A stretch of 64,000 bases of DNA, from positions 211,562 to 275,561 of the forward strand of contig JAVZPM010000001.1 in assembly GCA_038881595.1 (NCBI GenBank). Direction: 5' to 3'. The notes under the pieces are model-generated. The model was not told where the DNA came from. It searched no databases and worked only from the letters and a program-made list of their open reading frames with translations. The DNA comes from Candidatus Micrarchaeia archaeon (GTDB lineage Archaea > Micrarchaeota > Micrarchaeia > CABMEP01). Positions 1 through 64,000 of this stretch are shown here, piece after piece; within the stretch, counting starts at the first letter, position 1; each line of letters begins with the position of its first letter. The position numbers and the translations under genes were made by a program.

Positions 1-1321
<1,321 letters not shown>

Positions 1322-1416
1322 TATTACCACCACAACATGAATATTAACAAGAGAATAAGTTCTCCTAATTAATATTGTTTCTAATAATTTAAGAATTTTA
1401 CCTATCTCACTTAAAG

Positions 1417-1489
1417 CGAGCCCGAGGGGATTCGAACCCCCAACCTCTTGGTCCGAAGCCAAGCGCTCTATCCGTTGAGCTACGGGCCC
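1417..1489 (-). tRNA. tRNA-Arg (anticodon TCG)
   Basis: Reverse complement GGGCCCG-TA-GCTCAACGGATAGAGC-G-CTTGG-CTTCGGA-CCAAG-AGGTT-GGGGGTTCGAATCCCCT-CGGGCTC-G folds as a cloverleaf: 7-bp acceptor stem (one G-U), U33, anticodon UCG, T-loop TTCGAAT. 73 nt, no intron. Confidence 0.85.
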
Positions 1490-1855
1490 AATAATTACTT
1501 CTAGTTATTATCTGTTAATATTATTTATAAATATGCATGCAGTTGACATTCTAATTTTTAGTATTCTATTCTTAACTTTCTTGTAAATGGCATAGGTTTA
1601 TTTATGAATGGAATATGAATAGAATTTTAGATCTGATTTATATAAATCAATATATAGAAATTTTTCAAGAAGTTAGATGTTGAGAATATATTACAATGTA
1701 ATGGAACTAAATATCAAAATTAAAACTGAAATTCTCGCTTATCCAATGCAAATCAATTTATTTAATATTTTGAAAGAAGTGGTCTATAAAATGGAAAAAC
1801 AATAAGTTCAAATAAAAAGAATATTTTACTTGCAAATATATTTTTGTAAAAAAAG

Positions 1856-1962
1856 TAGCGGGGGATGGATTTGAACCATCGGTCTCTGGGTTATGAGCTT
1901 CGCCTTCTGCAAGCATTACACTTGCAAAATCCAGCGGGTACTCCAGGCTACCCTACCCCGCT
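1856..1962 (-). tRNA. tRNA-Gln (anticodon TTG) with a 32-nt intron (plus-strand 1892-1923) after position 37
   Basis: Reverse complement AGCGGGG-TA-GGGT-AGCCTGGAGT-ACCC-G-CTGGA-TTTTGC[intron AAGTGTAATGCTTGCAGAAGGCGAAGCTCATA]A-CCCAG-AGACC-GATGGTTCAAATCCATC-CCCCGCT-A. It has the A1-U72 pair and A73 typical of archaeal tRNA-Gln; the T-arm and acceptor stem are perfect. The gene is 107 nt, so an intron is required. There is one A:C mismatch at 31-39, and position 37 is C, which is unusual. Confidence 0.65.
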
Positions 1963-2042
1963 TCTCTCTAATAAATTAAAAAAGTTTATTATAATATATA
2001 GAATAAAAGAATTTAAATATCTTTTATTGTTTCATTAATTTA

Positions 2043-2804
2043 ATGAATTTTTTAGTGAAAAATAAAAAGGGAGTGTTTTCATTTCTTTATCTTTTTGCTA
2101 TATTTACATATCTTCTCTCAGTTCTTTCAATTTATCTTATGATTTATGAAAGAACTTCCTATCTAGAGAATAAAATCTTCATTTTAGAAGAAAGAGCAGG
2201 AAGAGAGCTTGAGTTAAAACATGCAGTAAAAAGAGTAATAATCTATTCAGAACAGATAAGAATAATGCAAGATTTTCTTAAATTTCTATTTCCAGAATAT
2301 TTGCTTGTCTTTGATTCTTCTTATTCTTTATATGGTGTAAATAGACTTAATGATCTGACAAGCGGTGGAAACCATTCATATTATCATTGGAGAGATTATG
2401 CACTGAAGTTCTGGTGTGGATTTCCTTCAGAAAATGAAATAGTTGATATGATAACAATAAAAGGAAGGAAACCAGAATATTTCGGTTCAAATCAGATCTA
2501 TCAGAGATTAAATGTATTCAATGTAGATGATACAGTTATTGTTGGAAATGAAGTAAAAAATATATGTAGCCTTTTCCTTTCAACTTCAATAAATCAATCC
2601 ACTACAATAACAAAACCAAATAAAAAAATAATACAAGGAATCTCAGAAAACATATTGGAAAATACGATATATGATCTAATCAATGTAAAATATGGAGTTA
2701 TGGTTTATGACAGTAAAGAAAACATTTCATCTGCAATCATAATTCCAGAGTCAACAGAAATAATTTGGGATGATTATTTAGGTTTGCAAAAAGTGATTAG
2801 ATGA
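2043..2804 (+). CDS. Class-III-signal (type IV pilin-like) protein, 253 aa
   Basis: N-terminus MNFLVKNKKG|VFSFLYLFAIFTYLL: basic residues, Gly, then a hydrophobic stretch, typical of an archaeal prepilin signal. It is the first of four consecutive small ORFs with the same architecture; the rest of the protein is Asn/Ile-rich. Confidence 0.5.
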   Translation: MNFLVKNKKGVFSFLYLFAIFTYLLSVLSIYLMIYERTSYLENKIFILEERAGRELELKHAVKRVIIYSEQIRIMQDFLKFLFPEYLLVFDSSYSLYGVNRLNDLTSGGNHSYYHWRDYALKFWCGFPSENEIVDMITIKGRKPEYFGSNQIYQRLNVFNVDDTVIVGNEVKNICSLFLSTSINQSTTITKPNKKIIQGISENILENTIYDLINVKYGVMVYDSKENISSAIIIPESTEIIWDDYLGLQKVIR

Positions 2805-3139
2805 AAGGTCAATTATCATTGGAATTTATTTTCATAATGGCTGTCTATATTCTTTTCATATTTATTCTAGTTTCTTCTCTAGATTATTCTAAGTTCCTAG
2901 AGAAAGTAGAGTTGCAGGAATTTTCCCTTAAGATAAATTCTCTTAGACTAATAGAATCAGAAAGACTCATAAACAACCACTTTACAGATATGAAGATATT
3001 CATAGAAGGATGTTCGATATCAGAAGGAGATAGTAACAAGTCAGTAATCTGCAAGAAGGAAAATATGACTAAGATATCTAAAATACCTTTAACTCAAGCA
3101 GGAGTAGGTCTTCTTACACTTTATAAGCCATTATCTTAA
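2801..3139 (+). CDS. Type IV pilin-like protein (class III signal peptide, Q at +1), 112 aa
   Basis: MKG|QLSLEFIFIMAVYILFIFILV: K-G then Q+1 and E+5 matches EppA-type euryarchaeal pilin signals (QxSxEF). Its ATG overlaps the upstream stop (ATGA), consistent with an operon. Confidence 0.55.
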   Translation: MKGQLSLEFIFIMAVYILFIFILVSSLDYSKFLEKVELQEFSLKINSLRLIESERLINNHFTDMKIFIEGCSISEGDSNKSVICKKENMTKISKIPLTQAGVGLLTLYKPLS

Positions 3140-3162
3140 TTTAATATATAGCGAGTGATTAG

Positions 3163-3645
3163 ATGATAGGAAGAATGAAAATGAAAAACTGTAGAAGAGG
3201 ACTGTTCAGCGTAGATGCATCATTCGCAGTTATAATTATTCTAACAATGTCATTAATATTTTATACGTTCATTCAGTCAATTTCCTCCTCTTTACATAAT
3301 CTCGAGTCAAGGCAGAAAACTGTTTCATTAATAGTTTTTTCAAATGAGATTGTCAGAAAGGAAGGAGCATACAAATCAAACACAGAAACAATATCTAATC
3401 TTATTTCAATTTCAGATCTGGATTCTTTTGCAATCAAATTAACTTCATTAAACAATAGTGAGTATGGATTTAGCTATATAGAATGGAAGCTATCTAGTAA
3501 AAATGGAAGTGTAGTGAGAAATTTCACTAAACAATTTCATGCAGCAGATAACGATGAGATATTTTGTATTAATCGGCTTGTATTGATAAATGATTTTAAT
3601 TGGCACAAATACGAAGAAGGAATACTTAGAGTTTGTATAAAATAA
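3163..3645 (+). CDS. Pilin-like protein with class III signal peptide, 160 aa
   Basis: MIGRMKMKNCRRG|LFSVDASFAVIIILTMSLIFY: basic N-terminus, Gly, then a hydrophobic helix. Same cluster as the other pilin-like ORFs. Confidence 0.5.
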   Translation: MIGRMKMKNCRRGLFSVDASFAVIIILTMSLIFYTFIQSISSSLHNLESRQKTVSLIVFSNEIVRKEGAYKSNTETISNLISISDLDSFAIKLTSLNNSEYGFSYIEWKLSSKNGSVVRNFTKQFHAADNDEIFCINRLVLINDFNWHKYEEGILRVCIK

Positions 3646-3688
3646 TTTAACAGAATATTGTTTAGACAAGAAAGATGTATGTGATGAT

Positions 3689-4114
3689 ATGTGGAAAAAG
3701 GGGGCAGTATTTACATTAGAGGCGTTGATTACGTTTACATTATTCTTAATTTCAATTACATCTCTTTATCTGTTAATACAACAAAAACAAAATCCTATCC
3801 CATTATATGAAACAGTAATACTGAACGATGTCTATCAAGTTTTAGAGCTAAAATACCATACAGACTTATCTTCATTTGCAAGAACAGGACAGGTTTCAAC
3901 TGAACTGAGAGATTATTTTAATTATGTAAAAGATTCTACTGGTCAAATTATATTTTTAAAATTTGGAAATTTTTTCTATTCAAGCAATAATTCAGTCTCT
4001 TGCATTCCTTTAATTACTCAAAAAAGGCTTCTTGTTTATTTTGATCTAGATATAGGAATAACAGATACAAAGGTAAACTATTTTCATGAATTAACAATAG
4101 GCTTATGCAGATAA
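3689..4114 (+). CDS. Type IV pilin-like protein (class III signal peptide), 141 aa
   Basis: MWKKG|AVFTLEALITFTLFLISITSL: KKGA followed by FTLxE, with Glu at +5, the classic prepilin peptidase substrate motif. Confidence 0.55.
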   Translation: MWKKGAVFTLEALITFTLFLISITSLYLLIQQKQNPIPLYETVILNDVYQVLELKYHTDLSSFARTGQVSTELRDYFNYVKDSTGQIIFLKFGNFFYSSNNSVSCIPLITQKRLLVYFDLDIGITDTKVNYFHELTIGLCR

Positions 4115-4160
4115 AATTAGATTAAGATTTGAATGCACTAATTTGAATGCGCATCTAAAT

Positions 4161-4427
4161 TTATCTCTTTTTCTTCTGCCTTTTTTCATCAACGTTTTGC
4201 TTAGCCGTATTTTTCTTTTCCTGGAGAACAATTGTTGTTGCAAAACCGCTTGCAACCGCAGAAGCGCTTACTAAAGCAGTACTTACTTCAGGTGAAAACA
4301 AAGCGCCAAGAGTCAGCATGCCAAGTCCAGCAACAGTTCCTCCGATTAATCCTTCTAATATTACAGGAACTGATTCCTCTGGCTTAAGCTCTTTTGGAAA
4401 TAATATCTCCTTTACCATAAATATCAC
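4161..4427 (-). CDS. Small membrane protein, 88 aa, hypothetical
   Basis: The ORF has a Gly/Ala-rich hydrophobic core (ILEGLIGGTVAGLGMLTLGALF..) and a Lys-rich C-terminal tail. No family was recognised. Confidence 0.35.
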   Translation of the reverse strand: MIFMVKEILFPKELKPEESVPVILEGLIGGTVAGLGMLTLGALFSPEVSTALVSASAVASGFATTIVLQEKKNTAKQNVDEKRQKKKR

Positions 4428-4535
4428 ATTTATATTATATTATTTTAATACTTTCTATTTCTTTTATCTCATAACATCTTCATAATCTACTTCTTATATC
4501 AATTTTAATACTCATATTATGTCCATTTTATAGTG

Positions 4536-5057
4536 TTATTTTATATCGTTATCTTTTCTAGGTATATAGAATCTTCCACTTATAAGATTGCATTTCCCTT
4601 CATAAAATAATTTTGCAGTTATGGCCGCAATCTTTGCATCCTCTATGTGTCTTCTAAGCTTATTCTTTTCTCTCTGTATTCCAAGTATTTTTGCAGAGAT
4701 AGATGGACAAACTTCTATAACAGTGAATGCATCCAACATCTTATCTATTTCGATTCCTCTTTTCGCAAGCAGTTTCATGGAATCAAAGAATGGGAATATA
4801 TTATACCCTTCTTTTCTAAGTGTTTTTTCTTCTTCCCTCATGTTGTCGTCAATAGGAAAAGAAAGAGGTGCGTCTATTGCAATTACTCTTGGTTTTATTC
4901 TCAAAACAGATCTTATAATATCTTTATCAGAAAACATTATAGCCTCTTCTATAACTCTTCCTTTAAGATCAATAAAAACTATTCCAGTTGGATTTTTTTC
5001 TTTAGCAGCCAAATCAATACCACAAAAGATAAGGTTTTTCATATATTTTTTAAACAA
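4536..5057 (-). CDS. RNase H-fold putative nuclease (DUF429/YqgF-like), 173 aa
   Basis: N-terminal LIFCGIDLAAKEKNPTGIVFIDLKG resembles RuvC/YqgF-type 'GIDxA' starts, and VIAIDAPLSFP is DUF429-like. The plus-strand ORFs 4621-5079 and 4647-5096 are antisense artefacts. Confidence 0.45.
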   Translation of the reverse strand: MFKKYMKNLIFCGIDLAAKEKNPTGIVFIDLKGRVIEEAIMFSDKDIIRSVLRIKPRVIAIDAPLSFPIDDNMREEEKTLRKEGYNIFPFFDSMKLLAKRGIEIDKMLDAFTVIEVCPSISAKILGIQREKNKLRRHIEDAKIAAITAKLFYEGKCNLISGRFYIPRKDNDIK

Positions 5058-5149
5058 ACTTTATTTATATTCTTTATGATTAAGGTAGATGTCTAAAACC
5101 CTAAGCACGTATATTTTATATATTTTTTTCATTATATATCTTAGAGTGT

Positions 5150-5285
5150 GCCAGAGTAGCTCAGTGGTAGAGCGCCAGTGAACTTGATTCATTATCTAGT
5201 TCGGCGACACTCATAAGTCAGATTTCTACTCAAGATCTTAGACTAAGAAATCTGGAGGTCGAGGGTTCAATCCCCTCCTCTGGCA
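5150..5285 (+). tRNA. tRNA-Met or tRNA-Ile2 (anticodon CAT), with two introns (5179-5208 at 30/31 and 5216-5249 at 37/38)
   Basis: Exon 1 is GCCAGAG-TA-GCTC-AGTGGTA-GAGC-G-CCAG (5150-5178). Exon 2 is ACTCATA (5209-5215). Exon 3 is A-TCTGG-AGGTC-GAGGGTTCAATCCCCTC-CTCTGGC-A (5250-5285). Joined, they give a perfect 72-nt cloverleaf with anticodon stem CCAGA/TCTGG and loop CTCATAA. No single-intron excision yields an anticodon loop. An intronic helix CAGATTTC/GAAATCTG spans the 3' junction of intron 2. Confidence 0.55.
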
Positions 5286-5317
5286 CTTAAGGAAATTATA
5301 TTTATTTTATTTGTGAT

Positions 5318-6460
5318 GTGATGATAAGTGATCCGGTTTCTTTTGCATTATTTTTTTATCAAAATCCTATTCTAGATTTAATAAGTATTGCAATAGATAA
5401 GGCTGGAGTTGCATTCACAATAGGTTTGTTAGTTCTTATTTACATTTTCATAAAATTTAATATTCTCAAAAGATTAGAAAAAAGCATCGGTATCGACGCA
5501 AGAAAAATTGAATACGATTTTTCTCTGTTAAAGAAAAGATTATTCTTTACTTTCGTTGCACTCATTTTAACAATTGCTTCAGTTCAATTCATAAAATTAG
5601 TATATCCGCAAGATAGGCCTTGCACACAAGATCTTGGAATAAACAAGATAGAATGTCCCAATTCCTCATCTTTTCCAAGTACTCACACTGCATCAGCAGC
5701 TGTTTTAGTACCGTTCTCTATCGGCACTTTTCTATTTGCACCATCATTGTTGTTTTATTTAATCGTTGCTTTCTCAAGAGTATATTTAGGAGTACATTAT
5801 CTGACAGATGTTCTTGTGGCCTCTGCATTCGGCTTCTCATGGTATTTTTTATCTGAAATTCTTCTTGAAAAAAATACTGGAAAAAGAATAGCATCCAAAG
5901 CAAGCAATGTATTCAGAGGATTCCTTCACTTATTTTTTGGGCTTTTTATAATGTTTATCCTTACTTTAAGCAGTATCTATTCTCTTTATCCAATCCAAAT
6001 ATCACTTCTTGTACTTTTGTTTATCCTGTTATTTATTTTCTATCTTATAAATCGTACACTTTCGCAAAAGTCAGATATTTTGAATCAGATATTAGATTTT
6101 GTTAGCACAAGGGATAGATTTCACGGCGAAGGTGCTATATGGTTTATCCTTGGAGCAATGCTTTTAATAGGATTTACACAGGACGTTGGAAAATCAATAG
6201 CAGGAGTGTATATTGTAACAATAGGAGATGTTGCCTCAGCAGCATTTTCATCTAAACCAGGAAAGAAATCATTGTTTAAGAATAAGAATTTAATTTCATA
6301 TCTTTCTTTTGTTATAGCAAGCATTCCTTCTCTTTTAGTTCTTGGAATAGGGATATTTCCAATTATCCTTCTAGCAGCATTAATAGAGTCTTTGGATTTA
6401 AAGATTAATGACAATTTCATTCTTTTTGTTTTTCTTACTTTAAGTTTTATGTTTTTATAA
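5318..6460 (+). CDS. PAP2-family membrane phosphatase with C-terminal polytopic extension, 380 aa
   Basis: Three PAP2 motifs are present: KLVYPQDRP (KX6RP), PSTHTA (PSGH) and SRVYLGVHYLTDV (SRX5HX3D). There are multiple TM helices; the C-terminal about 150 aa form an additional hydrophobic domain. Confidence 0.75.
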   Translation: MMISDPVSFALFFYQNPILDLISIAIDKAGVAFTIGLLVLIYIFIKFNILKRLEKSIGIDARKIEYDFSLLKKRLFFTFVALILTIASVQFIKLVYPQDRPCTQDLGINKIECPNSSSFPSTHTASAAVLVPFSIGTFLFAPSLLFYLIVAFSRVYLGVHYLTDVLVASAFGFSWYFLSEILLEKNTGKRIASKASNVFRGFLHLFFGLFIMFILTLSSIYSLYPIQISLLVLLFILLFIFYLINRTLSQKSDILNQILDFVSTRDRFHGEGAIWFILGAMLLIGFTQDVGKSIAGVYIVTIGDVASAAFSSKPGKKSLFKNKNLISYLSFVIASIPSLLVLGIGIFPIILLAALIESLDLKINDNFILFVFLTLSFMFL

Positions 6461-6503
6461 TTCTTATTTGTTTTGCATATTGAAAAATGATATAGAACTG
6501 TTG

Positions 6504-8315
6504 TTAAGCCAGCAAGGCATCAAGACTTTCAACCGCCTTCTTTACTCCAGATATTACAAATCCGATAGTTTCTCCTTTCTTCAAGAGGCATACTAATATA
6601 ACGTTTCTTCCATTGTAAATTAATGAATCTCCTTCTGAACCCTTCAATAAAATGTATCTGCTTTGCCCTTTGTCAAATTCAAAGGAAGCCATGTCGCTAT
6701 TTGCTATTGCCTTTGCAGCTATAGCAGATATAAGATTGGAATCAACTTCTTTAGGCATCATCGAAGCAACAAGAAGTCCATCTTTCCTTACTGCTGCCAC
6801 CCCATCAACCTTTCCTCCGCTTACAATGCTATTTAGAACCTGCATTACTTCATTCTTGTCTATTACAACAGTTTTTATTCTTTTCAAGGCACCTTCTTCA
6901 ATTGTAAGCGATTCACCAATGTGCTCAGACATATATCTGGTCAAAGCCCATTTTCTCCATCTTGAAGGTATGTCTGCCAGCATGCTTATTTCAATCTTAT
7001 CATTTGTTTTCAGTAGTTCATCTATTTGGTTCCTCCATTTTGGCCAATTCTCTAAAATCTCTCCTTTACTTGTTAAGCCATCAATTGCAGCTTGAATGTC
7101 AATTATTGACTTATTTATCTGGGGAAGGTATTGTTCAGCATTTTCTGGTGTCAACTCAAGCATGTATCTTTCCATCTTCTTTCTTTCAACTTGCACAAGT
7201 ATCTCTTCATTTTCAGTATCTATTTTGTTTTCAGCAGCATTCATTATTTTATCTTCAAGTTTATCTATCCATGCACTTGCTTCCTTTATCTTTTCCTTTG
7301 CAATCTCCATAGGAGTCATATAATACCTTTCTCCAAACAACATACCTTTTATTATATCCATTAATGAATAGTAGAGAGAGATTATTCCTATTGATATTGC
7401 AAATGCACCTAATAGTTTAGGAACATTTGTTCCTAGCCTCACAAGAGTTTCCATATCTGTGCTGCCTGGAACTTCTTTAGTAAATATAATTATCACAACT
7501 CCAATTATAATACAAGCTATTCCAGTAGCAATCCAAATTAAGTTGTCTTTTCTTCCATGTCCGATGAAATTGTATACTTCTGTCATTAATGGTGTTTTCT
7601 TTATCATGCTAACTACATACGCACCTAATAAGGCAAGTATCTCTAGATATATTAGAACGACTATAAATAGCAGTGTTCCATATATCGCAGAGGCAATATA
7701 GAAATCAAGATTTGCCTTTAGCACATTATATATTCCATCTGCTATTTTAGATATTGTTACAAAGAATGGGACATTCTTAGGATCTATTACACTTACCTCT
7801 AAATATGCAGACTGCGCATATTTTTCAACCCATGCCTTGTTTATTTCTTGAAACACAGTTGTCTTATAATAAATCGTTTTGCCTATATCCTCGCTTCCAG
7901 AGAATGTAAATTTCCAGCTTACAGCGATCGGAGGTTCAGATCTAAGAAGCTCACTGTATTTTGGACTGAATTCTAGCTTATCTAAGCTTAATGCCAAAGA
8001 AGAAGGAATGGTTTCTCTAAGGGTTATGTCAGTTATTTTATCTGTAGCCTTTGAAATTAGTGTTATCTTTACAGTAACTTCATTGCCAAGGTTCTTCTGA
8101 ACAATTATTTCTCTTATCATTGTTATTGACTGAATTTCTTTTGGTGTGAATACATATATTATTTCATCCGGTATTCCATCGTTATTCAGATCTACACTTC
8201 TTTCACTTTGGATCGTTTCTTTCTCAGAAGGATAAACGTTTTTCTGCAGGCAGCCAGACATGAAAATGAATGAGAATAAAACAATCAATAATAATCCAAA
8301 TTTTAGTCTTTTCAT
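6504..8315 (-). CDS. Membrane protein with lipobox-like signal, multiple TM helices and C-terminal Roadblock/LC7 (MglB-like) domain, 603 aa
   Basis: N-terminus MKRLKFGLLLIVLFSFIFMSGC has an archaeal lipobox-like SGC. There are central TM helices. The C-terminal about 100 aa, GKVDGVAAVRKDGLLVASMMPKEVDSNLISAIAAKAIANSDMASFEFDKGQ..LIYNGRNVILVCLLKKGETIG, match the Roadblock/LC7 fold. Confidence 0.6.
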   Translation of the reverse strand: MKRLKFGLLLIVLFSFIFMSGCLQKNVYPSEKETIQSERSVDLNNDGIPDEIIYVFTPKEIQSITMIREIIVQKNLGNEVTVKITLISKATDKITDITLRETIPSSLALSLDKLEFSPKYSELLRSEPPIAVSWKFTFSGSEDIGKTIYYKTTVFQEINKAWVEKYAQSAYLEVSVIDPKNVPFFVTISKIADGIYNVLKANLDFYIASAIYGTLLFIVVLIYLEILALLGAYVVSMIKKTPLMTEVYNFIGHGRKDNLIWIATGIACIIIGVVIIIFTKEVPGSTDMETLVRLGTNVPKLLGAFAISIGIISLYYSLMDIIKGMLFGERYYMTPMEIAKEKIKEASAWIDKLEDKIMNAAENKIDTENEEILVQVERKKMERYMLELTPENAEQYLPQINKSIIDIQAAIDGLTSKGEILENWPKWRNQIDELLKTNDKIEISMLADIPSRWRKWALTRYMSEHIGESLTIEEGALKRIKTVVIDKNEVMQVLNSIVSGGKVDGVAAVRKDGLLVASMMPKEVDSNLISAIAAKAIANSDMASFEFDKGQSRYILLKGSEGDSLIYNGRNVILVCLLKKGETIGFVISGVKKAVESLDALLA

Positions 8316-8402
8316 CAGCTCACTGACAGAATATTTATATTAGTAATCTATTCTAAGGAATGTATTTAAATTTAATTATAGAGAACTATATGTTGCTTTT
8401 AG

Positions 8403-9689
8403 ATGCTAGTTGATTTTATGATTGTAAATGCAGATCTTCATCTTCATGGAAAATATTCAGGTGCCGTATCTAATGACATGTTGCCTGCAAAGATAGGAGA
8501 GCAGGCAAAATTAAAAGGACTTCATTTAGTTGGAACCGCAGATATACTTAATATGAAATGGATGGATGAAATTAAAAAGAGTCTTTCAGAAGAAAATGGA
8601 ACATTCATACACTCTTCAGGAACGAGATTCATACTTCAAACAGAAATAGAAGATGCCAATCGAGTTCATCATATATTATTATTTCCTTCAATTAGTAAGG
8701 TTATGGAAGTAAGAGAACGTTTATTTAAATATACCAAAGACTTGGATACAGAAGGAAGACCAAAGGTTCATCTGAATGGAGAAGAGATTGCAGAGATCGC
8801 AATAGAGGCGGAAGCCCTGATTGGACCTTCTCATGCATTTACACCATGGACTTCTCTTTATAAAGAATACAGCTCATTCAAAGATTGTTATGGTAAGTAT
8901 TCGGACAAAATCTATTTCCTTGAATTGGGTTTATCTGCAGATACAGATATGGCAGACAGGATAGAGGAAATAAAAGATTTGACATTCTTAAGCAATAGCG
9001 ATGCACATAGCCCATGGCCTAATAAGATGGGAAGAGAATTCACTTCATTTGAGATGCAGGATATATCATTTGAAGAATTGAAGCTGGCTATAATGAGAAA
9101 AAAAGGAAGAGGACCCGTTCTTAATGTAAAATTTGATCCAAGAGAAGGAAAATATCATAGGACAAGATGCATGAATTGTCTAGTATTCTATTCTCTTAAA
9201 GATGCAGAGTCTTTCAAATGGAGATGTCCAGTATGCCATAAGCCAATAAAAAAAGGAGTGGCAGAAAGAATAGAGGAATTGGCAAACGGAAGAGAAACTA
9301 TTCATCCAGAGCATAGGCCAAAATGTATACATATCATTCCGTTATCAGAAATAATTGCTATAGCACACAACGTAAAAAGTCCGTATTCCCAAAAAGTACA
9401 GGAAATATGGCGTAAGTATATTGAAAACTTTGGAACTGAAATAGACATCTTGATTAAAGCAGACATAAAGGATTTAGAAAGAATAGATAAAAAAGTTTCA
9501 GAATTAATTTCTTCTTTCAGAGAGAATAAGTTCAAATATATACCTGGAGGAGCAGGCCGATATGGAATCCCGGTTCCACCTGGAAAGAAAGCATCTTATA
9601 AAGTATGGAAAGGAAACAAGGTTGTCGAAGTAGATGTCAATGATGAGGAGACATTTTCATCACAACCTTCAATAACCGATTTTATGTAG
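8403..9689 (+). CDS. PHP-family phosphoesterase with C-terminal Zn-ribbon (COG1379/TIGR00375-like), 428 aa
   Basis: N-terminal ADLHLHGKYSGAVS is a PHP-domain His motif, with further His residues (SHAFTPW, SDAHSPW). Near the C-terminus, CMNC...CPVC forms a zinc ribbon. Confidence 0.6.
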   Translation: MLVDFMIVNADLHLHGKYSGAVSNDMLPAKIGEQAKLKGLHLVGTADILNMKWMDEIKKSLSEENGTFIHSSGTRFILQTEIEDANRVHHILLFPSISKVMEVRERLFKYTKDLDTEGRPKVHLNGEEIAEIAIEAEALIGPSHAFTPWTSLYKEYSSFKDCYGKYSDKIYFLELGLSADTDMADRIEEIKDLTFLSNSDAHSPWPNKMGREFTSFEMQDISFEELKLAIMRKKGRGPVLNVKFDPREGKYHRTRCMNCLVFYSLKDAESFKWRCPVCHKPIKKGVAERIEELANGRETIHPEHRPKCIHIIPLSEIIAIAHNVKSPYSQKVQEIWRKYIENFGTEIDILIKADIKDLERIDKKVSELISSFRENKFKYIPGGAGRYGIPVPPGKKASYKVWKGNKVVEVDVNDEETFSSQPSITDFM

Positions 9690-9781
9690 GCTAAGTATAT
9701 AAAATAGTAATAAAAAACAGGCTACAATAAAAAATAGTTAAGCAAATTAAAATAAATAAAAGGAATTAAAAAAGTAAGAAT

Positions 9782-10036
9782 TTATGCGAAACTTTTCTTG
9801 TCAACAATTACATAGTCAGATGCTGCCAAGATTGCTGTGTATGGTATGTATATCAAACCCTCTTCTTTCTTCATTCTTCTCATTGTTGGGTTGTCTGGAT
9901 TGGGTTCGACTACAAGCGTCTCGAGCTTGCCATTCTTCTCGTTGATCAATATATCAACCAATCTGCCTATCTCTTCACCGTCGTTTGTTATCAATTTTCT
10001 GCCTGCCAATTGGCGTGCTAATAGAAGCTTTACCAT
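9782..10036 (-). CDS. PRC-barrel domain protein, 84 aa
   Basis: LAGRKLITNDGEEIGRLVDILINEKNGKLETLVV matches the PRC-barrel consensus of small archaeal proteins. Confidence 0.6.
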   Translation of the reverse strand: MVKLLLARQLAGRKLITNDGEEIGRLVDILINEKNGKLETLVVEPNPDNPTMRRMKKEEGLIYIPYTAILAASDYVIVDKKSFA

Positions 10037-10196
10037 GTGTCCACCTTTTATTAGTATTTATATGTGAGATTTAAAAATCTATCTAGATTTTAAATCTCAC
10101 TCGCCTCTAATTCTTATTTGCTGATATACATTTAAAATATTATCTTTTTTTATTTTCATACAGTAATTAATCAGAACAAACTTAAAATGTAGAAAA

Positions 10197-10214
10197 GCAA
10201 ATTTTTATATTATT
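10197..10214 (+). promoter_or_regulatory. BRE/TATA-like promoter element upstream of tRNA-Leu
   Basis: aaagcaa-atttttatatta is centred about 30 nt upstream of the tRNA 5' end at 10240, the archaeal TATA position. Confidence 0.45.
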
Positions 10215-10239
10215 TTAAACATATATTATGTTGTCCTTT

Positions 10240-10362
10240 GTGGGGATGGCAGAGCCTGGTCAAATGCGCAGGACTTAAGACCCTGGTACAGGCTTACTCC
10301 TTTATAGAAGTAAGAAATCCTGTGCCGTAGTGGCTACGTGGGTTCAAATCCCACTCCCCACA
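10240..10362 (+). tRNA. tRNA-Leu (anticodon TAA) with canonical 37-nt intron (10280-10316)
   Basis: GTGGGGA-TG-GCA-GAGCCTGGTCAAA-TGC-G-CAGGA-CTTAAG[intron]A-TCCTG-TGCCGTAGTGGCTAC-GTGGGTTCAAATCCCAC-TCCCCAC-A. This is a class II tRNA with a 15-nt variable arm. After excision the anticodon stem is perfect. The intron contains ACCCTGG, an alternative partner for the 5' stem, as expected for a BHB-type structure. Mature length is 86 nt. Confidence 0.75.
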
Positions 10363-10416
10363 TTTTTTTCTTTAAGATAACGTTAATTTTAAATATCTAG
10401 CAATTATATTAACTTT

Positions 10417-13400
10417 ATGAATCATTCGAAAAGGTTTTCATTTTTTCCTTTATCATTCATTCTAATTATCTTTTTCTTTCAATTAACATTTGCAGTATAC
10501 CCAATTATTTCACAAAGTCAAAGAGAGGCAGTTCCAATAAACGAGTCTCTGAGGAGCGTGGAAGGAATTTATTCTGTTTTCCCATTTGTTGACTGTAGTT
10601 TAATACCTGAGAAATATGGTGGATTTGGACATTGTAATAATTTCGTTGCTGATTTTTGCATAGATAACCAGTTTCATTTAAGTCAAAGTATTGTTCCTCT
10701 AACTTCTGAAGAAAGAATTGCAATGAAGAGCATAATAGCAAAATTAGAATCAGCGGATAATGCAGTTGTCTCTATGAAAAATAAACTTCTTAATCTTCTT
10801 GTTAAGAAAAACTGCACATATCAAATATTACTCTACGTTCCTTACGCTACGATATCGAATATAGTCGGAATATTACCTTCTATGGACTATGAAGGATTTA
10901 AGAGATCTCCAATTAAATTAAGTAGTTTTGTGGTTAAAGTAGAATTAAAATGCGAGGGAGTAGATATACCTATTTTCTCGAACCTTGTTGATTTTGTAGT
11001 AGATATTATTACCAGTTTTGACAGATATTTAGAGCTTCAGGCTGCAGCCTATGAAAATTCAGGAGAGGCATTGAATGAATTGTTTAATCTTGTTATTCAA
11101 CAAGCAGATTCTCTTTATTATGAAGGTGCAGGATATTCGAATTACTCAACTTCAGCCTATAAATTCTATAATGAAAAGATAAAGTCATTCATCTATAAAT
11201 CTAACCAAAATCAGATCGAGCCAACACAATCTGATTTGAATTCTCGAGATTTCTCCTCATACTTTATATATGTGAGAAACGTTAGTAAGAAAGTAAGCTT
11301 AGAACGAGTGAACAAGCTTTCAAACTGTGAAATTGCAGTAATGTCATCTCCTCAATATATTGTAGCATTTAATTACTTAATAGATCTATATAGAGAGATT
11401 CAAGAAGCAAGGGCTACTTTAAGGTCGGATTATGATGTAGCAAAGTCGGAAGCAACACAGAAATTCATTGATGCACAGACAAGATACAACATTCTAATGA
11501 ATGAGAAATATTGGCTTATCAATCAATCGATAGTAGCTTATGCATTAAACGCATCCCAAGAAACAACAATGCAAGAAGGATTGGTGATACCTTCAGATTC
11601 TTTACTGCAAATTAAAGAACTATTGTACGGTTCAGGTTCGTCTACAAGTGTGAAGAATCTTTTAGATTCAGCAAACAAGGATACAGAAAATCAAGTAATA
11701 TTCTATTATTCAAAAGGCATCGAAAAGTTTAGGAAAGCAACAGAACTATCAAAATTTGCAATCAACAACTCATACAAAATAGAGACAGAATCCGATAATG
11801 TTCTAATTTCACTTAATGAAAAAGTAAGGTACAAACTTGAAAATGCATATAACAGTCTATCTAAATATCCAGTTTATGATGTCACATCAGCTTCAGCTTA
11901 TGATTTGTTGAATAATAAATATCAAACAGCATACTCAATATATAATAATTATAATCCATCAAATACAACTAAAGGAGAAAGAATAGTTCACCTATATAAT
12001 GCAGCATTAACGCTTGATGAAGTAATATCATTTGCTTCTATAAAGTCATCAGATATCATAGAATTAAAAAAGAAATCGTTTAAAGAGGCATTAGATGAGT
12101 TAAATTTAACTATAAAGAAAGCACAAATAGATGAAATCGATATTACAGCTGAACTCCAATTATTAAATTCTAAGGCTTTACTTTTAGGAATGAATATCAA
12201 TAATATTTCATTTCTAGAAGATTCATTAAAGGCTCTTATTCAAGCAAAAGAAGATATATATTCGAGAGCAGAATCAGTATATTCAGATATTCCGTCACTT
12301 AGGTCAAGAATTTATTCAATAATTAATTCTATTTCACCATACATTAATACATATCAATACAAAAACGTGATTGATCAAATAGATAGAATGTATTTTATAG
12401 ATAACAGTTTTAATCCAAAGAGATGTCTTGGAAACTATAAATCAATCAAAAACAATTATTCTGCTGTTTTGGAAGATCTTAATAAAAATGCAGCTTCATT
12501 ACTTTCAATATATTTGTCAAACAAATATAGTGCAAGGACATTATTTGATACAACACCACAAGTTGATTCTTATACAAATATAACTACATATTTAGAGATA
12601 AAGAATGATTTATCCTTAAGTACTAATTCTCAAGTTGTTGTTCAGGTAAGAGGTATTCCATATGAAGTAAATAGTATTATCGAGTCAGAAATTCCAGGTA
12701 TATATGCGATAAAGAATAAAGATTATGTTTCTATTTATTTCCCAAGTATAAATAAAACTACTAGTTATCTTTTGAAAATAAAATCATATGTCAAGCCCTC
12801 CATTTTAACTTCAAAGAAAACTGAAAGGTTAGTTCTTACAAATGAAAGATTGACAGAAAAAATTACATACGAAATTGATTCTATTTACGACATTGATTCA
12901 TTGATTTTAACAGACAATTATTGGGCTGACGAATGTTCCGTTTTTATGAATAATAGAATGCAAACTGTAAGATCTTATTCTAATCTGTCTATTTCACTTT
13001 CAAATGTAAAAACAGGTAAACAAGTAATTTATGCAACCTGTACTAAGAACAATCCAATTACATATTCTACATCTGGGTTTACAAGTTCTGATAACAAAAT
13101 TTCATATACTTTACAAATAAAGAGTAATTACGAGGATTTAAGTGATGTTGATTATGTATTAGAAATAATGGGTTCTGCAGATGAAATTCAGTCCGATAGT
13201 ATACGTGTTTATGATTCTAAAGGCCAAATAACAAAGAACTTTCAATTTTATAGATCTGGTGATAAATATTATGCAAAGTGGTTTATCCCGATACTTTCAT
13301 CAGAGTATCAGAATTATACTGTTTCATATCTAACAACAGATATTGTTTCTTACTATTCAAAACTAAAAAGTGAGATAGAGAATATTTCAACGTCTGAGTC

Positions 13401-14694
13401 TATAGATATTTCTTCTTATATTAGAGACGCAGTTTATCGTGCAAGTAGAGGAAAATATGATGAAGCAATAAATTCTCTCGACAAGGCAAAGAAAGAAATA
13501 TCTCAAGTTAGAGTTCAACGTTCAGAGAACGCATCACTTACAGAGAGACTTGATAAGTTAAGCAATCATATTTTGCAACTTAAAAACAAATCAAATGAGA
13601 TTTATGCAATAGCAACAAATCTTTCTTTATCTGATATAAATGTAGAAGTTGCAAAACAAATATCAGAATTTGAGGTTGATTCACAATTAGCAAGAAATTA
13701 TCTATTGAAAGGGGACGTTGCTAATGCAAAATCATTAATCTCTAAGCTTGAAAAATTGGTTTCGTCTACAAAGGTCGATAATTCAATCTATACAAAGGAA
13801 AAGAAAATTTTAGATTCTCTAACTCAAACAGAAAGGAAGGTTGTAAATATAGGTAAATTTATAGACATTTCTTCACAAGTAGAGAAGCTTAACAAAATAA
13901 AATCTTCTATTTCATTGATAGAACCTGCAGTAGCAGTCCAAGATTATTATACTGCATTAATAAATCTTAATAATGCCTTTAATTTAATTAATGAAATAAA
14001 TTCAAATATTGAAAACAGTTCTATTCAAATAAATGCACAACTTGAAGCTAAATTAAAAATTTCAAAAGAAGTTCTGGATAAATGGAAAAAGAACAAGAAA
14101 ATTATTCTTATTGCGTTTTCTATAGATAAAAATTCACCTATAAAATCCATTCCAGAACCAATAAATGAGATATTAAATAAAATAAACATTACCGATTCGA
14201 TGGTAAACGAGCTTAATATATTATATTCGAAACTTAATGGATATAAATTAGATGAGAGAATAAGTAATATTGCTGAATTCGATGAATTAGATTCAAAGAC
14301 AGATAAAATACAAAAAGATATTGAATATTATGGCAAACTAGTAGATCAATATAAGAGTGCATCGAATGAAATAATAAAAGATGCAGGTTTACTCCTTGAA
14401 GAAAAGCTAAATAAAGGTTCTGCAAATGAAAAGAAGAAAGCTATAGATCTACAGCCAGTTCTTTCTTCTGCAAAGGAATTATATTCTACAGGAATGTATC
14501 TAAATTCAATGATGTTAACTCAATATGTAAGAGACGAGCTAATTTCAATTCCATCAAGTGAAGCAACTATAGATTTAACATTATTGATATATTTTGGTAT
14601 AGTAATTATTACAATAGCGATTATATTAAAGATAATATCAAAAAAAGAACCACCAAAGATAGAACGAAAGATAGAAAAAATTAAACTAGATTAA
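10417..14694 (+). CDS. Very large (1425 aa) surface protein: N-terminal signal peptide, Asn/Ser/Lys-rich coiled-coil-prone ectodomain, C-terminal TM anchor
   Basis: N-terminus MNHSKRFSFFPLSFILIIFFFQLTFA is a signal peptide. The C-terminus, TIDLTLLIYFGIVIITIAIILKIISKKEPPK, is a TM helix plus basic tail, the archaeal C-terminal anchor type. No catalytic motif was seen. Confidence 0.6.
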   Translation: MNHSKRFSFFPLSFILIIFFFQLTFAVYPIISQSQREAVPINESLRSVEGIYSVFPFVDCSLIPEKYGGFGHCNNFVADFCIDNQFHLSQSIVPLTSEERIAMKSIIAKLESADNAVVSMKNKLLNLLVKKNCTYQILLYVPYATISNIVGILPSMDYEGFKRSPIKLSSFVVKVELKCEGVDIPIFSNLVDFVVDIITSFDRYLELQAAAYENSGEALNELFNLVIQQADSLYYEGAGYSNYSTSAYKFYNEKIKSFIYKSNQNQIEPTQSDLNSRDFSSYFIYVRNVSKKVSLERVNKLSNCEIAVMSSPQYIVAFNYLIDLYREIQEARATLRSDYDVAKSEATQKFIDAQTRYNILMNEKYWLINQSIVAYALNASQETTMQEGLVIPSDSLLQIKELLYGSGSSTSVKNLLDSANKDTENQVIFYYSKGIEKFRKATELSKFAINNSYKIETESDNVLISLNEKVRYKLENAYNSLSKYPVYDVTSASAYDLLNNKYQTAYSIYNNYNPSNTTKGERIVHLYNAALTLDEVISFASIKSSDIIELKKKSFKEALDELNLTIKKAQIDEIDITAELQLLNSKALLLGMNINNISFLEDSLKALIQAKEDIYSRAESVYSDIPSLRSRIYSIINSISPYINTYQYKNVIDQIDRMYFIDNSFNPKRCLGNYKSIKNNYSAVLEDLNKNAASLLSIYLSNKYSARTLFDTTPQVDSYTNITTYLEIKNDLSLSTNSQVVVQVRGIPYEVNSIIESEIPGIYAIKNKDYVSIYFPSINKTTSYLLKIKSYVKPSILTSKKTERLVLTNERLTEKITYEIDSIYDIDSLILTDNYWADECSVFMNNRMQTVRSYSNLSISLSNVKTGKQVIYATCTKNNPITYSTSGFTSSDNKISYTLQIKSNYEDLSDVDYVLEIMGSADEIQSDSIRVYDSKGQITKNFQFYRSGDKYYAKWFIPILSSEYQNYTVSYLTTDIVSYYSKLKSEIENISTSESIDISSYIRDAVYRASRGKYDEAINSLDKAKKEISQVRVQRSENASLTERLDKLSNHILQLKNKSNEIYAIATNLSLSDINVEVAKQISEFEVDSQLARNYLLKGDVANAKSLISKLEKLVSSTKVDNSIYTKEKKILDSLTQTERKVVNIGKFIDISSQVEKLNKIKSSISLIEPAVAVQDYYTALINLNNAFNLINEINSNIENSSIQINAQLEAKLKISKEVLDKWKKNKKIILIAFSIDKNSPIKSIPEPINEILNKINITDSMVNELNILYSKLNGYKLDERISNIAEFDELDSKTDKIQKDIEYYGKLVDQYKSASNEIIKDAGLLLEEKLNKGSANEKKKAIDLQPVLSSAKELYSTGMYLNSMMLTQYVRDELISIPSSEATIDLTLLIYFGIVIITIAIILKIISKKEPPKIERKIEKIKLD

Positions 14695-14731
14695 ATTTAC
14701 ATACAAAAATAAAAAAATAAGATTAAAAAAG

Positions 14732-14899
14732 TTAGTAGTCTTCGTCTTCGTATTCTTCCTCTTCATCTACCCAATCATCCTCGAATTCTTCCTCTTCATC
14801 TAGTTCTTCTTCTTCATCTTCATCCTCGAATTCTTCCTCTTCATCTAGTTCTTCTTCTTCATCTTCTTCCTCTAGTTTCTTAGGATTTCCTTTTGGCAT
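14732..14899 (-). CDS. Possible small (55 aa) extremely acidic protein MPKGNPKKLEEEDEEEELDEEEEFEDEDEEEELDEEEEFEDDWVDEEEEYEDEDY
   Basis: Reverse-strand ORF ATG..TAA, below the ORF-track length cutoff. It contains an exact 2 x 45-nt tandem repeat. A promoter-like AT-rich region lies upstream. It could equally be non-coding. Confidence 0.3.
   Translation of the reverse strand: MPKGNPKKLEEEDEEEELDEEEEFEDEDEEEELDEEEEFEDDWVDEEEEYEDEDY
14776..14865. repeat. Exact tandem repeat, 2 x 45 nt (catcctcgaattcttcctcttcatctagttcttcttcttcatctt)
   Basis: Read directly: 14776-14820 is identical to 14821-14865. It lies inside the putative acidic mini-ORF, encoding DEEEELDEEEEFED twice. Confidence 0.85.
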
Positions 14900-15007
14900 A
14901 CTCTCACCTTGTAAGGTAAAATATCTGTGGTATATACATAATTAAGTATTAAAAATCTTTTTAATTTCACCAATCATTTATATGCTTTAATTAATCGATT
15001 TTATATA

Positions 15008-15529
15008 TTACATTTTGATAGAATTTAATTTTATGTAGTCAACCTTTTTATTTTCTCTTACAATTGCAATAATAAGATTCTTTTTAGCAATTTGAGCAAT
15101 TCTTAGTAATCTATATATCTCTAATATAGTAATCTTTTCTCTATCGGAAATCACTTCTATCAAGAAACTACTCTTCCCTTCTCCAGGTCTTATACCTTTC
15201 TCATAGGCCCTTAAATGTGTTCCAAATATATATCCAGATTTTAGTATATATCCTTTTTCTCTAAGGTCTGAATAGACAGTATATTTAATATCAATATCCT
15301 TTTCTTTTTTTCTAAATTCTTTCATTAATTCTTTAAATTCAATTTTTTTATTTTTAGATTCAACCATTATTCTCTTATTTTCTAACAAATACAGTGCTTC
15401 ATATGGGGAAAGAATAAGTCTTTGTTCTTTGTCAAGAGTTCCATATCCTCTTTCCGTTAATAATTTAATCATTTTAGGATCTTCTTCAACAACAAAATTT
15501 TCTAGCAGATAAGCCATAAAATCACACAC
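15008..15529 (-). CDS. endA: tRNA-splicing endonuclease (homotetrameric-type subunit), 173 aa
   Basis: The C-terminal catalytic domain YTVYSDLREKGYILKSGYIFGTHLRAYEKGIRPGEGKSSFLIEV matches the EndA signature (Y..KGY.VK.G.KFG..FR.Y, H..F.V). Its length suits an alpha4-type enzyme. Confidence 0.8.
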   Translation of the reverse strand: MCDFMAYLLENFVVEEDPKMIKLLTERGYGTLDKEQRLILSPYEALYLLENKRIMVESKNKKIEFKELMKEFRKKEKDIDIKYTVYSDLREKGYILKSGYIFGTHLRAYEKGIRPGEGKSSFLIEVISDREKITILEIYRLLRIAQIAKKNLIIAIVRENKKVDYIKLNSIKM

Positions 15530-15603
15530 CTTATTTAAAAGTCTGTGAACATTATAATCATCGTATATTAAGCTTTATAAATTTCTCTGATAAAATATAT
15601 TCG

Positions 15604-15999
15604 GTGATACTAATGGCAGAAGAAATGAAAGAGGAGATTAAAGAAGCAGTTGAAGGAGAGGCAGAAATTGCTCCAGAAGAAGATGAGAGACTTCCTTTCC
15701 CAACCGCGAGAGTTGTAAGAATATTAAAAGAAAACATGACAAAACCACATCAGATAAGAGCAGAAGTAAAAATAGCAGCCAATGAATTTCTCGGTGAAAT
15801 CCTAAAAGATATTGCAAAAGAAATGGATAAGGAAGAGGTTTTCACGCTTTCAACCGAGCACTTTAACAAGGCAATAAAGAAGTATAAAATGATAGAATAC
15901 CAACAAAAGAGGATTGAAAGAATAAAGAAACTTCTTGAGAAACAGAAGGCAGAAGTAGAAGAAGTAATAATAGAGATTGATCTTTCAAGAGATCTCTAA
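15604..15999 (+). CDS. Histone-fold protein (NF-YB/NC2-like) with acidic N-terminus and charged C-terminal extension, 131 aa
   Basis: LPFPTARVVRILKENMTKPHQIRAEVKIAANEFLGEILKDIAKEMDKEEVFTLSTEHFNKAI fits the histone-fold pattern (LP.A.V.RI.K; alpha2 with EF..I; C-terminal alpha3). Confidence 0.5.
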   Translation: MILMAEEMKEEIKEAVEGEAEIAPEEDERLPFPTARVVRILKENMTKPHQIRAEVKIAANEFLGEILKDIAKEMDKEEVFTLSTEHFNKAIKKYKMIEYQQKRIERIKKLLEKQKAEVEEVIIEIDLSRDL

Positions 16000-16038
16000 A
16001 TTATAATTCTTTTTCATTTTCTTTTATTTAGTGGTTAA

Positions 16039-17439
16039 ATGGCAGAAGAGAGAAAAAAAGACTACAGCTTTGAATTACTAGGCGCGTTAGTTCTTTTTCT
16101 TCTCTTAGCCCTACTCTGCTATTTTCATGTTATATGTCCTCTTCCTTCTTGTCCAGAAGGATTAGTTCAGTGCAATAACTGTCCTGGAAATTGCTGTTTG
16201 CCAGATGGTAGTTGTCCGTGTCCAGCCGGTTCAGTCCCATGCAGTACATATTGTCCTCAAACAATAAACTGCCCAAGCGGATGCTGCAACATAGATACAT
16301 GTGCATGTACTGCAACTCCACAATGTCCACCGAATACAGTTTGGAGTGAATCAAGAGGATGCTGTCTGTTTATTTCCGGTCCAAATGCAGGTAAGTGTGC
16401 AGAGATATGCAATGTTGATCCAAAAAGAGTGAAATGTCCTTTAAGAGGACTAGACGCTTGTGATTCAAACAACTGCTGTCCATTAGGCTCATTAGGATGG
16501 GATGATTCTCAAAAATGTTGTGTAGATGCGTTAGGGACATGCATTCTAAGTTGCCTGATTGACAATACAAGAACCGGTTGTCCAACTCCAGGTATAGGGG
16601 GATGTGATGCAACAAGCTGTTGTCCAAAGGATACATATTGGGACAGCCAGAAAGAATGTTGCATTTATGAAAATGGATTCTGCTATGGAGATCCCTGTGC
16701 AAATGTTCAATGTCCACCAGAGCAAGTTTGTATAAATGGAAGTTGCAAACTTCAAGTCAATCTATGTGAAGGGGTTTTTTGCAATGAAGGCCAAATTTGC
16801 GATCCTTCAACTGGTTTATGTTCAGATCCATGTAAAAATGTATTCTGTCCAGCTGGCCAAATATGTATTAATGGAAAGTGTGAAATCGATCAATGTTACA
16901 ATGTTCAATGTCCAGAAGGCCATGTTTGCATAAATGGAAATTGTATATACCAATGTGAAGGAAAGATATGTCCAGCAGGCCAAGAGTGTGATCCAGCGAC
17001 TGGAATCTGCCGAGATAAAAAGTGCAGTTCAGCAACCCAATGCAAAATCTGTGATTTGGGACTTGGTGTTTGTGGAGGGATTCCAGGTTCGAGGCAATGC
17101 TCATCAGATGATAATTGCAAGAATGTTGAATGCCTGGCTTCAGGTACGTGTGGTGTAAGCGGAGGGACTGGTGGAAATGGGGGGGAAGGTTCTAATTTAG
17201 TTAGTTGCAATTATAAAGGGCCATATAGTGCCTGTCCTTCAGACATAATATGTTCGATTGGATGTGCAGAAGGGATAAAATGTGCAGATCCACGTCTTCC
17301 TGAGGGTGAGTGCAAAGGAGTGGGAGAAACATGCAGTAGCTCAACAGAATGCTGCTGTGGAAACAGTTGTCAGATTGTAAACGGGCAAGGATTCTGCTGT
17401 CCAGGTGGATTATGGCAATGCGGCTATCAATTTGACTAA
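16039..17439 (+). CDS. Cys-rich secreted/membrane-anchored repeat protein (EGF/tenascin-like CPxGQxCxNGxC repeats), 466 aa
   Basis: An N-terminal TM/signal (LLGALVLFLLLALLCYF) is followed by about 15 repeats of a roughly 23-aa unit, e.g. CPPEQVCINGSCK, CNEGQICDPSTGLCSDPC, CPAGQICINGKCE, CPEGHVCINGNCI, CPAGQECDPATGIC. Codons are visibly richer in G/C than surrounding genes. Confidence 0.6.
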   Translation: MAEERKKDYSFELLGALVLFLLLALLCYFHVICPLPSCPEGLVQCNNCPGNCCLPDGSCPCPAGSVPCSTYCPQTINCPSGCCNIDTCACTATPQCPPNTVWSESRGCCLFISGPNAGKCAEICNVDPKRVKCPLRGLDACDSNNCCPLGSLGWDDSQKCCVDALGTCILSCLIDNTRTGCPTPGIGGCDATSCCPKDTYWDSQKECCIYENGFCYGDPCANVQCPPEQVCINGSCKLQVNLCEGVFCNEGQICDPSTGLCSDPCKNVFCPAGQICINGKCEIDQCYNVQCPEGHVCINGNCIYQCEGKICPAGQECDPATGICRDKKCSSATQCKICDLGLGVCGGIPGSRQCSSDDNCKNVECLASGTCGVSGGTGGNGGEGSNLVSCNYKGPYSACPSDIICSIGCAEGIKCADPRLPEGECKGVGETCSSSTECCCGNSCQIVNGQGFCCPGGLWQCGYQFD

Positions 17440-17498
17440 TACAGAGCTGTCTTTGTTAATAAAAAGTAATTAATTTAATATTATAATTTTAATTATTT

Positions 17499-18833
17499 TT
17501 AGTTATTTTCTGACATTATTCTTTTAATTATATAATCCTTGTCAAATGGGATTAAGTCATCGTATTCTTGTCCTATACCTATAAATAATATAGGAACTCC
17601 AGTTGCCTTCTTTACAGATATTATGGTTCCGCCTTTTACATCAACATCTAATTTTGTAAGTATAACTCCATCAATTTTTATTGCTTCATTAAACTCTGAA
17701 ACCTGGATAAGTAATGCATTTCCTGCTATTCCTTCCCCTACAAAAACTTTCATATTAGGAGAAACAACTCTTTCTATTTTTTTAAGTTGCTCAATTAAAT
17801 TTCTATTAGTTTCTTGCCTTCCTGCGCTATCTATTAAAACAACATCAAGACCTTTTGCCTCAGCATACTTAACTGCATCAAATGCAACTGCAGCAGGGTC
17901 AGACCCATAGTCGTGCTTTATATAAGGGATTTCAAGCCTCTTTGCATGCTCAATTGTCTGCTCTATAGCTGCGGCCCTGAATGTATCTGAAGCAGAGATA
18001 ACGCAATTTAGGCCGTTTTTCTTAAAGTAATGTGCTACTTTTGCTATAGTCGTAGTTTTCCCTGCTCCATTTGGCCCTATAAACAGTATTTTATATGGTT
18101 TTCCAGTTGTTTGTTTGTACCTTTTTACCTCATTTATAAGATCAATTCTTTCTTGTTCTATTACCTTTTCTATTGATTCGTAAATAGAATCTAGTATGTA
18201 TGATTCGATACTGCTTGATTTAACACTTTTTCCAACGAGCCTATTTCTTAGATCGCTGATTATTTCCTCTGCAACAGGAAGGGCTACATCAGCTGTCAAA
18301 AGCTGCATTTCAAAATCCTCAAGCGCTGTTTTTACATCATTCTCTTTTATTGTAACTTCTGGAGCTATCATAGACTTTACTTTTGTGAGAAAAGTAGTCT
18401 TAACCTTTATTTCCGCTTCCTTTAAATCTGACTGGAGAGGTTTTCCTTTTTTCATTTCTTCTTTAATTTCACCTTTCTCTAAAATCGTGCTTTCTTTCTG
18501 GAGTTTTTCCATCTTTTTTTCCATTTCTTCTTTTTTAACTTGTTTTTCAGCAGGTTTTGTACCTATATCCTCTTTTAACATGTTTTTATTTTCTTTTTCA
18601 ACATCTTGTTCTGGAACTGGAACAGGTTTTTCATGCTTAATTTCACTTGTCTTTTGAAGGGTTTCAAGAGTAGCGACTTCTTCAGTTTTCTTTTTTTCGC
18701 TTATTTCTTCTTTTATTTCTTCTGCTTTTTTCTCTTCTTTTTCACCAGAAATAGATTTTGTAATAGTATCAACTAAACCAGTGATTTTCTTTTTTAAAAT
18801 TCCAAACATAAAATCACTGACTTTAATAAGCAA
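17499..18833 (-). CDS. ftsY: Signal recognition particle receptor FtsY, 444 aa
   Basis: The NG domain motifs are present: FIGPNGAGKTTTIAKVA (G1), DTFRAAAIEQ (G2), DSAGRQ (G3) and TKLD (G4). A long Glu/Lys-rich N-terminal A-domain precedes them. Confidence 0.9.
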   Translation of the reverse strand: MLIKVSDFMFGILKKKITGLVDTITKSISGEKEEKKAEEIKEEISEKKKTEEVATLETLQKTSEIKHEKPVPVPEQDVEKENKNMLKEDIGTKPAEKQVKKEEMEKKMEKLQKESTILEKGEIKEEMKKGKPLQSDLKEAEIKVKTTFLTKVKSMIAPEVTIKENDVKTALEDFEMQLLTADVALPVAEEIISDLRNRLVGKSVKSSSIESYILDSIYESIEKVIEQERIDLINEVKRYKQTTGKPYKILFIGPNGAGKTTTIAKVAHYFKKNGLNCVISASDTFRAAAIEQTIEHAKRLEIPYIKHDYGSDPAAVAFDAVKYAEAKGLDVVLIDSAGRQETNRNLIEQLKKIERVVSPNMKVFVGEGIAGNALLIQVSEFNEAIKIDGVILTKLDVDVKGGTIISVKKATGVPILFIGIGQEYDDLIPFDKDYIIKRIMSENN

Positions 18834-18860
18834 ATATTGATAATTAATTTATAAATAAAG

Positions 18861-19280
18861 TTATTCACTTTCTTTTTTTTCTGCCATTATTCTTCTCGCT
18901 TCTATGTCTATCTCTTTAAGTCTATTTGATATTGCTTCCATACTCTTTATCAGATCATTCTTTGCTTCATCTAATTCTTTTTTCTTTCCTTCTAGGAATT
19001 TGATAGCATCTTCAACACTTGTTTCTGTAAATACGTTTGCACCTACATTCATAAGTAGTTTATTTGTTTCTTTAAGTTCTCCTTTAATAAATATACCTGA
19101 ACCTATGTTAAACAATGTAAGATTATTCTCTTTAAGTGCTCTGAGCGCTTCTATTGTTTTATTTATTTCTGCTTCTACTTGTGCTATTGCCCTCATTTGA
19201 TTTTCTATTTCACGGGCATAATGTTGATGATATGAAGCTTCAGCAGCGAGCTGTTCAAATTGTTCTTCTAAACTTACCAT
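18861..19280 (-). CDS. pfdA: Prefoldin alpha subunit, 139 aa
   Basis: Coiled coil, central beta-hairpin (NIGSGIFIKGEL), coiled coil. It sits in the conserved archaeal rpl-eif6-pfdA-ftsY gene neighbourhood. Confidence 0.8.
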   Translation of the reverse strand: MVSLEEQFEQLAAEASYHQHYAREIENQMRAIAQVEAEINKTIEALRALKENNLTLFNIGSGIFIKGELKETNKLLMNVGANVFTETSVEDAIKFLEGKKKELDEAKNDLIKSMEAISNRLKEIDIEARRIMAEKKESE

Positions 19281-19292
19281 AAAATCACTAGT

Positions 19293-19475
19293 TCACATAT
19301 TTTCTACTTTTTCTATTATAATATCTTTTCTTCTTAAGCCATGATCATTTCCCATAATTGAATACAATTTATGAATTGCAAATTTCTCGCTTTCAGCTTC
19401 TATTATCTTGCTAAATTTTTGTTCTTTATTTTTCATTTTTATCTTTCCGATTATCCTGAATTTCATGTCATTCAC
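19293..19475 (-). CDS. rplX: Ribosomal protein LX (L18Ae/L20A family), about 56-60 aa
   Basis: MKFRIIGKIKMKNKEQKFSKIIEAESEKFAIHKLYSIMGNDHGLRRKDIIIEKVE has the KFRV.GK..., E..A....YS..GS.H and V.I..I pattern of archaeal LX. Its position between eif6 and pfdA is the conserved one. Confidence 0.6.
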   Translation of the reverse strand: MNDMKFRIIGKIKMKNKEQKFSKIIEAESEKFAIHKLYSIMGNDHGLRRKDIIIEKVENM

Positions 19476-19500
19476 CTTTTTGTTATATTCGATAAATATA

Positions 19501-19845
19501 TTAATGAACTTTCAATCCATTTTCAGTTTTTTCACTTGTAGTGATAAGTATTATCTTTCCTTCTGAATTTTCAACAGCTAAAAGCATTCCATTAGATTCA
19601 ACACCTCTAATCTTTCTAGGTTCTAGATTCGCCATAATAATTATTTGTTTTCCTATTATTTCTTCTGGTTTATACATATTTGCTATTCCTGCAACGAGCT
19701 GTCTTTGTTCGTATCCTAAGTCTATTTTCAATTTCAATAATTTGTCTGAGCCTTCTATCTTTTCAGCTTCTAATACAGTTGCAGTTCTTAGATCGATTTT
19801 TAAAAAAGTATTGTAATCAATTTTTTCTGAAATATTTTGTTCCAA
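19501..19845 (-). CDS. tRNA-binding domain protein (Trbp111/CsaA/EMAP-like), 114 aa
   Basis: DLRTATVLEAEKIEGSDKLLKLKIDLGYEQRQLVAGIANMYKPEEIIGKQIIIMANLEPRKIRGVESNGMLLA matches the OB-fold tRNA-binding domain consensus. Confidence 0.7.
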   Translation of the reverse strand: MEQNISEKIDYNTFLKIDLRTATVLEAEKIEGSDKLLKLKIDLGYEQRQLVAGIANMYKPEEIIGKQIIIMANLEPRKIRGVESNGMLLAVENSEGKIILITTSEKTENGLKVH

Positions 19846-19861
19846 ATTATCACCATTAAGC

Positions 19862-20560
19862 TTACATGAATCCTAATGATTCAATGATTCTTTGTTGCTC
19901 AAATGCAGTAGTAGCTTCTCCAAAGATTACAGAATGATTATTTCCAACAAGGCATAGAGATACAAATGGAACTCCACCATTTGCAGTGCTTACTCCACCT
20001 TTTATTTCTAGGAAATTTTCTATCATATCTAATTCATTATTATTAAGGTTAGGATGGGCTACAAACCCATTATCATTTGCAAAGACTACACTTCCAATAA
20101 CATTAAACTTTTCTAATTGCAATGATTCAACTTCCACATCTAGTACATCTCTTATTGTTTTTACTAGATTTTTATCTTTCATTTTTGGATTGATTATGCA
20201 TTTTTTATTATTTACAACTAAATTGTTAGATATTGCGGTGAATTCAGTATCTAGTATTTCAACATTTATATCAATTCCGGTTTCTTTAATTTTTCTTTTT
20301 ACTAAATTTAATTCTTCTTCAAGAATAACTTTCGAAAATAATATTCCTTTATCATTCATTACGGAATAAAGTCCAGTTAAAGGACTTCCAAATATATTCA
20401 CACTAATATCTACAGTTCCGAGTATTTCGCATACTCTTGAGAATTTTTCTGGTTTATTTATTGGCATTAAGGTAATTTTTGAATTACTCTTCATAAATAG
20501 GCCAATATATGGGTTTCCATAGAAGCCTATTTTTTGCAGTTTACTTACCATTTTTCTCAC
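19862..20560 (-). CDS. eif6: Translation initiation factor 6 (aIF6/eIF6), 232 aa
   Basis: GNPYIGLF, the repeated SN..G....P pentein blades and the length all match eIF6. The operon context is conserved. Confidence 0.85.
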   Translation of the reverse strand: MRKMVSKLQKIGFYGNPYIGLFMKSNSKITLMPINKPEKFSRVCEILGTVDISVNIFGSPLTGLYSVMNDKGILFSKVILEEELNLVKRKIKETGIDINVEILDTEFTAISNNLVVNNKKCIINPKMKDKNLVKTIRDVLDVEVESLQLEKFNVIGSVVFANDNGFVAHPNLNNNELDMIENFLEIKGGVSTANGGVPFVSLCLVGNNHSVIFGEATTAFEQQRIIESLGFM

Positions 20561-20563
20561 AAC

Positions 20564-20881
20564 TTATTCTTTCTTTTTTTCTTCTTCCTTTGGTTCTTTT
20601 TTATCTTTCTTTTCTTCCTTTACTTCATTTTGTGGGAGTGTTACTAAAACTATTCCTGTTTTTTCATCCTTTGTTATTTTTACTTTAATTCTTTTTAGTG
20701 GAAATCTACTTCCATTTTTATATATCTCTTTTGTGACTGCATTATCGATTTTAACATCAAAGTAATTTGCCTTAGCATGTCTTGCTGTTAATTCTCTAAG
20801 TAGCTTAATTACAACCTGTCTTCTTTTTGTTCTTGGCTTTTCATAAGCCTTCTTCAAATTTAAAATCATTAATTTTTCCAT
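20564..20881 (-). CDS. rpl31e: Ribosomal protein L31e, 105 aa
   Basis: KRRQVVIKLLRELTARHAKANYFDVKIDNAVTKEIYKNGSRFPLKRIKVKI matches the L31e pattern. A Lys/Glu-rich tail follows. Confidence 0.8.
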   Translation of the reverse strand: MEKLMILNLKKAYEKPRTKRRQVVIKLLRELTARHAKANYFDVKIDNAVTKEIYKNGSRFPLKRIKVKITKDEKTGIVLVTLPQNEVKEEKKDKKEPKEEEKKKE

Positions 20882-20889
20882 ACGATCAC

Positions 20890-21057
20890 CTACTCTTTCT
20901 CTCTCGCTCTAAGTTTTTGACTTCTCCAATGTCTTCTTGATGGAGTTGTATTTACTCTTCTTCCAGTTTTCAACCTAACAAAGATTGGAACAGGTCTTGC
21001 TGATTTAGCTGCACTGACCAATCTCTTTTTCTTTTGAGCAGATTTTTTGCTTCCCAT
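20890..21057 (-). CDS. rpl39e: Ribosomal protein L39e, 55 aa (not in ORF track; below length cutoff)
   Basis: Reverse-strand translation gives MGSKKSAQKKKRLVSAAKSARPVPIFVRLKTGRRVNTTPSRRHWRSQKLRAREKE. This is the conserved L39e pattern (KKxRLAKAxKQNRxVPxWV..KTxRRV...P.RRHWRR.KL). Confidence 0.75.
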   Translation of the reverse strand: MGSKKSAQKKKRLVSAAKSARPVPIFVRLKTGRRVNTTPSRRHWRSQKLRAREKE

Positions 21058-21058
21058 A

Positions 21059-21331
21059 TTATTTCCTCCTTATATGAATTTTAGTTTCTGGCTGTTTTGA
21101 AACAGCCAAATTCATGTTTAGTATCGTTAATAATTCCTTTTCAGTTATTCTTCTTCTTACTTTTTGGTAATAATGAATTAACGCATTAGCAACTTTTAGA
21201 TAAAGTTCTGGATTAGAAAGTCTTACATTCATGAGGCGAGTATAAGCATTATCTTCCAAAATAACACTTAATGTCTTTTTTAGCTGGAGTTCAGCTTGCT
21301 GAGCAGCCAGAATTTTATCCTCTTCCTCCAA
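21059..21331 (-). CDS. PDCD5/TFAR19-like dsDNA-binding protein, 90 aa
   Basis: LQLKKTLSVILEDNAYTRLMNVRLSNPELYLKVANALIHYYQKVRRRITEKELLTILN matches the archaeal PDCD5 homologues usually found next to rps19e. Confidence 0.7.
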   Translation of the reverse strand: MEEEDKILAAQQAELQLKKTLSVILEDNAYTRLMNVRLSNPELYLKVANALIHYYQKVRRRITEKELLTILNMNLAVSKQPETKIHIRRK

Positions 21332-21343
21332 GATCTCACCTTC

Positions 21344-21760
21344 TTACTTTCTTGAAATTTCTTTCGCTACGCTATTAAGAAGAGAGATCCCTTTATTTGA
21401 AATATGTCTTCCTTTTTTATCCTTAGTTATTAGATTTGCTTTTTCAAGTTGTTGCAATGCTTTTCTGATAATAGAACCACCAGCTTTAGTAGTATGCATT
21501 CTTCCGCTTTTACTTCCAGGCTTTCCTCCAAATCTTTCTCTAAGAGTATTGACACCCATCGGACCTTCAATATAAAGCGCTCTCAATATAGCTGCGCATC
21601 TTACATACCAGAAGTCTTCATCTTGTGGGACTCTTTCTCTGTGTGGTCCTGTTTTAACATATATTATCCATTCAGGTGGAGAAACCATTCCATCTTCTTT
21701 AAGTTTTTGAGCAACTCCTTTTATAAGTTTATTTGGCTCTACATCAAATACAGTAATCAT
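21344..21760 (-). CDS. rps19e: Ribosomal protein S19e, about 138 aa (start taken at MITVFDV; the upstream ORF extension is probably not translated)
   Basis: MITVFDVEPNKLIKGVAQKLKE...PEWIIYVKTGPHRERVPQDEDFWYVRCAAILRALYIEGPMGVNTLRERFGG..K..G matches S19e throughout. Confidence 0.85.
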   Translation of the reverse strand: MITVFDVEPNKLIKGVAQKLKEDGMVSPPEWIIYVKTGPHRERVPQDEDFWYVRCAAILRALYIEGPMGVNTLRERFGGKPGSKSGRMHTTKAGGSIIRKALQQLEKANLITKDKKGRHISNKGISLLNSVAKEISRK

Positions 21761-21761
21761 T

Positions 21762-22061
21762 TCAATCCCTCTTTTTAGCATACCCAAAGCGCCGCACTGA
21801 TCCGCATGAGCACACATATTCAACGGATTTGCTTCGCTTGTTTAATTTTATTTTAACATTATATCCTGGAATCCATATTATATTACATATCTTGCATATT
21901 CTTTTTTTAAATCTTTTCGGAATAGCGACTCTGTATCTTGAAGAGAGTTTCCTTGCAAGAGATACATATCTTTTAGTTCTTTCTTGTTTTGTCTTTGCGT
22001 ATTTTTCTGCAAGTCCAAGAAGCCATTCTATTCTCTCAAGAACCAGCTTCTCTTTATTCAT
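21762..22061 (-). CDS. rnp4: RNase P protein subunit Rpp21/Rnp4 (Zn-ribbon), 99 aa
   Basis: RIEWLLGLAEKYAKTKQERTKRYVSLARKLSSRYRVAIP..CKICNIIWIPGYNVKIKLNKRSKSVEYVCSCGSVRRF: the helical arm with RY..LAR.IS plus a CxxC..CxC zinc ribbon. Confidence 0.75.
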   Translation of the reverse strand: MNKEKLVLERIEWLLGLAEKYAKTKQERTKRYVSLARKLSSRYRVAIPKRFKKRICKICNIIWIPGYNVKIKLNKRSKSVEYVCSCGSVRRFGYAKKRD

Positions 22062-22076
22062 TTTGAAACCTTTAAA

Positions 22077-22187
22077 TGGGCCGGCGGAGATTTGAACTCC
22101 GGACCTACAGTTATCCTAAACCAGTTCTGAATATATCAGAACGCGCCATATAAGACTGTCGCTCTGACCTGGCTGAGCTACCGGCCC
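22077..22187 (-). tRNA. tRNA-Ile (anticodon TAT) with canonical 36-nt intron (plus-strand 22113-22148)
   Basis: Reverse complement GGGCCGG-TA-GCTC-AGCCAGGTCA-GAGC-G-ACAGT-CTTATA[intron TGGCGCGTTCTGATATATTCAGAACTGGTTTAGGAT]A-ACTGT-AGGTC-CGGAGTTCAAATCTCCG-CCGGCCC-A. The acceptor and D-arm, GGGCCGGTAGCTCAGCC.GGTCAGAGCG, is the archaeal tRNA-Ile signature. U33 is followed by UAU. The intron has a perfect GTTCTGA/TCAGAAC hairpin. Confidence 0.7.
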
Positions 22188-22279
22188 TTATTATCTAGAC
22201 ACGAAATACTGTAGAATAGCAGAATTAATATTATATTATAAAATATATAATTCTTTCTGTGACTATGGAGATAGAAGTA

Positions 22280-22723
22280 CTATTCACAACCAATACAATG
22301 TTCACAACCATGGCATTGCATTGATGTATATGAGTCAACAGCATCTTTAAGTATTTCATTATGATCGAATCCGAGTTTTGGTACTTTATCTAAATCAAAC
22401 CATTTTACTTCTTTAACTTCTTCATTTTCAGTCAAATTAATAGTATTATCTTTTGGAAATGCTAGAAATGCTATGCTTATAGTATGTCTTTTATCTCTTT
22501 TGGGGTTTGAATATACACCAATTATACCTAACAATTCAACATCAACTCCAGTTTCTTCTTTAATTTCTCTTATTGCTGCATGTTCAATATCTTCATTAAT
22601 TTCTACAAACCCCCCAGGTAAACACCATTTTCCTATAAAAGGAGATTTTTTTCTTTTTATAAGAAGTACTTTATTATCATGGATTACTACAACATCAACA
22701 GCAGTAGGTCTATATTCTTTCAT
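22280..22723 (-). CDS. NUDIX hydrolase, 147 aa
   Basis: The Nudix box GGFVEINEDIEHAAIREIKEETGV (GX5EX7REUXEEXGU) is present. A C-terminal Cys cluster, CHGCEHCIGCE, follows. Confidence 0.8.
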   Translation of the reverse strand: MKEYRPTAVDVVVIHDNKVLLIKRKKSPFIGKWCLPGGFVEINEDIEHAAIREIKEETGVDVELLGIIGVYSNPKRDKRHTISIAFLAFPKDNTINLTENEEVKEVKWFDLDKVPKLGFDHNEILKDAVDSYTSMQCHGCEHCIGCE

Positions 22724-22741
22724 TTTATCACCGTTTCGAAT

Positions 22742-23428
22742 TTACTGTTCTCCTTTTTCTATTCCATCACATTCCTGTTTATAAGGACAGAAATTACACA
22801 TCCATCTTTTCTTTATATCTAATTTAGCCTCTGGTTCTGGAATTTCATTGTTCTTAACAGAATAATGCAATTTTTTGAATCTTGCAATTATCTTATCTGC
22901 AATAGTGGGGTCGTATTCTAAGAAAAACGCTTTACTCTTTAATGTATTCTTCTCTATATACAGTATCGCACCGTTTTTTACGCCAGTTACATGCATATAG
23001 AATTGTAGTTGCATTACATATGATTCTGAAGGTTCTTTAAGTGTATCTAATGATTTTGTTGATTTAACCTCTACAAGAACTTTTTCACCATTATGCTCTA
23101 ATTGTATAAGATCATCAATTCTACCAATTACTTCAAATTCATCTATTTTATATTTCAAAGGTAATTCACTTTCTATAAGTTTTACTTCAGGGTTTTTTTC
23201 ACTTTTTAAAACTTCTACTATGAATGCATGAAAAAGATTTCCTGCCTCAAATACTTTAGTAACTTCTGGTTCTACTGGTTTTGGTATTTTAATGTTAAAC
23301 CAAGACTTTCTTAAACACTGACCGATTTCGGAAGGGTAGTATCTATTTTCTATTCTTTGTTTGACTTCCCTATGCAGATATCTATCTATAAATTTGTCAA
23401 AATCTATGTATTCCACCATATAGCTCAC
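22742..23428 (-). CDS. Cas4-like PD-(D/E)xK nuclease with 4-Cys cluster (DUF83 family), stand-alone, 228 aa
   Basis: An N-terminal Cys (YPSEIGQC), the catalytic core IGRIDDLIQ...LVEVKSTK (D..ExK), QLQFYMHV (QxxxY) and C-terminal CNFCPYKQEC add up to 1+3 Cys, as in Cas4 or RecB-family Fe-S nucleases. No CRISPR array or cas genes are in the window. Confidence 0.6.
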   Translation of the reverse strand: MSYMVEYIDFDKFIDRYLHREVKQRIENRYYPSEIGQCLRKSWFNIKIPKPVEPEVTKVFEAGNLFHAFIVEVLKSEKNPEVKLIESELPLKYKIDEFEVIGRIDDLIQLEHNGEKVLVEVKSTKSLDTLKEPSESYVMQLQFYMHVTGVKNGAILYIEKNTLKSKAFFLEYDPTIADKIIARFKKLHYSVKNNEIPEPEAKLDIKKRWMCNFCPYKQECDGIEKGEQ

Positions 23429-23562
23429 TTATTATTTCTAACTTATCTTTATATTTGTTCCTAAAGTTAATTTCATGTGACTATCTAAGGCTAAAAAGCG
23501 AATATTTTTATTTATTATTTCATATTATTTTATTACTATTTAATTTTCTATTCTTTTAAAAT

Positions 23563-23637
23563 GGGCCCGTAGCTCAGTTTGGCCAGAGCGTTCGGCTCTT
23601 AACCGAAAAGTCGTGGGTTCAAATCCCACCGGGCCCG
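23563..23637 (+). tRNA. tRNA-Lys (anticodon CTT)
   Basis: GGGCCCG-TA-GCTC-AGTTTGGCC-AGAGC-G-TTCGG-CTCTTAA-CCGAA-AAGTC-GTGGGTTCAAATCCCAC-CGGGCCC-G: a perfect cloverleaf of 75 nt, with G73 as in archaeal tRNA-Lys. No intron. Confidence 0.85.
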
Positions 23638-23648
23638 CTTCTAAATAA

Positions 23649-24606
<958 letters not shown>

Positions 24607-24637
24607 TAATAAAATACCTTTTTTTGTTATCTATTTA

Positions 24638-25351
24638 ATGGGATCTTTAGCAGTTAAAGAGGAAGAGGAAAGAGAAAAGAAAAGAAGAGAGGAAGAGAAA
24701 AAGAAAAAAGAGCAGCAATCAAAGGAAGAACTACACCATAAGACAGAAGCAAAGAAGGAAGCAATTACTAAAGGAGAGATGAAAGAAATGTCTTTCGGAG
24801 AGGCAAAACCTATTGTTGAAGTAGGGTACATGAAAGTACATATAAAAGGAACGCTTGCCTCTGAAAAATATGAACCGGTTATAAAGGAGTCGCTTGCGGT
24901 AAAGCTGATAGAAGAAGAAAGGAAAAAAGAGATTGAGAAAGAAAAGGAGAGGATTACAGAAGAGATACAAAAAGCAGAAGAAAAAATCAGAAGAGAGGAA
25001 GAGGCAATAAAACAGATAAGGGAAGAAATAACTAAAATGGGAGAAAAGGAAATCAAAGAGAAAGAAGCAAAGATTAAAGAAAAGTTAGAGAAAGAAAAGG
25101 CACAAGAAAGGATAAGGAAGGAAAAGGAGCAGATAAAGAAACTTCTCGATGATGCAAGGAAGAAAGGAATGCTAGAACCCATAAAAGATATTGCAAGGGA
25201 ATTACTAGAAAGAGAGATAAGAAGAGGAACTCCTCCAAGGAGGGCATTGCAAACGGTGATGGTAATACTGAAGAGATTGGATCTTGTTAAGACAAAGAAG
25301 GAGAAGAAATCAATATTCGGTTTTCTTAAATCATTATTAAAGAAAAAATAA
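24638..25351 (+). CDS. Highly charged Glu/Lys-rich coiled-coil protein, about 237 aa (start at MGSLAV; the ORF-track start 24560 overlaps the pseudogene tail)
   Basis: Long EEKKK/REEE runs predict a continuous coiled coil. No enzymatic motif was seen. Confidence 0.4.
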   Translation: MGSLAVKEEEEREKKRREEEKKKKEQQSKEELHHKTEAKKEAITKGEMKEMSFGEAKPIVEVGYMKVHIKGTLASEKYEPVIKESLAVKLIEEERKKEIEKEKERITEEIQKAEEKIRREEEAIKQIREEITKMGEKEIKEKEAKIKEKLEKEKAQERIRKEKEQIKKLLDDARKKGMLEPIKDIARELLEREIRRGTPPRRALQTVMVILKRLDLVKTKKEKKSIFGFLKSLLKKK

Positions 25352-25398
25352 TTTGAGCCAAATTATATTGGATAGTTAATTCAAATCAAAATAATAAG

Positions 25399-26163
25399 TT
25401 GACCGGTGTTTTTATGTCTTCTCATTCAAAAAAGTTAAAGATCATAGAAATGTACAATAAATTACTTTCAGATTACGGTAGACAAGGCTGGTGGCCAATA
25501 AAATCATTAGCAGGAAAAAAAGGTTTCGATGAAAGAGGATATCATAAAGGTATTTTCACTTATCCTAAAACAAGAGAACAAAGGTTTGAAATAGTCATAG
25601 GAGCAATATTAACTCAAAACACAAATTGGAAAAATGTTGAAAAAGCATTGGAAAATTTATTTTCTTTTAATTTAATATCTCCTGAAGCAATATTAAGTGC
25701 AGATGAGAAAGAGCTAGCTGAAAAGATTCGTTCAGCAGGTTATTTCAATCAAAAGGCAAAAAAATTGAAGTATATCTCTTTATGGTTTATAGAAAATGAT
25801 AACAAACTTAAGAAGCTTAATAGAGTATTATTCAATTCAAAAAAAGAGGCAATCAAAATTCTTGAAGCACGAAAGAATCTTCTTGATGTACACGGTGTGG
25901 GTTTTGAAACTGCAGATTCTATTCTTTTATATGCTTATAATCTACCTATATTTGTGGTAGATACATATACAAAAAGACTTTTCAGAAAAGCAGGTTTGCT
26001 GTCAGCTAAGAATATGTCACATGAAAAAGAGTATCAAATTATTCAAGATATGGTTCATTCAACATTTTCAGATTTATCAAATGCAGATAAATTTAAAATT
26101 TTCAATGAGTTTCACGCTTTGATTGTAGAATGGGGTAAAAATAATTCAAAAAACAGTTTCTAA
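25399..26163 (+). CDS. HhH-GPD superfamily protein (endonuclease III-related, COG2231-like), 254 aa
   Basis: The helix-hairpin-helix LLDVHGVGFETADSILLYAY is followed by VVDTYTKRLFRKAGL, with the catalytic Asp after a Gly/Pro-rich loop. There is no C-terminal 4Cys cluster. Confidence 0.65.
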   Translation: MTGVFMSSHSKKLKIIEMYNKLLSDYGRQGWWPIKSLAGKKGFDERGYHKGIFTYPKTREQRFEIVIGAILTQNTNWKNVEKALENLFSFNLISPEAILSADEKELAEKIRSAGYFNQKAKKLKYISLWFIENDNKLKKLNRVLFNSKKEAIKILEARKNLLDVHGVGFETADSILLYAYNLPIFVVDTYTKRLFRKAGLLSAKNMSHEKEYQIIQDMVHSTFSDLSNADKFKIFNEFHALIVEWGKNNSKNSF

Positions 26164-26306
26164 TTCAGATATAAAAAGAAACCTTTTTATATATGCTTAA
26201 AAATTTAGAAAAGAATTTAAATAACAAAACACATTATATATGAGGCATAATAAAACTAATGATTAAAAATAAGCAATATAGGATGCACCCAGTGAGGCTA
26301 GATTGA

Positions 26307-27176
26307 ATGAAAACTGATATTAAAGATATAAAAGAAGAGGCATTAAAAAGTCAAATAAGACTTGAAACAGAACTTCTTTATAATCCACTAGTTACTGATT
26401 ATCTAAAAACTAATTTTGGTGAAAACTCGATCAAAGTAATTTCCGCTGCTCTGGAAGAAATGACAGATGACGCAATAGCAGCAAGATGCAAGCTTAAAGT
26501 CGCAGAAGTAAGAGCAATACTAAATAAGCTTTACAACTACAAAATGGCAGAGTATAAAAGAATAAAGGACAGAGATACTGGCTGGTTTTCATATATATGG
26601 AAGATAGACGTATCTAATATTCTCAATATAATAAAGGAGCAAACAATAAATAGAATAGAGGAGCTAGATAAAACAGTAGAAAAAATGAATACAGAATTTG
26701 TATACTACTGTCCACAATGCTCAAAAACAAATCTAATAAGTTTTGATCTTGCAGCTGATTTGATGTTTAGATGTCCAAATTGTGAAAATAAACTATTGGA
26801 AAAAGAAAGAGATTCAAAAGATAAGTATGAAAAAGAGCTTATTGAATTAAAATCTAAACACATTTCTTTACTTGAGGATATAAGAAAGTTCGAAGAACTT
26901 AAACGTCAAGAAGAAATTAGAATAAAGGAGCTCCAGGAGAAGATGGCGGAGATGACAAAGATAGAAGAATTATCTAAATCTAAATCAAAGATTAAAAGAG
27001 TAGTAAGTAATAAGATAATTAAGAAGTCAAATAGGAAGTTAAATAATAATTTAAACAAAAAGTCATCTATTAAAGTTAAGCATATGAAATCTAAGGAAGT
27101 ATCAAGAGGCAAAGAAGCAATTATTAAAAAGAAATCATCAAAACCTGCAAAATCAAAAGGTAAGAAAAAGAGATAA
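26307..27176 (+). CDS. tfe: Transcription factor E (TFIIE-alpha homologue) with Lys-rich C-terminal extension, 289 aa
   Basis: An N-terminal winged helix (..EEMTDDAIAARCKLKVAEVRAILNKLYNYKMAEYKRIKDRDTGWFSYIWKID) and the zinc ribbon YYCPQCSKT...FRCPNCENKL are present. A coiled-coil and basic tail follow. Confidence 0.75.
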   Translation: MKTDIKDIKEEALKSQIRLETELLYNPLVTDYLKTNFGENSIKVISAALEEMTDDAIAARCKLKVAEVRAILNKLYNYKMAEYKRIKDRDTGWFSYIWKIDVSNILNIIKEQTINRIEELDKTVEKMNTEFVYYCPQCSKTNLISFDLAADLMFRCPNCENKLLEKERDSKDKYEKELIELKSKHISLLEDIRKFEELKRQEEIRIKELQEKMAEMTKIEELSKSKSKIKRVVSNKIIKKSNRKLNNNLNKKSSIKVKHMKSKEVSRGKEAIIKKKSSKPAKSKGKKKR

Positions 27177-27318
27177 CCTTAATGATTTAAATATTTTCTT
27201 ATATGATATTTATTCAGTTATATAATTCACAATATACTAAAGTTATTCGATTGTATAATTTTATTTGATGATTTTATTCTATTAAATTTAATTTATACTT
27301 TATGTTACAGGTGAATAT

Positions 27319-27507
27319 ATGGATTATTCTGAATTTACTAAGTTTGAAATTGCAAGATTAATCGGTGCAAGAGCTCTTCAGTTATCAATGGGAGCACCAC
27401 CAATGATAGAATTGCCGAATAATACGTTTGAACCTTCTGCTATTGCAAAGCTTGAATTTGAAAAGGGTGTAATTCCCCTTACAGTTTATAGGCCAAATAA
27501 AGGCTGA
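27319..27507 (+). CDS. rpoK: DNA-directed RNA polymerase subunit K (Rpb6/omega homologue), 62 aa
   Basis: FTKFEIARLIGARALQLSMGAPPMIE is the RpoK/Rpb6 signature. Confidence 0.85.
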   Translation: MDYSEFTKFEIARLIGARALQLSMGAPPMIELPNNTFEPSAIAKLEFEKGVIPLTVYRPNKG

Positions 27508-27535
27508 TTTCTATAATATTTAAAGGTGTTTAAAA

Positions 27536-28081
27536 ATGTTGGAATTGATATTTGGTTTAATAGTGCTTATAGTAATTATTGCTGTTTTAATATATAATAA
27601 CCTAATTGTACTAAGAAACAATGTTGAAAATGCATGGGCACAGATTGATGTGCAATTAAAGAGAAGAGCAGATCTTATTCCTAATTTAGTAAATACAGTG
27701 AAAGGATATATGAAACATGAGAGAGAAACTCTTGAAAATATAACAAAAGCAAGAGCCGCATTAATGTCTGCAAAAACACCACGAGAGGCAGCGCAAGCAG
27801 ATAATATGCTCTCAAGCGCGCTTAAGTCCTTATTTGCAGTTGCAGAGAATTATCCAAATCTAAGGGCAAGTGAAAACTTCCTTAGATTACAAGAAGATCT
27901 TTCAGACACAGAAAACAAAGTAGCATATTCTAGGCAGTTGTATAATGATAACGTTCTCTTATACAACAGAACAATTCAAACAATTCCAAACAACATCATA
28001 GCTAGAATTTTCGGTTTCAAAGAAAAGGAATATTTCAAAGCCGAAGAAGAAGCAAAGAAAGCACCAGAAGTCAAATTTTGA
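27536..28081 (+). CDS. LemA family protein, 181 aa
   Basis: An N-terminal TM is followed by [50 protein letters not shown], the canonical LemA motifs. Confidence 0.8.
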
Positions 28082-28183
28082 TTTAAGTTAATTCTGATTT
28101 TTTATTTTTAGTTTTCTACTTATTTTATATTTAATTTTTAGGAACATTTTTTATGTATACTCTTAACTTAACTATTATATTTT

Positions 28184-29113
28184 TTATATTGTTTCAGTCA
28201 GGATAAATATCCCACTATTTCTTCCAACTAAATTTTCTACTTCAATAGAAGCATTAAGTGATTCCCTTGGTGTTTTATATATTCCAAAAACTGCACCGCC
28301 AGAACCAGATAATAATGCGCATTCAGCTCCAGCTTCCTTAAAACATCTCTTTACTTTCTCAAGAATTGGATACATCTTGAATACCACAATTTCAAAATCG
28401 TTATATGCAAGGTCCCCTATTCCATTCCAATTTCCTTTTATCAGCTCTTTCTTCATCAGACACAATCTTGCCATTAAAGCCTTGTCGTAATTAGGGCCTA
28501 TTTTCTCTTTTTCTTTATCTATCATATTATAAAGTGTTCCAGTTTTAGAAGGATATTCTGCCATATATCCATGAGGTATGTATATTGATACATATCTCTT
28601 AGGAAGAAAGTATTTTTCTATTATCTTGTCTCCGTATCTTTCAGCATAAGTTGCATTTCTATACATTCCCTGTGGAACATCGGCACCTATTTCTGCACCT
28701 ATCTCCAACATTTCCTCTTCATTAAGTCCTAACTTAAATCTTTCATTAATAAATTTGATTACAGGAACTGCATCAACCGCGCTTCCACCCAAACCACTTG
28801 CGATAGGAATCTTTTTTTCTATATGTATTTGATAGTTGATTTGATCTATCTTTAATTTTGTTTTTTCGCAGATTTTAATTATTGCTTTGTAAACGCTGTT
28901 TTTTTCATTAAGCGGTATTTTTTCATTGCTTGTAAGTTTAATTCCTTTGTCTTTTGTTTCTTTTATTATCACTTCATCAAATAAATCTAGAGGCTGGAAA
29001 ACAGTTTTCAATAAATGATATCCTTTTTCATCTTTTTTCCCTACTTGTAAGAAAAGATTTATTTTTGCATGAGCTTTCAATGTAACCATATCTCTATCTA
29101 ATTGCATTGTCAT
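28184..29113 (-). CDS. GHMP kinase, IspE-like (4-diphosphocytidyl-2-C-methyl-D-erythritol kinase homologue), 309 aa
   Basis: N-terminal KAHAKINLFLQVGKKDEKGYHLLKTVFQPLDL (IspE signature AKINLFL..GYH.L.T.F) and the GHMP ATP motif IPIASGLGGSAVDAV are present. Confidence 0.6.
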   Translation of the reverse strand: MTMQLDRDMVTLKAHAKINLFLQVGKKDEKGYHLLKTVFQPLDLFDEVIIKETKDKGIKLTSNEKIPLNEKNSVYKAIIKICEKTKLKIDQINYQIHIEKKIPIASGLGGSAVDAVPVIKFINERFKLGLNEEEMLEIGAEIGADVPQGMYRNATYAERYGDKIIEKYFLPKRYVSIYIPHGYMAEYPSKTGTLYNMIDKEKEKIGPNYDKALMARLCLMKKELIKGNWNGIGDLAYNDFEIVVFKMYPILEKVKRCFKEAGAECALLSGSGGAVFGIYKTPRESLNASIEVENLVGRNSGIFILTETI

Positions 29114-29130
29114 TTTATCACTTTATTAGA

Positions 29131-29805
29131 TCATTCCTCTATTTTCTCATCAAATGGACCTAAAACAAATTTCTTTTTGGCAACCTGCTTTTTTTCTTTC
29201 ATTTCTTTTTCTCTTGATAATCTCTTTAGAGTTTCAAATGAATTTTTCAATTCATTTATCTCGTTTTTTAAGTTTTTTACTTCCTCTGTAAGCAGTGATA
29301 CAGGATCCACTTTCTTTTCTTTGTTAGCATCAATGTTTAGTTTTATTTCTTTTGCTATTTCTTCTGCATTTAATATGCCAGGTAAGTAAAACGTTTCATT
29401 TCCATGTATTTTGAGTACACTTATCTTAAATAGCTTATCTACCGCTGCTAAGTTATCCTCATCACAATGTGCATCTTTTAGTTCTGTATATGGGATGAAT
29501 CTTTCTTTTGTAAATATTATTCCATCTGTTATTTTAATGCCTTTCTCCTCTAAAATTATTCTTTTTCTTTTTACGATAAATGTATAAAATAGAAAAGCAC
29601 CCATTCCAGCTATTACAAAAGTGATTATAAATAAAGTGAGAATAACTATAGAATTAGTTTGTCCCTTTGATAGCTCTATATTTAGATTAATAGATTCGAG
29701 TAAAGAAAGAACTAAATATACTACTCCCCAAAAAACAGTCAAAACAACAAGAACTTTAGTTAAAAGCGAAAATAAATATTCTTTTGAAGTATTTATTTCT
29801 TTCAT
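29131..29805 (-). CDS. Membrane protein with bacterial-type PH (bPH_2/YdbT-like) domain and C-terminal coiled coil, 224 aa
   Basis: Two N-terminal TM helices are followed by KRIILEEKGIKITDGIIFTKERFIPYTELKD (bPH pattern), then a Lys/Glu coiled coil. Confidence 0.4.
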   Translation of the reverse strand: MKEINTSKEYLFSLLTKVLVVLTVFWGVVYLVLSLLESINLNIELSKGQTNSIVILTLFIITFVIAGMGAFLFYTFIVKRKRIILEEKGIKITDGIIFTKERFIPYTELKDAHCDEDNLAAVDKLFKISVLKIHGNETFYLPGILNAEEIAKEIKLNIDANKEKKVDPVSLLTEEVKNLKNEINELKNSFETLKRLSREKEMKEKKQVAKKKFVLGPFDEKIEE

Positions 29806-30437
29806 TCTCCCCCTTCTTTTATTTTATTATAATGAACATTATTGAATTCATAGATGTCCTTTTCATCAGACATCCATTTTTCTATCAACTCTTCCTTTTT
29901 TCCATTTATCATTTCACTTCCAGTTGGATCTATAAAATACCATTCATCTTTGAATTTAAAAGATACAGCTACCTTTGTCCCATCATTTATTCCAACTACA
30001 ACATAACTGTCATAATTGTCAAGTGCTATCAAGATAGAGCAGAGGAAAATAGCCTTGTCCATCGGATCTCCGCCTCTTAGCTTAATAATGTCTTTTGGCA
30101 TTAGCCAGAAATCAATAGGAGTTCTTATTGTTCTTATTCTTCTTATGTATTCATGAGCTTCTTTTGCTGCTGCAATAAAGTCTCTTTCATAAATATAGGG
30201 CTTGAATTTGGATTTTATTTCCTCACTAATCCTTTTTACCTCTTCATCTCTTGGGTTTATCATTGCTTTTAAATCTGCTATCGTTTTCGTTTCGCTTTGT
30301 TCTATTGTTGATCTATATCTGTCTATTATTAGCTCAAGAAGCTTTATCCTATCTTTAAGTATGTTTATTTCGTTTCTTCTTTCAACAAACTCTTCTTTTT
30401 TTGATATAGATTTGAATTCATCAACCATATAACTCAA
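29802..30437 (-). CDS. Hypothetical protein with degenerate transglutaminase-like core, 211 aa
   Basis: GDPMDKAIFLCSILIALD....VVVGINDGTKVAVSF...WYFIDPTG has the spacing of the G.C.D...A.LR...HAW...DPT core, but with Cys replaced by Pro and no His, so it is probably non-catalytic. An N-terminal coiled coil precedes it. Confidence 0.35.
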   Translation of the reverse strand: MSYMVDEFKSISKKEEFVERRNEINILKDRIKLLELIIDRYRSTIEQSETKTIADLKAMINPRDEEVKRISEEIKSKFKPYIYERDFIAAAKEAHEYIRRIRTIRTPIDFWLMPKDIIKLRGGDPMDKAIFLCSILIALDNYDSYVVVGINDGTKVAVSFKFKDEWYFIDPTGSEMINGKKEELIEKWMSDEKDIYEFNNVHYNKIKEGGE

Positions 30438-30547
30438 TTTATTCTATGATTGTGAATATTAAAAATCTATCTTTTTATACATTTCTAAAAATAATTTAGA
30501 ATGGTTGCTTTATTAATTGCGTTTTGCCTATCTGTATATAAAATCTA

Positions 30548-31423
30548 TTATACTCCAAGAGTTACTCTTAAGAGATTTCTTATTCCAGGTGCAAGACCGA
30601 ATATAATTATTAGAAGGTATAGAAAATATCTTTCGTTTTCATTTTCAGCCTCTCTTTCTATAATTAAAGATGCAAAAATAGCAAAGAGAACTTTTATGAA
30701 TAGATAGATTATTGTTCCGTAAACAATGATTTCGCTAAAGAACCTCTCTACTACATGCTGACCAAAATAACAGATTCCTTTTTCTGTGCAAAGAGGGGAG
30801 AATCTATTGAAGATCTCTATGGCAACAAAGCTTGAAACACCATCAAGAGTATGAGCTGCAACTGCGATTCTTGGAAGTATTTTATTTAATTTATATCTTT
30901 CCATTATAAGATGAGAAAACACCATAATCATTCCTGAAAGAGCCAGTATAGTTATTAGATAAGTAGGATCTTGAATCATACTTAATACGATAATTAAGTG
31001 AGGAAGACACAACAATATACCTATTGCAGGATAGATTTTAGGCTGTTTAAGTTTGATGCTTATATATAGCGAAAGTATTGTTATCAATCCTATAATTACA
31101 TATATCCCAGGTGTGGCTGTAAGAAAACCATAGTTATATATTCCACTTTCAAGAAATGGACCAAATAGCCAATAGAATTGATGTTCTTTCCAATCAATGC
31201 CTGCTTCTGTAGCATCTGTAATAACTCTAACAGTTGATCCCAATATTATGAATGGAATAGTATAGATAATAAGTTCCTTTGTAAAGTATTTTTTGAATTT
31301 CTTATATATTAAAAAAGCTGCCACTATCGCAATAATTGCATAAACAAAAGTATTAATGATATTATATCCAGTGTGTTCAATTATAGGATTAATGAAATAA
31401 TCTTGTATAAAATTATCTATCAT
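30548..31423 (-). CDS. Polytopic membrane protein (7-8 TM), family not recognised, 291 aa
   Basis: The hydrophobicity pattern is the only evidence. Confidence 0.4.
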   Translation of the reverse strand: MIDNFIQDYFINPIIEHTGYNIINTFVYAIIAIVAAFLIYKKFKKYFTKELIIYTIPFIILGSTVRVITDATEAGIDWKEHQFYWLFGPFLESGIYNYGFLTATPGIYVIIGLITILSLYISIKLKQPKIYPAIGILLCLPHLIIVLSMIQDPTYLITILALSGMIMVFSHLIMERYKLNKILPRIAVAAHTLDGVSSFVAIEIFNRFSPLCTEKGICYFGQHVVERFFSEIIVYGTIIYLFIKVLFAIFASLIIEREAENENERYFLYLLIIIFGLAPGIRNLLRVTLGV

Positions 31424-31450
31424 TTTACCACTAATTCTTGCTAATTTATT

Positions 31451-32230
31451 TTATATCCTTTTATACTCTATCCCATATTCGTTGCAGAATTCAATTATTT
31501 TTTTCCTTTGTTCTTGCTTTAATCCTTTCCAATCGATATATACATTTTCAACCTCTTCTGAACATCTTTCAAATGCTTGTGTAAATGTTGTATATTCAAG
31601 ATTGTCTACTGCGTAATTTGGGATGATGTGCGCAAATGCAATCTTTCCTTCTATCTGATGTTTGTTAAAAGCAGGACAGTAATGCCCGCCACCAACTCCC
31701 ACTGAGATCTCTTTAATTTCTATTCTTTCCATAAATTCTTCAAATTCATTTATTATCTCAGCTACAAACTCTGCATACTTCTCATTTTTCCATTCTTTTT
31801 CACTGCTTCCAATTTCAACAAAAGCGCACGGCCTCATACAAAGTGGACCATGATGATCAACTTCCATTGTTATATTCATATCAAGTTTAATTTGTTTATT
31901 TCTCTCATTAAGAAGTGTAATTAAAGTTTTCATTCTTACTGGATCGCTAAAAGAAATTTCTTTATCTTTTCCTCCCATCTCAGCCTTTCCCCAATTTCCA
32001 GGAACATGAACTGTAAAAGAAGGCTTTCCGCTTTCGCTTTTATGTTTGCTTGCAAATAAAATAAATTCATCCTCTATTTTTTTGACTAAATTATCTGAAT
32101 AGAGTAAGGATTCCTTAACCTCAGTTAAATTCTTTTCAGAAATATCTGTGTCTCCTTTTTCAATGATAGATCTTAGGCTTTTTGCTATATTAACTCCTGC
32201 TGGATCTGCTATTGAATACAGAATTTGCAT
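31451..32230 (-). CDS. dtdA: D-aminoacyl-tRNA deacylase, archaeal type (DtdA), 259 aa
   Basis: SIADPAGVNIA, SFTVHVPGNWG and MEVDHHGP correspond to the conserved DTD2 blocks (S..D.A..NI; .T.H.PGN; E.THHGP). Confidence 0.7.
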   Translation of the reverse strand: MQILYSIADPAGVNIAKSLRSIIEKGDTDISEKNLTEVKESLLYSDNLVKKIEDEFILFASKHKSESGKPSFTVHVPGNWGKAEMGGKDKEISFSDPVRMKTLITLLNERNKQIKLDMNITMEVDHHGPLCMRPCAFVEIGSSEKEWKNEKYAEFVAEIINEFEEFMERIEIKEISVGVGGGHYCPAFNKHQIEGKIAFAHIIPNYAVDNLEYTTFTQAFERCSEEVENVYIDWKGLKQEQRKKIIEFCNEYGIEYKRI

Positions 32231-32253
32231 TTTCCCATCTCGTTTTTATGCCG

Positions 32254-33060
32254 TTATACAAGAGAAACGCCAGCTAATATATAAATAATTAAGCCAATTA
32301 ATATGAATGGAAGAAACATAGGCATATCTAGGACAGGCCATTTCCTCCCTGTTTTGCTTAATATTTTTGCCTGCTTTTCGTCACTTAGTCTTTTTATTTT
32401 GTATTTTTCTATAATTTTTTTGTCCAACATTTCTACTGCAATTACATCTTCTGGTTCTATTTTTTTCTTCATAACCACCATTTCTTGTATTAACTGTTCT
32501 TTTGAAATTATAAAGAATATGGATTCAAAGAAAAGTATTCCTGAAACCAAAAGCAGCCAAGCAGGTAGGAATGGAAATATCATAAACATATAAATTAACA
32601 GAGCAAATGAAAATAAGAGCAATATAATCTGGAGTGATTGCCAGAGATTTATCTTTATCTTTCCTTCATTAAATCTCTTGATAATTTTTGGGAAATATTT
32701 TATCATAATCCATACTGAAGCAAGCACAGTAGCAATTGCAAGAACCATCAATGAGGAAGGAACAAATTGATTTTCGTCCAATGGAAATACAGGCAATGCA
32801 GAGTAGATCGCTGCCAGTGCTATAACGTCTGCACCACCAATCTGTCCATTAAGATATAATATGTAAAGCACAAGTATCAAGGGAATTGCAATTGGAAGGA
32901 ATTTTAAAAACAATGAATAATCAAATATATTCAAAAGTAATGAAATTCCAAGGAATAAATAAAGAAATAGCTCAGGTACATTCTTTTTATTGAAAATATC
33001 ATAATAAGCAGCAATTCCAGTTCCTACCAATGCAATTAATATCCTAATAAGTTCTATCAT
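32254..33060 (-). CDS. A24-family prepilin/preflagellin peptidase (PibD/FlaK/EppA-like), 268 aa
   Basis: There is a first catalytic Asp in the TM1 loop (AAYYDIFNKK) and a second in GQIGGADVIALAA (the GGxDxK/A motif). The protein is polytopic. It is the likely processing enzyme for the class-III-signal proteins at 2043-4114. Confidence 0.65.
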   Translation of the reverse strand: MIELIRILIALVGTGIAAYYDIFNKKNVPELFLYLFLGISLLLNIFDYSLFLKFLPIAIPLILVLYILYLNGQIGGADVIALAAIYSALPVFPLDENQFVPSSLMVLAIATVLASVWIMIKYFPKIIKRFNEGKIKINLWQSLQIILLLFSFALLIYMFMIFPFLPAWLLLVSGILFFESIFFIISKEQLIQEMVVMKKKIEPEDVIAVEMLDKKIIEKYKIKRLSDEKQAKILSKTGRKWPVLDMPMFLPFILIGLIIYILAGVSLV

Positions 33061-33158
33061 TTTTGCACCCTCAATCAGTTAATATCACTACTTGATTAGT
33101 ATTACTATTTTAATCTTATAATTCTATCTGCTACTTTAAACTTATAGTAAAGAGCAGT

Positions 33159-34277
33159 TTACCAGAAATCATCTAACCATTCGCTATGTATAGAAATTAC
33201 GTTTAGCTGCTTGCATGTAGCATTTGTCTTAAGGAGTGAAGATATACTCGGTTGTGTTCTTCCATCATCCCCACTTATGAATTCTTTAATATAAGTACCA
33301 GATTCAGATAGTATATGTAGTTTTATTGTATGGCTGTCAATCCATTCTGGTTTAAGCATCTTTATTCTTCTTTTCCTAATTAGATCAGATCTTCTTATAA
33401 GCACCCTTTTAGGTGTTCTTTGCATTAATAAAATACTTTTAGGTAATTTAGAAATTTCATTTTTATCAATGGGTTTTTCTAGATTCACTATTGCTTCATA
33501 TTCCTTGTCAAATTTAGCTCTTTTTATTATTTCTATCCATTCTTTATTGACTATTTTCTCAAACTTTACCTTTATTTTTCCTTTATTCATTTTATTTATA
33601 ATATTATTTATTCTTTCTATTTCCTTTTCATTCAATATTCTTTTCTTTGGATTAGTCACTTCTATTACAAAAGGTCTTCCCTCACCCAACATCAATACAT
33701 CTATATCTTCCCTTCCACTACCATGCAAAATTGCCTTACTTCTTTCAGTGCCAATCTCTTTTATCAAGATTCTCTCTATCAGTTCTTCAACAGATTCCTC
33801 TTTCGCACCTTCCTTCTTAGTTTGCCTTATTCCTCTTTGAAGCTTATTGTATTTTCCGTATAGATAAATAGAGGATATTTGCTTTGATATTCTGTCATTT
33901 TTAATATCATATATAATTCTTACATCAGGATCTGGACTGAATTTGTATTTTGTTTTCTTTTCTATTATCTTTCCCAATTCAGTGTTTAATTCAGGTTTTA
34001 TACTTTTCCATTTTCTAAAGTCAGTAAAATCCCAGATTTTTTCTTCTATAGCCTCTGATTCCTTCGGTATGCTCGTTCCTATGCTAAATGTCTGTATTCC
34101 TGGAATTGATTCTAGTTCTTTTATTATTTTATCTGCTATTTTATTTAAGTTCAGGAAACAACCATTGCAAAGTTTACATTCCTGTTCATTTTCTATAAAT
34201 TCAGAATCGACTTTAGAGAATCCGTTCCTGCTCCAGCATCTTTTACATACTTTAGGCATTACAAATTTTATCATCAT
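33159..34277 (-). CDS. pus10: tRNA pseudouridine(54/55) synthase Pus10, 372 aa
   Basis: An N-terminal Zn ribbon (CKRCWSRNG...CKLCNGC), a THUMP-like region and the catalytic LHGSGREDIDVLMLGEGRPFVIEV (GREDxDVRML...GRPF) are present. Confidence 0.75.
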   Translation of the reverse strand: MMIKFVMPKVCKRCWSRNGFSKVDSEFIENEQECKLCNGCFLNLNKIADKIIKELESIPGIQTFSIGTSIPKESEAIEEKIWDFTDFRKWKSIKPELNTELGKIIEKKTKYKFSPDPDVRIIYDIKNDRISKQISSIYLYGKYNKLQRGIRQTKKEGAKEESVEELIERILIKEIGTERSKAILHGSGREDIDVLMLGEGRPFVIEVTNPKKRILNEKEIERINNIINKMNKGKIKVKFEKIVNKEWIEIIKRAKFDKEYEAIVNLEKPIDKNEISKLPKSILLMQRTPKRVLIRRSDLIRKRRIKMLKPEWIDSHTIKLHILSESGTYIKEFISGDDGRTQPSISSLLKTNATCKQLNVISIHSEWLDDFW

Positions 34278-34344
34278 TATAAATTATTAAGATAAGTTTA
34301 AATTTTATTACTTACATATTATATTCTAAATATTAAGTGATTTT

Positions 34345-35901
34345 ATGCAAGAAATAAAAGAAGATAAAATATCAGAACACTGGGTTTCAGTATTGGTAAA
34401 AGAGATATTGTCATCCACTAAGCCACCATTTGTAGTTGCATCAGGCATAACCACCAGCGGACCTACGCATATAGGAACTGCAAGCGAATTCATATATCCA
34501 AACGCAATTGTGACATACTTCAAAAATAATGGTTATGATGTTCAATTCATATTCATCGGAGATATAATGGATGCGTTTGACTCAATTCCTAAACCGTTAG
34601 AAAAGTTCAAGGATGTTTTAGAGCCTCATTTAGGAAAGCCTCTTGTACATGTCCCGGATCCATTCGGCTGTCATGCCTCTTACGGAGATCATTTTCTTTC
34701 TGAAGCAGCAGATCTAATGAAGAGATTTAAGGTGAATCCGGAAATAGTGAGAAACAGTGATCTTTATGCAAAAGGACTTTATGATAAGTATGCAATAAAA
34801 TATCTGAATGAACGTGAGAAGGTTAGAGATGTGGTTTTTGAATCCTCTTTAAGAAAAAAAGAGGGGAAAGAATGGGAAAACTGGTCTCCTATAGCTCCAA
34901 TATGTGAAAAATGTGGAAAGATATCTACATGTACAGTTACTGGTTTCGATGGAGAATATTATTACTATAAATGCAATAAGGATGTTGAGTATACAAAGGG
35001 ATGTGGTCATGAGGGTAAGGCAAGAATAAGCGATCACCGATACAAGCTTGTTTGGAGAGTAGAATGGCCTTCAAGGCAGGATTTCCTTAATGTTACAATA
35101 GAAGGTTTTGGCAAGGATCATGCTACTAGAGGTGGGTCGGCAGATACTGCAAGGGAAATGCATGAAAAAATACTAGGTAGAAAGCCACCATTTTTCTATA
35201 GATTTGGCTTCTTCCTTCTAGGAGGAAAGAAATATTCTAAATCAAAAGGTATAGGTTTGGATGTTAATACCGTTCTAAAACTCATGCCTCCAGAAGTAAT
35301 CAAATATTTCATATACAGATCCGATTCACAAGAGGATAAGAACTTCGATCCTACAGGTCAGAACATGCTTCTTATATTTGAAGATTATGAATATGCAAGC
35401 ACTCTTTCACAACCAAAGGAAACACTTACCAGGGCAGATAGAAAGAAAAGAATCGCCTACGAGATAAGCGGTGAAAGAAAATGGAAGGCAAAATTCCTGG
35501 ACATTCTTCTTTACTATCAGATATATAGGGATTGGGAAAAAGTAAAGTCTCTTTTTAATGATCCAGAAGGAGTGGAATACATAAAACCATATATCGTTTA
35601 TTGGATAGAGAATGGGTATGTGCCAGAGGATTATTCATTTTCAATAAATCCGAAAAAGCCATCAGATATAAGAGGAATAAAAGAGTTTGCAGAAAGGCTT
35701 GATGATAAAATGGACCAACTCGCCATACATAATCTTGTTTTTGATACAGCTAAGTCTTTAGATATAGAGCCGAAGGAGTTCTTCAAGACGCTATATACTG
35801 CTTTAATCGGCAAGGACAGGGGCCCTAAGCTAGGAAAGCTTATTCATGCCATAGGTCCCAGTAAAGTAAAGAAGGTGTTGATGGAATTAGTAGGTCAATA
35901 G
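34345..35901 (+). CDS. lysK: Lysyl-tRNA synthetase, class I, 518 aa
   Basis: ASGITTSGPTHIGTASE (the HIGH region of class I LysRS), a Cys-rich insertion (CEKCGK..CNKD..C) and KYSKSKGIG (KMSKS) are present. Confidence 0.85.
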   Translation: MQEIKEDKISEHWVSVLVKEILSSTKPPFVVASGITTSGPTHIGTASEFIYPNAIVTYFKNNGYDVQFIFIGDIMDAFDSIPKPLEKFKDVLEPHLGKPLVHVPDPFGCHASYGDHFLSEAADLMKRFKVNPEIVRNSDLYAKGLYDKYAIKYLNEREKVRDVVFESSLRKKEGKEWENWSPIAPICEKCGKISTCTVTGFDGEYYYYKCNKDVEYTKGCGHEGKARISDHRYKLVWRVEWPSRQDFLNVTIEGFGKDHATRGGSADTAREMHEKILGRKPPFFYRFGFFLLGGKKYSKSKGIGLDVNTVLKLMPPEVIKYFIYRSDSQEDKNFDPTGQNMLLIFEDYEYASTLSQPKETLTRADRKKRIAYEISGERKWKAKFLDILLYYQIYRDWEKVKSLFNDPEGVEYIKPYIVYWIENGYVPEDYSFSINPKKPSDIRGIKEFAERLDDKMDQLAIHNLVFDTAKSLDIEPKEFFKTLYTALIGKDRGPKLGKLIHAIGPSKVKKVLMELVGQ

Positions 35902-35965
35902 TAAGTTAAGATTATCAAATGCCAATAGAATTAAATTGATAGATGTTTGATAGGTATTTTATTAT

Positions 35966-36745
35966 TTATTCTTTTAACATCGAATGAATCCTTTCCAATT
36001 CTTCTATCGTTAATGTGAACACTCTTCTTTTTTGTATACCAAGTTTTTCAGCCACCAAAATTAGTTTTGGATATTCATCCATTATCTCTTTTGCCTTTGC
36101 AGCTGCACCTAATGTTTTTTTCCTATGAGAAAAGAGTCGCTCTATGAATTTATCAAATTCAGGGTTATTTGTTTTTTCTCTTTTGAATAGCATAACAATT
36201 GCAGAGTCAACTTTAGGTACTGGTTTAAAGCTTCCTTTAGGAACTTTCTTTAGATATATTGGCTTGAAGTAATAGTTAGTCATTACGCTTAATCTTGACC
36301 AATCCTTTTCGCCTGGCTTTGCAATCATTCTGTCTACAAATTCCTTCTGGAGGCAGAGAATAGCCTTTTCAAAATTAAATTCCTTAAGCTTGAAAAGAAG
36401 TGGAGAAGATATAGAATATGGAACATTACTTATTATTAGATCTATCCTCTTTTGCTTTGATTCTTTTAGAATTTCATTTTCATCTAAATCTAAGAAGTCA
36501 GCTTCTATGACTGTAACATTCTTTTTTTTCTTGAATAAAAATTTAAGAGAATCTGCAAAGCTGAAATCTTTTTCAACAATAATAAGGTGCTTTGCGGTCT
36601 CTGCAACCAATCTGCTAAGGTTTCCAGTACCCCCCCCGATTTCAAGTACTACTTTTCCTTTTGGTTGCAGCATATCTACTTCGTATTTCAGCGTCTCTTC
36701 ATTTTCCAGCATATGCTGGCCAAAATGTTTTCTTTTATTGTACAT
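35966..36745 (-). CDS. ksgA: 16S rRNA (adenine1518/1519-N6)-dimethyltransferase KsgA/RsmA (Dim1), 259 aa
   Basis: GQHML, VLEIGGGTGNLS (SAM motif I) and ISNVPYSISSPLLFKL are diagnostic. Confidence 0.9.
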   Translation of the reverse strand: MYNKRKHFGQHMLENEETLKYEVDMLQPKGKVVLEIGGGTGNLSRLVAETAKHLIIVEKDFSFADSLKFLFKKKKNVTVIEADFLDLDENEILKESKQKRIDLIISNVPYSISSPLLFKLKEFNFEKAILCLQKEFVDRMIAKPGEKDWSRLSVMTNYYFKPIYLKKVPKGSFKPVPKVDSAIVMLFKREKTNNPEFDKFIERLFSHRKKTLGAAAKAKEIMDEYPKLILVAEKLGIQKRRVFTLTIEELERIHSMLKE

Positions 36746-36760
36746 CTTATCTACATTTTA

Positions 36761-37411
36761 TTAAAAAGAAACATTGTACGGCATTAACATTTTTGTAACT
36801 GCATAAAGAAAGATATATGAAATTAAAAGTACTAGTATTGGCCATACAATAATCATTAACGCTTTTATCCACGAAATATTGTTGCTATTCTTGACTATTG
36901 AAACTATACCATATATTCCATAAATAAAAACTAACAAATTCAATGAAGTAAGGTCTCTAATGATGGAAGAAATTATTGCTATAATTATTATCAAAATTAT
37001 TGCAACTGTAGAAAACATTAAAATAGAATTAGTTTGTTTTTCAAAGTCTGCTTTTACATCAAGAATTCTTGCAGATAACCATATAAATGAACTACTCGTT
37101 ACGATAGCTAACAATATGAAAAACACATAAAATAGAAGTACTAAAGCACCTATAGCAATACCAAAGATGTTAAAGGAAGGCAATAAAGATAAAGTTAAAA
37201 CAACTAAAAAAGACAAATAAATGAATAAATATGAATTTTTTATGGTCTGTTTTGTTTCATACGTGTATTCGGTTGACTTTGCAGGATTGGAAAACAGCTC
37301 TACCATATTTTTAAAGGAATAAATAAGGGAATCCTGCGAATCTTTATTTTTAACTTCTTCTCTCTTGATTTCCTTTATTTTAGTTCTCTTTTTTTCCATA
37401 AAATCACTCAA
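36761..37411 (-). CDS. Polytopic membrane protein (Yip1-like topology), 216 aa
   Basis: A charged N-terminus is followed by 5 TM helices. The family assignment is tentative. Confidence 0.4.
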   Translation of the reverse strand: MSDFMEKKRTKIKEIKREEVKNKDSQDSLIYSFKNMVELFSNPAKSTEYTYETKQTIKNSYLFIYLSFLVVLTLSLLPSFNIFGIAIGALVLLFYVFFILLAIVTSSSFIWLSARILDVKADFEKQTNSILMFSTVAIILIIIIAIISSIIRDLTSLNLLVFIYGIYGIVSIVKNSNNISWIKALMIIVWPILVLLISYIFLYAVTKMLMPYNVSF

Positions 37412-37426
37412 TAGTTTTTTATCTTC

Positions 37427-37999
37427 TTAGCGTCTTCTAAAATCACTTGTTGGTGGCATGGGTGGCTTAATAAATAAATAGTATCTTTCTTTGCCACTCA
37501 TCTCATTTATTATTCTTTCAGTAATCATTTCTACTGGATTAAGTAGATGTGGTACTCTTTTTGTAAGATCATCAAAACTTTCAAAAGGTTTAATTTCTCT
37601 TTCTTTGAGTATGTCTTCCAAATGTTTCTTTCCAATACCTGGAAGGAGTTCAAGCTGATGGAGTCTTATTGTTACTGGTCCGCATTTATTTATGAAATTT
37701 ATAAAATCACTTTCTCTGCTTTTAACTATTGTTCTTATTGCACTTTTCAGTTCATTTTTAGCAGCACCTGTAAGTTCAGAGTATTCAACTCTTCCTTTTA
37801 TTCTTTCTACTTCCTTTCTTTGATTCAAATCTTTTCCTACATATAGTTTACTATGAAGTTGAATTGGAACATTTCTTTTCACTATAACTTCCAGAAGTGT
37901 AAAGAATCTTTCACCAACTAGGTAAGCAACTGGTTCTCGTTTAATATCCGTTGGTTTACCTAGTGGTAAATAGTCTATTACAATTCCATAGTCTTCCAT
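37427..37999 (-). CDS. DUF655/COG1491 RNA-binding protein (OB + HhH), 190 aa
   Basis: MEDYGIVIDYLPLGKP...LLPGIGKKHLEDILKEREIKPFESFDDL has the helix-hairpin-helix. It is conserved next to rpoF and ksgA in archaea. Confidence 0.65.
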   Translation of the reverse strand: MEDYGIVIDYLPLGKPTDIKREPVAYLVGERFFTLLEVIVKRNVPIQLHSKLYVGKDLNQRKEVERIKGRVEYSELTGAAKNELKSAIRTIVKSRESDFINFINKCGPVTIRLHQLELLPGIGKKHLEDILKEREIKPFESFDDLTKRVPHLLNPVEMITERIINEMSGKERYYLFIKPPMPPTSDFRRR

Positions 38000-38012
38000 A
38001 AAAAATCACCAG

Positions 38013-38363
38013 TTATTGTTTCTGGTATTTTGAAACTATTTCTATTATCTTATTAATTTCGTCTTCTGTTAAAGAATAAGTTTCCTTTGAGAATATCTGT
38101 TCTATTTCTTCTTTCTTCTTTGGCATTAAATCTACAATCTTAACTGCTTTTGCTCTGTTTAGTTTTGCAACTTCACTCATTAATTCACTTATCATTTCCT
38201 CTGCAGTTTCTTTGCTTATTTTGGTCATTTTTTTTGCATATTCTAAAGTCTTTGCCTGTTCGAATCCCATTTCTATTTCACTAGGCATTTCTAGTATTTC
38301 TTTTACTTCAGCAAGCGTTACTTCTCTAATATCAAGGATTTTTTTACCTATCATTCTAATCAC
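38013..38363 (-). CDS. rpoF: RNA polymerase subunit F (Rpb4 homologue), 116 aa
   Basis: The size and helical pattern (LAEVKEILEM...AKTLEYAKKMTKISKETAEEMISEL) fit, as does the conserved position between DUF655 and rpl21e. Confidence 0.65.
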   Translation of the reverse strand: MIRMIGKKILDIREVTLAEVKEILEMPSEIEMGFEQAKTLEYAKKMTKISKETAEEMISELMSEVAKLNRAKAVKIVDLMPKKKEEIEQIFSKETYSLTEDEINKIIEIVSKYQKQ

Positions 38364-38373
38364 TTTTTATAGA

Positions 38374-38658
38374 TCAACATTCTCTTAGGTGGACAGCTGA
38401 AACTATAAATTTCTTTTTTATTCCCCCATCCTCTACTTCTACAACGTAAGCATTTCCCTGTTTTCCTTTAACTATACCAACACGACCAGCATATCTTGGA
38501 TGAGGAAAGTCTTCGAACTTGACATTTGGAACTAGTTGTACCTTTTTTCCTATCTCGATAGTTTTCAATTGATCAACTACAGTAACTTTTCTTTTAGTTG
38601 ATTTTCTTCCAAGCACTCTGCTTTTTCTGCTCATTCTTCCCTTAGATGCTTTGACCAT
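38374..38658 (-). CDS. rpl21e: Ribosomal protein L21e, about 94 aa (start at MVKASKG)
   Basis: MVKASKGRMSRKSRVLGRKSTKRKV...GKKVQLVPNVKFEDFPHPRYAGRVGIVKGKQGNAYVVEV matches L21e (..G.R.RTR....R; G..V.I.......PH.R..G..G.V). Confidence 0.8.
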   Translation of the reverse strand: MVKASKGRMSRKSRVLGRKSTKRKVTVVDQLKTIEIGKKVQLVPNVKFEDFPHPRYAGRVGIVKGKQGNAYVVEVEDGGIKKKFIVSAVHLREC

Positions 38659-38823
38659 ATTATCACTTCGATTCAAATTAAAATTTGTTACAATTAACTC
38701 TAGCTAAAATAAAACTGCATTAATAGATATAATATATGTAGGATAAGTTTAAAAATATACATATATCTAAATGGGATCTCAAACAATTTTTTTATATTTA
38801 AATAGGTTTAAATACCTTCCGAG

Positions 38824-38850
38824 GTATATAAATTTAAGTATTTAAAAAGG
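38824..38850 (+). promoter_or_regulatory. TATA-like promoter elements upstream of the TBP-repeat gene
   Basis: gtatataaatt and tatttaaaaagg lie 35-60 nt upstream of the ATG at 38885 in an otherwise gene-free 200-nt spacer. Confidence 0.35.
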
Positions 38851-38884
38851 CCGAGTTGTAATCGGGCTTTTAAAGGGTGTTTTA

Positions 38885-39163
38885 ATGACGAAAGATGTTA
38901 AGTTTAAGATTGAGAATATTGTAGCATCAGCAAATCTAGGAATCGAACTGGATCTTTATTCTCTTGGAAGAAAGGTTCCAAATATTGAATATGAGCCTGA
39001 ACAATTTCCTGGAGCAATTCTTAAACTTAGGGAACCAAAATCATCATTGCTTCTCTTCAAGAATGGAAAGATAATATGTACTGGTTGCAAGACAGAAAAA
39101 GAAGTAAAATTAGCAATCAGAAATGCAATGGCAATTCTTCAAAAAGCACAGAAGAAGAGATAA
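38885..39163 (+). CDS. Single-repeat TATA-box-binding protein (one TBP domain only), 92 aa
   Basis: IENIVASANLGIELDLYSLGRKVPNIEYEPEQFPGAILKLREPKSSLLLFKNGKIICTGCKTEKEVKLAIRNAMAIL aligns residue-for-residue with one TBP repeat (NIVAS.DLG..LDL..IA......EYNPE.FPG.I.R...PK...LIF.SGK.V.TGAKS.E). No second repeat lies upstream (200 nt of promoter) or downstream. Confidence 0.6.
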   Translation: MTKDVKFKIENIVASANLGIELDLYSLGRKVPNIEYEPEQFPGAILKLREPKSSLLLFKNGKIICTGCKTEKEVKLAIRNAMAILQKAQKKR

Positions 39164-39218
39164 TTAGAGACGTTAGTAAACCAATCATAAAAATAAATTA
39201 AAGTCCGTAACGTCTTAC

Positions 39219-40097
39219 CTATTTAATATAGAAGATATCATTTTCGAATTTTTTTATCATTATTTTTATTTTATTCTTTTTCTTATTATTGCTGTAATCA
39301 AATATAGATCTTCTATCTTTTTTAGGTATGCGTAGCATCTCGTTTAGTTCAGCATAATGCTCTTTGAAACTTTTAGATATTTCTTCAAGCTTTTGTTTTC
39401 TCTTTTCAATTTCCTTAAGTCCATTTATTCTTGCTTCTTCATATTCTCTACTTATCCACCAACCACTGGTTCCATACATATCTATTAACAGCTTATCGTT
39501 TAAGAGAACAAGTTCAATCAAATCAACATTATACTTATCATTTTTCCATTCTTCTAAGACTTTTTCCCTTACAATCAATAATATTCTCTCTTTTTCCTTT
39601 GTATCTATAAAAGTATTATATTCAGCGATTTTCATTAGTAAATTACTAATTACATAAAATTTCTTTTTATCTTGGACTTTCTTATATTCTTCTTCAAGAT
39701 TTAAATCACTCATTTCTATTTCAGTTAATATTTCTACTGCATTTTTAGATACGTCTTTTCCCCTTGTATACCAAATCTTCTTAATTAAGTCTTTTTGTTC
39801 ATCCTTGAATGAATTATCTATAACCTCTTCTACCTTTTTATCTTCAGGATAGTATAGATTATAGTAGTTATAATATGCTTTTGCATCTATTGGCTTAAAT
39901 ATAAGTCCAAGTGTCAAAACCCCTTTTGCTATATTTTCAATTAAAGGTTTTTTGATTTTTTCTTTCCAGTTTTCTTTTTGTATGTTTTTTTCTTTTTTCT
40001 TACTTTCCATTTCCTCCCCTATTGATACTTTCGAATTTGAAGTATATAAGTTTTTCTTTAACGCTTTAGCCATCCTATTTTTTAATATCGATTTCAC
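39219..40097 (-). CDS. Hypothetical charged protein, 292 aa (start overlaps stop of upstream gene: ATGA)
   Basis: Lys/Glu-rich, no recognised motif. It is co-directional and translationally coupled with 40097-43288. Confidence 0.4.
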   Translation of the reverse strand: MKSILKNRMAKALKKNLYTSNSKVSIGEEMESKKKEKNIQKENWKEKIKKPLIENIAKGVLTLGLIFKPIDAKAYYNYYNLYYPEDKKVEEVIDNSFKDEQKDLIKKIWYTRGKDVSKNAVEILTEIEMSDLNLEEEYKKVQDKKKFYVISNLLMKIAEYNTFIDTKEKERILLIVREKVLEEWKNDKYNVDLIELVLLNDKLLIDMYGTSGWWISREYEEARINGLKEIEKRKQKLEEISKSFKEHYAELNEMLRIPKKDRRSIFDYSNNKKKNKIKIMIKKFENDIFYIK

Positions 40098-43000
40098 TAA
40101 GATTTATCATTTCCTTGAATTTTCGTTTCTACGATTCTTTTTTCTTCAGGTTTAGACCACCATTTTTCAACCCATTCTTTATCTTCTTTATTTTTTTGCT
40201 GTTCAATATTAGAAATATCTATTCCTTTCTCTTTTCCAAAGTAATATTGTACCCCTACTCCTACTTCATTTAGCTTATTAAATACTTCGTTTTCATCAAG
40301 CGTTTTTAATTTTGTAGAAGGATCTACTGTTCGTTTTGTATTATCTATTATCTCTCTCATAGGATTTTCTTTGTTTTCCTTAATATGCGCATTTATAGAT
40401 TCTTCAAGTTTCCTCTCTAAACTATATAGAGTTGTATTCATGTTATTCAATGCTTTTAAAAAATCAGAATATCGTTCTTTATCTGCAGGTGATTGTGGGC
40501 CTTGACTCGTATTTTCTACTTCATCACGTGCTTTAGTTATTTTTTCTCGCATTTCTTTTATAGTTTGTACTGGTTGATTATTTATAATTTCTTCAGTTGT
40601 ATCTGCATTTACTAATTTTTCATACCAATTTGGGAATTTTTGTATAAACTTATCTTCTTGTTCCCATTCATAAGGTTCTCGTGTAAGGTCCATTATAATT
40701 CTATCAGTTTTACTTATTCTATAAGGAACAGGAGGGATTTTTTCAATTAATCTTTTTATTTCACGTGATAATTCATCAACATTTTGCTTACCATCAGAAA
40801 TCGAATTATTAACTTGCTGAGCGGTTTTTAAAGCATCAAGAGCACTGCTTGCCTTAAACACTTCTTCTCTCTCTTTGATAGCGCTAGGTCCGATGTATGC
40901 AACGTTATCTATCTTTTTCTCTTTTGCGTATTTACTCATTTCATTTCCAAGTTTTAATGTCTCAATTTCATTATTTATCTTTTCCATCATCACTTCGTAT
41001 TTTTTAATTTCATTTTCTCGCTTCCAGAGTTCATCCTTTGCTTTTTCAAGTTTTGTTTTCATTTCTTCATATCCAGGAGTACCTTTTGATAATTTATTAA
41101 ATTCTCTTTGAATTTCATTTACATTTATCTTTGCTTGATTTAAATTTTCATCTAATATCTTTTTACCGTTTGTGAAAACATTGAAAAGATTATCTTTTGT
41201 AACGTCACTCCACTTCATTTCTTTTCCTTCTATTGATTTTACAATTTCTAATAAATCTTTAGCTTCCTTTTCATTTAATGTACTTCTTATCTGTTTGGCT
41301 ACAGCTTCTGTAAGTAATTCCGAATTCTTTGCATCTCTAAAATTGAGCGTCATTAATGCATTCAATTTCTCATTTCTGTCTATTATTTTATTACCTTTTT
41401 CATCTTTTATATCAATATAATCTAAATATTTTACAACATGTCCGATCATAAAGTCATGAACTAAATAATTAAATGTCAAATATGCATCTGGATCTTTTTG
41501 AACTCTTTCTTTAATTCTTCTTAATGTTTCAGAGTCATTTTTTTCTAAAGCTTTAGTTAGTTCTGTTGGTGAGATTCCAAATGTTTTTGCAAGGTCGCTA
41601 AATTCAGCTATTTTAGCTTTTGATTCATCAATGCCATAGTTTTTATAATATGCGGGCATATCAATTTTTCCTATAAAATTATTTTTGTCAAATCCAATAA
41701 GATTTCCGTTATTTCCTATTCTATTTATTATCTTCTCTGCGTATTTTTCTTCTATGTATTTATCTAATTTATTCAGTATAATAGACAATTTCTCTTCTTT
41801 GATATTAGCGATTTCAGTTAATAAGTTTATTTTTTCTTTGATTTCCATCTTTGTGTATGGAGACAAAAATGGTGATTTCAGTTTCTTCTCTTCATACTCA
41901 ATCAATTCTTTACTTATTTCTTTTGCTTTGTCCATATCTTTGCTATTTAAAATTCCTTTTAGAGAATAAATGTCTGAAATTATCGAATCTGGTGTTAATC
42001 CTAACTTTTCAGCTATTTTCCTTTTTCCAGTTTCAGTCAATCCATATTGATCAATATCTTCACCTATTTTTAATTTCACTCCGTACACTTCTTCTCCTTT
42101 TTTCTTGATATCTTCTAGTTCTTCTTTTGTATAAATTTCTCCTGGCCTTATAATTTGAGGAATCTGTGCATAAGAAAGGGACCAGGGTCTTACGCCAAGA
42201 TGTCCAAGGCTAGCAAAAAAGTTACTTAAAGTTATATTGAGTAATTGTTTAAATAAGGAAGGGGGTGTTTCGTGGAACATTCTTTCACCACCGAAAGGTC
42301 CCTTTGTAGTTTTGATCATCTCTTTTGATTTTTCCTTTTCTTTAGCTTCTGCACCCCTCCTTTGCATCTGCTTTGAAAGTTCAATCATCTTTAGTTTGTT
42401 TAGTTCTTTTGTGCCAGGGATTTTTAAAGTTCTTGAAATAGCAAGCCAAGGCGCAGTTGCTACTTTAACAACAGTTTCAATCGTCTTTTTCCCTTCTGCT
42501 TTTTTCTCAATTTTTTTCAATTCTTTTTCAGGAATTTCAGCTCCTTTAGCCAATCCGATTTTAGCACCTGTTTTAACACTTCCATATACTGCTCCAGCTG
42601 CTATACCTGCAATAGTGGTTCTTTGTCTAGTAGTAACTCTTCTATCACCTATACCTGGCGCTTTAAATGCAACTCTTGAAAAGTCAAACAATCCAAATGG
42701 ATTCTTTCCAGATGCAAACATTGCTGCGATAAGAAGAGCAAATATTATGAAAAGAGGAGCACAAGCATTCAAACTTATTAACGGAAATATTCCAGGAACA
42801 TATCGTTCTGTTTTCACGCTTCCCGTAAATGGTTCTTTTGGTTTTGGTGTAAAAGAAGCAGTTATTGAATATGAGATCTTTCTAGGATCGGTTGAATTTT
42901 CTAATAATGGTGGCTGAGTGTATATTGTAAAAGAAACAGTTCCATTTTCATCAGTCTTTTGTACGAAAGGTGCTGACTCATCTGAAAGGACAAACTCACC

Positions 43001-43288
43001 TGCCGCATTTTTTGTTACAAATTTACTTCCAATTACCAGTTCTATAGTTATATTTTTGTTTGCGAGAGGTATTCTATTTTGTGTTTTTCTATCAATCGCA
43101 TTAAGTTGTATATTAACATCGATTGTATTATCAGTTATACCTACAGGTATATTTATTGGATGCCTTGAATGCTGAATTACAATTTCAGTTGGATTTTTAT
43201 CTACAGGACAGATATTAGCTGTGAAAACTAGAGGAATTGTAAAGAGGAAAAGTATAATAACTAATCCATTTACTCTCATTTGTATCAA
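40097..43288 (-). CDS. Large (1063 aa) membrane protein: signal peptide, about 180-aa ectodomain, single TM, about 800-aa cytoplasmic coiled-coil region
   Basis: N-terminus MIQMRVNGLVIILFLFTIPLVFTA is a signal peptide. The TM is FPLISLNACAPLFIIFALLIAAMFASG. The long remainder is Lys/Glu-rich and heptad-like. It is transcribed divergently from the six-paralog array. Confidence 0.55.
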   Translation of the reverse strand: MIQMRVNGLVIILFLFTIPLVFTANICPVDKNPTEIVIQHSRHPINIPVGITDNTIDVNIQLNAIDRKTQNRIPLANKNITIELVIGSKFVTKNAAGEFVLSDESAPFVQKTDENGTVSFTIYTQPPLLENSTDPRKISYSITASFTPKPKEPFTGSVKTERYVPGIFPLISLNACAPLFIIFALLIAAMFASGKNPFGLFDFSRVAFKAPGIGDRRVTTRQRTTIAGIAAGAVYGSVKTGAKIGLAKGAEIPEKELKKIEKKAEGKKTIETVVKVATAPWLAISRTLKIPGTKELNKLKMIELSKQMQRRGAEAKEKEKSKEMIKTTKGPFGGERMFHETPPSLFKQLLNITLSNFFASLGHLGVRPWSLSYAQIPQIIRPGEIYTKEELEDIKKKGEEVYGVKLKIGEDIDQYGLTETGKRKIAEKLGLTPDSIISDIYSLKGILNSKDMDKAKEISKELIEYEEKKLKSPFLSPYTKMEIKEKINLLTEIANIKEEKLSIILNKLDKYIEEKYAEKIINRIGNNGNLIGFDKNNFIGKIDMPAYYKNYGIDESKAKIAEFSDLAKTFGISPTELTKALEKNDSETLRRIKERVQKDPDAYLTFNYLVHDFMIGHVVKYLDYIDIKDEKGNKIIDRNEKLNALMTLNFRDAKNSELLTEAVAKQIRSTLNEKEAKDLLEIVKSIEGKEMKWSDVTKDNLFNVFTNGKKILDENLNQAKINVNEIQREFNKLSKGTPGYEEMKTKLEKAKDELWKRENEIKKYEVMMEKINNEIETLKLGNEMSKYAKEKKIDNVAYIGPSAIKEREEVFKASSALDALKTAQQVNNSISDGKQNVDELSREIKRLIEKIPPVPYRISKTDRIIMDLTREPYEWEQEDKFIQKFPNWYEKLVNADTTEEIINNQPVQTIKEMREKITKARDEVENTSQGPQSPADKERYSDFLKALNNMNTTLYSLERKLEESINAHIKENKENPMREIIDNTKRTVDPSTKLKTLDENEVFNKLNEVGVGVQYYFGKEKGIDISNIEQQKNKEDKEWVEKWWSKPEEKRIVETKIQGNDKS

Positions 43289-43336
43289 TACATTATATAA
43301 GTTTGAATTTTAAATCTTTTTATTAATATAATATCA

Positions 43337-44962
43337 ATGAAGAAATCTAATAAATTTATAAAGTTTACTTATTCATTATTCATTCTGTTTAGCCTAATTA
43401 TTTTTGTTTATGCTCAAATACAAACACAAAGCCAACAGACATGGCAGCAGTATGTTCCTAATTGGTTTCCTTTGTTTGCAGTTGCAATCGGAATAGGATT
43501 TGGAATAACTGGACTTGCGTTCATGTTAGCAAGAACTTTTCAACTTCCACAGATGGAAACATGGGCTAGAGCAGAATTGTTTGAGGTAACTGGAAGTGCA
43601 TTCTTAGTTTTAATAATACTAATAACATTAGGAGTGATTGACAATCTATTCATTGCGGCAGTAGGAATGAAGCCAACAGATCTTTCACTTGACTTTACAA
43701 ATAGAATTTCAGAAAGATTAATGGATAGATATATTGATTCTGTTAAGCTAGGTGCAGCAATAGGTATGCTTTCAGGTCCACCAGTTCAATATTTAGGTGC
43801 AACATCTTCAACGTCAGATAAAAGCGGTCAGCTAAATCAAGGAAGCGGTACTCAAGCTACAGGAGGCAACGACGGCAAACCAGAGCAGTCTTCAGAGACA
43901 CCAAATAGAATCTGGATGGTAGCCATTAAATCTTTTAAAATGAATTACCTAACGTTTTATGCTGCAGATGTTTTTAACGGTCATTTTAACTTAGTTCAAT
44001 CTATAGCCTTAACTTCTTTAGCAGCATCTATATTTTCTCATATATTATTGAATTTTATAAATAGTGTTGCAATTCCATTTTTAATTCCATTTGGATTGTT
44101 TTTGAGTATATTTACATTGACAAGGAAAATGGGGAGAACTATAATTGCATTTGGTGTTGGGCTCTATCTCTTTGTTCCTCTTTCAATAATAATTGCTCAA
44201 ACAATGTATGATTCTGTATTTAAGCCAAATTCTTCAATTCCTCCTATTAGTAGACCTTCAGGAAATTCAAATATAGATAGATTTACAAATGAAGTATTTG
44301 CTTATGAAGCTTTAGATCTACTTTCTCAGCTAGCAATTGCTCAATATGCGATTTTACGTAATTCAGATACTTCTTTAATACCAAGCTGTGCAGCTGGAGC
44401 CACTTCTCTTTCTTCAATATGTGGAATAGCTGCTCCAGCTTGCGTTCCAATATTTACTATAGTATGTTATGTGCTTGGTGGTATGTCTGATGTAGGTAGT
44501 GGAATGGATAACTTAAACACCATCCAAGATGTTTTATCCGTTTTGAGAGTTGCTACTTTAAGCACAATTCTTGATGTTCCTGTTTCAGATCAATTAAATT
44601 CAGCAGTTGCAACCATTGTAAGTTTAGGGGTGGCAGGTGTTGCATCTACATTTATATTTCATTTAATTCCATCTAATGTGATGTCTATAAATTATATTAT
44701 GCCATTACTGCAACAATTAATGAACTTTGGACAGTATGAAGTATCTGTTTTGACAGCTTCTCTATATGCAAACATGAATCAATACTTAGCAATCAAGTTA
44801 ACAAATATTACACTTGCATATACTCCATATGTAATGCAAGATGCAGTTCCTGCATTACTCATCCCGTTCATAATCATCTTTACAGTTATAACTGGTATAA
44901 GGTCAATCTCTCCAGCTATTGGAGGGGAAGTTCAAATACTGGGAGTCTCAGAACTTATATGA
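43337..44962 (+). CDS. Paralog 1 of a six-member tandem family of polytopic membrane proteins, 541 aa
   Basis: A signal peptide (..LIIFVYA|QIQ) is followed by W..E + TM (ETWARAELFEVTGSAFLVLIILITLGV), a variable exo region, TM bundle with TLTRKMGRTIIAFGVGLYLFVPL and C-terminal ..ISPAIGGEVQILGVSELI. Confidence 0.6.
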   Translation: MKKSNKFIKFTYSLFILFSLIIFVYAQIQTQSQQTWQQYVPNWFPLFAVAIGIGFGITGLAFMLARTFQLPQMETWARAELFEVTGSAFLVLIILITLGVIDNLFIAAVGMKPTDLSLDFTNRISERLMDRYIDSVKLGAAIGMLSGPPVQYLGATSSTSDKSGQLNQGSGTQATGGNDGKPEQSSETPNRIWMVAIKSFKMNYLTFYAADVFNGHFNLVQSIALTSLAASIFSHILLNFINSVAIPFLIPFGLFLSIFTLTRKMGRTIIAFGVGLYLFVPLSIIIAQTMYDSVFKPNSSIPPISRPSGNSNIDRFTNEVFAYEALDLLSQLAIAQYAILRNSDTSLIPSCAAGATSLSSICGIAAPACVPIFTIVCYVLGGMSDVGSGMDNLNTIQDVLSVLRVATLSTILDVPVSDQLNSAVATIVSLGVAGVASTFIFHLIPSNVMSINYIMPLLQQLMNFGQYEVSVLTASLYANMNQYLAIKLTNITLAYTPYVMQDAVPALLIPFIIIFTVITGIRSISPAIGGEVQILGVSELI

Positions 44963-44984
44963 AACAATTAAGGAGAGTCAGATC

Positions 44985-45857
44985 ATGGGATTTAGTGATA
45001 TACCGACATGTTTAAGCACTTGCACATTATCATCAGAGTATTCAAACTGGCTTCCTTTAGCGAGTATGATAATATTCATAGTTCTACTTGGAATATCTAT
45101 AGGCTTTATGATATCTAGGTTTCTAAATAGACGCGATTGGGAAGCAATGATAAGATTAGAATTATACCATCTATCAGTTGCAGTTATTTGGATCGGATTA
45201 ATCGCAATAGTTGCTAACATTACATGCTCGTTATCTTGCTCAATAACTAAAGACGAGAGTCCGTTCACTTCTTCAATTAATTATCTTAACACAATTAATT
45301 CAAAATTGAGTAGTATTATAAATTCCTTGTATGAGAAAGCAAAGAATATAAGAATAGAAACAGCATATTATGATGCATTTGCCAATTTCATGTATTCGCC
45401 AAAGGCAGGTTGTGATAATGTTGCATCAGTGTATGAGAATTTTTCATTCATGTTATCTCCATTCGTTGCCAGTCTTTTGATTCAGCAGTATGCTTTAATT
45501 TTTATAAGCCAGATTGCATTCACATATCTACTTCCTATCGGAATAATTCTTCGCTTGATTCCAGGGTTTAAAGATGCTTCTTCATATGTTATTGCTATTG
45601 CCTTTTCATTTTATATTATCCTGCCTTTAACTTATATTTTCGCGCAAAAGGCAACCGAAGGAATTTCACTATCTACTATTGATACAGATGCAAATGATTG
45701 CGTCTCTGCTAATGAAATTCAGACCATATTAACTGATGTTGGATTGATTTTGCCTCAGGCAGTATTCTTCCCTGCTTTAAGTAGCATTATTACAATTGGT
45801 GCAGCAAGAGCGCTTGCAGAGATATTTAAGTATGATTTCATTGAACTAAGGGGATAA
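44985..45857 (+). CDS. Paralog 2 of the membrane-protein family, about 290 aa (start taken at ATG 44985 preceded by AGGAGA; ORF-track start 44919 overlaps paralog 1)
   Basis: The W..E+TM element is RRDWEAMIRLELYHLSVAVIWIGL. The conserved TM motif is LRLIPGFKDASSYVIAIAFSFYIILPLTY. The C-terminus is RALAEIFKYDFIELRG. Confidence 0.55.
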   Translation: MGFSDIPTCLSTCTLSSEYSNWLPLASMIIFIVLLGISIGFMISRFLNRRDWEAMIRLELYHLSVAVIWIGLIAIVANITCSLSCSITKDESPFTSSINYLNTINSKLSSIINSLYEKAKNIRIETAYYDAFANFMYSPKAGCDNVASVYENFSFMLSPFVASLLIQQYALIFISQIAFTYLLPIGIILRLIPGFKDASSYVIAIAFSFYIILPLTYIFAQKATEGISLSTIDTDANDCVSANEIQTILTDVGLILPQAVFFPALSSIITIGAARALAEIFKYDFIELRG

Positions 45858-45858
45858 A

Positions 45859-47043
45859 TTGGATCTAGACAAGATAATTAATAAAGGCACATGCGATAGA
45901 AAGATAGCTATGGTAGTGTATGTTCTATTTTTATTTGTCTCATTTTCATTTGCAGCTCAAGATGTTTTTGGTTTTCATACAGATGTTGACTGGATTCTAA
46001 TCGCATATTTAGTTATACTTATTGTTGCGCTACTATTAGGAATCGCATTTATGATATCAAAAGTATTTGCAATGCATGAGTTAGAAGCATGGACAAGAGA
46101 AGAAGCAATGAATCTTATTATGTCAATTGCAATTCTTGTTTTATTTACTGCTTTTATTGGTGTAGCTGAACAAATAGCAAATTCTTTATCTAAAGATATT
46201 CTTTCTTCAAGCGTTTCTGCAAGTGCTTCAGGTAATATAAGTTATTGGCAATACATACCAAATGAAGGCAGATGGAAAACAATAGAAACTTCCAATCCAT
46301 CTTGTGAATACCCATGTTACATGTATATGGCAAGAGGCTTCTTAGGTTCTTTGTATGAAAAATATGGAGAATCTTTAAAGGGTATCGCGCAATACTATTT
46401 TGTTTCAGTTTTTTATTCCACCCAATCTGTGGGGTCTGGTGTTGATTTTACTTGGGGTAAATTTAAATTTGAATTTGGAATGGGATTTCCATTAAATGCA
46501 GGTTTAACTATCTATAACAATATACTAGCAACAGTAGTAAGCGAGTATTTGAAAATAATCACAGCTATAAAAATGCAGGAAATTGCTTTAGTTTATCTTT
46601 CATCTCTTGCAGGCATGTTCTTCATACTTGGGATAATATCACGTTCAGTTTGGTTTTTAAGAAAATTCGGCGGTCTGTTTGTAGCTGCAGGCATAGGTTT
46701 ATACTTAATATTTCCAATGGTTTATGTTTTAAGTTGGTACACGATTGACAGATCTGTAGTGATGTTCGAAGTGGATCTTCCAGAACCAGCAGCTTCGGAT
46801 GATCTGCTTTCATTCTTTACCGGTGGAATTGGAGGTTTAGGAAATGTTGATTTGTTATTTACAAAATATAATGAGAATGGATCTGTAATTTCAATCGGAA
46901 TGTTAGATGCATTAGGAAGGTCATACATCCCAATAATAGTAGTGCCAATCCTTGCGATTTTTACCACTCTTGGATTTATAAGACATTTCTCACCAATGAT
47001 TGGTGGAGATCCTGAAATAGCAGGTCTTACAAGAATTATTTAA
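45859..47043 (+). CDS. Paralog 3 of the membrane-protein family, 394 aa (TTG start after AAGGGG)
   Basis: A signal peptide (..FSFA|AQD) is followed by HELEAWTREEAMNLIMSIAILVLF, then SRSVWFLRKFGGLFVAAGIGLYLIFPMVY, and C-terminal FSPMIGGDPEIAGLTRII. Confidence 0.55.
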   Translation: MDLDKIINKGTCDRKIAMVVYVLFLFVSFSFAAQDVFGFHTDVDWILIAYLVILIVALLLGIAFMISKVFAMHELEAWTREEAMNLIMSIAILVLFTAFIGVAEQIANSLSKDILSSSVSASASGNISYWQYIPNEGRWKTIETSNPSCEYPCYMYMARGFLGSLYEKYGESLKGIAQYYFVSVFYSTQSVGSGVDFTWGKFKFEFGMGFPLNAGLTIYNNILATVVSEYLKIITAIKMQEIALVYLSSLAGMFFILGIISRSVWFLRKFGGLFVAAGIGLYLIFPMVYVLSWYTIDRSVVMFEVDLPEPAASDDLLSFFTGGIGGLGNVDLLFTKYNENGSVISIGMLDALGRSYIPIIVVPILAIFTTLGFIRHFSPMIGGDPEIAGLTRII

Positions 47044-47056
47044 GCATATGAATTAA

Positions 47057-48202
47057 GTGGATATTATGATGTTTAGTTTAAGTGAGTTTATGAAAAATAA
47101 TAAAACAAAGAAAAATGCAAATTCGATATTAGATCTATTTTCAAAAAGTTTAATTATGTTTTTCATCTTAATTTCAATATCCTTTGCTGCAACAGAATGT
47201 GGTTACTTTGGAACATATCTTTACAATAATGTTTGTGTTCCTGACCTATTAGTTAATTTAAGTACAATACTAATTTTAATCGGAATCGTAATAGGCTCAA
47301 TATTTTATGGACTGGGCATTGCATTAGAGCATACAAGAATTAAAGAATGGTCTAAAGAGTTTCTTTATCAAATGCTTGGTACAGCAGTAATTCTTTCTGT
47401 TTATCTAGGTCTCGTAGCTTCTTTAAACAGTTTTGCACCTGCAATTTATAATTCAAATCTAGCATATCCGGCTGAAAGCACTGTTCGTTCTCTTTCAGAT
47501 ACTAAATGGATAAACGTGCAATCACATGCTGAAAAATATGTAGATTGCCTTTTAAATTACACAAAAAACGCAACACTGGAAATAGTGGGGATTTCCTCCT
47601 CTTTATCTTCATTAGCATCTACTTCTATTCAATTAATTTCTGGTTCCTTCAGTAACTTTTATCCAATATTTCCAACTGGAGGGGGTCTGACTTCTATAAT
47701 GTCGGTTCTAATAGGGGCGCTTGCAACAACCATTATTCAGCTTAAACTCCAACTTGAAATACTAAAATTGAATTCTGCATTGTTTAGTATTGTGCTTCCA
47801 CTTGGATTGATATTAAGATCATTTCCATATACAAGAGGGGCTGGAGCAGCAATGATAGCAATAACATTTGGATTTACGATCTTTCTACCTATATTTTATT
47901 TGATCATAGAGGACATAGGTTATCATTTTTATCAAAAAGATGTATGTTCAATACATCCACCATCGATAGGATTTTTCCAGCTGGTAGGCATGGGAATAAA
48001 AATAGCGCAAAATGGAGCAATTGAAACGCTTCAAGATTACTTTGGAGTCGGAGGAGATTTTGAAAGCCTGACAACAGTTTTATTAATACAAGCTACTATT
48101 CTTCCATTTGTAGCTTATTTAGTAGTTCTTAATATAATTAAGCGGCTTGCAGAGGTGCTAGGTGGGGAGATAGATCTCAGCACATTGGTGAGATTGATAT
48201 GA
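47057..48202 (+). CDS. Paralog 4 of the membrane-protein family, 381 aa (GTG at 47057 or ATG at 47066)
   Basis: A signal peptide (..ISISFA|ATE) is followed by HTRIKEWSKEFLYQMLGTAVIL, then LRSFPYTRGAGAAMIAITFGFTIFLPIFY, and C-terminal LAEVLGGEIDLSTLVRLI. Confidence 0.55.
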   Translation: MDIMMFSLSEFMKNNKTKKNANSILDLFSKSLIMFFILISISFAATECGYFGTYLYNNVCVPDLLVNLSTILILIGIVIGSIFYGLGIALEHTRIKEWSKEFLYQMLGTAVILSVYLGLVASLNSFAPAIYNSNLAYPAESTVRSLSDTKWINVQSHAEKYVDCLLNYTKNATLEIVGISSSLSSLASTSIQLISGSFSNFYPIFPTGGGLTSIMSVLIGALATTIIQLKLQLEILKLNSALFSIVLPLGLILRSFPYTRGAGAAMIAITFGFTIFLPIFYLIIEDIGYHFYQKDVCSIHPPSIGFFQLVGMGIKIAQNGAIETLQDYFGVGGDFESLTTVLLIQATILPFVAYLVVLNIIKRLAEVLGGEIDLSTLVRLI

Positions 48203-49335
48203 AAAAGAGATTCGTTCATGTATTGCATTTAGCTTTGCTGCTTCTAATTATTCTATTTAATCCTGTGCATGCTCAAACAAATACTAATCAAGACAATGTG
48301 CCAAATGGTTGTGAAGTTGCGTTGCTTTTGGATTTTGGAAATCAAAGCAACAGTGCTATAGGCGTAGAACAGAATTGGAAATCTTTGTCCTTTATTGGAT
48401 TATTAGTTTCTTTATTCCTGTTAATTTTTGCATATTTAATAGGTAAATCTTTAGATTCCCCACAACTTATAGCTAGAGCTAAGACAGATATGATTCAGGT
48501 GGTTGTGACTGCAATAATGCTTGGAGTTCTTTATTCAATCTTATTCTTTATTTGCAGTATTGATGCGTCTCAATTTGGATTTAACTTTACTTCATTTTTT
48601 GATGGAGCAAGAATGTATCTTGAATATTCGAGGGCCTCAGCACTCAATGCATATCTTAAATGTACAAATGCAATGATGATCATAACTGGATTATCTACAT
48701 TCAATATAAACAATCCAAACTTTATAGACTTGGGTGCATTTCTACATATAGGGGTTTACTTTAAACCTTTTGCAGGTTATGGAATTACAATAGGTGCTCT
48801 TAACTGGTTCTCCAGTCTGGTTCAACTTTCATATTCATTAATTACTGGATATATTGTGGTTCTAAATGCGATTCAATTATATTTCCTTAATCTACTTCTT
48901 CCAGCAGGAGTAGTATTGAGGTGTTTTTCACCAACAAGAGATTTAGGCGGTGTCCTGATTGCAATAAGTGTAGGTTTATTCTTTTTCTATCCTTTACTGT
49001 TTTCATTTTCATACATGATTATAGGTCAACCAGATCCAAATGTAGGATTGCCAGACATGGATTGGGAGAGTGAGATAAATAGTGCTGTAGTTAAATCTGT
49101 AGCACTATCGTCAGCTCCTTTCGGTAGTCTTATAATTATCTATAATTCATTGTTCGGCAAAGGCGGAGAAGCCATAGATAGATTAAATGAGGCATATATC
49201 GCGACAGGCAGTGTGATTTTATATGTTTTTATATTACCTGCAATTAATTGGATTATCTTAGTAGCAATTGTCAGAGAATTAAGCAAGGCATTAGGCCAGG
49301 AAGTAGATATATCTGGTTTGGCAAGAATGATCTGA
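48199..49335 (+). CDS. Paralog 5 of the membrane-protein family, 378 aa (ATGA overlap with paralog 4)
   Basis: A signal peptide (..FNPVHA|QTN) is followed by QLIARAKTDMIQVVVTAIMLGV, then LRCFSPTRDLGGVLIAISVGLFFFYPLLF, and C-terminal LSKALGQEVDISGLARMI. Confidence 0.6.
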   Translation: MKKRFVHVLHLALLLLIILFNPVHAQTNTNQDNVPNGCEVALLLDFGNQSNSAIGVEQNWKSLSFIGLLVSLFLLIFAYLIGKSLDSPQLIARAKTDMIQVVVTAIMLGVLYSILFFICSIDASQFGFNFTSFFDGARMYLEYSRASALNAYLKCTNAMMIITGLSTFNINNPNFIDLGAFLHIGVYFKPFAGYGITIGALNWFSSLVQLSYSLITGYIVVLNAIQLYFLNLLLPAGVVLRCFSPTRDLGGVLIAISVGLFFFYPLLFSFSYMIIGQPDPNVGLPDMDWESEINSAVVKSVALSSAPFGSLIIIYNSLFGKGGEAIDRLNEAYIATGSVILYVFILPAINWIILVAIVRELSKALGQEVDISGLARMI

Positions 49336-49349
49336 AAGACGGTGAAATT

Positions 49350-50600
49350 ATGTTTGTAAATCCGCAAAAAAGTAAAATAAAATCAAATATTCATTCATTA
49401 TTTCTACAGATAATACTATTTTTATTTATTTTAAATCAAGTGAGTGCACTTTCATGCAGCGTTACAGATCAAAATTGCCCAAGCGGACAGATATGTGATA
49501 ATGGAGAATGCAGGGAATGCCTTACAAGTGCAGAATGCTGGAGCAAAACTCTAATTAGATCCACTCCAATAGGAGGGATTTCACCTTGGGTTAGTATATC
49601 TGTTATAGTTTTACTTATATCGCTCCTAGGTGTTGCAATATTTTATATGATAGCTTACGCATTCCAATCTGATCAGTACAAAAGAATTGCATTCGCTGAA
49701 CTGATGCAAGTATTGGCTTCATTTCTATTAATTGCTTTCTTATTCGGATTTGAAATATTTGAAACAGATATGTTAACGAGATTGGAAAAAACTTCTGGAG
49801 CGATTACATCTGCATTAGTTCTTCAATCCCAAGGAGCATCTCCTAATATCGCACTTTCTGGAAATGTTTATATTAATCCATTTGATGTTTCATATGCATT
49901 TCTTAGAAATATGATAACTTGCGTTCAAAACAAATTAAAGACAACATATGAGAATTCAAAAGCAATACAAACAATAATTAATTTAAATATAGACGTACAA
50001 GTGATTACACCTGGAAAGGTGAAATTTTCAGTTCCAAACCCTCTTGCTTTTACATCTCTATCAGAAACTGCAGCAAAGTACGAATTTCAAGCAAGTGAAC
50101 TTACTTGGCTTATGATATTCCTTTACGCCCAGATAGCAGTTCTGAAATTTATAGAAACATCTATGTTTACAGTCTTTTTGCCAATAGGGTTAATACTTAG
50201 AGCATTTCCACCTACTAGAGGAGCAGGGGCTGTGCTAGTTGCGATAGCAATAGGATTTTATCTAATCTATCCTTTGACATTCACTTTATTATATACTGGA
50301 ACACCTAAGCAGATAGAAGGATGCAATCTTCAAGTTGCATTCGATTACTCTCAATTGGAAAAGACATGTCCATTAAACATTGGTGCAACCACTCAGATAA
50401 TTTCTTCTGCATCTGATCTTGCTGCAACATTAGACGCAGCTGTACCGCAATTACAGGCAGGGACATCTTCTATTAGATTCACCGCATTCTTGTATATGCT
50501 TATTTCATTAGGTGTCACATTTATATTTGTCCGTTCATTGTCAAGCATATTAGGTGCAGATATTTCAGAGATAGGAAGAACAATGTTAAGATTATTATAA
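49350..50600 (+). CDS. Paralog 6 of the membrane-protein family, about 416 aa (start at ATG 49350; ORF-track start 49248 overlaps paralog 5)
   Basis: A signal peptide (..LNQVSA|LSC) and a CxxxxCxxxxCxxxxC exo segment are followed by QYKRIAFAELMQVLASFLLIAF, then LRAFPPTRGAGAVLVAIAIGFYLIYPLTF, and C-terminal LSSILGADISEIGRTMLRLL. Confidence 0.55.
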   Translation: MFVNPQKSKIKSNIHSLFLQIILFLFILNQVSALSCSVTDQNCPSGQICDNGECRECLTSAECWSKTLIRSTPIGGISPWVSISVIVLLISLLGVAIFYMIAYAFQSDQYKRIAFAELMQVLASFLLIAFLFGFEIFETDMLTRLEKTSGAITSALVLQSQGASPNIALSGNVYINPFDVSYAFLRNMITCVQNKLKTTYENSKAIQTIINLNIDVQVITPGKVKFSVPNPLAFTSLSETAAKYEFQASELTWLMIFLYAQIAVLKFIETSMFTVFLPIGLILRAFPPTRGAGAVLVAIAIGFYLIYPLTFTLLYTGTPKQIEGCNLQVAFDYSQLEKTCPLNIGATTQIISSASDLAATLDAAVPQLQAGTSSIRFTAFLYMLISLGVTFIFVRSLSSILGADISEIGRTMLRLL

Positions 50601-50622
50601 ATTACTATATTGGAGTGATAAT

Positions 50623-51399
50623 ATGGATAAGAAAAAGAAATTTGAAGCTGGCGTTTCATCAGTTCAAAACAATACTAAAAAAGATTTCATTAAGCAGTTT
50701 ACCTTTTATTTTGCAATTATATTTGGACTAATGATAATAGCCTACCTTCTTGCAATTCTTCCATCTTTGTTGGCAAAAAATTCTCCAAAAGTTGAACAAA
50801 CAGAATTATTTATAGAAGATTATTCTTGCAATTCAAGTGTCACAAAGGATTCTATTGAATACAATGTTACATATCTGATTATAAAAAATGGAACGCAAAT
50901 TGGAACCCTAGAATATAATTTTTCTAAAACTGGCTATGGTTTAATTAAAAAAGAAATAAGCACGATAGATTTCACAAAGTTAAAAGATTATTCTCAAGCT
51001 ATTAAAAATTCAAATGTTTCACTTTTATCATCTGCGATTACAATAATAGAGACTATTTATGATTTAGATTATAATTGTAAAAAATCTTCTTATATATTGA
51101 TTTTAGGAAACTCAACTTATAATTATTCTGGAGAGTGCAGTCCTCCAGACATTCCCTTCAAAATATGTGAGCAAAATATGAAAGAATTATTAAATGAAAA
51201 AATAGAAGCAGGAGCATTTACATTTAATGCAACGAAATATGAATATACTCACTCACAAATGATTCAAGGTCTGAAAGAAACACAAACTTTATTTATTTGG
51301 TTTTCAGATCTTCCATTTCCAATAAAAGTAGGTGATTCAGAATTTTATTTGATCCTTTCAAATTATTCAAAAAACAATATCAATAATGAAAATAAATAG
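50623..51399 (+). CDS. N-terminally anchored (single TM) extracellular protein, 258 aa
   Basis: The TM is FTFYFAIIFGLMIIAYLLAILPSLLA. The remainder is Asn/Ser/Thr-rich with four Cys. It lies between the paralog array and the giant protein. Confidence 0.45.
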   Translation: MDKKKKFEAGVSSVQNNTKKDFIKQFTFYFAIIFGLMIIAYLLAILPSLLAKNSPKVEQTELFIEDYSCNSSVTKDSIEYNVTYLIIKNGTQIGTLEYNFSKTGYGLIKKEISTIDFTKLKDYSQAIKNSNVSLLSSAITIIETIYDLDYNCKKSSYILILGNSTYNYSGECSPPDIPFKICEQNMKELLNEKIEAGAFTFNATKYEYTHSQMIQGLKETQTLFIWFSDLPFPIKVGDSEFYLILSNYSKNNINNENK

Positions 51400-51484
51400 A
51401 ATCTTACTTCAACAAATAATAAATTAAAATTAAATTCTTTATGTACAAATTAAATCAAGAAGAAAAGATGAAAAAGGTGGATAA

Positions 51485-54400
51485 ATGAATAAATCTGAAA
51501 TGAAAAAAGAAATTAAAATCAAACCTTCCTCTTTTTCAAATATTATGGTTTTTCTGATCATCTTTTCTTTGATGTTTATTCTTGTCTCTGGATGCATCGA
51601 ATTAAAGCCAAGGGAAGGGATAAGTACCACAGTTCCAGTTACAGTAACGAAAGGAAGTGATGTCTGTGTTGGTTACAATGAATCTACCTGCGGTGCTTTC
51701 TTAAAGGAAAAAAGAACTGCAATTTCTGATTATATTTGTAAAGGACCTATCGGTCCTTCTTATTCAAAGATGGACGAAGTAACTTATTCTCTTTCAGTTG
51801 AAAAAGGTTGGAGTTGTGAGGAAACAAAAACATATCTAGTTTTAGCAGGAAATAACTATATATTGTCAGGTTCAGGTCATATGGGTAATCCACATGGTGG
51901 TAGCATAACATTAGAAGATTCAAGAAATGTAGTATCACCAATATCTTATGGAATGAATAATCTAACTTTGAAATGTTATGTGAATGTATCTGTTAGCGTT
52001 TCAAAAGGTAAATATGAGAGGGGTTCATTTACCTTGAAATTTGATGGCTCATCTGATATCTTATCTCCAGGAGACCGTTTTGATGGACAATACTCATTTT
52101 TCGTACTACCATTAACTTTAACTCAAGAAAATAACAAATTAGTTGGAAATCTTAGTTTTTTAGGTACTTGGACAGTTACTGGAAAAGAATACGGTAGTTG
52201 GCCAAATAAAAAACACAAATCAGACATGGACGTTTCTTACTTTATTTCTTGTACTCCTTTTGCAAGCTACAATATTAATTGGAGATGTAAAAATACATAT
52301 ACTTTAGAATCATATGATTTTGTAAATTGCAGCTATGATGAATTTTCAACATTCCAGGGTGGAAGAACATTCCTTGATAACAATACTCCATTCAGCAAGC
52401 TTAGCAACTATATTCAATCATATTATGGGACTTACTCTTATAATCCAATTACTAAAGAAACAAAGCCAGCTGGAAAAATTCAGGTTCCATTCTTTATGTT
52501 AGGTCAAGGTCCATCATTCCAGGATTATGAAGAGGCAAAGAAGCTATGTGTCCCATGGAAAGAAACGATAGTAAATGTTTCATTAGGGAACACTACATTT
52601 GATCCACCGTTTTTGACAATACCGGCTGGTCTAGAGTTATGTATTGATAATAAAGACAATAAGAGGCATGATATAACTATAATCAATCTTCAGGATCAAA
52701 GTATAATAAAACAATACATTCTTCAGCCAAAGCAATTTTCGTGCTATCTACCTTATGAAGGCTTTTATCACATAAAAGATTCAAATGGGGACTATGCTTA
52801 TTTATCAGTACTAAAGGCAACAGATACAACTCAAATTTATATAGGGCGTAACATTGTTCCTAATTATACAGTAGTTAATGAAGGAGGATTTGTCAATTTC
52901 AGTCTTATCGAAAGAAAAGAGCATAACTTGAGTATGAGAAGTGTGAATAGATTTGATGATTATATCTATGAAAATAATTTTACTCTCAATCTTTCAAATC
53001 CAGTTGAAACAATAAGAGCACCACAAACAGGAGAGTATAGGATTAATGATATCACAACAGATAAAACAAGTTATTTATTTGTTCAGTCTCCGCTTCAGAG
53101 ATTTTTATTTAAGAGGGATGGAACAATTGATCCAGGATATGAAATATATAGACCGCTTGGAGATTTGATTTGTTTTAGAAGCGAAACTGAAGGTTTAAAC
53201 ATCTCAATTTCAAGATACACAGAAACAGAAAATGGATATGAATGGATATGGCTGACTAATGAAACATTGTCTACAAATTCATATTGCTGCATTCAAGGCG
53301 CGTTACCTGGAAAATATCAGGGAATAACAACGGATGGAAGAGTTGCAAATTGGACGATAGGAAGTGGAAAGCCTTCTGCAATAGTTTCTATTCAGCCGAT
53401 TGGTTTTGAACCTGAAGAAGTAGAAAGTCCTCCAGGAACAAAGATATGTTGGGTAAATCCATCAGCAATATCAAGAAATATTATAACAAAATCATCATCA
53501 GGAAAGACATTTTTCTCAGGCCAAATTCCACCATTCTCAGATAATGTTTGTTGGCCAACTATGAACAAGACAGATTCATATGTAACTACATTTGTACCTA
53601 ACTTAGATGTGAGGAACATTGTTAATATTAAAGAGGTCGATTCAAGAAACATCCAAATACTCTCGGGTGGTGCAGGCTTTGATACTATCTCATTAATTGT
53701 AAAACCTGGCTCTCAAATATGTTGGATTAATAACGACAATAAAAATCACACCTTAAAAGATGAAAATGGAAACTACATACTCTTAGCTCCATCCCAAACA
53801 AATTGTATAGATAAGACTACTATGCAGGAAGGAAATATTTATACACGCCAGCTGGATGAAAAAGAGATTTATTCAGATGTTGGAGTTATAGATGGTAAAG
53901 GCGCAATTTTGTCTCCAAGAGGTCCTATTCCATTTTCATTATTTGTAAATCCACCAAATGTTAATATGACTCAATCAGGAGAATTATATATTACATCTCC
54001 TTCATATTTCAAGATTATAAATAAACAGAGCGTTCCATCGGAATTATATGAGATTTCATACATCATTTTATCAGCCAACTCAACTGGATTGGCAGATATA
54101 GTAAAAACCGAAAATGAAATTACTATAATTAGTTCTCCAGTTAAGAGCTATACAAAGTTATTGCTTTATGTAGAAAATACTGATGATAAAAATCATACTA
54201 TAAGAGTAGAATCAAACGGAGATGAAATTAATATTTTGCCGAACTCATTTTATTTATTTGAAATTAGCCAAAGTACAGTATTAACAGATTTAACTGTTAA
54301 AGAAAATTTGACTAGGGGTGGAATCACAAATCAAACTATAATAAACGCTTTGTCACAAATTCCGATAAATATAATAGGACCTTCAGAGATAAAATTAAAT

Positions 54401-57400
54401 AAATCTGGTTCTAATGGAGATTCATTAATATTGGCTGCTCCAATCGAACCTTATACTTCAATACTTTATGAAAATAATACAAACAAGACAATCGTGATTA
54501 CTTTTGCAGATACAAATGAATTCATACTAAAGAACCCATTGAACAACCAAACATTAGACCTTCCAACTCAAGTTATTCATGGAGATCTATCTTCTCAAAT
54601 TCTTTACGATATGAGAAAATATGCAGATGAAGGAGCAATGTCATTGCTTATTCCTTCATTCCATAATGTCACAGTAAAGTTACATTCCTCTGTTTTCTCT
54701 CCATCTGAAGCATTAATACCTGCAGGAAGCACAATTACATTTACTAATAAAGATGTAATAGATCATACAATTGATTTAATTAAAAATGAAAGTGATATCA
54801 TCTCTTCAAGATCTTTTACCCTTCTACCCTTGCAATCAAATTCAACTTCAGATACACCAAAGAATACAACATTTACTTTTTATGATCAGCTTTCTAATAT
54901 GAAAGGAAATATCACAACCATTGCTTATGATGCAAATATTGGGATAATATCAACACTAATTTATCCAGAATATGGAATGGTTGCAGTTGGCAGACCCGTT
55001 AAATTCAATAATTATGATTCAGATTCGGATTACAGGGTTGAGATTAAACTTACAGATGATTTAAACATCGAACATACATATAGCTTAAACCTTCCTAAAT
55101 ATACAAATGGAATTCCAGGGTTTGCAACTTGGATTCCAGACAAGGCTGGAAATGCAACTTATATAGTTAGAAATAATACATTCATTGTTGGAACTGGTAA
55201 TATAATTGTAAGGAATTCAATTATCAATATTTCTATTAGAAATGGGGAGTTTGAAACGAAATCAATCGCTGTTGACCATAATAGTAAGGTATGCTTTATT
55301 CCAGACTCACCGAGAAAAATCTCAATTACTAATCTAGATACTGGTGAAAAGATAGCTGAAAGAACTATTTATCCATTAGGTATTCAAGCAACAGATTTAA
55401 GTAGTGCTTGTAAAAGAATTTATAACTGTTCTGCAAAACAGCAGACTGGGGATTATGGGTGTATAGGAATAGTAAACGAGTCAGATCCTTCTACATACTG
55501 CTCTTATTACTTAACTAACCCTTCAATAGCATGTAAATTAGATAATAATATTTCATGCATTGTAAAAGACCAATATTCAAGAGATTTAGAATGTACGACA
55601 GATTATTCTAAAGATACTCAACCTGCATTGCCAGGAATTCAACCACAATGTTTGTTCAAAGCAAGATTGGATGGAGAAGCATGCAATGGTGGTTCTGTAA
55701 TTAAGAATTCTTCTTTAGCTTCGATAATTAATTGTTCAGTTTCAAATAACGGTCAGCTTCAATTTAACTATTTTGAAGGAAAAGAAAAAACAGATACTTC
55801 TAATTTGTTATGCAATGTTCAAAAATCTGATAATACTGTGTCATGCATTCCAACAGGATTATACTCAGACGTAGGTTGCATCAAAAATTCATCAGCAGAT
55901 TCTTACTGCTATTATACACCTTCACCATTAACATCTCTAGAAAAGTCTAATCCATATACATTAACTGATAATCGTTTCTGTTCAGTAACAACTGCCCAAA
56001 GAACTGAAAGATATTATACAACATATGCATGTGATATAGGTTACGATGGTGTGTGTACATGCCCAACTGATAAAATGTGTGGTGCCTTACCATGCGATGG
56101 AAGCAGTGTTCTTGCAAGTATGTTTTATAAAAAATCTTCTTCTTGTACATTATTTGATAGGAATGCATTAAATTGTTCTGGAAATAGAGTAGTTGATACA
56201 TGTTTAAAAACAGGACAATATAATTTCGTTTTTCCAGCTTTAGATAATCCAAACTTTACTATATATATGAAACCAGGTGTAGGTTTCAAGGCATGCAAAT
56301 GCTATGCAGCTAACCAAAGAATAGTTACATATGCAAATTCATGTAGTGTTAAGACTGGAGGAAGTTCAATCACTCCATTTCCAAGCAATTGTATTTTGCA
56401 GTCTGAGAAATGTATGTTCTCTTCACCATCTGTATTTTTGTGTAGTAGTGAAGAAAATTGTCCATGTAAATTTGGATGTGGAAAGAAAGTTAACTATTCA
56501 ACACTAGGAAACATAGATTGTATTCAAACCCCTGGAGGTTGTAGAATAATATCGAATTATAATTTAGATAATGGTAATTACTGTAAATATGTATATACTC
56601 AAACATGCACACCTAAACAAGGATATGAAGATAAAGTATCATGCAAATTTGATGGAACATCATGTTTAATATCAGAAGGAAAGAAAATAAGAGATGATGG
56701 TTCACATTGTAAGTTGGATTTATTTTCATGTGAACCATCTTATTTAGGTGTTAATTGCAGTTTTGATGCATCAACACAATCATGTAAAGTTAGTTCTATC
56801 GAGCAATTCTGTTTCACACCAGCTTCAACTTATATCGTTGAGGATGTAGATACTGGAAATATAATGATAGTTGAAGGTTACGATAGATATACTCCATTAG
56901 AAATAGATATTCAAAAATCTATGTTCACTCCTTCCTTTGTTACCACATCCCCATTAAGTGATGTATGTTTCCAAAGTCTTGATGGAAAAATGCACAGAGT
57001 TTTAGTTCCAGAGATAGTAAAAAGTGAAGGTTTTATCGATGTTTATCAAGATAGGCAAACATGTCTTAATTTCCCATACAATTCAGAACCATGGACTGTA
57101 AGGCTGCAGGACAAGCCAGATGTTGCATTAGGCATTAAATCAATAAAACAAGATATAGAAGTAGTTGTCAAGTCACAGATGTTTGATCCTTCTGATCTGA
57201 TTCTTAGACCCAATACATCTATTACATTTATTAACACTGATTCAGAACCGCATCAACTTAACAAAGCAATACCATCTACAAATTTTGCTAAACTTATTTT
57301 ACAAAATAACATTTTAACAAGCGATTCATTCTTTTACAATATATTAAAAGCAGAATGGATGGATAAGATCGAATGTAAGGATGATTCGGACTGTCCGGAA

Positions 57401-59860
57401 GGTTCATTCTGCGATGTAGAAAAAAGATGTCATTCTATTAAATTCTGCATGAGGGATGAGGAGTGTCCATCTCCATCTATTTGTCATAATTATCATTGTA
57501 TTCTTACAAAACAGTGCCAAACTGATTTAGATTGTGGAGTTAATAGTAAATGTATTGATGATGGAACTGGAATTAAGAAGTGTATAACATTAGATATTCA
57601 ATGTTCAGATTCATTTGATTGCTACTCTTCAGATCCAAATTCAATTTGTATTAATAACAAGTGCACACGCATATTAAATTGTACTAATTCATTGGATTGT
57701 CCATCTGGATTTGTATGTTCATCTCAAATATGCACCATGATTAAAAATTGTACAAATAATAGCGAGTGCCCACCGAATTCAGTATGTAATCAAGGTAAAT
57801 GCTCTATACCAACAATCAATAATTGTAGCTTAGACAGTGATTGTCCGAATGGAATGTACTGCACTATTGTAGATAGAACTGAAGAGGGCGAAGATGTAAA
57901 GGTATGCACTTCAAGTCCATGCATTTCAAATTCGGATTGTAGCGAAGAGAGAAGTACAGCATGTATAACCAACTTCATTACTGGTGAAAATAATTGTACG
58001 CTTTATAATTCATCTTATGCAGAACCTTTATGCACAAGCGATGCAGACTGCTCTGAAGGTGGTTGCATTGATGGAAGATGTGTTATTTCAAAGAATTGTT
58101 CACATGATTCTGAGTGTGGCATTATAAATGGTATTCAATCAGTATGTGAATCTTCTGTCTGTAAGATCCCAGTTAAATGTTCTAATTTAGCAGATTGTAG
58201 ATCTGGAGAAATATGTCAAGATGGATTCTGCAGAATATTCCATAATAAGATTTGCACTACAGATTCAGAATGTAATACTGATGAAATTTGCAAAGAAATG
58301 AAGTGTATAAAGAAGCAGAATTGTTCTTCTACTACAGTTTGTAATTTATTACAAAGTGGTGCAGCCTGTACAAATGCTTCTTCATCTTCTCCGGCATTCT
58401 GTCAATCATCTGCAAATTGTACAAGCGATGCATTTTGTGCATCGAACCAGTATTGTGATCTAGGTTTAAAGCAGTGTATTACTTATCCTAAGACAACATG
58501 TGGTTCGCCAGTATATGGATCGGATGTTAGTCAGGTTAATGTTTCATTTAATCTACCATCATCTACATATAAAGCATATTTAATTTATTCTTTCAACGAT
58601 AATGGAAATATATTATTAAATGGACAAACTATTTTACCGACAACTAAATTTAGATGCCAGTATTCGACAGTGTCTGGTGTTACATATATTGATAACTATT
58701 CTCAAACTCAACAATGGAAAATACCTTTAGGTTTGCTTAAGTTAGGAAATGAAGAAAATAATATGTCAATTACAACATGCAGTTGTTCAGGTCAAAAAGG
58801 ATTTAACATTTCAATACTTTATTATTATGTTTCCCCAGAAGGAATCAGACAAGAGTCAATTATAATAGATCCAAATTCAAAAATTCAGATCTTTTCACCA
58901 CAACAATCTGAAGAACTAGTATATATTGATAATAAGACAAAGAACGTGCTTCCAATCTCTGTGAAGTCCATTGTAGATATAGCAGGAAATGTTAATTGTT
59001 CAGCTGACTTATCTTCAATGGCTCTGGCAATTGCAAGCTATGAAAGACTTGATTATGCTACCCAGGCATGCGATTCAGGAAAGCAGATTGAATGTGCATC
59101 TTATAATCCATACGGTCCTGCAACAGTAACATTCTTTGCCTCAGAATCTGGATTAAACCTTTCAAATGAATCTGAAAGACTGTGTGCATTCCAACAACTT
59201 GCATCTGTAAAGAATATATGCCCAAATTGTACAACTGTTCTAAATGTCGGAGATGTAAACATTACACAGCTTAATAATATTTTAATTTCAGCAAATTCAA
59301 CCCTAATATTTGGTAAAAATGCAATCGATTTTGTAGATGTAATAGGCTATGATGAATTCCTTAACAATTATCCATCTTGTAGCTTTGAAGACATAATGAA
59401 TTCAATAGTAAACAAATCAAAACTTGGTTTATACAATTACACAAAGCCATCAATAATAATGAGATTTGGATTAAAGGATGGAGTCTCATTAAGTAATCCA
59501 GCATGCAACTGGACAGATGAATCTATTATAACAGCATACCAAGATTTCTATGGAATATGGATTCCAATTCTTGCAGGTTCTGGTGTGCTTGGAACAGCCC
59601 AATACTGCTTGACAGATCCATGCCCGTCATTTGATTTCTATGGTCTTCTTACCTCAGGAAAGACAAACAAGCCATGGACAGATGCATGGTTCAGGGAAGG
59701 ATGCGGAAGATATTATTATGCAGCTGAAGGATTATCATTTACAACCTTTTCAATGAAGGAAACAAACTATTCAATGTGTGATCCATCAAAGATGCTTGCC
59801 TTACTTCAGACTGTTCAATGTGCGGTTGGCAAGTATACATTAAAATCAGGAACAAGTTAA
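51485..59860 (+). CDS. Giant (2791 aa) secreted Cys-rich surface protein with lipobox-like signal and tandem CxxDxDCPxGxxC repeats
   Basis: N-terminus MNKSEMKKEIKIKPSSFSNIMVFLIIFSLMFILVSGC has an archaeal lipobox VSGC. Large beta-rich regions lack Cys. Then come more than 100 Cys in the C-terminal 900 aa, including about 14 repeats such as CKDDSDCPEGSFCDVEKRC, CTNSLDCPSGFVCSSQIC, CSLDSDCPNGMYC and CSNLADCRSGEICQDGFC. There is no C-terminal TM. Confidence 0.65.
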   Translation: MNKSEMKKEIKIKPSSFSNIMVFLIIFSLMFILVSGCIELKPREGISTTVPVTVTKGSDVCVGYNESTCGAFLKEKRTAISDYICKGPIGPSYSKMDEVTYSLSVEKGWSCEETKTYLVLAGNNYILSGSGHMGNPHGGSITLEDSRNVVSPISYGMNNLTLKCYVNVSVSVSKGKYERGSFTLKFDGSSDILSPGDRFDGQYSFFVLPLTLTQENNKLVGNLSFLGTWTVTGKEYGSWPNKKHKSDMDVSYFISCTPFASYNINWRCKNTYTLESYDFVNCSYDEFSTFQGGRTFLDNNTPFSKLSNYIQSYYGTYSYNPITKETKPAGKIQVPFFMLGQGPSFQDYEEAKKLCVPWKETIVNVSLGNTTFDPPFLTIPAGLELCIDNKDNKRHDITIINLQDQSIIKQYILQPKQFSCYLPYEGFYHIKDSNGDYAYLSVLKATDTTQIYIGRNIVPNYTVVNEGGFVNFSLIERKEHNLSMRSVNRFDDYIYENNFTLNLSNPVETIRAPQTGEYRINDITTDKTSYLFVQSPLQRFLFKRDGTIDPGYEIYRPLGDLICFRSETEGLNISISRYTETENGYEWIWLTNETLSTNSYCCIQGALPGKYQGITTDGRVANWTIGSGKPSAIVSIQPIGFEPEEVESPPGTKICWVNPSAISRNIITKSSSGKTFFSGQIPPFSDNVCWPTMNKTDSYVTTFVPNLDVRNIVNIKEVDSRNIQILSGGAGFDTISLIVKPGSQICWINNDNKNHTLKDENGNYILLAPSQTNCIDKTTMQEGNIYTRQLDEKEIYSDVGVIDGKGAILSPRGPIPFSLFVNPPNVNMTQSGELYITSPSYFKIINKQSVPSELYEISYIILSANSTGLADIVKTENEITIISSPVKSYTKLLLYVENTDDKNHTIRVESNGDEINILPNSFYLFEISQSTVLTDLTVKENLTRGGITNQTIINALSQIPINIIGPSEIKLNKSGSNGDSLILAAPIEPYTSILYENNTNKTIVITFADTNEFILKNPLNNQTLDLPTQVIHGDLSSQILYDMRKYADEGAMSLLIPSFHNVTVKLHSSVFSPSEALIPAGSTITFTNKDVIDHTIDLIKNESDIISSRSFTLLPLQSNSTSDTPKNTTFTFYDQLSNMKGNITTIAYDANIGIISTLIYPEYGMVAVGRPVKFNNYDSDSDYRVEIKLTDDLNIEHTYSLNLPKYTNGIPGFATWIPDKAGNATYIVRNNTFIVGTGNIIVRNSIINISIRNGEFETKSIAVDHNSKVCFIPDSPRKISITNLDTGEKIAERTIYPLGIQATDLSSACKRIYNCSAKQQTGDYGCIGIVNESDPSTYCSYYLTNPSIACKLDNNISCIVKDQYSRDLECTTDYSKDTQPALPGIQPQCLFKARLDGEACNGGSVIKNSSLASIINCSVSNNGQLQFNYFEGKEKTDTSNLLCNVQKSDNTVSCIPTGLYSDVGCIKNSSADSYCYYTPSPLTSLEKSNPYTLTDNRFCSVTTAQRTERYYTTYACDIGYDGVCTCPTDKMCGALPCDGSSVLASMFYKKSSSCTLFDRNALNCSGNRVVDTCLKTGQYNFVFPALDNPNFTIYMKPGVGFKACKCYAANQRIVTYANSCSVKTGGSSITPFPSNCILQSEKCMFSSPSVFLCSSEENCPCKFGCGKKVNYSTLGNIDCIQTPGGCRIISNYNLDNGNYCKYVYTQTCTPKQGYEDKVSCKFDGTSCLISEGKKIRDDGSHCKLDLFSCEPSYLGVNCSFDASTQSCKVSSIEQFCFTPASTYIVEDVDTGNIMIVEGYDRYTPLEIDIQKSMFTPSFVTTSPLSDVCFQSLDGKMHRVLVPEIVKSEGFIDVYQDRQTCLNFPYNSEPWTVRLQDKPDVALGIKSIKQDIEVVVKSQMFDPSDLILRPNTSITFINTDSEPHQLNKAIPSTNFAKLILQNNILTSDSFFYNILKAEWMDKIECKDDSDCPEGSFCDVEKRCHSIKFCMRDEECPSPSICHNYHCILTKQCQTDLDCGVNSKCIDDGTGIKKCITLDIQCSDSFDCYSSDPNSICINNKCTRILNCTNSLDCPSGFVCSSQICTMIKNCTNNSECPPNSVCNQGKCSIPTINNCSLDSDCPNGMYCTIVDRTEEGEDVKVCTSSPCISNSDCSEERSTACITNFITGENNCTLYNSSYAEPLCTSDADCSEGGCIDGRCVISKNCSHDSECGIINGIQSVCESSVCKIPVKCSNLADCRSGEICQDGFCRIFHNKICTTDSECNTDEICKEMKCIKKQNCSSTTVCNLLQSGAACTNASSSSPAFCQSSANCTSDAFCASNQYCDLGLKQCITYPKTTCGSPVYGSDVSQVNVSFNLPSSTYKAYLIYSFNDNGNILLNGQTILPTTKFRCQYSTVSGVTYIDNYSQTQQWKIPLGLLKLGNEENNMSITTCSCSGQKGFNISILYYYVSPEGIRQESIIIDPNSKIQIFSPQQSEELVYIDNKTKNVLPISVKSIVDIAGNVNCSADLSSMALAIASYERLDYATQACDSGKQIECASYNPYGPATVTFFASESGLNLSNESERLCAFQQLASVKNICPNCTTVLNVGDVNITQLNNILISANSTLIFGKNAIDFVDVIGYDEFLNNYPSCSFEDIMNSIVNKSKLGLYNYTKPSIIMRFGLKDGVSLSNPACNWTDESIITAYQDFYGIWIPILAGSGVLGTAQYCLTDPCPSFDFYGLLTSGKTNKPWTDAWFREGCGRYYYAAEGLSFTTFSMKETNYSMCDPSKMLALLQTVQCAVGKYTLKSGTS

Positions 59861-59899
59861 TGAATAGACATCCAATAATAGTTTTTGATCTTTATCTTA

Positions 59900-61282
59900 T
59901 TATTGTTTTATTATCTGATAAATTCTGAATCTAGAATTATTGGAACTTTTTATTTCTTTTATTTCATAGCCAGATAAACTTCCAAATTGATTTGGATAAA
60001 GAACCTTAAAGATATTCTTATTAGAATCAGACATAGGATGTATATATCTGAAGTAAGAAGAGTCTGAAGAATTCAGGATAAGAAGCTTGAAGTATGAATC
60101 TTCAGCTCCGTTTATAATTATCCTGTTACTTAGGATGTTACCTGCAGAGTCTGTTGGTATTAAAAGATAATCATGCTTGTAAGTCAGATAGGTTTGATAA
60201 TATGTATCTCCTTGCCTTTGGATTCCAGCGAATGCAAAGGTTTCAAAAGTAACTGTAGCATTAACTAGTTTTGCATATTCCTTTGGATAATCAAGTATAA
60301 ACGTATCAATTATAAGATAATCAAAGCTTGGGGTTCTGTTTGTGAACAAGAAAAGAAATGCTTCATTAGTTAAGACATTCTTTCCAGTTTCAACTGTGGA
60401 TATTTTACTTATATTATTTCCATACACTGAAGCAAACGCAATTCTTCCATCCATGTCATTTATCAATGACAATATATTAACAGTATCTAGATCAACAGTT
60501 TGTTTGTTCAACATGCTTGCAATTGCATATTCTATTGATATCATTATGAGAGTTACAGTCAATAAATAAAGTAATGTATGCTTATTTTCGAATGCAAGCA
60601 TTACAACTGCTATTACAAGACCTATCAAAATAGATAAACCAATAGCACCTACTCCTGAGCCAAGTATTATCAAAGATATAACTGCAGCAATCGCACCACC
60701 AGCTATGGTGCTTAATATTCCCCTGTCTTTTATTTTATTTATTCTGCTGAATCCGTCTGCATTGAGTATGAATAAGACAGGTAGCGCGATGAGTGGCATG
60801 AAGAATGATGCAATTAATGCTGTAATTCCCGTAAATACATATTTCATTTTTTTATCTGAATATAATACATAGATAGAAAGCAAAGACAAAGGAAGCAATG
60901 GAAGTATTTGATATATCTTTTCAAATCCGAATGAAGGAGTTGAAAAACCTCCCATCAATAGGAAAGTTAAATCTGATATTCCAACTGAGAAATTGTTTAT
61001 GAATGCATATGAAGAGACCATTAGCAATGAAGATACGAAGACCGGAAGTTCGGATTGTTTGAAAACAACTCTTGATATAATATATACAATAAATGCAAAA
61101 ACAATACCTATGAAAAGAGATAGATTAGATACCTCAATCATCTTTTCCTTTCCCATGTTTAGACTTGAAGCTCGTTCATAAGTCAAAACACCAGGGTTAG
61201 AAACTAACCCTAATAAGAAATAGGTATATAATAATATTATAACGAGATTCAAAACATCTTTCTTTGTAAATATGTTCTGCAT
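59900..61282 (-). CDS. Polytopic membrane protein (about 9 TM) with about 200-aa C-terminal extracytoplasmic domain, 460 aa
   Basis: Many TM helices in the first 260 aa; the C-terminal half is hydrophilic and Tyr/Asn-rich. No family was recognised. Confidence 0.45.
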   Translation of the reverse strand: MQNIFTKKDVLNLVIILLYTYFLLGLVSNPGVLTYERASSLNMGKEKMIEVSNLSLFIGIVFAFIVYIISRVVFKQSELPVFVSSLLMVSSYAFINNFSVGISDLTFLLMGGFSTPSFGFEKIYQILPLLPLSLLSIYVLYSDKKMKYVFTGITALIASFFMPLIALPVLFILNADGFSRINKIKDRGILSTIAGGAIAAVISLIILGSGVGAIGLSILIGLVIAVVMLAFENKHTLLYLLTVTLIMISIEYAIASMLNKQTVDLDTVNILSLINDMDGRIAFASVYGNNISKISTVETGKNVLTNEAFLFLFTNRTPSFDYLIIDTFILDYPKEYAKLVNATVTFETFAFAGIQRQGDTYYQTYLTYKHDYLLIPTDSAGNILSNRIIINGAEDSYFKLLILNSSDSSYFRYIHPMSDSNKNIFKVLYPNQFGSLSGYEIKEIKSSNNSRFRIYQIIKQ

Positions 61283-61320
61283 TCAATCATCATTGTTTTT
61301 TTGCAATAGAATAAGAATGA

Positions 61321-61440
61321 TAATGTCAGCAGCAATGCATCTTCCCCTCCGACAGGAGAGTACAAATAACATCGTGAACCGGCTTAGCTTCCGAGTTCGG
61401 AATGGGATCGGGCGTTTCCCGGTTCCTATGGCCGCTGACA
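61321..61440 (-). rRNA. rrf: 5S ribosomal RNA (solitary, not linked to 16S/23S)
   Basis: Reverse complement TTGTCAGCGGCCATAGGAACCGGGAAACGCCCGATCCCATTCCGAACTCGGAAGCTAAGCCGGTTCACGATGTTATTTGTACTCTCCTGTCGGAGGGGAAGATGCATTGCTGCTGACA has the universal 5S blocks (GCGGCCATAG, CCCATTCCGAAC, GGAAGCTAAGCC). A 10-bp helix I joins the two ends. The minus-strand ORF 61283-61609 is an artefact. Confidence 0.85.
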
Positions 61441-61454
61441 ATATAATATAGTGT

Positions 61455-61472
61455 GTAATATATTTAAATGTT
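61455..61472 (-). promoter_or_regulatory. TATA-like element upstream of the 5S rRNA gene
   Basis: Minus-strand tttaaatatatt is centred about 25 nt upstream of the 5S 5' end. Confidence 0.4.
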
Positions 61473-62360
61473 TCTGAAATATTATAGCTATAAAGCAAAC
61501 TGTTTTTATTTGAAGGTGAGGTTATTTCAAAAATAATAAGGTATGGAAAGGATCTTGCTATAATCATACCAGAAGAATTAGTAAAAAAGCTTGATCTAAG
61601 ACCAGACACACCTATTAGAATTTATGAGATAACCGCGGGAACTATAGCAATCGAAAAAGTAAAACTCCTTCCTTTATCTGAATCAGACATCAACATTTTG
61701 AATAAGCTTCTTCAGATTAAATTCGAAGAAAGAACTCCTGAGGTTGTAAGAAAATCATTCTCTCAAGAAGAATTGAAACTACTTGACGAACTTGTGAAGA
61801 AACACCTTGTGAATATTTACTATGGTGGGAAATATCTAAAGACAGGTGTTTATCAAGTTCCTAACCTTGTTTACAGACAGCTTCTTGAAAAGAGGCAAGA
61901 GACAGCCAAACCAAAGGAAGGTATGGAAGAGAAAGAGCAAATTTCTCAACCAAAGGAGCAAGAAAAACAGAAGAAAGAATCAAAAGAAAAGAAAGAACAG
62001 AAAGAGTTCAAAAAAGAGGAGACGGACCCAATAAAAAGACTGAATAAGAATGGCTATCTTGTTCTTCAATCCGAAGCAGATGCAAGAGAGATCTCAAAGC
62101 TTCTTGAGGATAAAATTCAGCAAAATCAAGTTACAGGAATAAGAGGATTCGATAAAAAATACTATCTTGTTAAGAATTCTTTTGTTCTTAAATTTCAATC
62201 CAAGATAAAATCAGTATTGAAATCTGGCCCTAAACAGGCTGACAAAATAGCTGAAGCATTAGGCATAGAAGAAGAGGCAGCAATCGCACTTCTCACAGTT
62301 TTAAGAGAAGAAGGAGAAATAATAGAAAAAAGAAAGGGAACTTTTTCCTTGATAGATTGA
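61467..62360 (+). CDS. AbrB/SpoVT-like (swapped-hairpin) N-domain fused to C-terminal winged-helix domain; 297 aa if ATG 61467 is used (ORF track starts at TTG 61698, 220 aa)
   Basis: The reading frame is open from ATG 61467: ..EGEVISKIIRYGKDLAIIIPEELVKKLDLRPDTPIRIYEITAGTIAIEKV. That is the AbrB/MazE-type pattern, cf. KVRKIGNSLAVTIPKEIAEALGLKEGDEVEI. A charged linker follows, then C-terminal DKIAEALGIEEEAAIALLTVLREEGEIIEKRKGTFSL (wHTH). The 5' end would overlap the 5S promoter region. Confidence 0.5.
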
Positions 62361-62528
62361 TTATATCTTGCCAGTAGTTATGTATCTTAAAACAAGAATA
62401 GCCACTATAAAAATAGCAGTTATAGCTATTACTATCCCTGGTTTAAGTTTTATTCCTCCACCTTCTGCTTCATAGAATCTAAATATTCCTGCAGAACCTG
62501 CTGGGGTGGATACTGTTTGTTTTGCCAT
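62361..62528 (-). CDS. secG: Preprotein translocase Sec61-beta (archaeal SecG), about 55 aa (start at MAKQ)
   Basis: MAKQTVSTPAGSAGIFRFYEAEGGGIKLKPGIVIAITAIFIVAILVLRY is the Sec61-beta signature (PxxSAGLxRFY...GxKLxP + TM). Confidence 0.75.
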   Translation of the reverse strand: MAKQTVSTPAGSAGIFRFYEAEGGGIKLKPGIVIAITAIFIVAILVLRYITTGKI

Positions 62529-62609
62529 AATAATCACTATATTATCTATAAAATTTGTAATTATATTATACATCGTCAAGTTTATTAATTATTACGTTCA
62601 TTTAATTTT

Positions 62610-63683
62610 ATGAAGCTTTTCTATGAAAGTGATTCCTCCATATTCAAGAATGAGAATGCATTAAGCCTTGAGTATTTGCCACCAGAGATGCCTGAAAGAG
62701 AGATACAGTTAAAGGAGTTGGCATCGGCAGTTTCAGCAGCTTCAAAAGGAAAGAGAGGAAGAAACATACTAATAACAGGTCCAACAGGAAGCGGAAAAAC
62801 AAGTTGTACAAAGTATGTTTTAAACCAACTTACAGAGTTCAGTAGAACACCTATAGCAATATACATCAACTGCTGGAACTTTACAACTTCAAACGCAGTG
62901 CTTTCTGAGATTGCAGAGAGGCTTAAGCTACCTCTTCCAAGAAGGGGAATAGCATTTGATGAAATCTTCAAGAGAATAAAAGAATATCTAGTTCTAAATA
63001 ACAAGATTCTAATTGTAGTTCTTGATGAGGTTGATAGGCTGATAGCAAATAATTCAACTGAAATATTATATTATCTAAGCAGAGGAGATGAGCTTGCAAA
63101 TGGCAGGGTTTCTGTAATCGTTATAAGCAATGACGACGAAATTGCTGCAAAACTTGATGACAGAATAAGATCATCTTTATTGGAGTCTAGGATTAAATTT
63201 GAGAAATATAATGCATTTCAGCTCAAAAAGATTTTGATGGAAAGGGCAAAGCTGGCGTTTTTCTCTTCTGCAATAAGCGAAGAGGCAGTCGCACTTTGTG
63301 CAGCAAATGCAGCAAAGCAAGGAGGAGATGCAAGAGTTGGCATTTCACTTCTTTATCAGGCAGGATTGAATGCAGAAAGAGAAGGTTCAAAGAAACTTTT
63401 ATTGAAGCATGTTAAGCTTGCACTAGAAGAGGTAAAGCAAGAAACAGACTTTATAGCAAGGCATTTTGATTCTCTTTCAGATCCAGAGAAAAGAATCGTC
63501 AATCTTCTTTTATCAGGTCCTCTTACAAGTGGACAGATATATGAAAAGCTCTCAGATCTTGGTTTAAGCAACAGGATGCTTCAATTCTACATAACAAAGC
63601 TTGAGGAATCAGGCATACTAACTTCAGAAGAGATAGATGTCAAACCTAAGGGAAGAACAAAATTAATATCTATAAGAAAATAA
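62610..63683 (+). CDS. cdc6: Orc1/Cdc6 replication initiator, 357 aa
   Basis: Walker A ITGPTGSGKTS, Walker B IVVLDEVD, sensor motifs and a C-terminal winged helix (..RIVNLLLSGPLTSGQIYEKLSDLGLSNRMLQFYITKLEESGIL) are present. Confidence 0.85.
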   Translation: MKLFYESDSSIFKNENALSLEYLPPEMPEREIQLKELASAVSAASKGKRGRNILITGPTGSGKTSCTKYVLNQLTEFSRTPIAIYINCWNFTTSNAVLSEIAERLKLPLPRRGIAFDEIFKRIKEYLVLNNKILIVVLDEVDRLIANNSTEILYYLSRGDELANGRVSVIVISNDDEIAAKLDDRIRSSLLESRIKFEKYNAFQLKKILMERAKLAFFSSAISEEAVALCAANAAKQGGDARVGISLLYQAGLNAEREGSKKLLLKHVKLALEEVKQETDFIARHFDSLSDPEKRIVNLLLSGPLTSGQIYEKLSDLGLSNRMLQFYITKLEESGILTSEEIDVKPKGRTKLISIRK

Positions 63684-63845
63684 AAGTATACTGTAATTCT
63701 TAATGGAAAAAGTTTCTTAATTTTGAATCCGACGTTAATTCGGAGCTGTTTTTCTTATAAGATGCAATAAAACCTATATCACCGGAAATTTACCCTTCCA
63801 ACTAGTATTTAAATAGCCTTTGAGATTCTGTTTCGGTGATGAAAT

Positions 63846-64000
63846 ATGATAATGGATATAACAAATATAAGATTGGATGAAGTTAGTGCCATAATGTCAA
63901 AAATGGACAAGTTAGGTATGTCTTCAAAAATAGAGAGAAAAGATGGCAGATTCCTTCTTGTTTTGAATGAAAAAAACGAGAAAAAAGAAGTTAAACCTCC
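63846..64000 (+). CDS. Hypothetical protein, 5' fragment (continues past window end)
   Basis: Open frame from ATG 63846 (MIMDITNIRLDEVSAIMSKMDKLG...). No motif was recognised. Confidence 0.25.
   Translation, partial: MIMDITNIRLDEVSAIMSKMDKLGMSSKIERKDGRFLLVLNEKNEKKEVKP

Follow-up and report, generated by a model that had tools for sequence, protein, structure and literature searches.

Multi-intron tRNA genes and tRNA introns at non-canonical positions have been described in ARMAN-2 (Ca. Micrarchaeum), a member of the phylum Micrarchaeota (Fujishima et al. 2011, PMC3239211). Its pre-tRNA-Pro(GGG) carries strict-BHB introns at positions 53/54 and 59/60 (PMC3239211). The genomes of ARMAN-2, -4 and -5 possess a tRNA-Ile(UAU) and have neither a tRNA-Ile(CAU) nor TiaS (Fujishima et al., PMC3239211). 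[quoted passage not shown] The BHB motif is known to be cut by the archaeal splicing endonuclease between the second and third bases of each 3-nt bulge (PMC3239211). The L1, L2 and L3 loops of EndA have been linked to broad specificity (PMC5829648), and in DPANN lineages, EndAs of the alpha4 type are found together with disrupted tRNA genes (Kaneta et al.). Here we describe a tRNA gene with two introns in a 64,000-nt stretch of DNA from a Micrarchaeia archaeon, the whole of which is called the window below. The first-pass annotation of this gene rightly took multi-intron tRNAs to be known in archaea. Its attribution of them chiefly to the Thermoproteales was too narrow, since they have also been published for the Micrarchaeota (PMC3239211).

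The region 5150-5285 of the window (forward strand) is very probably a functional elongator tRNA-Met(CAU) gene whose single 136-nt precursor carries two BHB introns (Table 1). It scores 54.6 bits with the Rfam tRNA model, whose gathering score is 29. The Rfam alignment covers the whole of the acceptor, D and T arms and finds the outer four pairs of the anticodon stem, CCAG/CUGG, intact; 73 nt occupy the place of the nine central anticodon-loop positions of the model. Reading of the sequence gives GCCAGAG/CUCUGGC for the acceptor stem, GCUC/GAGC for the D arm and GAGGG/CCCUC for the T arm. The 5′ strand of the anticodon stem, CCAG, ends at 5178 and its 3′ strand, UCUGG, occupies 5251-5255. Both the 5′ part of the tRNA (acceptor, D arm and CCAG) and the 3′ part, from TCTGG onward, are therefore as annotated at the outset. 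CCA is not encoded by exon 3. The three exons lie in order within this one 136-nt gene, which sets it apart from split and tri-split (trans-spliced) tRNAs.

Upstream of the gene, the TATA-box-like sequence TTTTATATA is kept in the upstream regions of the group A genes defined below and would be the promoter element. Downstream, the T-rich tract ATTTATTTTATTTG may be an archaeal terminator. The window has a GC content of about 32%. Four of its six tRNA genes contain introns, and the tRNA-Met gene is the only one with two.

Table 1. Features of the tRNA-Met(CAU) locus, its splicing motifs and related genes, in window coordinates.
Feature	Position	Strand	Description or basis
TATA-box-like archaeal element TTTTATATA	5114..5122	+	About 32 nt upstream of position 1; sequence reading
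Exon 1	5150..5178	+	tRNA positions 1-30: acceptor 5′ strand, D arm, G26, anticodon-stem CCAG; Rfam alignment
BHB1, 5′ half	5170..5184	+	h GAG 5170-5172, H CGCC 5173-5176, bulge AG/U 5177-5179 (cut at the slash), h′ GAACU 5180-5184
Intron 1, 30 nt, non-canonical position 30/31	5179..5208	+	Strict hBHBh′, best in BHB scan
BHB1, 3′ half	5198..5212	+	h′ AGUUC 5198-5202, H′ GGCG 5203-5206, bulge AC/A 5207-5209, h CUC 5210-5212
Micro-exon ACTCATA, 7 nt	5209..5215	+	A31 and C32-U33-C34-A35-U36-A37, anticodon CAU
BHB2, 5′ half	5209..5219	+	A31, H CUCA 5210-5213, bulge UA/A 5214-5216, h′ GUC 5217-5219
Intron 2, 34 nt, canonical position 37/38	5216..5249	+	ARAGORN -i after removal of intron 1
Intron 2 segment AGAUUUCU	5220..5227	+	Perfect complement of AGAAAUCU (5246-5253) across the 3′ splice site
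BHB2, 3′ half	5241..5255	+	h′ GAC 5241-5243, H′ UAAG 5244-5247, bulge AA/A 5248-5250, UCUGG 5251-5255
Exon 3	5250..5285	+	A38, UCUGG, variable loop AGGUC, T arm, acceptor 3′ strand, discriminator A73
T-rich tract ATTTATTTTATTTG	5300..5313	+	Downstream of the tRNA gene; sequence reading
EndA (tRNA-intron lyase), 169 aa from first Met	15008..15517	-	Pfam PF01974 tRNA_int_endo, PF02778 tRNA_int_endo_N
tRNA-Ile(UAU)	22077..22187	-	36-nt strict-BHB intron at 37/38

A BHB motif, for which the first-pass annotation suggested a search, is found at both pairs of junctions. The motif of intron 1 is a strict hBHBh′ of 3-4-3 geometry, with an all-G/C central helix, an h′ helix of 5 bp and an h helix of 3 bp, and its junctions (5178/5179 and 5208/5209) rank first in the BHB scan of the region. 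Intron 2, at the canonical position, also has a 3-4-3 motif, with one C·A mismatch at C34 in the central helix H, an h helix of 5 bp and an h′ helix of 3 bp. Owing to a run of A residues, the junctions of intron 2 can be written one base to either side with an identical product. Registers of its motif shifted by one base either way were rejected, since the sequence then gives poorer central helices. Motifs of equal or better formal quality number 201 on 128 kb, both strands included, or about 1.6e-3 per position. Because BHB-like motifs are so common in the AT-rich window, a BHB motif alone is weak evidence; the motif goes beyond chance here because it sits exactly at the break in tRNA homology and is conserved among orthologues. 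It had been supposed at first that intron 1 needs an EndA of relaxed specificity. This was not borne out, as the strict hBHBh′ motif means that intron 1 itself requires no such enzyme. Box C/D motifs, sought by eye in both introns as signs of a possible guide function, were not found.

The other tRNA genes of the window include a tRNA-Leu(UAA) at 10240-10362 (+), with a 37-nt intron at 37/38. This intron has a perfect central helix (CUUA/UAAG) and both 3-nt bulges, with an inner helix of 1 bp only. It holds ACAGGCUUAC, which repeats the anticodon arm's 5′ half in the same sense and can pair with the same 3′ partner in a rival strict BHB. We also considered whether the tRNA-Leu gene has two nested introns and abandoned this reading, as no sensible second BHB was found for it. 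Elsewhere in the window are an ORF of 2791 aa at 51485-59860 (+), an ORF of 1425 aa at 10417-14694 (+) that has no Pfam match, and a 5S rRNA gene at 61324-61439 (-; Rfam, 74.8 bits). The 5S gene stands alone, and neither 16S nor 23S rRNA was detected in the window.

Joining 5150-5178, 5209-5215 and 5250-5285 yields a 72-nt RNA whose predicted fold is a perfect cloverleaf (-29.7 kcal/mol) and which contains all the universal tRNA bases (U8, A14, G18G19, U33, G53, U54U55C56, A58 and C61). ARAGORN identifies this spliced product as a clean tRNA-Met(cat) of 73 bases. When 5179-5208 is removed, ARAGORN -i finds a tRNA-Met(cat) with a 34-nt intron at the canonical anticodon-loop position. With default settings, ARAGORN reported no tRNA at 5150-5285 or at its orthologues. 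The cloverleaf and the ARAGORN call confirm the micro-exon ACTCATA (5209-5215), the loop CUCAUAA and the stem CCAGA/UCUGG proposed in the first-pass annotation. Its division of the gene into three exons by introns at 30/31 and 37/38 proved right in every coordinate, as judged from the BHB geometry, ARAGORN and the intron-1-less orthologues described below.

A CAU anticodon had been taken to mean either Met or Ile2. The body of the tRNA is not that of an initiator: it has G1-C72 and the stem CCAGA/UCUGG, with no A1-U72 and no G29-G31:C39-C41, which excludes the initiator. A separate and typical initiator (A1-U72, GGG/CCC) is present in the orthologous locus L001 at 4167-4241. The three-exon assembly could be right and its product nonetheless be a tRNA-Ile2, in which C34 would be converted to agmatidine for the reading of AUA, since CAU on an elongator-type body fits either identity and A73 fits both. 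However, a tRNA-Ile(UAU), the eukaryote-like way to read AUA, lies in the same window and reads this codon directly, and the acceptor strand GCCAGAG is unlike the GGGCCGG of that tRNA-Ile. Moreover, no other candidate for elongator Met was seen, and to our knowledge any organism must possess an elongator Met tRNA. The absence of tRNA-Ile(CAU) and TiaS from ARMAN-2, -4 and -5 (PMC3239211) also speaks against Ile2. Because of the tRNA-Ile(UAU) in the window and the ARMAN lineages without TiaS, elongator Met is favoured of the two identities first considered, and Ile2 appears improbable. Thus the product is most likely an elongator tRNA-Met, an assignment that draws on the neighbouring tRNA and on published related lineages.

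Orthologues were collected in two scans. Species-representative genomes scanned with a 3′-exon pattern gave three Micrarchaeota MAGs (L001-L003), and a metagenome scan with the 5′-exon pattern GTAGCTCAGTGGTAGAGCGCCAG gave at least seven orthologues on contigs. The latter pattern was too general, its hits (at least 120) being mostly tRNAs of unrelated organisms; among the 123 pattern matches listed, 61 have a UCC or CCC (Gly) anticodon loop. The genes were compared as group A (the window and L001-L003), group B (L005, L019, L067 and L077) and group C (L009, L011 and L016). We used per-sequence motif tables for this comparison, as MAFFT misaligned the genes that have no intron 1. The ten orthologues are syntenic, lying between a homologue of the ORF at 3689-4114 and a PAP2-family gene. 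The identity of the PAP2 proteins to that of the window is about 92-93% for L003 and 64% for L001 in group A, 51-55% in group B and 32-39% in group C; L002 was left out because its fetched part ends before the PAP2 gene. A gene at 6504-8315 (-), encoding a 603-aa protein with a C-terminal Roadblock/LC7 domain, adjoins the tRNA-PAP2 pair in the window and also in groups B (72% identity) and C (40%).

The exons hardly vary across the 11 genes (the window and its ten orthologues), and the micro-exon ACTCATA does not vary at all. Exon 1 is identical in seven orthologues and differs in group C at position 6 only, where the change is compensated at position 67. The acceptor pair 6:67 thereby occurs as A-U, G-C or U-A among the orthologues. 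The interior of intron 1 is fully replaced among orthologues, with the 3-nt bulges and the 4-bp spacing retained. The H′ strand of BHB1 changes from GGCG in group A to GGUG in group B, so that a G-C pair becomes G·U. Its inner helix in group A is GAACU/AGUUC or GAGCC/GGUUC, with a U-A to C-G double change in L001, and in group B it is GA/UC followed by a different hairpin.

Intron 1 is absent from the three genes of group C. There, GCGCCAG is contiguous with ACTCATAA, exactly as at the predicted splice junction, and the gene reads GCGCCAGACTCATAA at the intron 1 site. Group C retains a longer intron 2, homologous to that of the window, and ARAGORN -i calls L011 and L016 as tRNA-Met with a 45-46-nt intron; its odd Ser(cga) call for L009 was set aside. 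This intron-1-less allele is the strongest confirmation of the intron 1 junction short of RNA data. In BHB2, the H′ strand varies between UAAG, UAGG and UUGG, and three of its four pairs persist. At window 5245, which faces C34, the base is A in ten of the 11 genes, U in the remaining one and never G. Hence the wobble C of the anticodon is unpaired in every precursor.

A neighbouring gene also varies in intron content. The tRNA-Arg(UCG) gene is without an intron in the window (1416-1489, -) and in L003 (3346-3418, -), and has a 73-nt or 80-nt strict-BHB intron at 37/38 in L002 (3634-3779, -) and L001 (3944-4096, -). Judged from these loci, this is an intron presence/absence polymorphism among closely related genomes.

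The orthologues also bear on whether the locus might be a decaying tRNA pseudogene, in which the introns are insertions and the BHB-like pairings have arisen by chance in AT-rich DNA. Chance BHB-like motifs are frequent (201 per 128 kb), BHB2 is imperfect and the gene is missed by default tRNA finders, all of which would suit a pseudogene. However, the three exons have been kept in 11 genes though the flanking proteins have diverged to 32-55% identity, compensatory changes are found in the acceptor stem and in the h′ helix of BHB1, and the 3-nt bulges and 4-bp spacing are retained despite the turnover of the intron 1 interior. We regard decay as very unlikely. A tRNA-Ser(aga) with a single 64-nt intron at 5180-5243 and the loop UAAGAAA (anticodon AGA), as returned by ARAGORN -i on the unspliced gene, is effectively refuted and has hardly any probability left: it carries a U31·U39 mismatch and A33 in place of the universal U33, has no BHB at its junctions, is built on a class I body without the long variable arm that a Ser tRNA requires, would shift its supposed anticodon among near-identical orthologues (from UAAGAAA to UAGGAAA or UUGGAAA), and leaves both the invariant ACTCATA and the intron-1-less orthologues unaccounted for.

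For the two-intron tRNA-Met precursor, we propose that intron 1 is presented in an alternative fold, in which C25-C28 of the exon would pair with GGCG at the 3′ end of the intron to form a 4-bp central helix between the 3-nt bulges AG/U and AC/A. Intron 2 would be presented in the usual extension of the anticodon stem, C32-A35 facing UAAG of the intron with C34 mismatched. The archaeal splicing endonuclease would then cut each bulge after its second nucleotide, and an RtcB-type ligase would presumably join the three exons. In the product, A31 and all but one of the seven anticodon-loop bases would come from the 7-nt middle exon.

The two presenting folds draw on the same nucleotides. The CUC at 5210-5212 belongs both to the outer helix of BHB1 and to the central helix of BHB2, of which it makes up the first three bases, and BHB1 borrows one base of the D stem (C25) and two of the anticodon stem (C27-C28). 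Because of the shared CUC and the borrowed C27-C28, BHB1 and BHB2 can never both be fully formed. The minimum free energy (MFE) structure of the unspliced precursor (-48.6 kcal/mol) contains 3 bp of the H helix of BHB1, its 5′ bulge and its h′ helix, together with an intact D stem. Enforcing the full BHB1 in this precursor costs 5.5 kcal/mol above the MFE, and enforcing BHB2 costs 16 kcal/mol. Once intron 1 is removed, BHB2 lies 5.2 kcal/mol above the cloverleaf MFE. These folding energies make intron 1 first and intron 2 second the energetically favoured order, and we infer that splicing would follow it.

A segment of intron 2 may contribute to such an order. The helix AGAUUUCU/AGAAAUCU is present in the MFE structure of the unspliced precursor, and AGAAAUCU takes in the anticodon stem on its 3′ side as well as the 3′ splice site of intron 2. 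The intron 2 sequence AUUUC(N1-2)(A/U)CUCAAGA (window 5220-5235) is kept in all orthologue groups, with differing helices. In the modelled folds, the AGAUUUCU segment could be an ordering or masking device, or else the remnant of an ancestral inner helix that is seen in group C.

The EndA gene of the window, about 10 kb from the tRNA-Met gene, encodes the enzyme that presumably cuts both introns. The best PDB matches of the protein are the EndAs of M. kandleri and M. jannaschii. In NCBI, a protein with 100% identity to it comes from a 'Candidatus Micrarchaeia archaeon' MAG. An Asgard origin of the window, considered at first on account of its GC content and the Roadblock-domain neighbour, was dropped because the EndA homologues point to Micrarchaeia. 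Aligned with the alpha4 EndA of M. jannaschii, its C-terminal catalytic domain is essentially gap-free, including the site of the catalytic His, and the alignment defines a single-unit protein without insertions of the L1, L2 or L3 type. In the M. jannaschii enzyme, His125 is the catalytic general acid of a Tyr-His-Lys triad. The window EndA has a Lys at this position (GEGKSS, residue 115 of 169). His occupies the site in 96 of 112 single-unit EndA relatives, Thr in five Bathyarchaeia-like EndAs, and Lys or Arg in the 11 closest homologues, which form the Micrarchaeia group. In the close relatives P0011 (Arg) and P0012 (His) the site differs within otherwise near-identical surroundings. The Tyr is invariant among the EndA relatives and the catalytic Lys nearly so, and the window EndA keeps both, as well as the bulge-binding Arg. 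A second EndA gene was sought in the 64-kb window and in the fetched orthologous loci, and none was found.

The first-pass annotation had classed this EndA as alpha4. The single-unit, insert-free and alpha-like character of the protein agrees with this class, which nevertheless cannot be asserted with a Lys in place of the catalytic His. Since this replacement affects the only EndA of the window, the assignment of an enzyme to both introns is not secured. This protein may act on its own as a variant enzyme, or it may be partnered with another, catalytic subunit. A strict BHB is the substrate class accepted by alpha4 enzymes; as intron 1 has a strict BHB, the class of EndA matters less to the finding than first assumed. 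Some tolerance on the part of EndA is hinted at only by the mismatch at C34 in intron 2 and by the weakness of the inner helix in the tRNA-Leu intron. A more far-reaching scheme, which we consider doubtful, would combine these elements: the only splicing endonuclease of the clade would be an insert-free, alpha4-like enzyme with a Tyr-Lys/Arg-Lys site, the mutually exclusive BHB folds would impose an obligatory order on tRNA-Met splicing, and the AUUUC segment would keep the 3′ splice site masked as long as intron 1 is in place.

The analysis restores an essential elongator Met tRNA that standard finders miss in DPANN genomes, a point to be weighed when the completeness of such genomes is estimated or when tRNAs are claimed to be 'missing' from them. 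With intron 1 present in some orthologues and absent from others, they offer a natural case in which a non-canonical intron was gained or lost at one fixed site, and the neighbouring tRNA-Arg(UCG) gene shows the same presence/absence behaviour. The strict motif at 30/31 also indicates that a non-canonical position alone implies neither a relaxed BHB nor a broad-specificity endonuclease. More unusual is the lead given by the His-to-Lys EndA, which, together with the possible ordered-splicing device, is the only potentially surprising part of the system.

With respect to known systems, the tRNA-Met gene involves no new mechanism, multi-intron tRNA genes with micro-exons having already been described. 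It resembles the ARMAN-2 case in belonging to the same phylum, in having two BHB introns in one tRNA, a micro-exon of a few nucleotides and a strict hBHBh′ at a non-canonical site, and in the presence of an intron-containing tRNA-Ile(UAU) in the genome. It differs from the ARMAN-2 tRNA-Pro(GGG) in being a Met gene with introns at 30/31 and 37/38. The enzymes differ too: the EndA of ARMAN-2 is a three-unit epsilon2 enzyme with an L2 loop, whereas that of the window is a single-unit, insert-free protein of 169 aa with Lys for the catalytic His.

The Thermoproteales, as presented in Sugahara et al. (2008) through its citation in PMC11291895 and PMC3239211, have up to three BHB introns per tRNA. 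According to the same accounts, many of these introns lie in the anticodon or D-arm region, and alternative precursor folds present each BHB, as is proposed here. By those accounts, however, the Thermoproteales belong to the Crenarchaeota and have an (alpha-beta)2 EndA with an L1 loop, unlike the window, and many of their motifs are relaxed (HBh′ or hBH) whereas that of intron 1 is strict. The Asgard archaea with multi-intron tRNA genes belong to another superphylum, and the intron density looks lower in the window (four of six tRNA genes, one of them with two introns). Finally, intron 2 is like the ordinary single introns of archaeal tRNA genes at 37/38, as found in the group C orthologues and in the tRNA-Ile(UAU) of the window. 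Unlike an ordinary 37/38 precursor, the tRNA-Met precursor carries the extra intron at 30/31, which makes A31-A37 a separate exon of 7 nt.

Follow-up and report, generated by a model that had tools for sequence, protein, structure and literature searches.

Can a TATA-binding protein (TBP) be made from a single repeat? The two-repeat saddle of TBP is a textbook example of a protein born by internal duplication of a homodimeric ancestor, but no natural homodimeric TBP that serves as the cell's initiation factor has been characterised. The question is raised by a short gene in a Micrarchaeota genome (Candidatus Micrarchaeia archaeon, contig JAVZPM010000001.1). An earlier note, made from the sequence of a 64-kb stretch of this contig (here, the window), had described the gene as encoding one TBP repeat and suggested that the product could be a homodimer, an ancestral-type TBP or a paralogous regulator. 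The observation is confirmed by the present analysis. The interpretation is borne out only in part: homodimer function is the best-supported mechanism, whereas an ancestral origin is not supported and a role as a paralogous regulator is unlikely.

The gene and its predicted fold

The gene runs from ATG to TAA and encodes a protein of 92 aa (Table 1), here called sTBP. It matches the Pfam TBP repeat family PF00352 with E = 4.2e-30 and 103.8 bits (cut-off 22.9) over residues 6-87, corresponding to positions 1-84 of the 85-position repeat profile, and all the conserved motif blocks listed in the earlier note are present. The protein aligns about equally well to the N and C repeats of solved archaeal TBPs, with roughly 68 bits each for 2z8u. 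However, it falls far below the NCBIfam full-length TBP equivalog cut-offs (91.5 against 270 bits), and most members of the family are for this reason labelled “hypothetical protein” by NCBI.

Table 1. Features of the sTBP locus, in window coordinates.
Position	Strand	Feature	Support
38885..39163	+	One-repeat TBP gene (sTBP), 92 aa; S1-H1-S2-S3-S4-S5-H2 order of a single TBP repeat; key residues F41 and F58 (DNA-kinking Phe), N11 and T66 (central minor-groove contacts), E37-P38-E39-Q40 (stirrup)	PF00352; AF2 model; 33 invariant positions across 79 family members
38677..38884		Divergent 208-nt intergenic spacer between the L21e operon (-) and sTBP (+); no coding potential for a TBP repeat	Aligned across the window and three related genomes (L001, L002, L003)
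38807..38815	+	Conserved TTTAAATAC box, candidate TATA element for sTBP; core TTTAAA is palindromic	Invariant in the four genomes although synonymous sites are saturated against L003; promoter function inferred
38747..38756		Conserved GTTTAAAAAT box, candidate TATA element that may serve the divergent L21e operon	Invariant in the four genomes; function and strand inferred
38875..38879	+	SD-like GGGTG, 6-10 nt upstream of the ATG	GGTG conserved in all four genomes; function inferred
38374..38676	-	Ribosomal protein L21e, first gene of the conserved divergent neighbour block	PF01157; synteny
38013..38363	-	RNA polymerase subunit Rpo4/F (Rpb4 family)	PF03874; synteny
37427..37999	-	DUF655 protein	PF04919 (201.7 bits); synteny
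35966..36745	-	KsgA/RrnaAD rRNA dimethyltransferase, outer end of the syntenic block that marks the canonical TBP locus in Micrarchaeota and Iainarchaeia	PF00398; synteny
39219..40097	-	Convergent gene, its 3' end 55 nt after the sTBP stop codon

An AF2 model of the protein has a pLDDT of 91.8 and shows the elements of a TBP repeat in the expected order. A Foldseek search with this model, which addressed a condition that had been set beforehand as able to refute the TBP assignment, returned TBPs for all of the top 44 hits, with TMq of 0.81-0.85 and rmsd of 0.8-1.5 Å. RNase HIII and OGG1, which share the distant helix-grip TBP-like fold, appeared only at E of about 0.3, with TMq of 0.33-0.41. 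The N-terminal domains of RNase HIII and of the AlkA/OGG1 glycosylases are fused to catalytic domains and lack the TBP motifs, while sTBP is a stand-alone ORF. The protein is thus a genuine TBP repeat and not a domain of the RNase HIII/AlkA type.

No second repeat was found in the window. Searches of all six frames with tblastn and phmmer --max gave next-best hits of E = 0.14 and E = 0.79, which is noise. There is no room for a frameshifted repeat, since the gene is closely followed by the convergent gene and the upstream spacer has no TBP-like coding in any frame. The same scan on 91 related loci found second repeats only in truly two-repeat genes and in one tandem pair of one-repeat genes (locus L005). 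At locus L081, a 109-aa ORF upstream of the one-repeat gene might have been a cryptic second repeat, but it encodes a hydrophobic membrane protein with no similarity to TBP.

The note also described the upstream spacer as promoter-bearing. The conserved boxes make this plausible, but promoter function is inferred. TTTAAA is the most enriched upstream hexamer in the window (19 observed against 6.7 expected, z = 4.9). However, TTTAAA-type boxes are common in archaea generally and gene starts and TSSs are unknown, so the enrichment is only consistent with recognition of a symmetric element and is not diagnostic. The note's remark on CTGCK in place of the canonical motif needs correction. C65 is invariant in the family and is also common in ordinary archaeal TBPs, whereas C68 is variable (C 28, S 27, A 22 of 79 sequences). 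The CxxC is therefore not a defining feature, and the idea of a redox or metal site was dropped for the same reason.

A conserved family at the canonical TBP locus

The one-repeat form is widespread in Micrarchaeota. Of the 120 best hits to the protein, 107 are one-repeat, and more than 100 distinct one-repeat TBPs (88-149 aa) exist in the phylum, in a clade spanning several orders. They include proteins on the closed 1.18-Mb genome of Ca. Fermentimicrarchaeum limneticum (CP058998.1) and on contigs of 1.08 Mb and 0.69 Mb. Many members carry Lys-rich rather than acidic tails.

Intragenic repeats can collapse in short-read assemblies, and an artefact or a decaying, truncated gene must be considered. 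This is very unlikely here. The identical protein occurs in four independent NCBI MAGs, and the related clusters come from different assemblers. Orthologs have diverged to dS 0.3-2.6 yet keep the architecture, with dN/dS of 0.02-0.03, indicating strong purifying selection. One relative, the one-repeat protein P0102, does look like an N/C chimera. However, in the real two-repeat gene P0525, a Micrarchaeota relative at the same locus, the repeats share at most 17 identical nt in a row, too few to collapse at k≥21, and P0102 and P0525 come from lineages whose flanks are only about 80% identical.

The gene lies in a conserved slot, divergent from the L21e-Rpo4-DUF655-KsgA block. This arrangement flanks the one-repeat gene in the window and at loci L001-3, L006-8, L081, L088 and L175, and it flanks the two-repeat gene at Micrarchaeota loci L040-44, L048, L083 and L172 and at many Iainarchaeia loci. 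sTBP is therefore the positional ortholog of the canonical TBP.

This position bears on the possibility that sTBP is an accessory paralog, non-essential or regulatory, for example a competitor for TATA or TFB, like halobacterial TbpA, in a genome that also encodes a canonical TBP elsewhere. All previously described single-domain TBP-like proteins coexist with full-length TBPs (PMC3597702, Table 3). The window covers only 64 kb of a contig of at least 359 kb, and absence of a canonical TBP from the rest of this genome is not demonstrated. However, no co-occurrence was seen: none of 240 two-repeat TBPs, taken from the best 120 hits of each of two profile searches, the first dominated by Iainarchaeia and the second made with a Micrarchaeota-only profile, shares a contig-length fingerprint, organism name or locus-tag prefix with any one-repeat contig, and the one-repeat set includes a closed 1.18-Mb genome and a 1.08-Mb contig. 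An exact look-up of the window's protein found no record. For Ca. F. limneticum, only one-repeat “TATA-box binding proteins” were annotated by NCBI among those retrieved. Together with the low dN/dS and the invariance of the predicted DNA- and TFB-contact residues, the locus makes the accessory reading unlikely.

Two kinds of single-domain protein have been described before. Halobacterial TbpA (Brindefalk et al. 2013, PMC3597702) is also a true TBP-type sequence consisting of one repeat, but it is one of several TBP genes, lies on a plasmid of Halobacterium NRC-1, is very similar to full-length TBPs in the same genome and is reported to be non-essential. sTBP sits at the ancestral chromosomal TBP locus and belongs to a large, old, strongly conserved clade, and the nearest two-repeat proteins are at most 62% identical and come from other lineages; no full-length TBP was seen alongside it, although coexistence is not formally excluded. 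The Thermococcales “monopartite TBP-domain” proteins (e.g., P. furiosus NP_578195; PMC3597702, Table 3) are likewise about 90-97 aa with a single TBP-like fold. However, they are highly diverged from TBP, form a separate sequence cluster, coexist with a normal TBP and have unknown function, while sTBP is a high-scoring TBP repeat that clusters with the repeats of DPANN TBPs. A literature search gave no description of Micrarchaeota one-repeat TBPs; only Brindefalk 2013 and a one-line remark in Ravarani 2020 mention single-lobe archaeal TBPs.

A possible symmetric homodimer

Compared with canonical archaeal TBPs such as those of Pyrococcus woesei (1AIS/1PCZ), M. jannaschii (2Z8U) and S. acidocaldarius (1MP9), sTBP is 42-46% identical to each repeat, with a predicted fold that superposes at about 1 Å, but has 92 aa instead of about 180-190, so that a saddle would have to be made from two chains and be perfectly symmetric. 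In TBP, paired Phe residues kink the TATA box and central Asn and Thr residues contact the minor groove (F99/F116 and N69/T124 in yeast TBP and their C-repeat equivalents), while an acidic stirrup binds TFB/TFIIB (equivalent to human E284/E286/L287). The corresponding residues F41, F58, N11, T66, E37, P38 and Q40 are invariant in 79 family members, with E39 present in 78 of 79. The stirrup motif, EYEPEQFPG, is identical to that of the C repeat of P. woesei TBP. The contacts themselves are inferred by analogy.

Strand S1, which forms the inter-repeat interface, is 4-5 times more constrained than in two-repeat TBPs. Its entropy is 0.18 bits, against 0.63-1.02 in N or C repeats at equal overall divergence, and ENIVASA (residues 10-16) is invariant. 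In the monomer model only half of S1 is strand (E12-17), whereas S1 spans 12 residues in each repeat of the fused relative P0525. Near-symmetric TBPs work in this phylum: the median N-C identity is 0.62 (maximum 0.72) in 118 Micrarchaeota two-repeat TBPs, against 0.38-0.57 elsewhere. In the highly symmetric two-repeat proteins P0517, P0525 and P0008 of other Micrarchaeota, which occupy the same locus, each repeat is 60-71% identical to sTBP, but the halves are covalently linked and can diverge, with an N-C identity of 0.62-0.72, not 1.0. P0525, used as a natural proxy for the homodimer, is predicted to form a canonical saddle with pLDDT 94.6 and TMt up to 0.91.

The current thinking is that the gene encodes the organism's general transcription factor TBP in a one-repeat form, a reading to which a probability of about 0.6 is given. 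In this view, two identical subunits associate through their central S1 strands and rebuild the ten-stranded saddle that canonical TBP makes from two covalently linked repeats. The homodimer would bind and bend a TATA element whose core here is the palindrome TTTAAA, using two copies each of F41 and F58 for the kinks and of N11 and T66 for the central minor-groove contacts. Either of the two identical stirrups could recruit TFB, and the direction of transcription would then be set entirely by the TFB-BRE contact, as is already largely the case in archaea. No TFB gene was found among the 40 window ORFs scanned with Pfam. What the analysis establishes is the gene, its fold as modelled, its family membership and conservation, its positional orthology, the distribution of the family and the lability of repeat number; dimerisation, binding and bending of DNA, TFB and RNAP recruitment, and the status of sTBP as the only TBP in the genome are inferences from these.

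An alternative is an obligate heterodimer, or “split TBP”, with a different one-repeat subunit encoded outside the window. Fermentimicrarchaeales genomes keep two conserved paralog types that are about 80% identical, type A at the syntenic slot and type B elsewhere; type B is re-duplicated in F. limneticum. Some relatives carry two or three distinct one-repeat paralogs, and heterodimers are therefore possible in those lineages and cannot be excluded here. However, in the window's lineage each NCBI MAG locus-tag prefix appears once among the 120 best hits, although a paralog of at least 60% identity would have been listed, and the closest genomes, L001-L003, show one copy within ±10 kb. All single-repeat proteins retrieved fall in one clade and none groups with C-repeats, and the paralogs that do exist are nearly identical on the DNA-binding face. 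An obligate heterodimer is thus considered unlikely for sTBP.

Repeat number and the origin of the one-repeat form

The architecture of sTBP is what models of TBP origin postulate (PMC3597702), and the protein could in principle be a direct descendant of the single-domain ancestor. In repeat trees, all DPANN repeats (N, C and single) group together apart from the euryarchaeal N and C clades (bs 0.66-0.70), and in a tree of neighbouring proteins a one-repeat lineage (L081) is the first Micrarchaeota branch. However, Iainarchaeia, other Micrarchaeota, all other archaea and eukaryotes have two repeats, and the DPANN relatives have them at the same locus. The one-repeat proteins are 45-60% identical to ordinary TBP repeats and nest within DPANN diversity rather than branching outside N plus C. 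The living-fossil reading is therefore very unlikely, and the form looks derived.

A recombination footprint of a change from two repeats to one was seen directly in the P0102/P0525 pair: relative to P0525, the P0102 gene is N-repeat-like at its 5' end and C-repeat-like at its 3' end. In the opposite direction, the repeats of the two-repeat P0525 and P0008 nest inside the one-repeat clade. The trees were built on 91 columns and have weak deep support, and the direction and number of changes are unresolved for the window's own lineage. sTBP itself shows no simple N/C hybrid pattern: HMM scores favour N-repeats of Iainarchaeia, diagnostic columns favour C-repeats of Micrarchaeota and the trees are unresolved, so no conclusion is drawn on which repeat it came from. 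The proposed origin is that an already highly symmetric two-repeat Micrarchaeota TBP lost one repeat at the native locus, most simply by recombination between the repeats, and that in related lineages the gene was re-duplicated, giving tandem or dispersed one-repeat paralogs, and possibly re-fused.

Since these proteins fail full-length annotation thresholds, TBP can wrongly appear to be missing from Micrarchaeota genomes. A conserved one-repeat TBP at the canonical locus would give an experimentally tractable, natural “pre-duplication-like” TBP for structure, DNA-bending and transcription assays, and would test whether promoter polarity can rest entirely on the TFB-BRE contact. It would also offer a dated series of intermediates for studying how symmetry is lost and regained: one-repeat genes, tandem one-repeat genes, dispersed paralogs, near-symmetric fusions and ordinary TBPs. 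A bolder possibility, about as likely as not, is that in a multi-order clade of Micrarchaeota TBP works as a non-covalent, perfectly symmetric homodimer, or where paralogs exist perhaps as combinatorial homo- and heterodimers, with no canonical TBP in the cell, and that repeat number has switched more than once, from two to one by recombination and from one to two by re-duplication and fusion. These organisms would then replay, in living lineages, the duplication-fusion step thought to have created TBP, and would allow a direct test of what TBP asymmetry is for.

A single TBP repeat and its family

The ORF that starts the analysis is intact from ATG to TAA and encodes 92 aa. It matches the Pfam TBP repeat (PF00352) at 103.8 bits, against a cut-off of 22.9, over positions 1-84 of the 85-position profile. 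Against PDB sequences, it aligns about equally to the N and C repeats of archaeal TBPs, with roughly 68 bits each for M. jannaschii 2Z8U. An AlphaFold2 model built from 79 family members is confident (pLDDT 91.8) and shows the element order S1-H1-S2-S3-S4-S5-H2. A Foldseek search of the PDB with this model returns 44 TBP chains first, with TMq 0.81-0.85 and rmsd 0.8-1.5 Å over about 80 residues, while the N-domains of RNase HIII and OGG1 appear only at E about 0.3. The possibility of an RNase HIII/AlkA-type fold, which had been named beforehand as a reason to reject the TBP assignment, is therefore excluded.

A six-frame search of all 64 kb finds no second repeat, the next-best hits being at E=0.14 and E=0.79. 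The 208-nt upstream spacer contains no TBP-like coding, and a convergent gene ends 55 nt after the stop codon. The short spacer between the two convergent stop codons contains an 8-nt inverted repeat, AGACGTTA...TAACGTCT, with arms about 33 nt apart, which was seen by eye only and may be a bidirectional terminator or a protein-binding site. The observation made in the earlier note, that this gene encodes one TBP repeat with no second repeat nearby, is confirmed. The note's remark on a CTGCK motif is of minor importance, since C65 is invariant and common in archaeal TBPs, while C68 varies (C, S or A) within the family.

The window has 32% GC, intron-containing tRNAs, a 5S rRNA and archaeal information-processing genes (Table). 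Three tRNA genes of 111-136 nt are detected by Rfam but missed by ARAGORN and presumably contain introns, and a tRNA-splicing endonuclease gene is also present. TFE-alpha (PF02002) is 289 aa long, with the domain at residues 32-126 followed by a long C-terminal extension, but no TFB gene was found among the 40 window ORFs scanned. Further along is a run of six ORFs (312-541 aa) without a Pfam match. Some of these hit the same relatives in L001, L002 and L048 (related loci carry the prefix L, and proteins the prefix P), so they appear to be paralogous. They lie next to a Pfam-less 1063-aa ORF that is only 31-41% identical between otherwise 90-97% identical genomes, which marks a fast-evolving region. 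Two giant ORFs of 2791 aa and 1425 aa may be surface or adhesion proteins, which would be typical of DPANN episymbionts, although this is a guess.

Table. Coordinates of the TBP genes and of other features in the window and in related loci.
Location	Position	Strand	Feature
Window	38885-39163	+	One-repeat TBP gene
Window	39164-39218		55-nt spacer between convergent stop codons
Window	5150-5285	+	tRNA gene, presumed intron
Window	10240-10362	+	tRNA gene, presumed intron
Window	22077-22187	-	tRNA gene, presumed intron
Window	15008-15529	-	tRNA-splicing endonuclease gene
Window	26307-27176	+	TFE-alpha (PF02002)
Window	40097-43288	-	1063-aa ORF without Pfam match
Window	43337-50600	+	Run of six ORFs without Pfam match
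Window	51485-59860	+	Giant ORF, 2791 aa
Window	10417-14694	+	Giant ORF, 1425 aa
L005 (JAPLWT010000057.1)	5133-5462		One-repeat TBP gene of tandem pair
L005 (JAPLWT010000057.1)	6411-6737		One-repeat TBP gene of tandem pair
L087 (CP058998.1)	5001-5312		One-repeat TBP gene, Ca. Fermentimicrarchaeum limneticum
L090 (CP058998.1)	5001-5321		One-repeat TBP gene, Ca. Fermentimicrarchaeum limneticum
L088 (CP058998.1)	5001-5303		One-repeat TBP gene, Ca. Fermentimicrarchaeum limneticum
L175	3749-4048		One-repeat TBP gene (P0102)
L172	5001-5582		Two-repeat TBP gene (P0525)

The identical protein is deposited from four “Candidatus Micrarchaeia archaeon” MAGs, on contigs of up to 359 kb. Of the 120 best database hits, 107 are one-repeat proteins of 88-149 aa (median 104), and nearly all of the named ones come from Micrarchaeota. 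They occur on a 1.08-Mb JGI contig, a 0.69-Mb contig and the closed 1.18-Mb genome of Ca. Fermentimicrarchaeum limneticum. Between the window and its closest relatives, dN/dS is 0.02-0.03 with dS 0.3-2.6. Truncation, pseudogenisation and assembly collapse are therefore not credible explanations. An exhaustive search of 1.84 billion representative proteins shows how unusual the form is: among the best 150 TBP representatives only three are one-repeat-sized, and all three belong to this family at 65-69% identity.

Most NCBI members of the family are labelled “hypothetical protein”, because a single repeat scores far below the NCBIfam full-length TBP cut-offs, and TBP may therefore be wrongly scored as absent in Micrarchaeota gene-content surveys. 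Two members sit in bins labelled Brevinematia and Omnitrophica, which are probably mis-binned contigs. Many one-repeat TBPs carry Lys-rich basic tails of 20-50 aa, either N-terminal (P0049, P0075, P0095) or C-terminal (P0086-P0117), as do the two-repeat TBPs of Iainarchaeia (L009-L011), whereas many other archaeal TBPs have an acidic C-terminal tail. These tails may provide extra non-specific DNA contacts. Three proteins, P0121 (283 aa, from a 989-nt ENA contig), P0122 (269 aa) and P0453 (283 aa), are predicted three-repeat TBPs on short contigs. P0122 contains a long, exactly duplicated stretch, and the three could be real in-frame duplications or assembly artefacts.

Genomic position, coexistence and paralogs

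The gene is transcribed divergently from L21e-Rpo4/F-DUF655-(Yip1)-KsgA. The same neighbour block flanks the one-repeat gene in L001-3, L006-8, L081, L088 and L175, and the ordinary two-repeat TBP in other Micrarchaeota (L040-44, L048, L083, L172) and in most Iainarchaeia loci. The one-repeat gene is thus the descendant, at the native locus, of the canonical TBP, and not an extra paralog inserted elsewhere.

That no canonical TBP coexists with the one-repeat form is the weak point, since the rest of this genome lay outside the 64 kb examined and the evidence is indirect. The best hits of two profile searches comprised 240 two-repeat TBPs, including some on Micrarchaeota contigs of 1.57, 1.37, 0.53, 0.42 and 0.41 Mb. 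None of these shares a contig (as judged by its exact size), organism name or locus-tag prefix with any contig carrying a one-repeat gene (1,178,830; 1,076,730; 692,087; 565,110; 359,334 nt and others). In addition, the canonical slot is occupied by the one-repeat gene. The absence of a coexisting canonical TBP is given a probability of about 0.8.

Fermentimicrarchaeales keep two one-repeat types that are about 80% identical and conserved across at least three genomes. Type A lies at the syntenic slot, while type B lies elsewhere and is duplicated again in F. limneticum, whose closed genome carries three dispersed one-repeat genes. In L005, type B is present as a tandem pair, about 1 kb apart on the same strand and 96.6% identical at the nucleotide level, which represents a very recent duplication and a possible first step toward re-fusion. 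Heterodimers are therefore possible in those lineages, and the paralogs suggest combinatorial homo- and heterodimers. For the window's lineage, only one copy is seen among the best database hits and the related loci.

Origin of the one-repeat form

A tree of the four neighbour proteins (635 columns) gives a monophyletic Micrarchaeota (bootstrap 0.96), in which the one-repeat L081 branches first, followed (0.97) by a one-repeat clade and a two-repeat clade. Repeat trees place all one-repeat proteins in one weakly supported clade inside a DPANN group (0.66-0.70), in which N and C repeats resemble each other more than they resemble their euryarchaeal counterparts. Two local placements are better supported: the N-repeat of P0008 is sister to the one-repeat P0077 (0.99), and the C-repeat of P0525 is sister to the one-repeat P0102 (0.84).

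At the DNA level, the P0102 gene is N-repeat-like for about 210 nt and C-repeat-like for its last 150 nt or so, relative to P0525, with the switch in the shared EYEPEQFPGAILKLK core. The two genes sit in the same syntenic slot in related lineages whose flanks are about 80% identical, and the repeats of P0525 share at most 17 identical nt in a row. This is the footprint expected of recombination between the repeats deleting one unit, a 2-to-1 change. Repeat number has therefore changed more than once in this phylum. The direction for the window's own lineage is left unresolved, however, and its protein shows no clean N/C hybrid pattern. With two repeats at the same locus in all outgroups, the one-repeat state looks derived and not a relic.

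Comparison with known proteins and inferred mechanism

Two kinds of single-domain protein were described by Brindefalk et al. 2013 (PMC3597702). Halobacterial TbpA is a plasmid-borne truncated paralog that sits beside several full-length TBPs. The monopartite TBP-domain proteins of Thermococcales are highly diverged and also sit beside a normal TBP. Single-lobe archaeal TBPs are mentioned in passing by Ravarani et al. Nothing was found on Micrarchaeota, on positional replacement of the canonical TBP or on repeat-number switching in the literature searched, which left out most subscription papers. The protein is a bona fide member of the TBP repeat family, but it lacks the two tandem repeats that define canonical TBP.

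The 79 family members share 33 invariant positions. These include the two Phe that kink TATA DNA in canonical TBPs (F41, F58), the central Asn and Thr (N11, T66) and the residues ENIVASA (10-16) of strand S1. They also include E37, P38 and Q40 of the acidic stirrup, the surface that binds TFB/TFIIB in the C-repeat of canonical TBPs, where E39 is present in 78 of 79. The roles of these residues are inferred by correspondence with yeast and human residues. In canonical TBPs, the two repeats join through S1 and S1' at the pseudo-dyad. S1 is 4-5 times more constrained in the one-repeat family (0.18 bits) than in the N or C repeats of two-repeat TBPs at the same overall divergence (0.63-1.02 bits), which is what a self-complementary interface predicts. 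In the isolated-chain model, only residues 12-17 of S1 form strand, whereas in the fused relative P0525, S1 is a 12-residue strand in both repeats.

Near-symmetry is normal in this phylum. In 118 Micrarchaeota two-repeat TBPs, the median N-C identity is 0.62 (maximum 0.72), against 0.38-0.57 in Iainarchaeia and Euryarchaeota. P0525, built from two repeats that nest among one-repeat proteins, models as a canonical saddle with pLDDT 94.6 and TMt up to 0.91 against solved TBPs. The most over-represented upstream hexamer in the window is the palindrome TTTAAA (19 observed against 6.7 expected), and two TTTAAA-core boxes in the TBP/L21e spacer are invariant across four genomes. This is consistent with a symmetric reader but is not diagnostic.

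The interpretation in the earlier note, which offered a homodimer, an ancestral-type TBP or a paralogous regulator, is partly supported: the homodimer is favoured, the ancestral-type reading is not supported, and a regulatory paralog is unlikely for a gene in the canonical slot. While the gene and its one-repeat architecture are real, dimerisation, DNA binding and TFB binding are inferred, and the value of the finding depends on homodimerisation and on the absence of a coexisting canonical TBP. Taken together, the best explanation is a C2-symmetric homodimeric TBP, in which polarity would be supplied by the TFB-BRE contact.

Follow-up and report, generated by a model that had tools for sequence, protein, structure and literature searches.

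A fourteen-module DUF7107 array, probably a disulfide-braced stalk, in a giant lipobox protein of a Micrarchaeia archaeon

A 64,000-nucleotide stretch of DNA (the window) from a tiny DPANN symbiont, Candidatus Micrarchaeia archaeon (GCA_038881595.1, JAVZPM010000001.1:211562-275561) encodes a giant surface protein that carries 14 tandem four-Cys modules of the Pfam family DUF7107 (PF23416) ahead of a conserved C-terminal domain. This array probably acts, at a probability that we place near 60%, as a rigid or extended disulfide-stabilised stalk that holds the C-terminal domain off the cell membrane. A stalk role, which had been suggested in an earlier reading made without database searches (the sequence-only reading), is the best-supported function. 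The gene and the array are located as follows.

51485..59860, + strand: gene for the 2791-aa surface protein (309 kDa, pI 5.0; ORF translation), which holds the array
57374..58498, + strand: array of 14 tandem four-Cys modules of DUF7107 / DPY-like type (unit parsing, shuffle test, DUF7107 match)
57374, 57446, 57515, 57602, 57680, 57749, 57824, + strand: starts of array units 1-7
57920, 58031, 58097, 58178, 58253, 58322, 58418, + strand: starts of array units 8-14

The array covers aa 1964-2338 of the protein (about 375 aa), with units beginning at aa 1964, 1988, 2011, 2040, 2066, 2089 and 2114 (units 1-7) and at aa 2146, 2183, 2205, 2232, 2257, 2280 and 2312 (units 8-14). Each of the 14 units is 22-37 aa long and contains exactly four Cys, giving 56 Cys and up to 28 disulfides. 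A typical unit reads C-x5-C-x5-C-x4-C, followed by a linker of 5-8 aa; the C1-C2 gap is x5 in 14/14 units, the C2-C3 gap is x5 in 9/14 (range 4-9), the C3-C4 gap is x4 or x5 in 9/14 (range 4-14), and the linkers between units span 4-11 residues, mostly 5-7. In total, 42/56 Cys-Cys gaps in the array are 4-5 residues long, compared to a mean of 8.2 such gaps (SD 2.7, maximum 20) when the same residues were shuffled 20,000 times, and the Cys autocorrelation peaks at lags 6, 12, and 23. The sequence-only reading had described about 14 strictly spaced Cys-rich units at 57370-58490; the count, spacing, and periodicity are borne out here, the location differs by a few bases, and every peptide string that it quoted is present in the translation. 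Across six orthologs, D/E directly precedes C2 in 60/84 units and P directly follows it in 30/84, with D/N/S at position -3 in most of the 84. No tandem repeat was found in the array at the DNA level and the unit cores share a mean pairwise non-Cys identity of 20%; therefore, the array is old rather than the outcome of a recent amplification.

Full-length orthologs were found in Micrarchaeia MAGs and metagenomes at 90, 78, 47, and 50% identity, in addition to one shorter ortholog of 2529 aa (50% identity), and a phmmer search with the array alone as the query matched P0001-P0005 (E 1e-58 to 1e-212). The unit count of 14 is constant across all orthologs, and the alignment of six orthologs leaves 55/57 Cys in aa 1964-2339 invariant, with a non-Cys identity of the array of only 31-34% for the ~50%-identical orthologs. 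Compared with L001/L002, the giant gene has a region-by-region dN/dS of 0.10-0.23. The values for the array (0.17-0.23) therefore denote purifying and not diversifying selection, and the C-terminal domain gives 0.10-0.12. The array loops are the fastest-evolving part of the protein (31-50% identity, versus 65-85% for the C-terminal domain, the slowest and most conserved region), reaching a dN/dS of 0.26-0.35 when taken alone, which rules out positive selection on these quickly diverging loops at the regional level.

The two variable Cys occupy positions C1 and C3 in unit 9; both are absent in P0003, P0004, and P0005, where C2 and C4 of that unit are retained. A joint loss of C1 and C3 is what C1-C3/C2-C4 pairing predicts; this one co-loss event, combined with the analogy to the DPY module considered below, suggests that the array units form C1-C3 and C2-C4 disulfides. 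A cystine knot takes six Cys in three disulfides, of which one passes through the ring that the remaining two form. With four Cys per unit and a C1/C3 co-loss, the units are therefore probably two-disulfide hairpin modules of the DPY/CREMP layout, and the label 'Cys-knot-like' given to them earlier does not hold. In a hunt for further co-loss events, a single-unit HMM returned 2346 unit matches in the collected proteins; these local alignments end where a Cys is missing, and no informative co-loss cases were recovered. An AF2 model of the 386-aa array, built from six sequences, had a mean pLDDT of 54.7, at which the secondary structure alone is usable; it places a helical turn from C1 to C2 in 13/14 units and a hairpin bearing C3 and C4 in 14/14. 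No match at E<1 was obtained when this low-confidence model was compared with the PDB by Foldseek.

By profile match, the array modules are members of DUF7107, a family without known function, and the repeat itself is not new. The array region alone scored 57.6 bits (GA 24.6, E 1.6e-15) in 6 stretches, with the 48 positions of the DUF7107 model corresponding to two successive four-Cys units, whereas a scan of the full-length protein gave 19.1 bits, under the 24.6 threshold. DUF7107 was matched by 6/6 orthologous array regions, and P0003 additionally has a precomputed PF23416 match. Our literature search on DUF7107 found no paper mentioning the family. Its context here is an archaeal giant protein with a lipobox, where the array is flanked by cupredoxin-like domains and a novel C-terminal domain.

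An exhaustive profile search with the array returned 1695 relatives, 316 of them at E<=1e-10, and the eight top relatives that were scanned (P0008, P0009, P0011, P0013, P0015, P0019, P0021, and P0029) matched DUF7107 at 63-277 bits. Orthologs aside, the best relatives with a named source come from Myxococcota and match both DUF7107 and TIGR04201 strongly; they include P0008 and P0009 (199 and 140 bits for TIGR04201). The 25-bit TIGR04201 cut-off was passed by P0008, P0009, and P0029 (55-199 bits), and the Dumpy_DPY Pfam cut-off by P0011 and P0021. A scan of a genome collection with two unit 1 peptide patterns only, which is no census, found 2 Micrarchaeia, 2 Myxococcales, and 1 Uhrbacteria locus. 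The sequence-only reading had called the repeats eukaryote-style and unusual in archaea. The former description fails, with Myxococcota as the nearest source-named relatives beyond the orthologs and a family that resembles the myxobacterial TIGR04201; the latter is only weakly tenable, as two DUF7107 proteins are encoded on contig L008 (archaeal by its neighbouring genes) and one such module occurs in the membrane protein M6 described below.

TIGR04201 (Myxo_Cys_RPT) describes the same ~20-25-aa Cys-rich unit as that of the array. The array region alone reached 22.1 bits (4 stretches), below the 25-bit cut-off, and the whole protein 15.3 bits; the array is related to TIGR04201 without being a scoring member. 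Additionally, the array region aligns weakly to positions 346-408 of TraA (NF033759). For the Cys-rich repeats of Myxococcus TraA, a role as a stalk that presents a PA14-like recognition domain has been proposed, and TraA still functions when as many as three of repeats 1-4 are deleted (PMC6372800). The proposed logic of a Cys-rich stalk displaying a domain is the same in both proteins; however, TraA resides in a bacterial outer membrane, has its sorting tag at the C-terminus, and carries the recognition domain on the N-terminal side of its stalk, whereas the giant protein has a predicted N-terminal anchor, a conserved C-terminal domain, and no TraB partner. No function in membrane exchange, as in TraA, is implied for the giant protein.

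The DPY module of Drosophila Dumpy (PF21164, 1OIG) has the consensus Cx5Cx5Cx4C with C1-C3/C2-C4 connectivity (PMC12723725), which is identical to the typical spacing of the array; the exact pattern occurs in 5/14 array units, and the remainder differ through loop insertions. The two also share an N/D-S-D/E-C-P motif around C2, and unit 6 (CTNNSECPPNSVCNQGKC) is identical to the 1OIG core at 9/18 positions. The DPY module 1OIG was the top PDB sequence match of the array profile, at a weak E of 0.12. With the Dumpy_DPY Pfam model (27-bit cut-off), the array of the window gave no match at E<=10, and 3/6 orthologs gave weak matches (best E 4.8e-4). Dumpy and the giant protein both place tandem two-disulfide modules within a giant extracellular protein (PMC12723725), but the DPY modules of the animal protein alternate with EGF modules, whereas those of the archaeal array are arranged head-to-tail. 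Common descent of the array units and the DPY module is plausible. A comparable layout is found in the CREMP modules of an avian eggshell membrane protein (also in the Follistatin-N / EGF N-terminal subdomain), which are tandem two-disulfide modules with C1-C3/C2-C4 pairing and a loop over a small beta-hairpin, in extended chains with few inter-module contacts (PMC12723725). This layout is the same as the predicted secondary structure of each array unit, but the CREMP spacing of Cx4Cx5Cx8C is unlike that of the array, and a sequence match between the two was not detected. The small two-disulfide module known from Dumpy and TraA-type stalks is also used in archaea.

Of the candidate families that had been put forward for the repeats, EGF, TNFR, and DUF4215 gave no match at E<=10 in the six orthologous regions, and Dickkopf_N (PF04706) gave a marginal match to the array region over units 1-2 (26.8 bits versus 25; whole protein 19.7). 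Dickkopf_N and the array share a C-x-x-D-x-D/E-C start; however, the array has neither a colipase-fold C-terminal domain nor a Wnt context, DUF7107 scores 30 bits higher over these residues, and the match is best read as a cross-match between related Cys patterns. The only other Pfam matches in the six orthologous regions were EB (E 0.022) and Toxin_23 (E 0.057; weak, in one ortholog).

The remainder of the giant protein, together with a gene elsewhere in the window that may bear on its anchoring, comprises the following features.

30548..31423, - strand: AliA/AliB-family membrane protein (PF01889, DUF63; 155.9 bits versus GA 25)
51524..51595, + strand: hydrophobic signal segment with the lipobox V-S-G-C at its end (Cys37; motif at aa 34-37), the sole hydrophobic 19-mer
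52565..55384, + strand: run of cupredoxin-like beta-sandwiches, aa ~361-1300, with almost no Cys (Pfam and strand motif)
55385..56914, + strand: irregular Cys-rich region, aa 1301-1810 (Cys density, without a fixed period)
56915..57361, + strand: final cupredoxin-like domain(s) adjoining the array, aa 1811-1959 (Cupredoxin_1 and strand motifs)
58499..59857, + strand: conserved C-terminal domain, aa 2339-2791 (~450 aa; conservation), the probable distal working end

The archaeal lipobox has been defined as [LVI][ASTVI][GAS]C (PMC12462473), which V-S-G-C fits; P0001-P0003 share the motif 'SGC(I/V)E.KPREG', and P0006 and P0007, two distant family members, have similar G-C motifs. No C-terminal anchor is present, the only hydrophobic 19-mer being N-terminal. 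AliA/AliB proteins function in Haloferax and occur in DPANN (PMC12462473), and the product of 30548..31423 is a candidate lipidation enzyme that could anchor the giant protein. N-terminal lipid anchoring is accordingly predicted from these motifs and would place the array distally from the membrane; if the N-terminal segment is merely cleaved, the protein would be released or held by a partner, and the terms 'distal' and 'proximal' would be meaningless. With 72 N-x-S/T sequons, the 309-kDa protein could be heavily N-glycosylated.

The sequence-only reading had proposed stacked beta-sandwich or beta-helix domains in a low-Cys N-terminal 1900 aa. Repeated cupredoxin-like domains were indeed found, with Pfam matches to Copper-bind (30.4 bits, GA 21.2) and Cupredoxin_1 (35.6 bits, GA 27; best stretch aa 1888-1925) and the strand motif '(V/I)x(F/W)xNxDxxxH' at aa 385, 654, 745, 894, and 1084, with further strand motifs at aa 1827 and 1913. 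The low Cys content applies to about aa 1300 (0-4 Cys per 100 aa over aa 1-1300, zero in aa 801-1200) but not beyond, where aa 1301-1800 hold 43 irregularly placed Cys with few and isolated regular C-x5-C units; P0006 and P0007 also have this irregular region. The ligands of type-1 copper are His, Cys, His, and Met, with the Cys obligatory; therefore, a type-1 copper site is impossible in aa 801-1200. P0004 and P0005 carry the JGI annotation 'plastocyanin', an identity that was rejected for the giant protein of the window, given the missing Cys ligand and its NCBIfam plastocyanin score of 23.3 bits versus a cut-off of 87.85. The cupredoxin-like domains are structural beta-sandwiches and not electron carriers.

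The C-terminal domain is also found in P0006 and P0007 (38% and 32% identity), and sequence searches with it against Pfam, NCBIfam, and the PDB gave no match. An AF2 model of the domain had low confidence (pLDDT 53.5); with this model, Foldseek returned GH2 beta-glucuronidases at E 1.6e-7 with a TM of only 0.25, as well as GH53 galactanases and lectin/PA14/CBM sandwiches, so that the domain may tentatively be described as lectin/glycosidase-like or carbohydrate-binding. In P0006 and P0007, the flanks and the C-terminal domain are homologous to those of the window protein, but the array is absent, with ~30-43 aa in place of the ~376-aa array. Therefore, the array is an insertable module, whether the direction was gain or loss.

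Upstream of the giant gene lies a group of membrane-protein genes, listed below.

43337..50600, + strand: M1-M6, six paralogous polytopic membrane-protein genes (all-against-all blastp)
49455..49538, + strand: one DPY-like Cys module (CSVTDQNCPSGQICDNGECRECLTSAEC) within the M6 N-terminal ectodomain (found by scanning the window for the motif)
50623..51399, + strand: M7, 258 aa, N-terminally anchored, between M6 and the giant gene (translation)

The M1-M6 paralogs matched one another at E 1e-4 to 1e-14 and no family in Pfam or NCBIfam; their order is the same in L006 (60-76% identity) and in part in L007. A homolog of M7 occupies the same place in L006 (26% identity, E 5e-26). M6 has 37 homologs; the 4/4 with a taxon name are from Micrarchaeia/Micrarchaeota, and a fifth is named only 'uncultured archaeon'. 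The giant gene thus appears to lie within a conserved Micrarchaeota-specific cluster, beside six membrane-protein paralogs. An N-terminal Cys module matching that of M6 is present in 24/37 M6 homologs, where its usual form is 'C-x5-C-P-x-G-Q-x-C-x4-C-R-x-C-x-TSAEC', and the M6 module itself matches TIGR04201/TraA weakly.

Under the stalk reading, each array unit would begin with a loop that makes a short turn at D-x-D/E-C-P and rests on a beta-hairpin bearing C3 and C4. The function of the array would be mechanical, that of an extended spacer between the last cupredoxin-like beta-sandwich and the C-terminal domain, lifting that domain from the membrane; cross-bracing by up to 28 disulfides would therefore let it withstand heat, acid, and proteases. 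Presumably, the C-terminal domain (carbohydrate-binding or glycosidase-like, on a tentative reading) would face the host cell or a substrate.

It is instead conceivable, if unlikely, that the array itself binds, as a multivalent ligand-, glycan-, or Ca2+-array of the LDL-receptor class A or Dickkopf type that adheres to the host envelope. Most of the 84 units keep D/N/S three residues and D/E one residue before C2, and these conserved acidic positions could serve ion or ligand binding in place of a purely structural role, but the acidic residue before C2 is conserved in structural DPY modules too, and beyond the marginal Dickkopf_N match and a weak match to the VLDL receptor (E 0.24), neither LDL-A nor another Ca2+-binding family gave a significant match. 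Loops that outpace the rest of the protein in divergence would be expected of host-specific contact surfaces, yet their dN/dS carries no sign of diversifying selection. The similar module on M6 could pair with the array; however, P0006 and P0007 manage without an array and retain the C-terminal domain.

A distinctly improbable option is that the array is a cross-linking or fibre element, as in Dumpy, CREMP, and Chironomus silk, forming filaments or a matrix that links symbiont and host, possibly through intermolecular disulfides. Its nearest structural analogues, DPY and CREMP, do sit in filament- or fibre-forming proteins (PMC12723725), and TEM of a cultivated Micrarchaeota strain from a hot spring has shown fibrous links to its host (PMC8784108). 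However, all 56 Cys fall within complete four-Cys units and therefore none is left unpaired for intermolecular links, the array accounts for just 375 of the 2791 aa in this multidomain lipobox protein, and VWD/C8-type multimerisation domains are absent. Very improbable is the notion that each unit is a mini-domain like a knottin or a protease inhibitor, directed as an inhibitor or toxin at enzymes of the host. Such a notion draws on Foldseek local superpositions of 22-26 residues with squash trypsin inhibitors and cyclotides (rmsd ~1 Å, prob 0.6-0.7) and on the weak Toxin_23 match in one ortholog; these superpositions come from a low-confidence model at E>2, and no inhibitor family passed any threshold. 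Knottins require six Cys forming a threaded knot, whereas each array unit has four. Finally, the generally low-complexity, S/N/D/T-rich composition is the sole argument for a compositional or chance artefact or for an ORF that is not a real gene, a reading of negligible probability that is refuted by the 42 short gaps against a shuffle maximum of 20, the 55/57 Cys kept in full-length orthologs, a dN/dS far under 1, and the significant DUF7107 match.

Extending the stalk reading to the whole cluster, the giant lipobox protein, M1-M6, and M7 might constitute an undescribed Micrarchaeota-specific host-contact apparatus with M1-M6 as the base, the 14-module array as the stalk, and a lectin/glycosidase-like head that would bind or cut glycans on the host surface, a proposal that we consider speculative and doubtful. 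Were it true, the base of the apparatus would display one DPY-like module on one of its members (M6), and the distance bridged to the host envelope would be tuned by gaining or losing the stalk array, which the window protein has and P0006 and P0007 lack.

DPANN archaea such as the Micrarchaeota are attached to host archaea, and little is known of the molecules behind this contact. As the repeat is not new, the main value of these findings lies in annotation and in a handle on DPANN-host attachment. For the two-disulfide module itself, the 1-3/2-4 pairing gains support from the naturally occurring loss of C1 together with C3. For the Micrarchaeota, the 309-kDa protein is a candidate contact molecule with a definite architecture, combining a predicted lipid anchor, a probable disulfide-braced stalk, and a conserved, presumably distal domain, and it is encoded in what appears to be a conserved lineage-specific cluster with six membrane proteins.

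Translation of the ORF encoding the giant protein (the 2791-aa lipobox surface protein, ORF 51485..59860, + strand) confirmed the peptide strings and coordinates of the sequence-only reading, and its claim of about 14 strictly spaced cysteine units held, as exactly 14 units were parsed. The regions considered within this protein are:

aa 1301-1810: irregular Cys-rich region, between the main cupredoxin-like run and the last such domain(s)
aa 1964-2338, nt 57374-58498, + strand: the array, 56 Cys in 14 successive four-Cys units of 22-37 aa each
nt 58499-59857, + strand: C-terminal domain, 453 aa

Within the array, the spacing C1-x5-C2 is present in 14/14 units, C2-x5-C3 in 9/14 and C3-x4/5-C4 in 9/14, with linkers of 5-7 residues between units in most cases. 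In total, 42/56 Cys-to-Cys gaps span 4-5 residues, far exceeding the shuffled expectation of 8.2 ± 2.7 (maximum 20 in 20,000 shuffles). The proposed conservation of this spacing was likewise found on alignment of six orthologs, in which 55/57 Cys are invariant and the array stays in register; non-Cys identity within the array is just 31-34% in the orthologs that are ~50% identical overall. Across the aligned units, D/E precedes C2 in 60/84 and P follows it in 30/84. A search for a DNA-level repeat in the array found none, non-Cys residues of the unit cores are just 20% identical, and all aligned orthologs carry 14 units in register, all of which marks the array as old and stable. Compared with two close relatives, array dN/dS is 0.17-0.23, indicating a translated region on which purifying selection acts. 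The array loops are the fastest-evolving portion of the giant protein, and dN/dS gave no signature of positive selection on them.

The repeat type is already catalogued, as DUF7107, TIGR04201 and DPY. In a whole-protein Pfam scan, the DUF7107 and Dickkopf_N matches were both sub-threshold; scanned alone, the array reached 57.6 bits for DUF7107 (cut-off 24.6, E 1.6e-15, six stretches), a model also passed by all six orthologous regions. Among the other families that had been proposed, EGF, TNFR and DUF4215 gave no match in the Pfam scan of the array regions, and Dickkopf_N was just marginal for the array alone (26.8 bits vs 25). The Dumpy_DPY match was weak and confined to three orthologs. In NCBIfam, TIGR04201 ("Myxo_Cys_RPT") scored 22.1 bits, near but under the 25-bit cut-off, and the array aligned to the Cys-rich part of TraA. 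When the six-ortholog profile was run exhaustively with HMMER, 1695 representative proteins matched at E<=1e-3, of which 316 reached E<=1e-10; among those with a source name, the top non-orthologs are Myxococcota proteins with 140-277 bits for DUF7107 and TIGR04201. Two of these Myxococcota proteins, P0008 and P0009, carry a lipobox-like N-terminus as well. In two other matches, P0011 and P0021, the residues that match DUF7107 also reach the Dumpy_DPY threshold, which makes DUF7107 in essence a pair of DPY-like units. The top PDB sequence match of the array profile is the 24-residue DPY module 1OIG (E 0.12); the DPY consensus, Cx5Cx5Cx4C with C1-C3/C2-C4 connectivity and a loop over a small hairpin (PMC12723725), has the typical spacing of the array units. 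The DUF7107-type repeat is abundant in bacteria, and its use by other archaea is indicated by an unrelated archaeal contig (L008):

L008 6001-12106: two adjacent DUF7107/DPY-positive proteins, 1210 and 813 aa, neighboured by L35Ae, primase small subunit and MJ0538 genes

Combined, these results identify the array as a real, known repeat type in a new host protein and a new lineage. A word-indexed protein search with the Cys-rich query returned zero matches although the database contains true orthologs; negatives of this search tool are therefore unreliable for low-complexity, Cys-rich queries.

Variation among the array Cys is limited to C2183 and C2194, the C1 and C3 positions of unit 9; both are jointly missing from the orthologs P0003, P0004 and P0005, which keep C2 and C4, as predicted by C1-C3/C2-C4 pairing. 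We infer this pairing for the array disulfides. The AF2 model of the array (low confidence, pLDDT 54.7) has an equal order of elements in each unit, with a short helical turn above the D-x-D/E motif in 13/14 units and a hairpin whose strands bear C3 and C4 in 14/14. A cystine knot is excluded because each unit has just four Cys, and the description of the repeats as "Cys-knot-like" was thus not upheld.

The closest database relative of the giant protein is a "hypothetical protein" of the same length and 90% identity from a Candidatus Micrarchaeia archaeon, and the array occurs at 85% identity in two genome loci of the Micrarchaeia MAGs DRTY-7 and JZ-3. Hydrophobic sequence is confined to one N-terminal segment, whose end is a lipobox, V-S-G-C (Cys37), kept in relatives. 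A gene of an archaeal lipoprotein-lipidation enzyme family lies in the same window:

30548-31423, - strand: AliA/AliB-family gene (PF01889)

Lipidation of archaeal lipoproteins by this family has been demonstrated, and the family is present in DPANN (PMC12462473). The block 30548-37999 (AliA, D-tRNA deacylase, Pus10, LysRS, KsgA, Yip1, DUF655) shows synteny with the genes immediately downstream of P0006, a distant array-less family member, in its contig L007. Behind the anchor, cupredoxin-like beta-sandwich motifs recur over ~1300 aa, and 1-2 further such domains lie between the irregular Cys-rich region and the array. Since the domains after the anchor lack the obligatory Cys copper ligand, the JGI name "plastocyanin" was rejected as a function. 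The protein has 72 N-glycosylation sequons, ten within the array.

The C-terminal domain is the best-conserved part (65-85% identity, dN/dS 0.10-0.12), with no sequence family in Pfam, NCBIfam or PDB searches. Its low-confidence model (pLDDT 53.5) matches GH2 and GH53 TIM-barrel glycosidases and lectin/PA14/CBM sandwiches; as a lead only, the domain may resemble a sugar-binding beta-sandwich followed by a GH2/GH53-like TIM-barrel glycosidase. The giant protein has its N-terminus, cupredoxin-like stretch and irregular Cys-rich region in common with the array-less members P0006 (4559 aa) and P0007 (2968 aa), as well as its C-terminal domain, which is 38% and 32% identical, respectively; the array position, ~376 residues here, is just ~30-43 residues in both. 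Elsewhere, P0006 (L007 3128-16807) carries BNR/NHL beta-propeller repeats. In this modular family the ends are conserved and the middle parts exchangeable, the array acting as one module.

Together, the 14 modules would build an extended, glycosylated stalk, braced by disulfides and resistant to harsh extracellular conditions, which would keep the conserved C-terminal domain apart from the predicted lipid-anchored N-terminal part. The best precedent in function is provided by the Cys-rich repeats of Myxococcus TraA, proposed to be a stalk for a recognition domain, of which up to three of the first four can be deleted with function retained (PMC6372800); this dispensability mirrors the natural presence and absence of the array in the giant-protein family. 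Rival explanations are that the array binds a ligand or Ca2+ directly, that it serves in fibres or cross-links, as Dumpy and CREMP do, or that its units are inhibitor-like knottins. Cultivated Micrarchaeota are attached to their hosts either directly, surface to surface, or by fibrous structures (PMC8784108). Their ~100-kDa, sulfur-poor S-layer protein is distinct from the giant protein.

The gene content of the window (G+C ~31%) is archaeal, including a tRNA-splicing endonuclease, Orc1/Cdc6 and archaeal/eukaryotic-type ribosomal and translation proteins. Other features are:

5150-5285, 10240-10362 and 22077-22187: three tRNA genes of 111-136 nt (Rfam; missed by ARAGORN)
15008-15529, - strand: tRNA-splicing endonuclease gene, near the three long tRNA genes
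16039-17439, + strand: second Cys-rich protein, 466 aa, with a different repeat, (V/F)xCPxGQxCdpxtGxC
61324-61439, - strand: stand-alone 5S rRNA gene

The tRNA gene lengths suggest introns, and the mechanical ORF 61283..61609 is probably no gene, as it contains the 5S rRNA gene. For the 466-aa protein, whose gene sits in a stretch of locally raised G+C (0.39 vs ~0.31), FOLN and FIMAC matched only weakly; it may be a further disulfide-rich protein that is secreted, or its gene may have been gained horizontally. Large ORFs without family assignment are 10417-14694 (+, 1425 aa), 40097-43288 (-, 1063 aa; sole match weak, GAS microtubule-binding family, E 0.0035) and 59900-61282 (-, 460 aa).

Additionally, the giant gene closes a run of eight genes on the same strand, preceded by six for paralogous polytopic membrane proteins (M1-M6) and one for a small protein (M7):

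43337-51399, + strand: M1-M6 and M7, directly upstream of the giant gene (counterparts L006 922-9789 and L007 1-3095)
49455-49538, + strand: DPY-like module in M6 with six Cys (CSVTDQNCPSGQICDNGECRECLTSAEC), just behind the signal sequence

Neither M1-M6 nor M7 matched a known family in Pfam or NCBIfam; a related C-terminal motif is common to M1 and M3-M6. Gene order and sizes are kept on the contig of the ortholog P0004 (L006), where M1-M6 are 60-76% identical, exceeding the ~50% of the giant protein, and are partly kept beside P0006. M6 is 100% identical to a protein of another Micrarchaeia MAG, and among its 37 homologs all four with a taxon name are Micrarchaeia/Micrarchaeota, a fifth being named "uncultured archaeon". 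A matching N-terminal Cys module, mostly DPY-like and extended to six Cys, is found in 24/37 of these homologs; the module type of the array thus recurs on a cluster partner protein. M1-M6 and M7 may form an undescribed cell-surface or membrane complex, and the conserved, Micrarchaeota-specific eight-gene cluster surrounding the array gene is more novel than the array itself.
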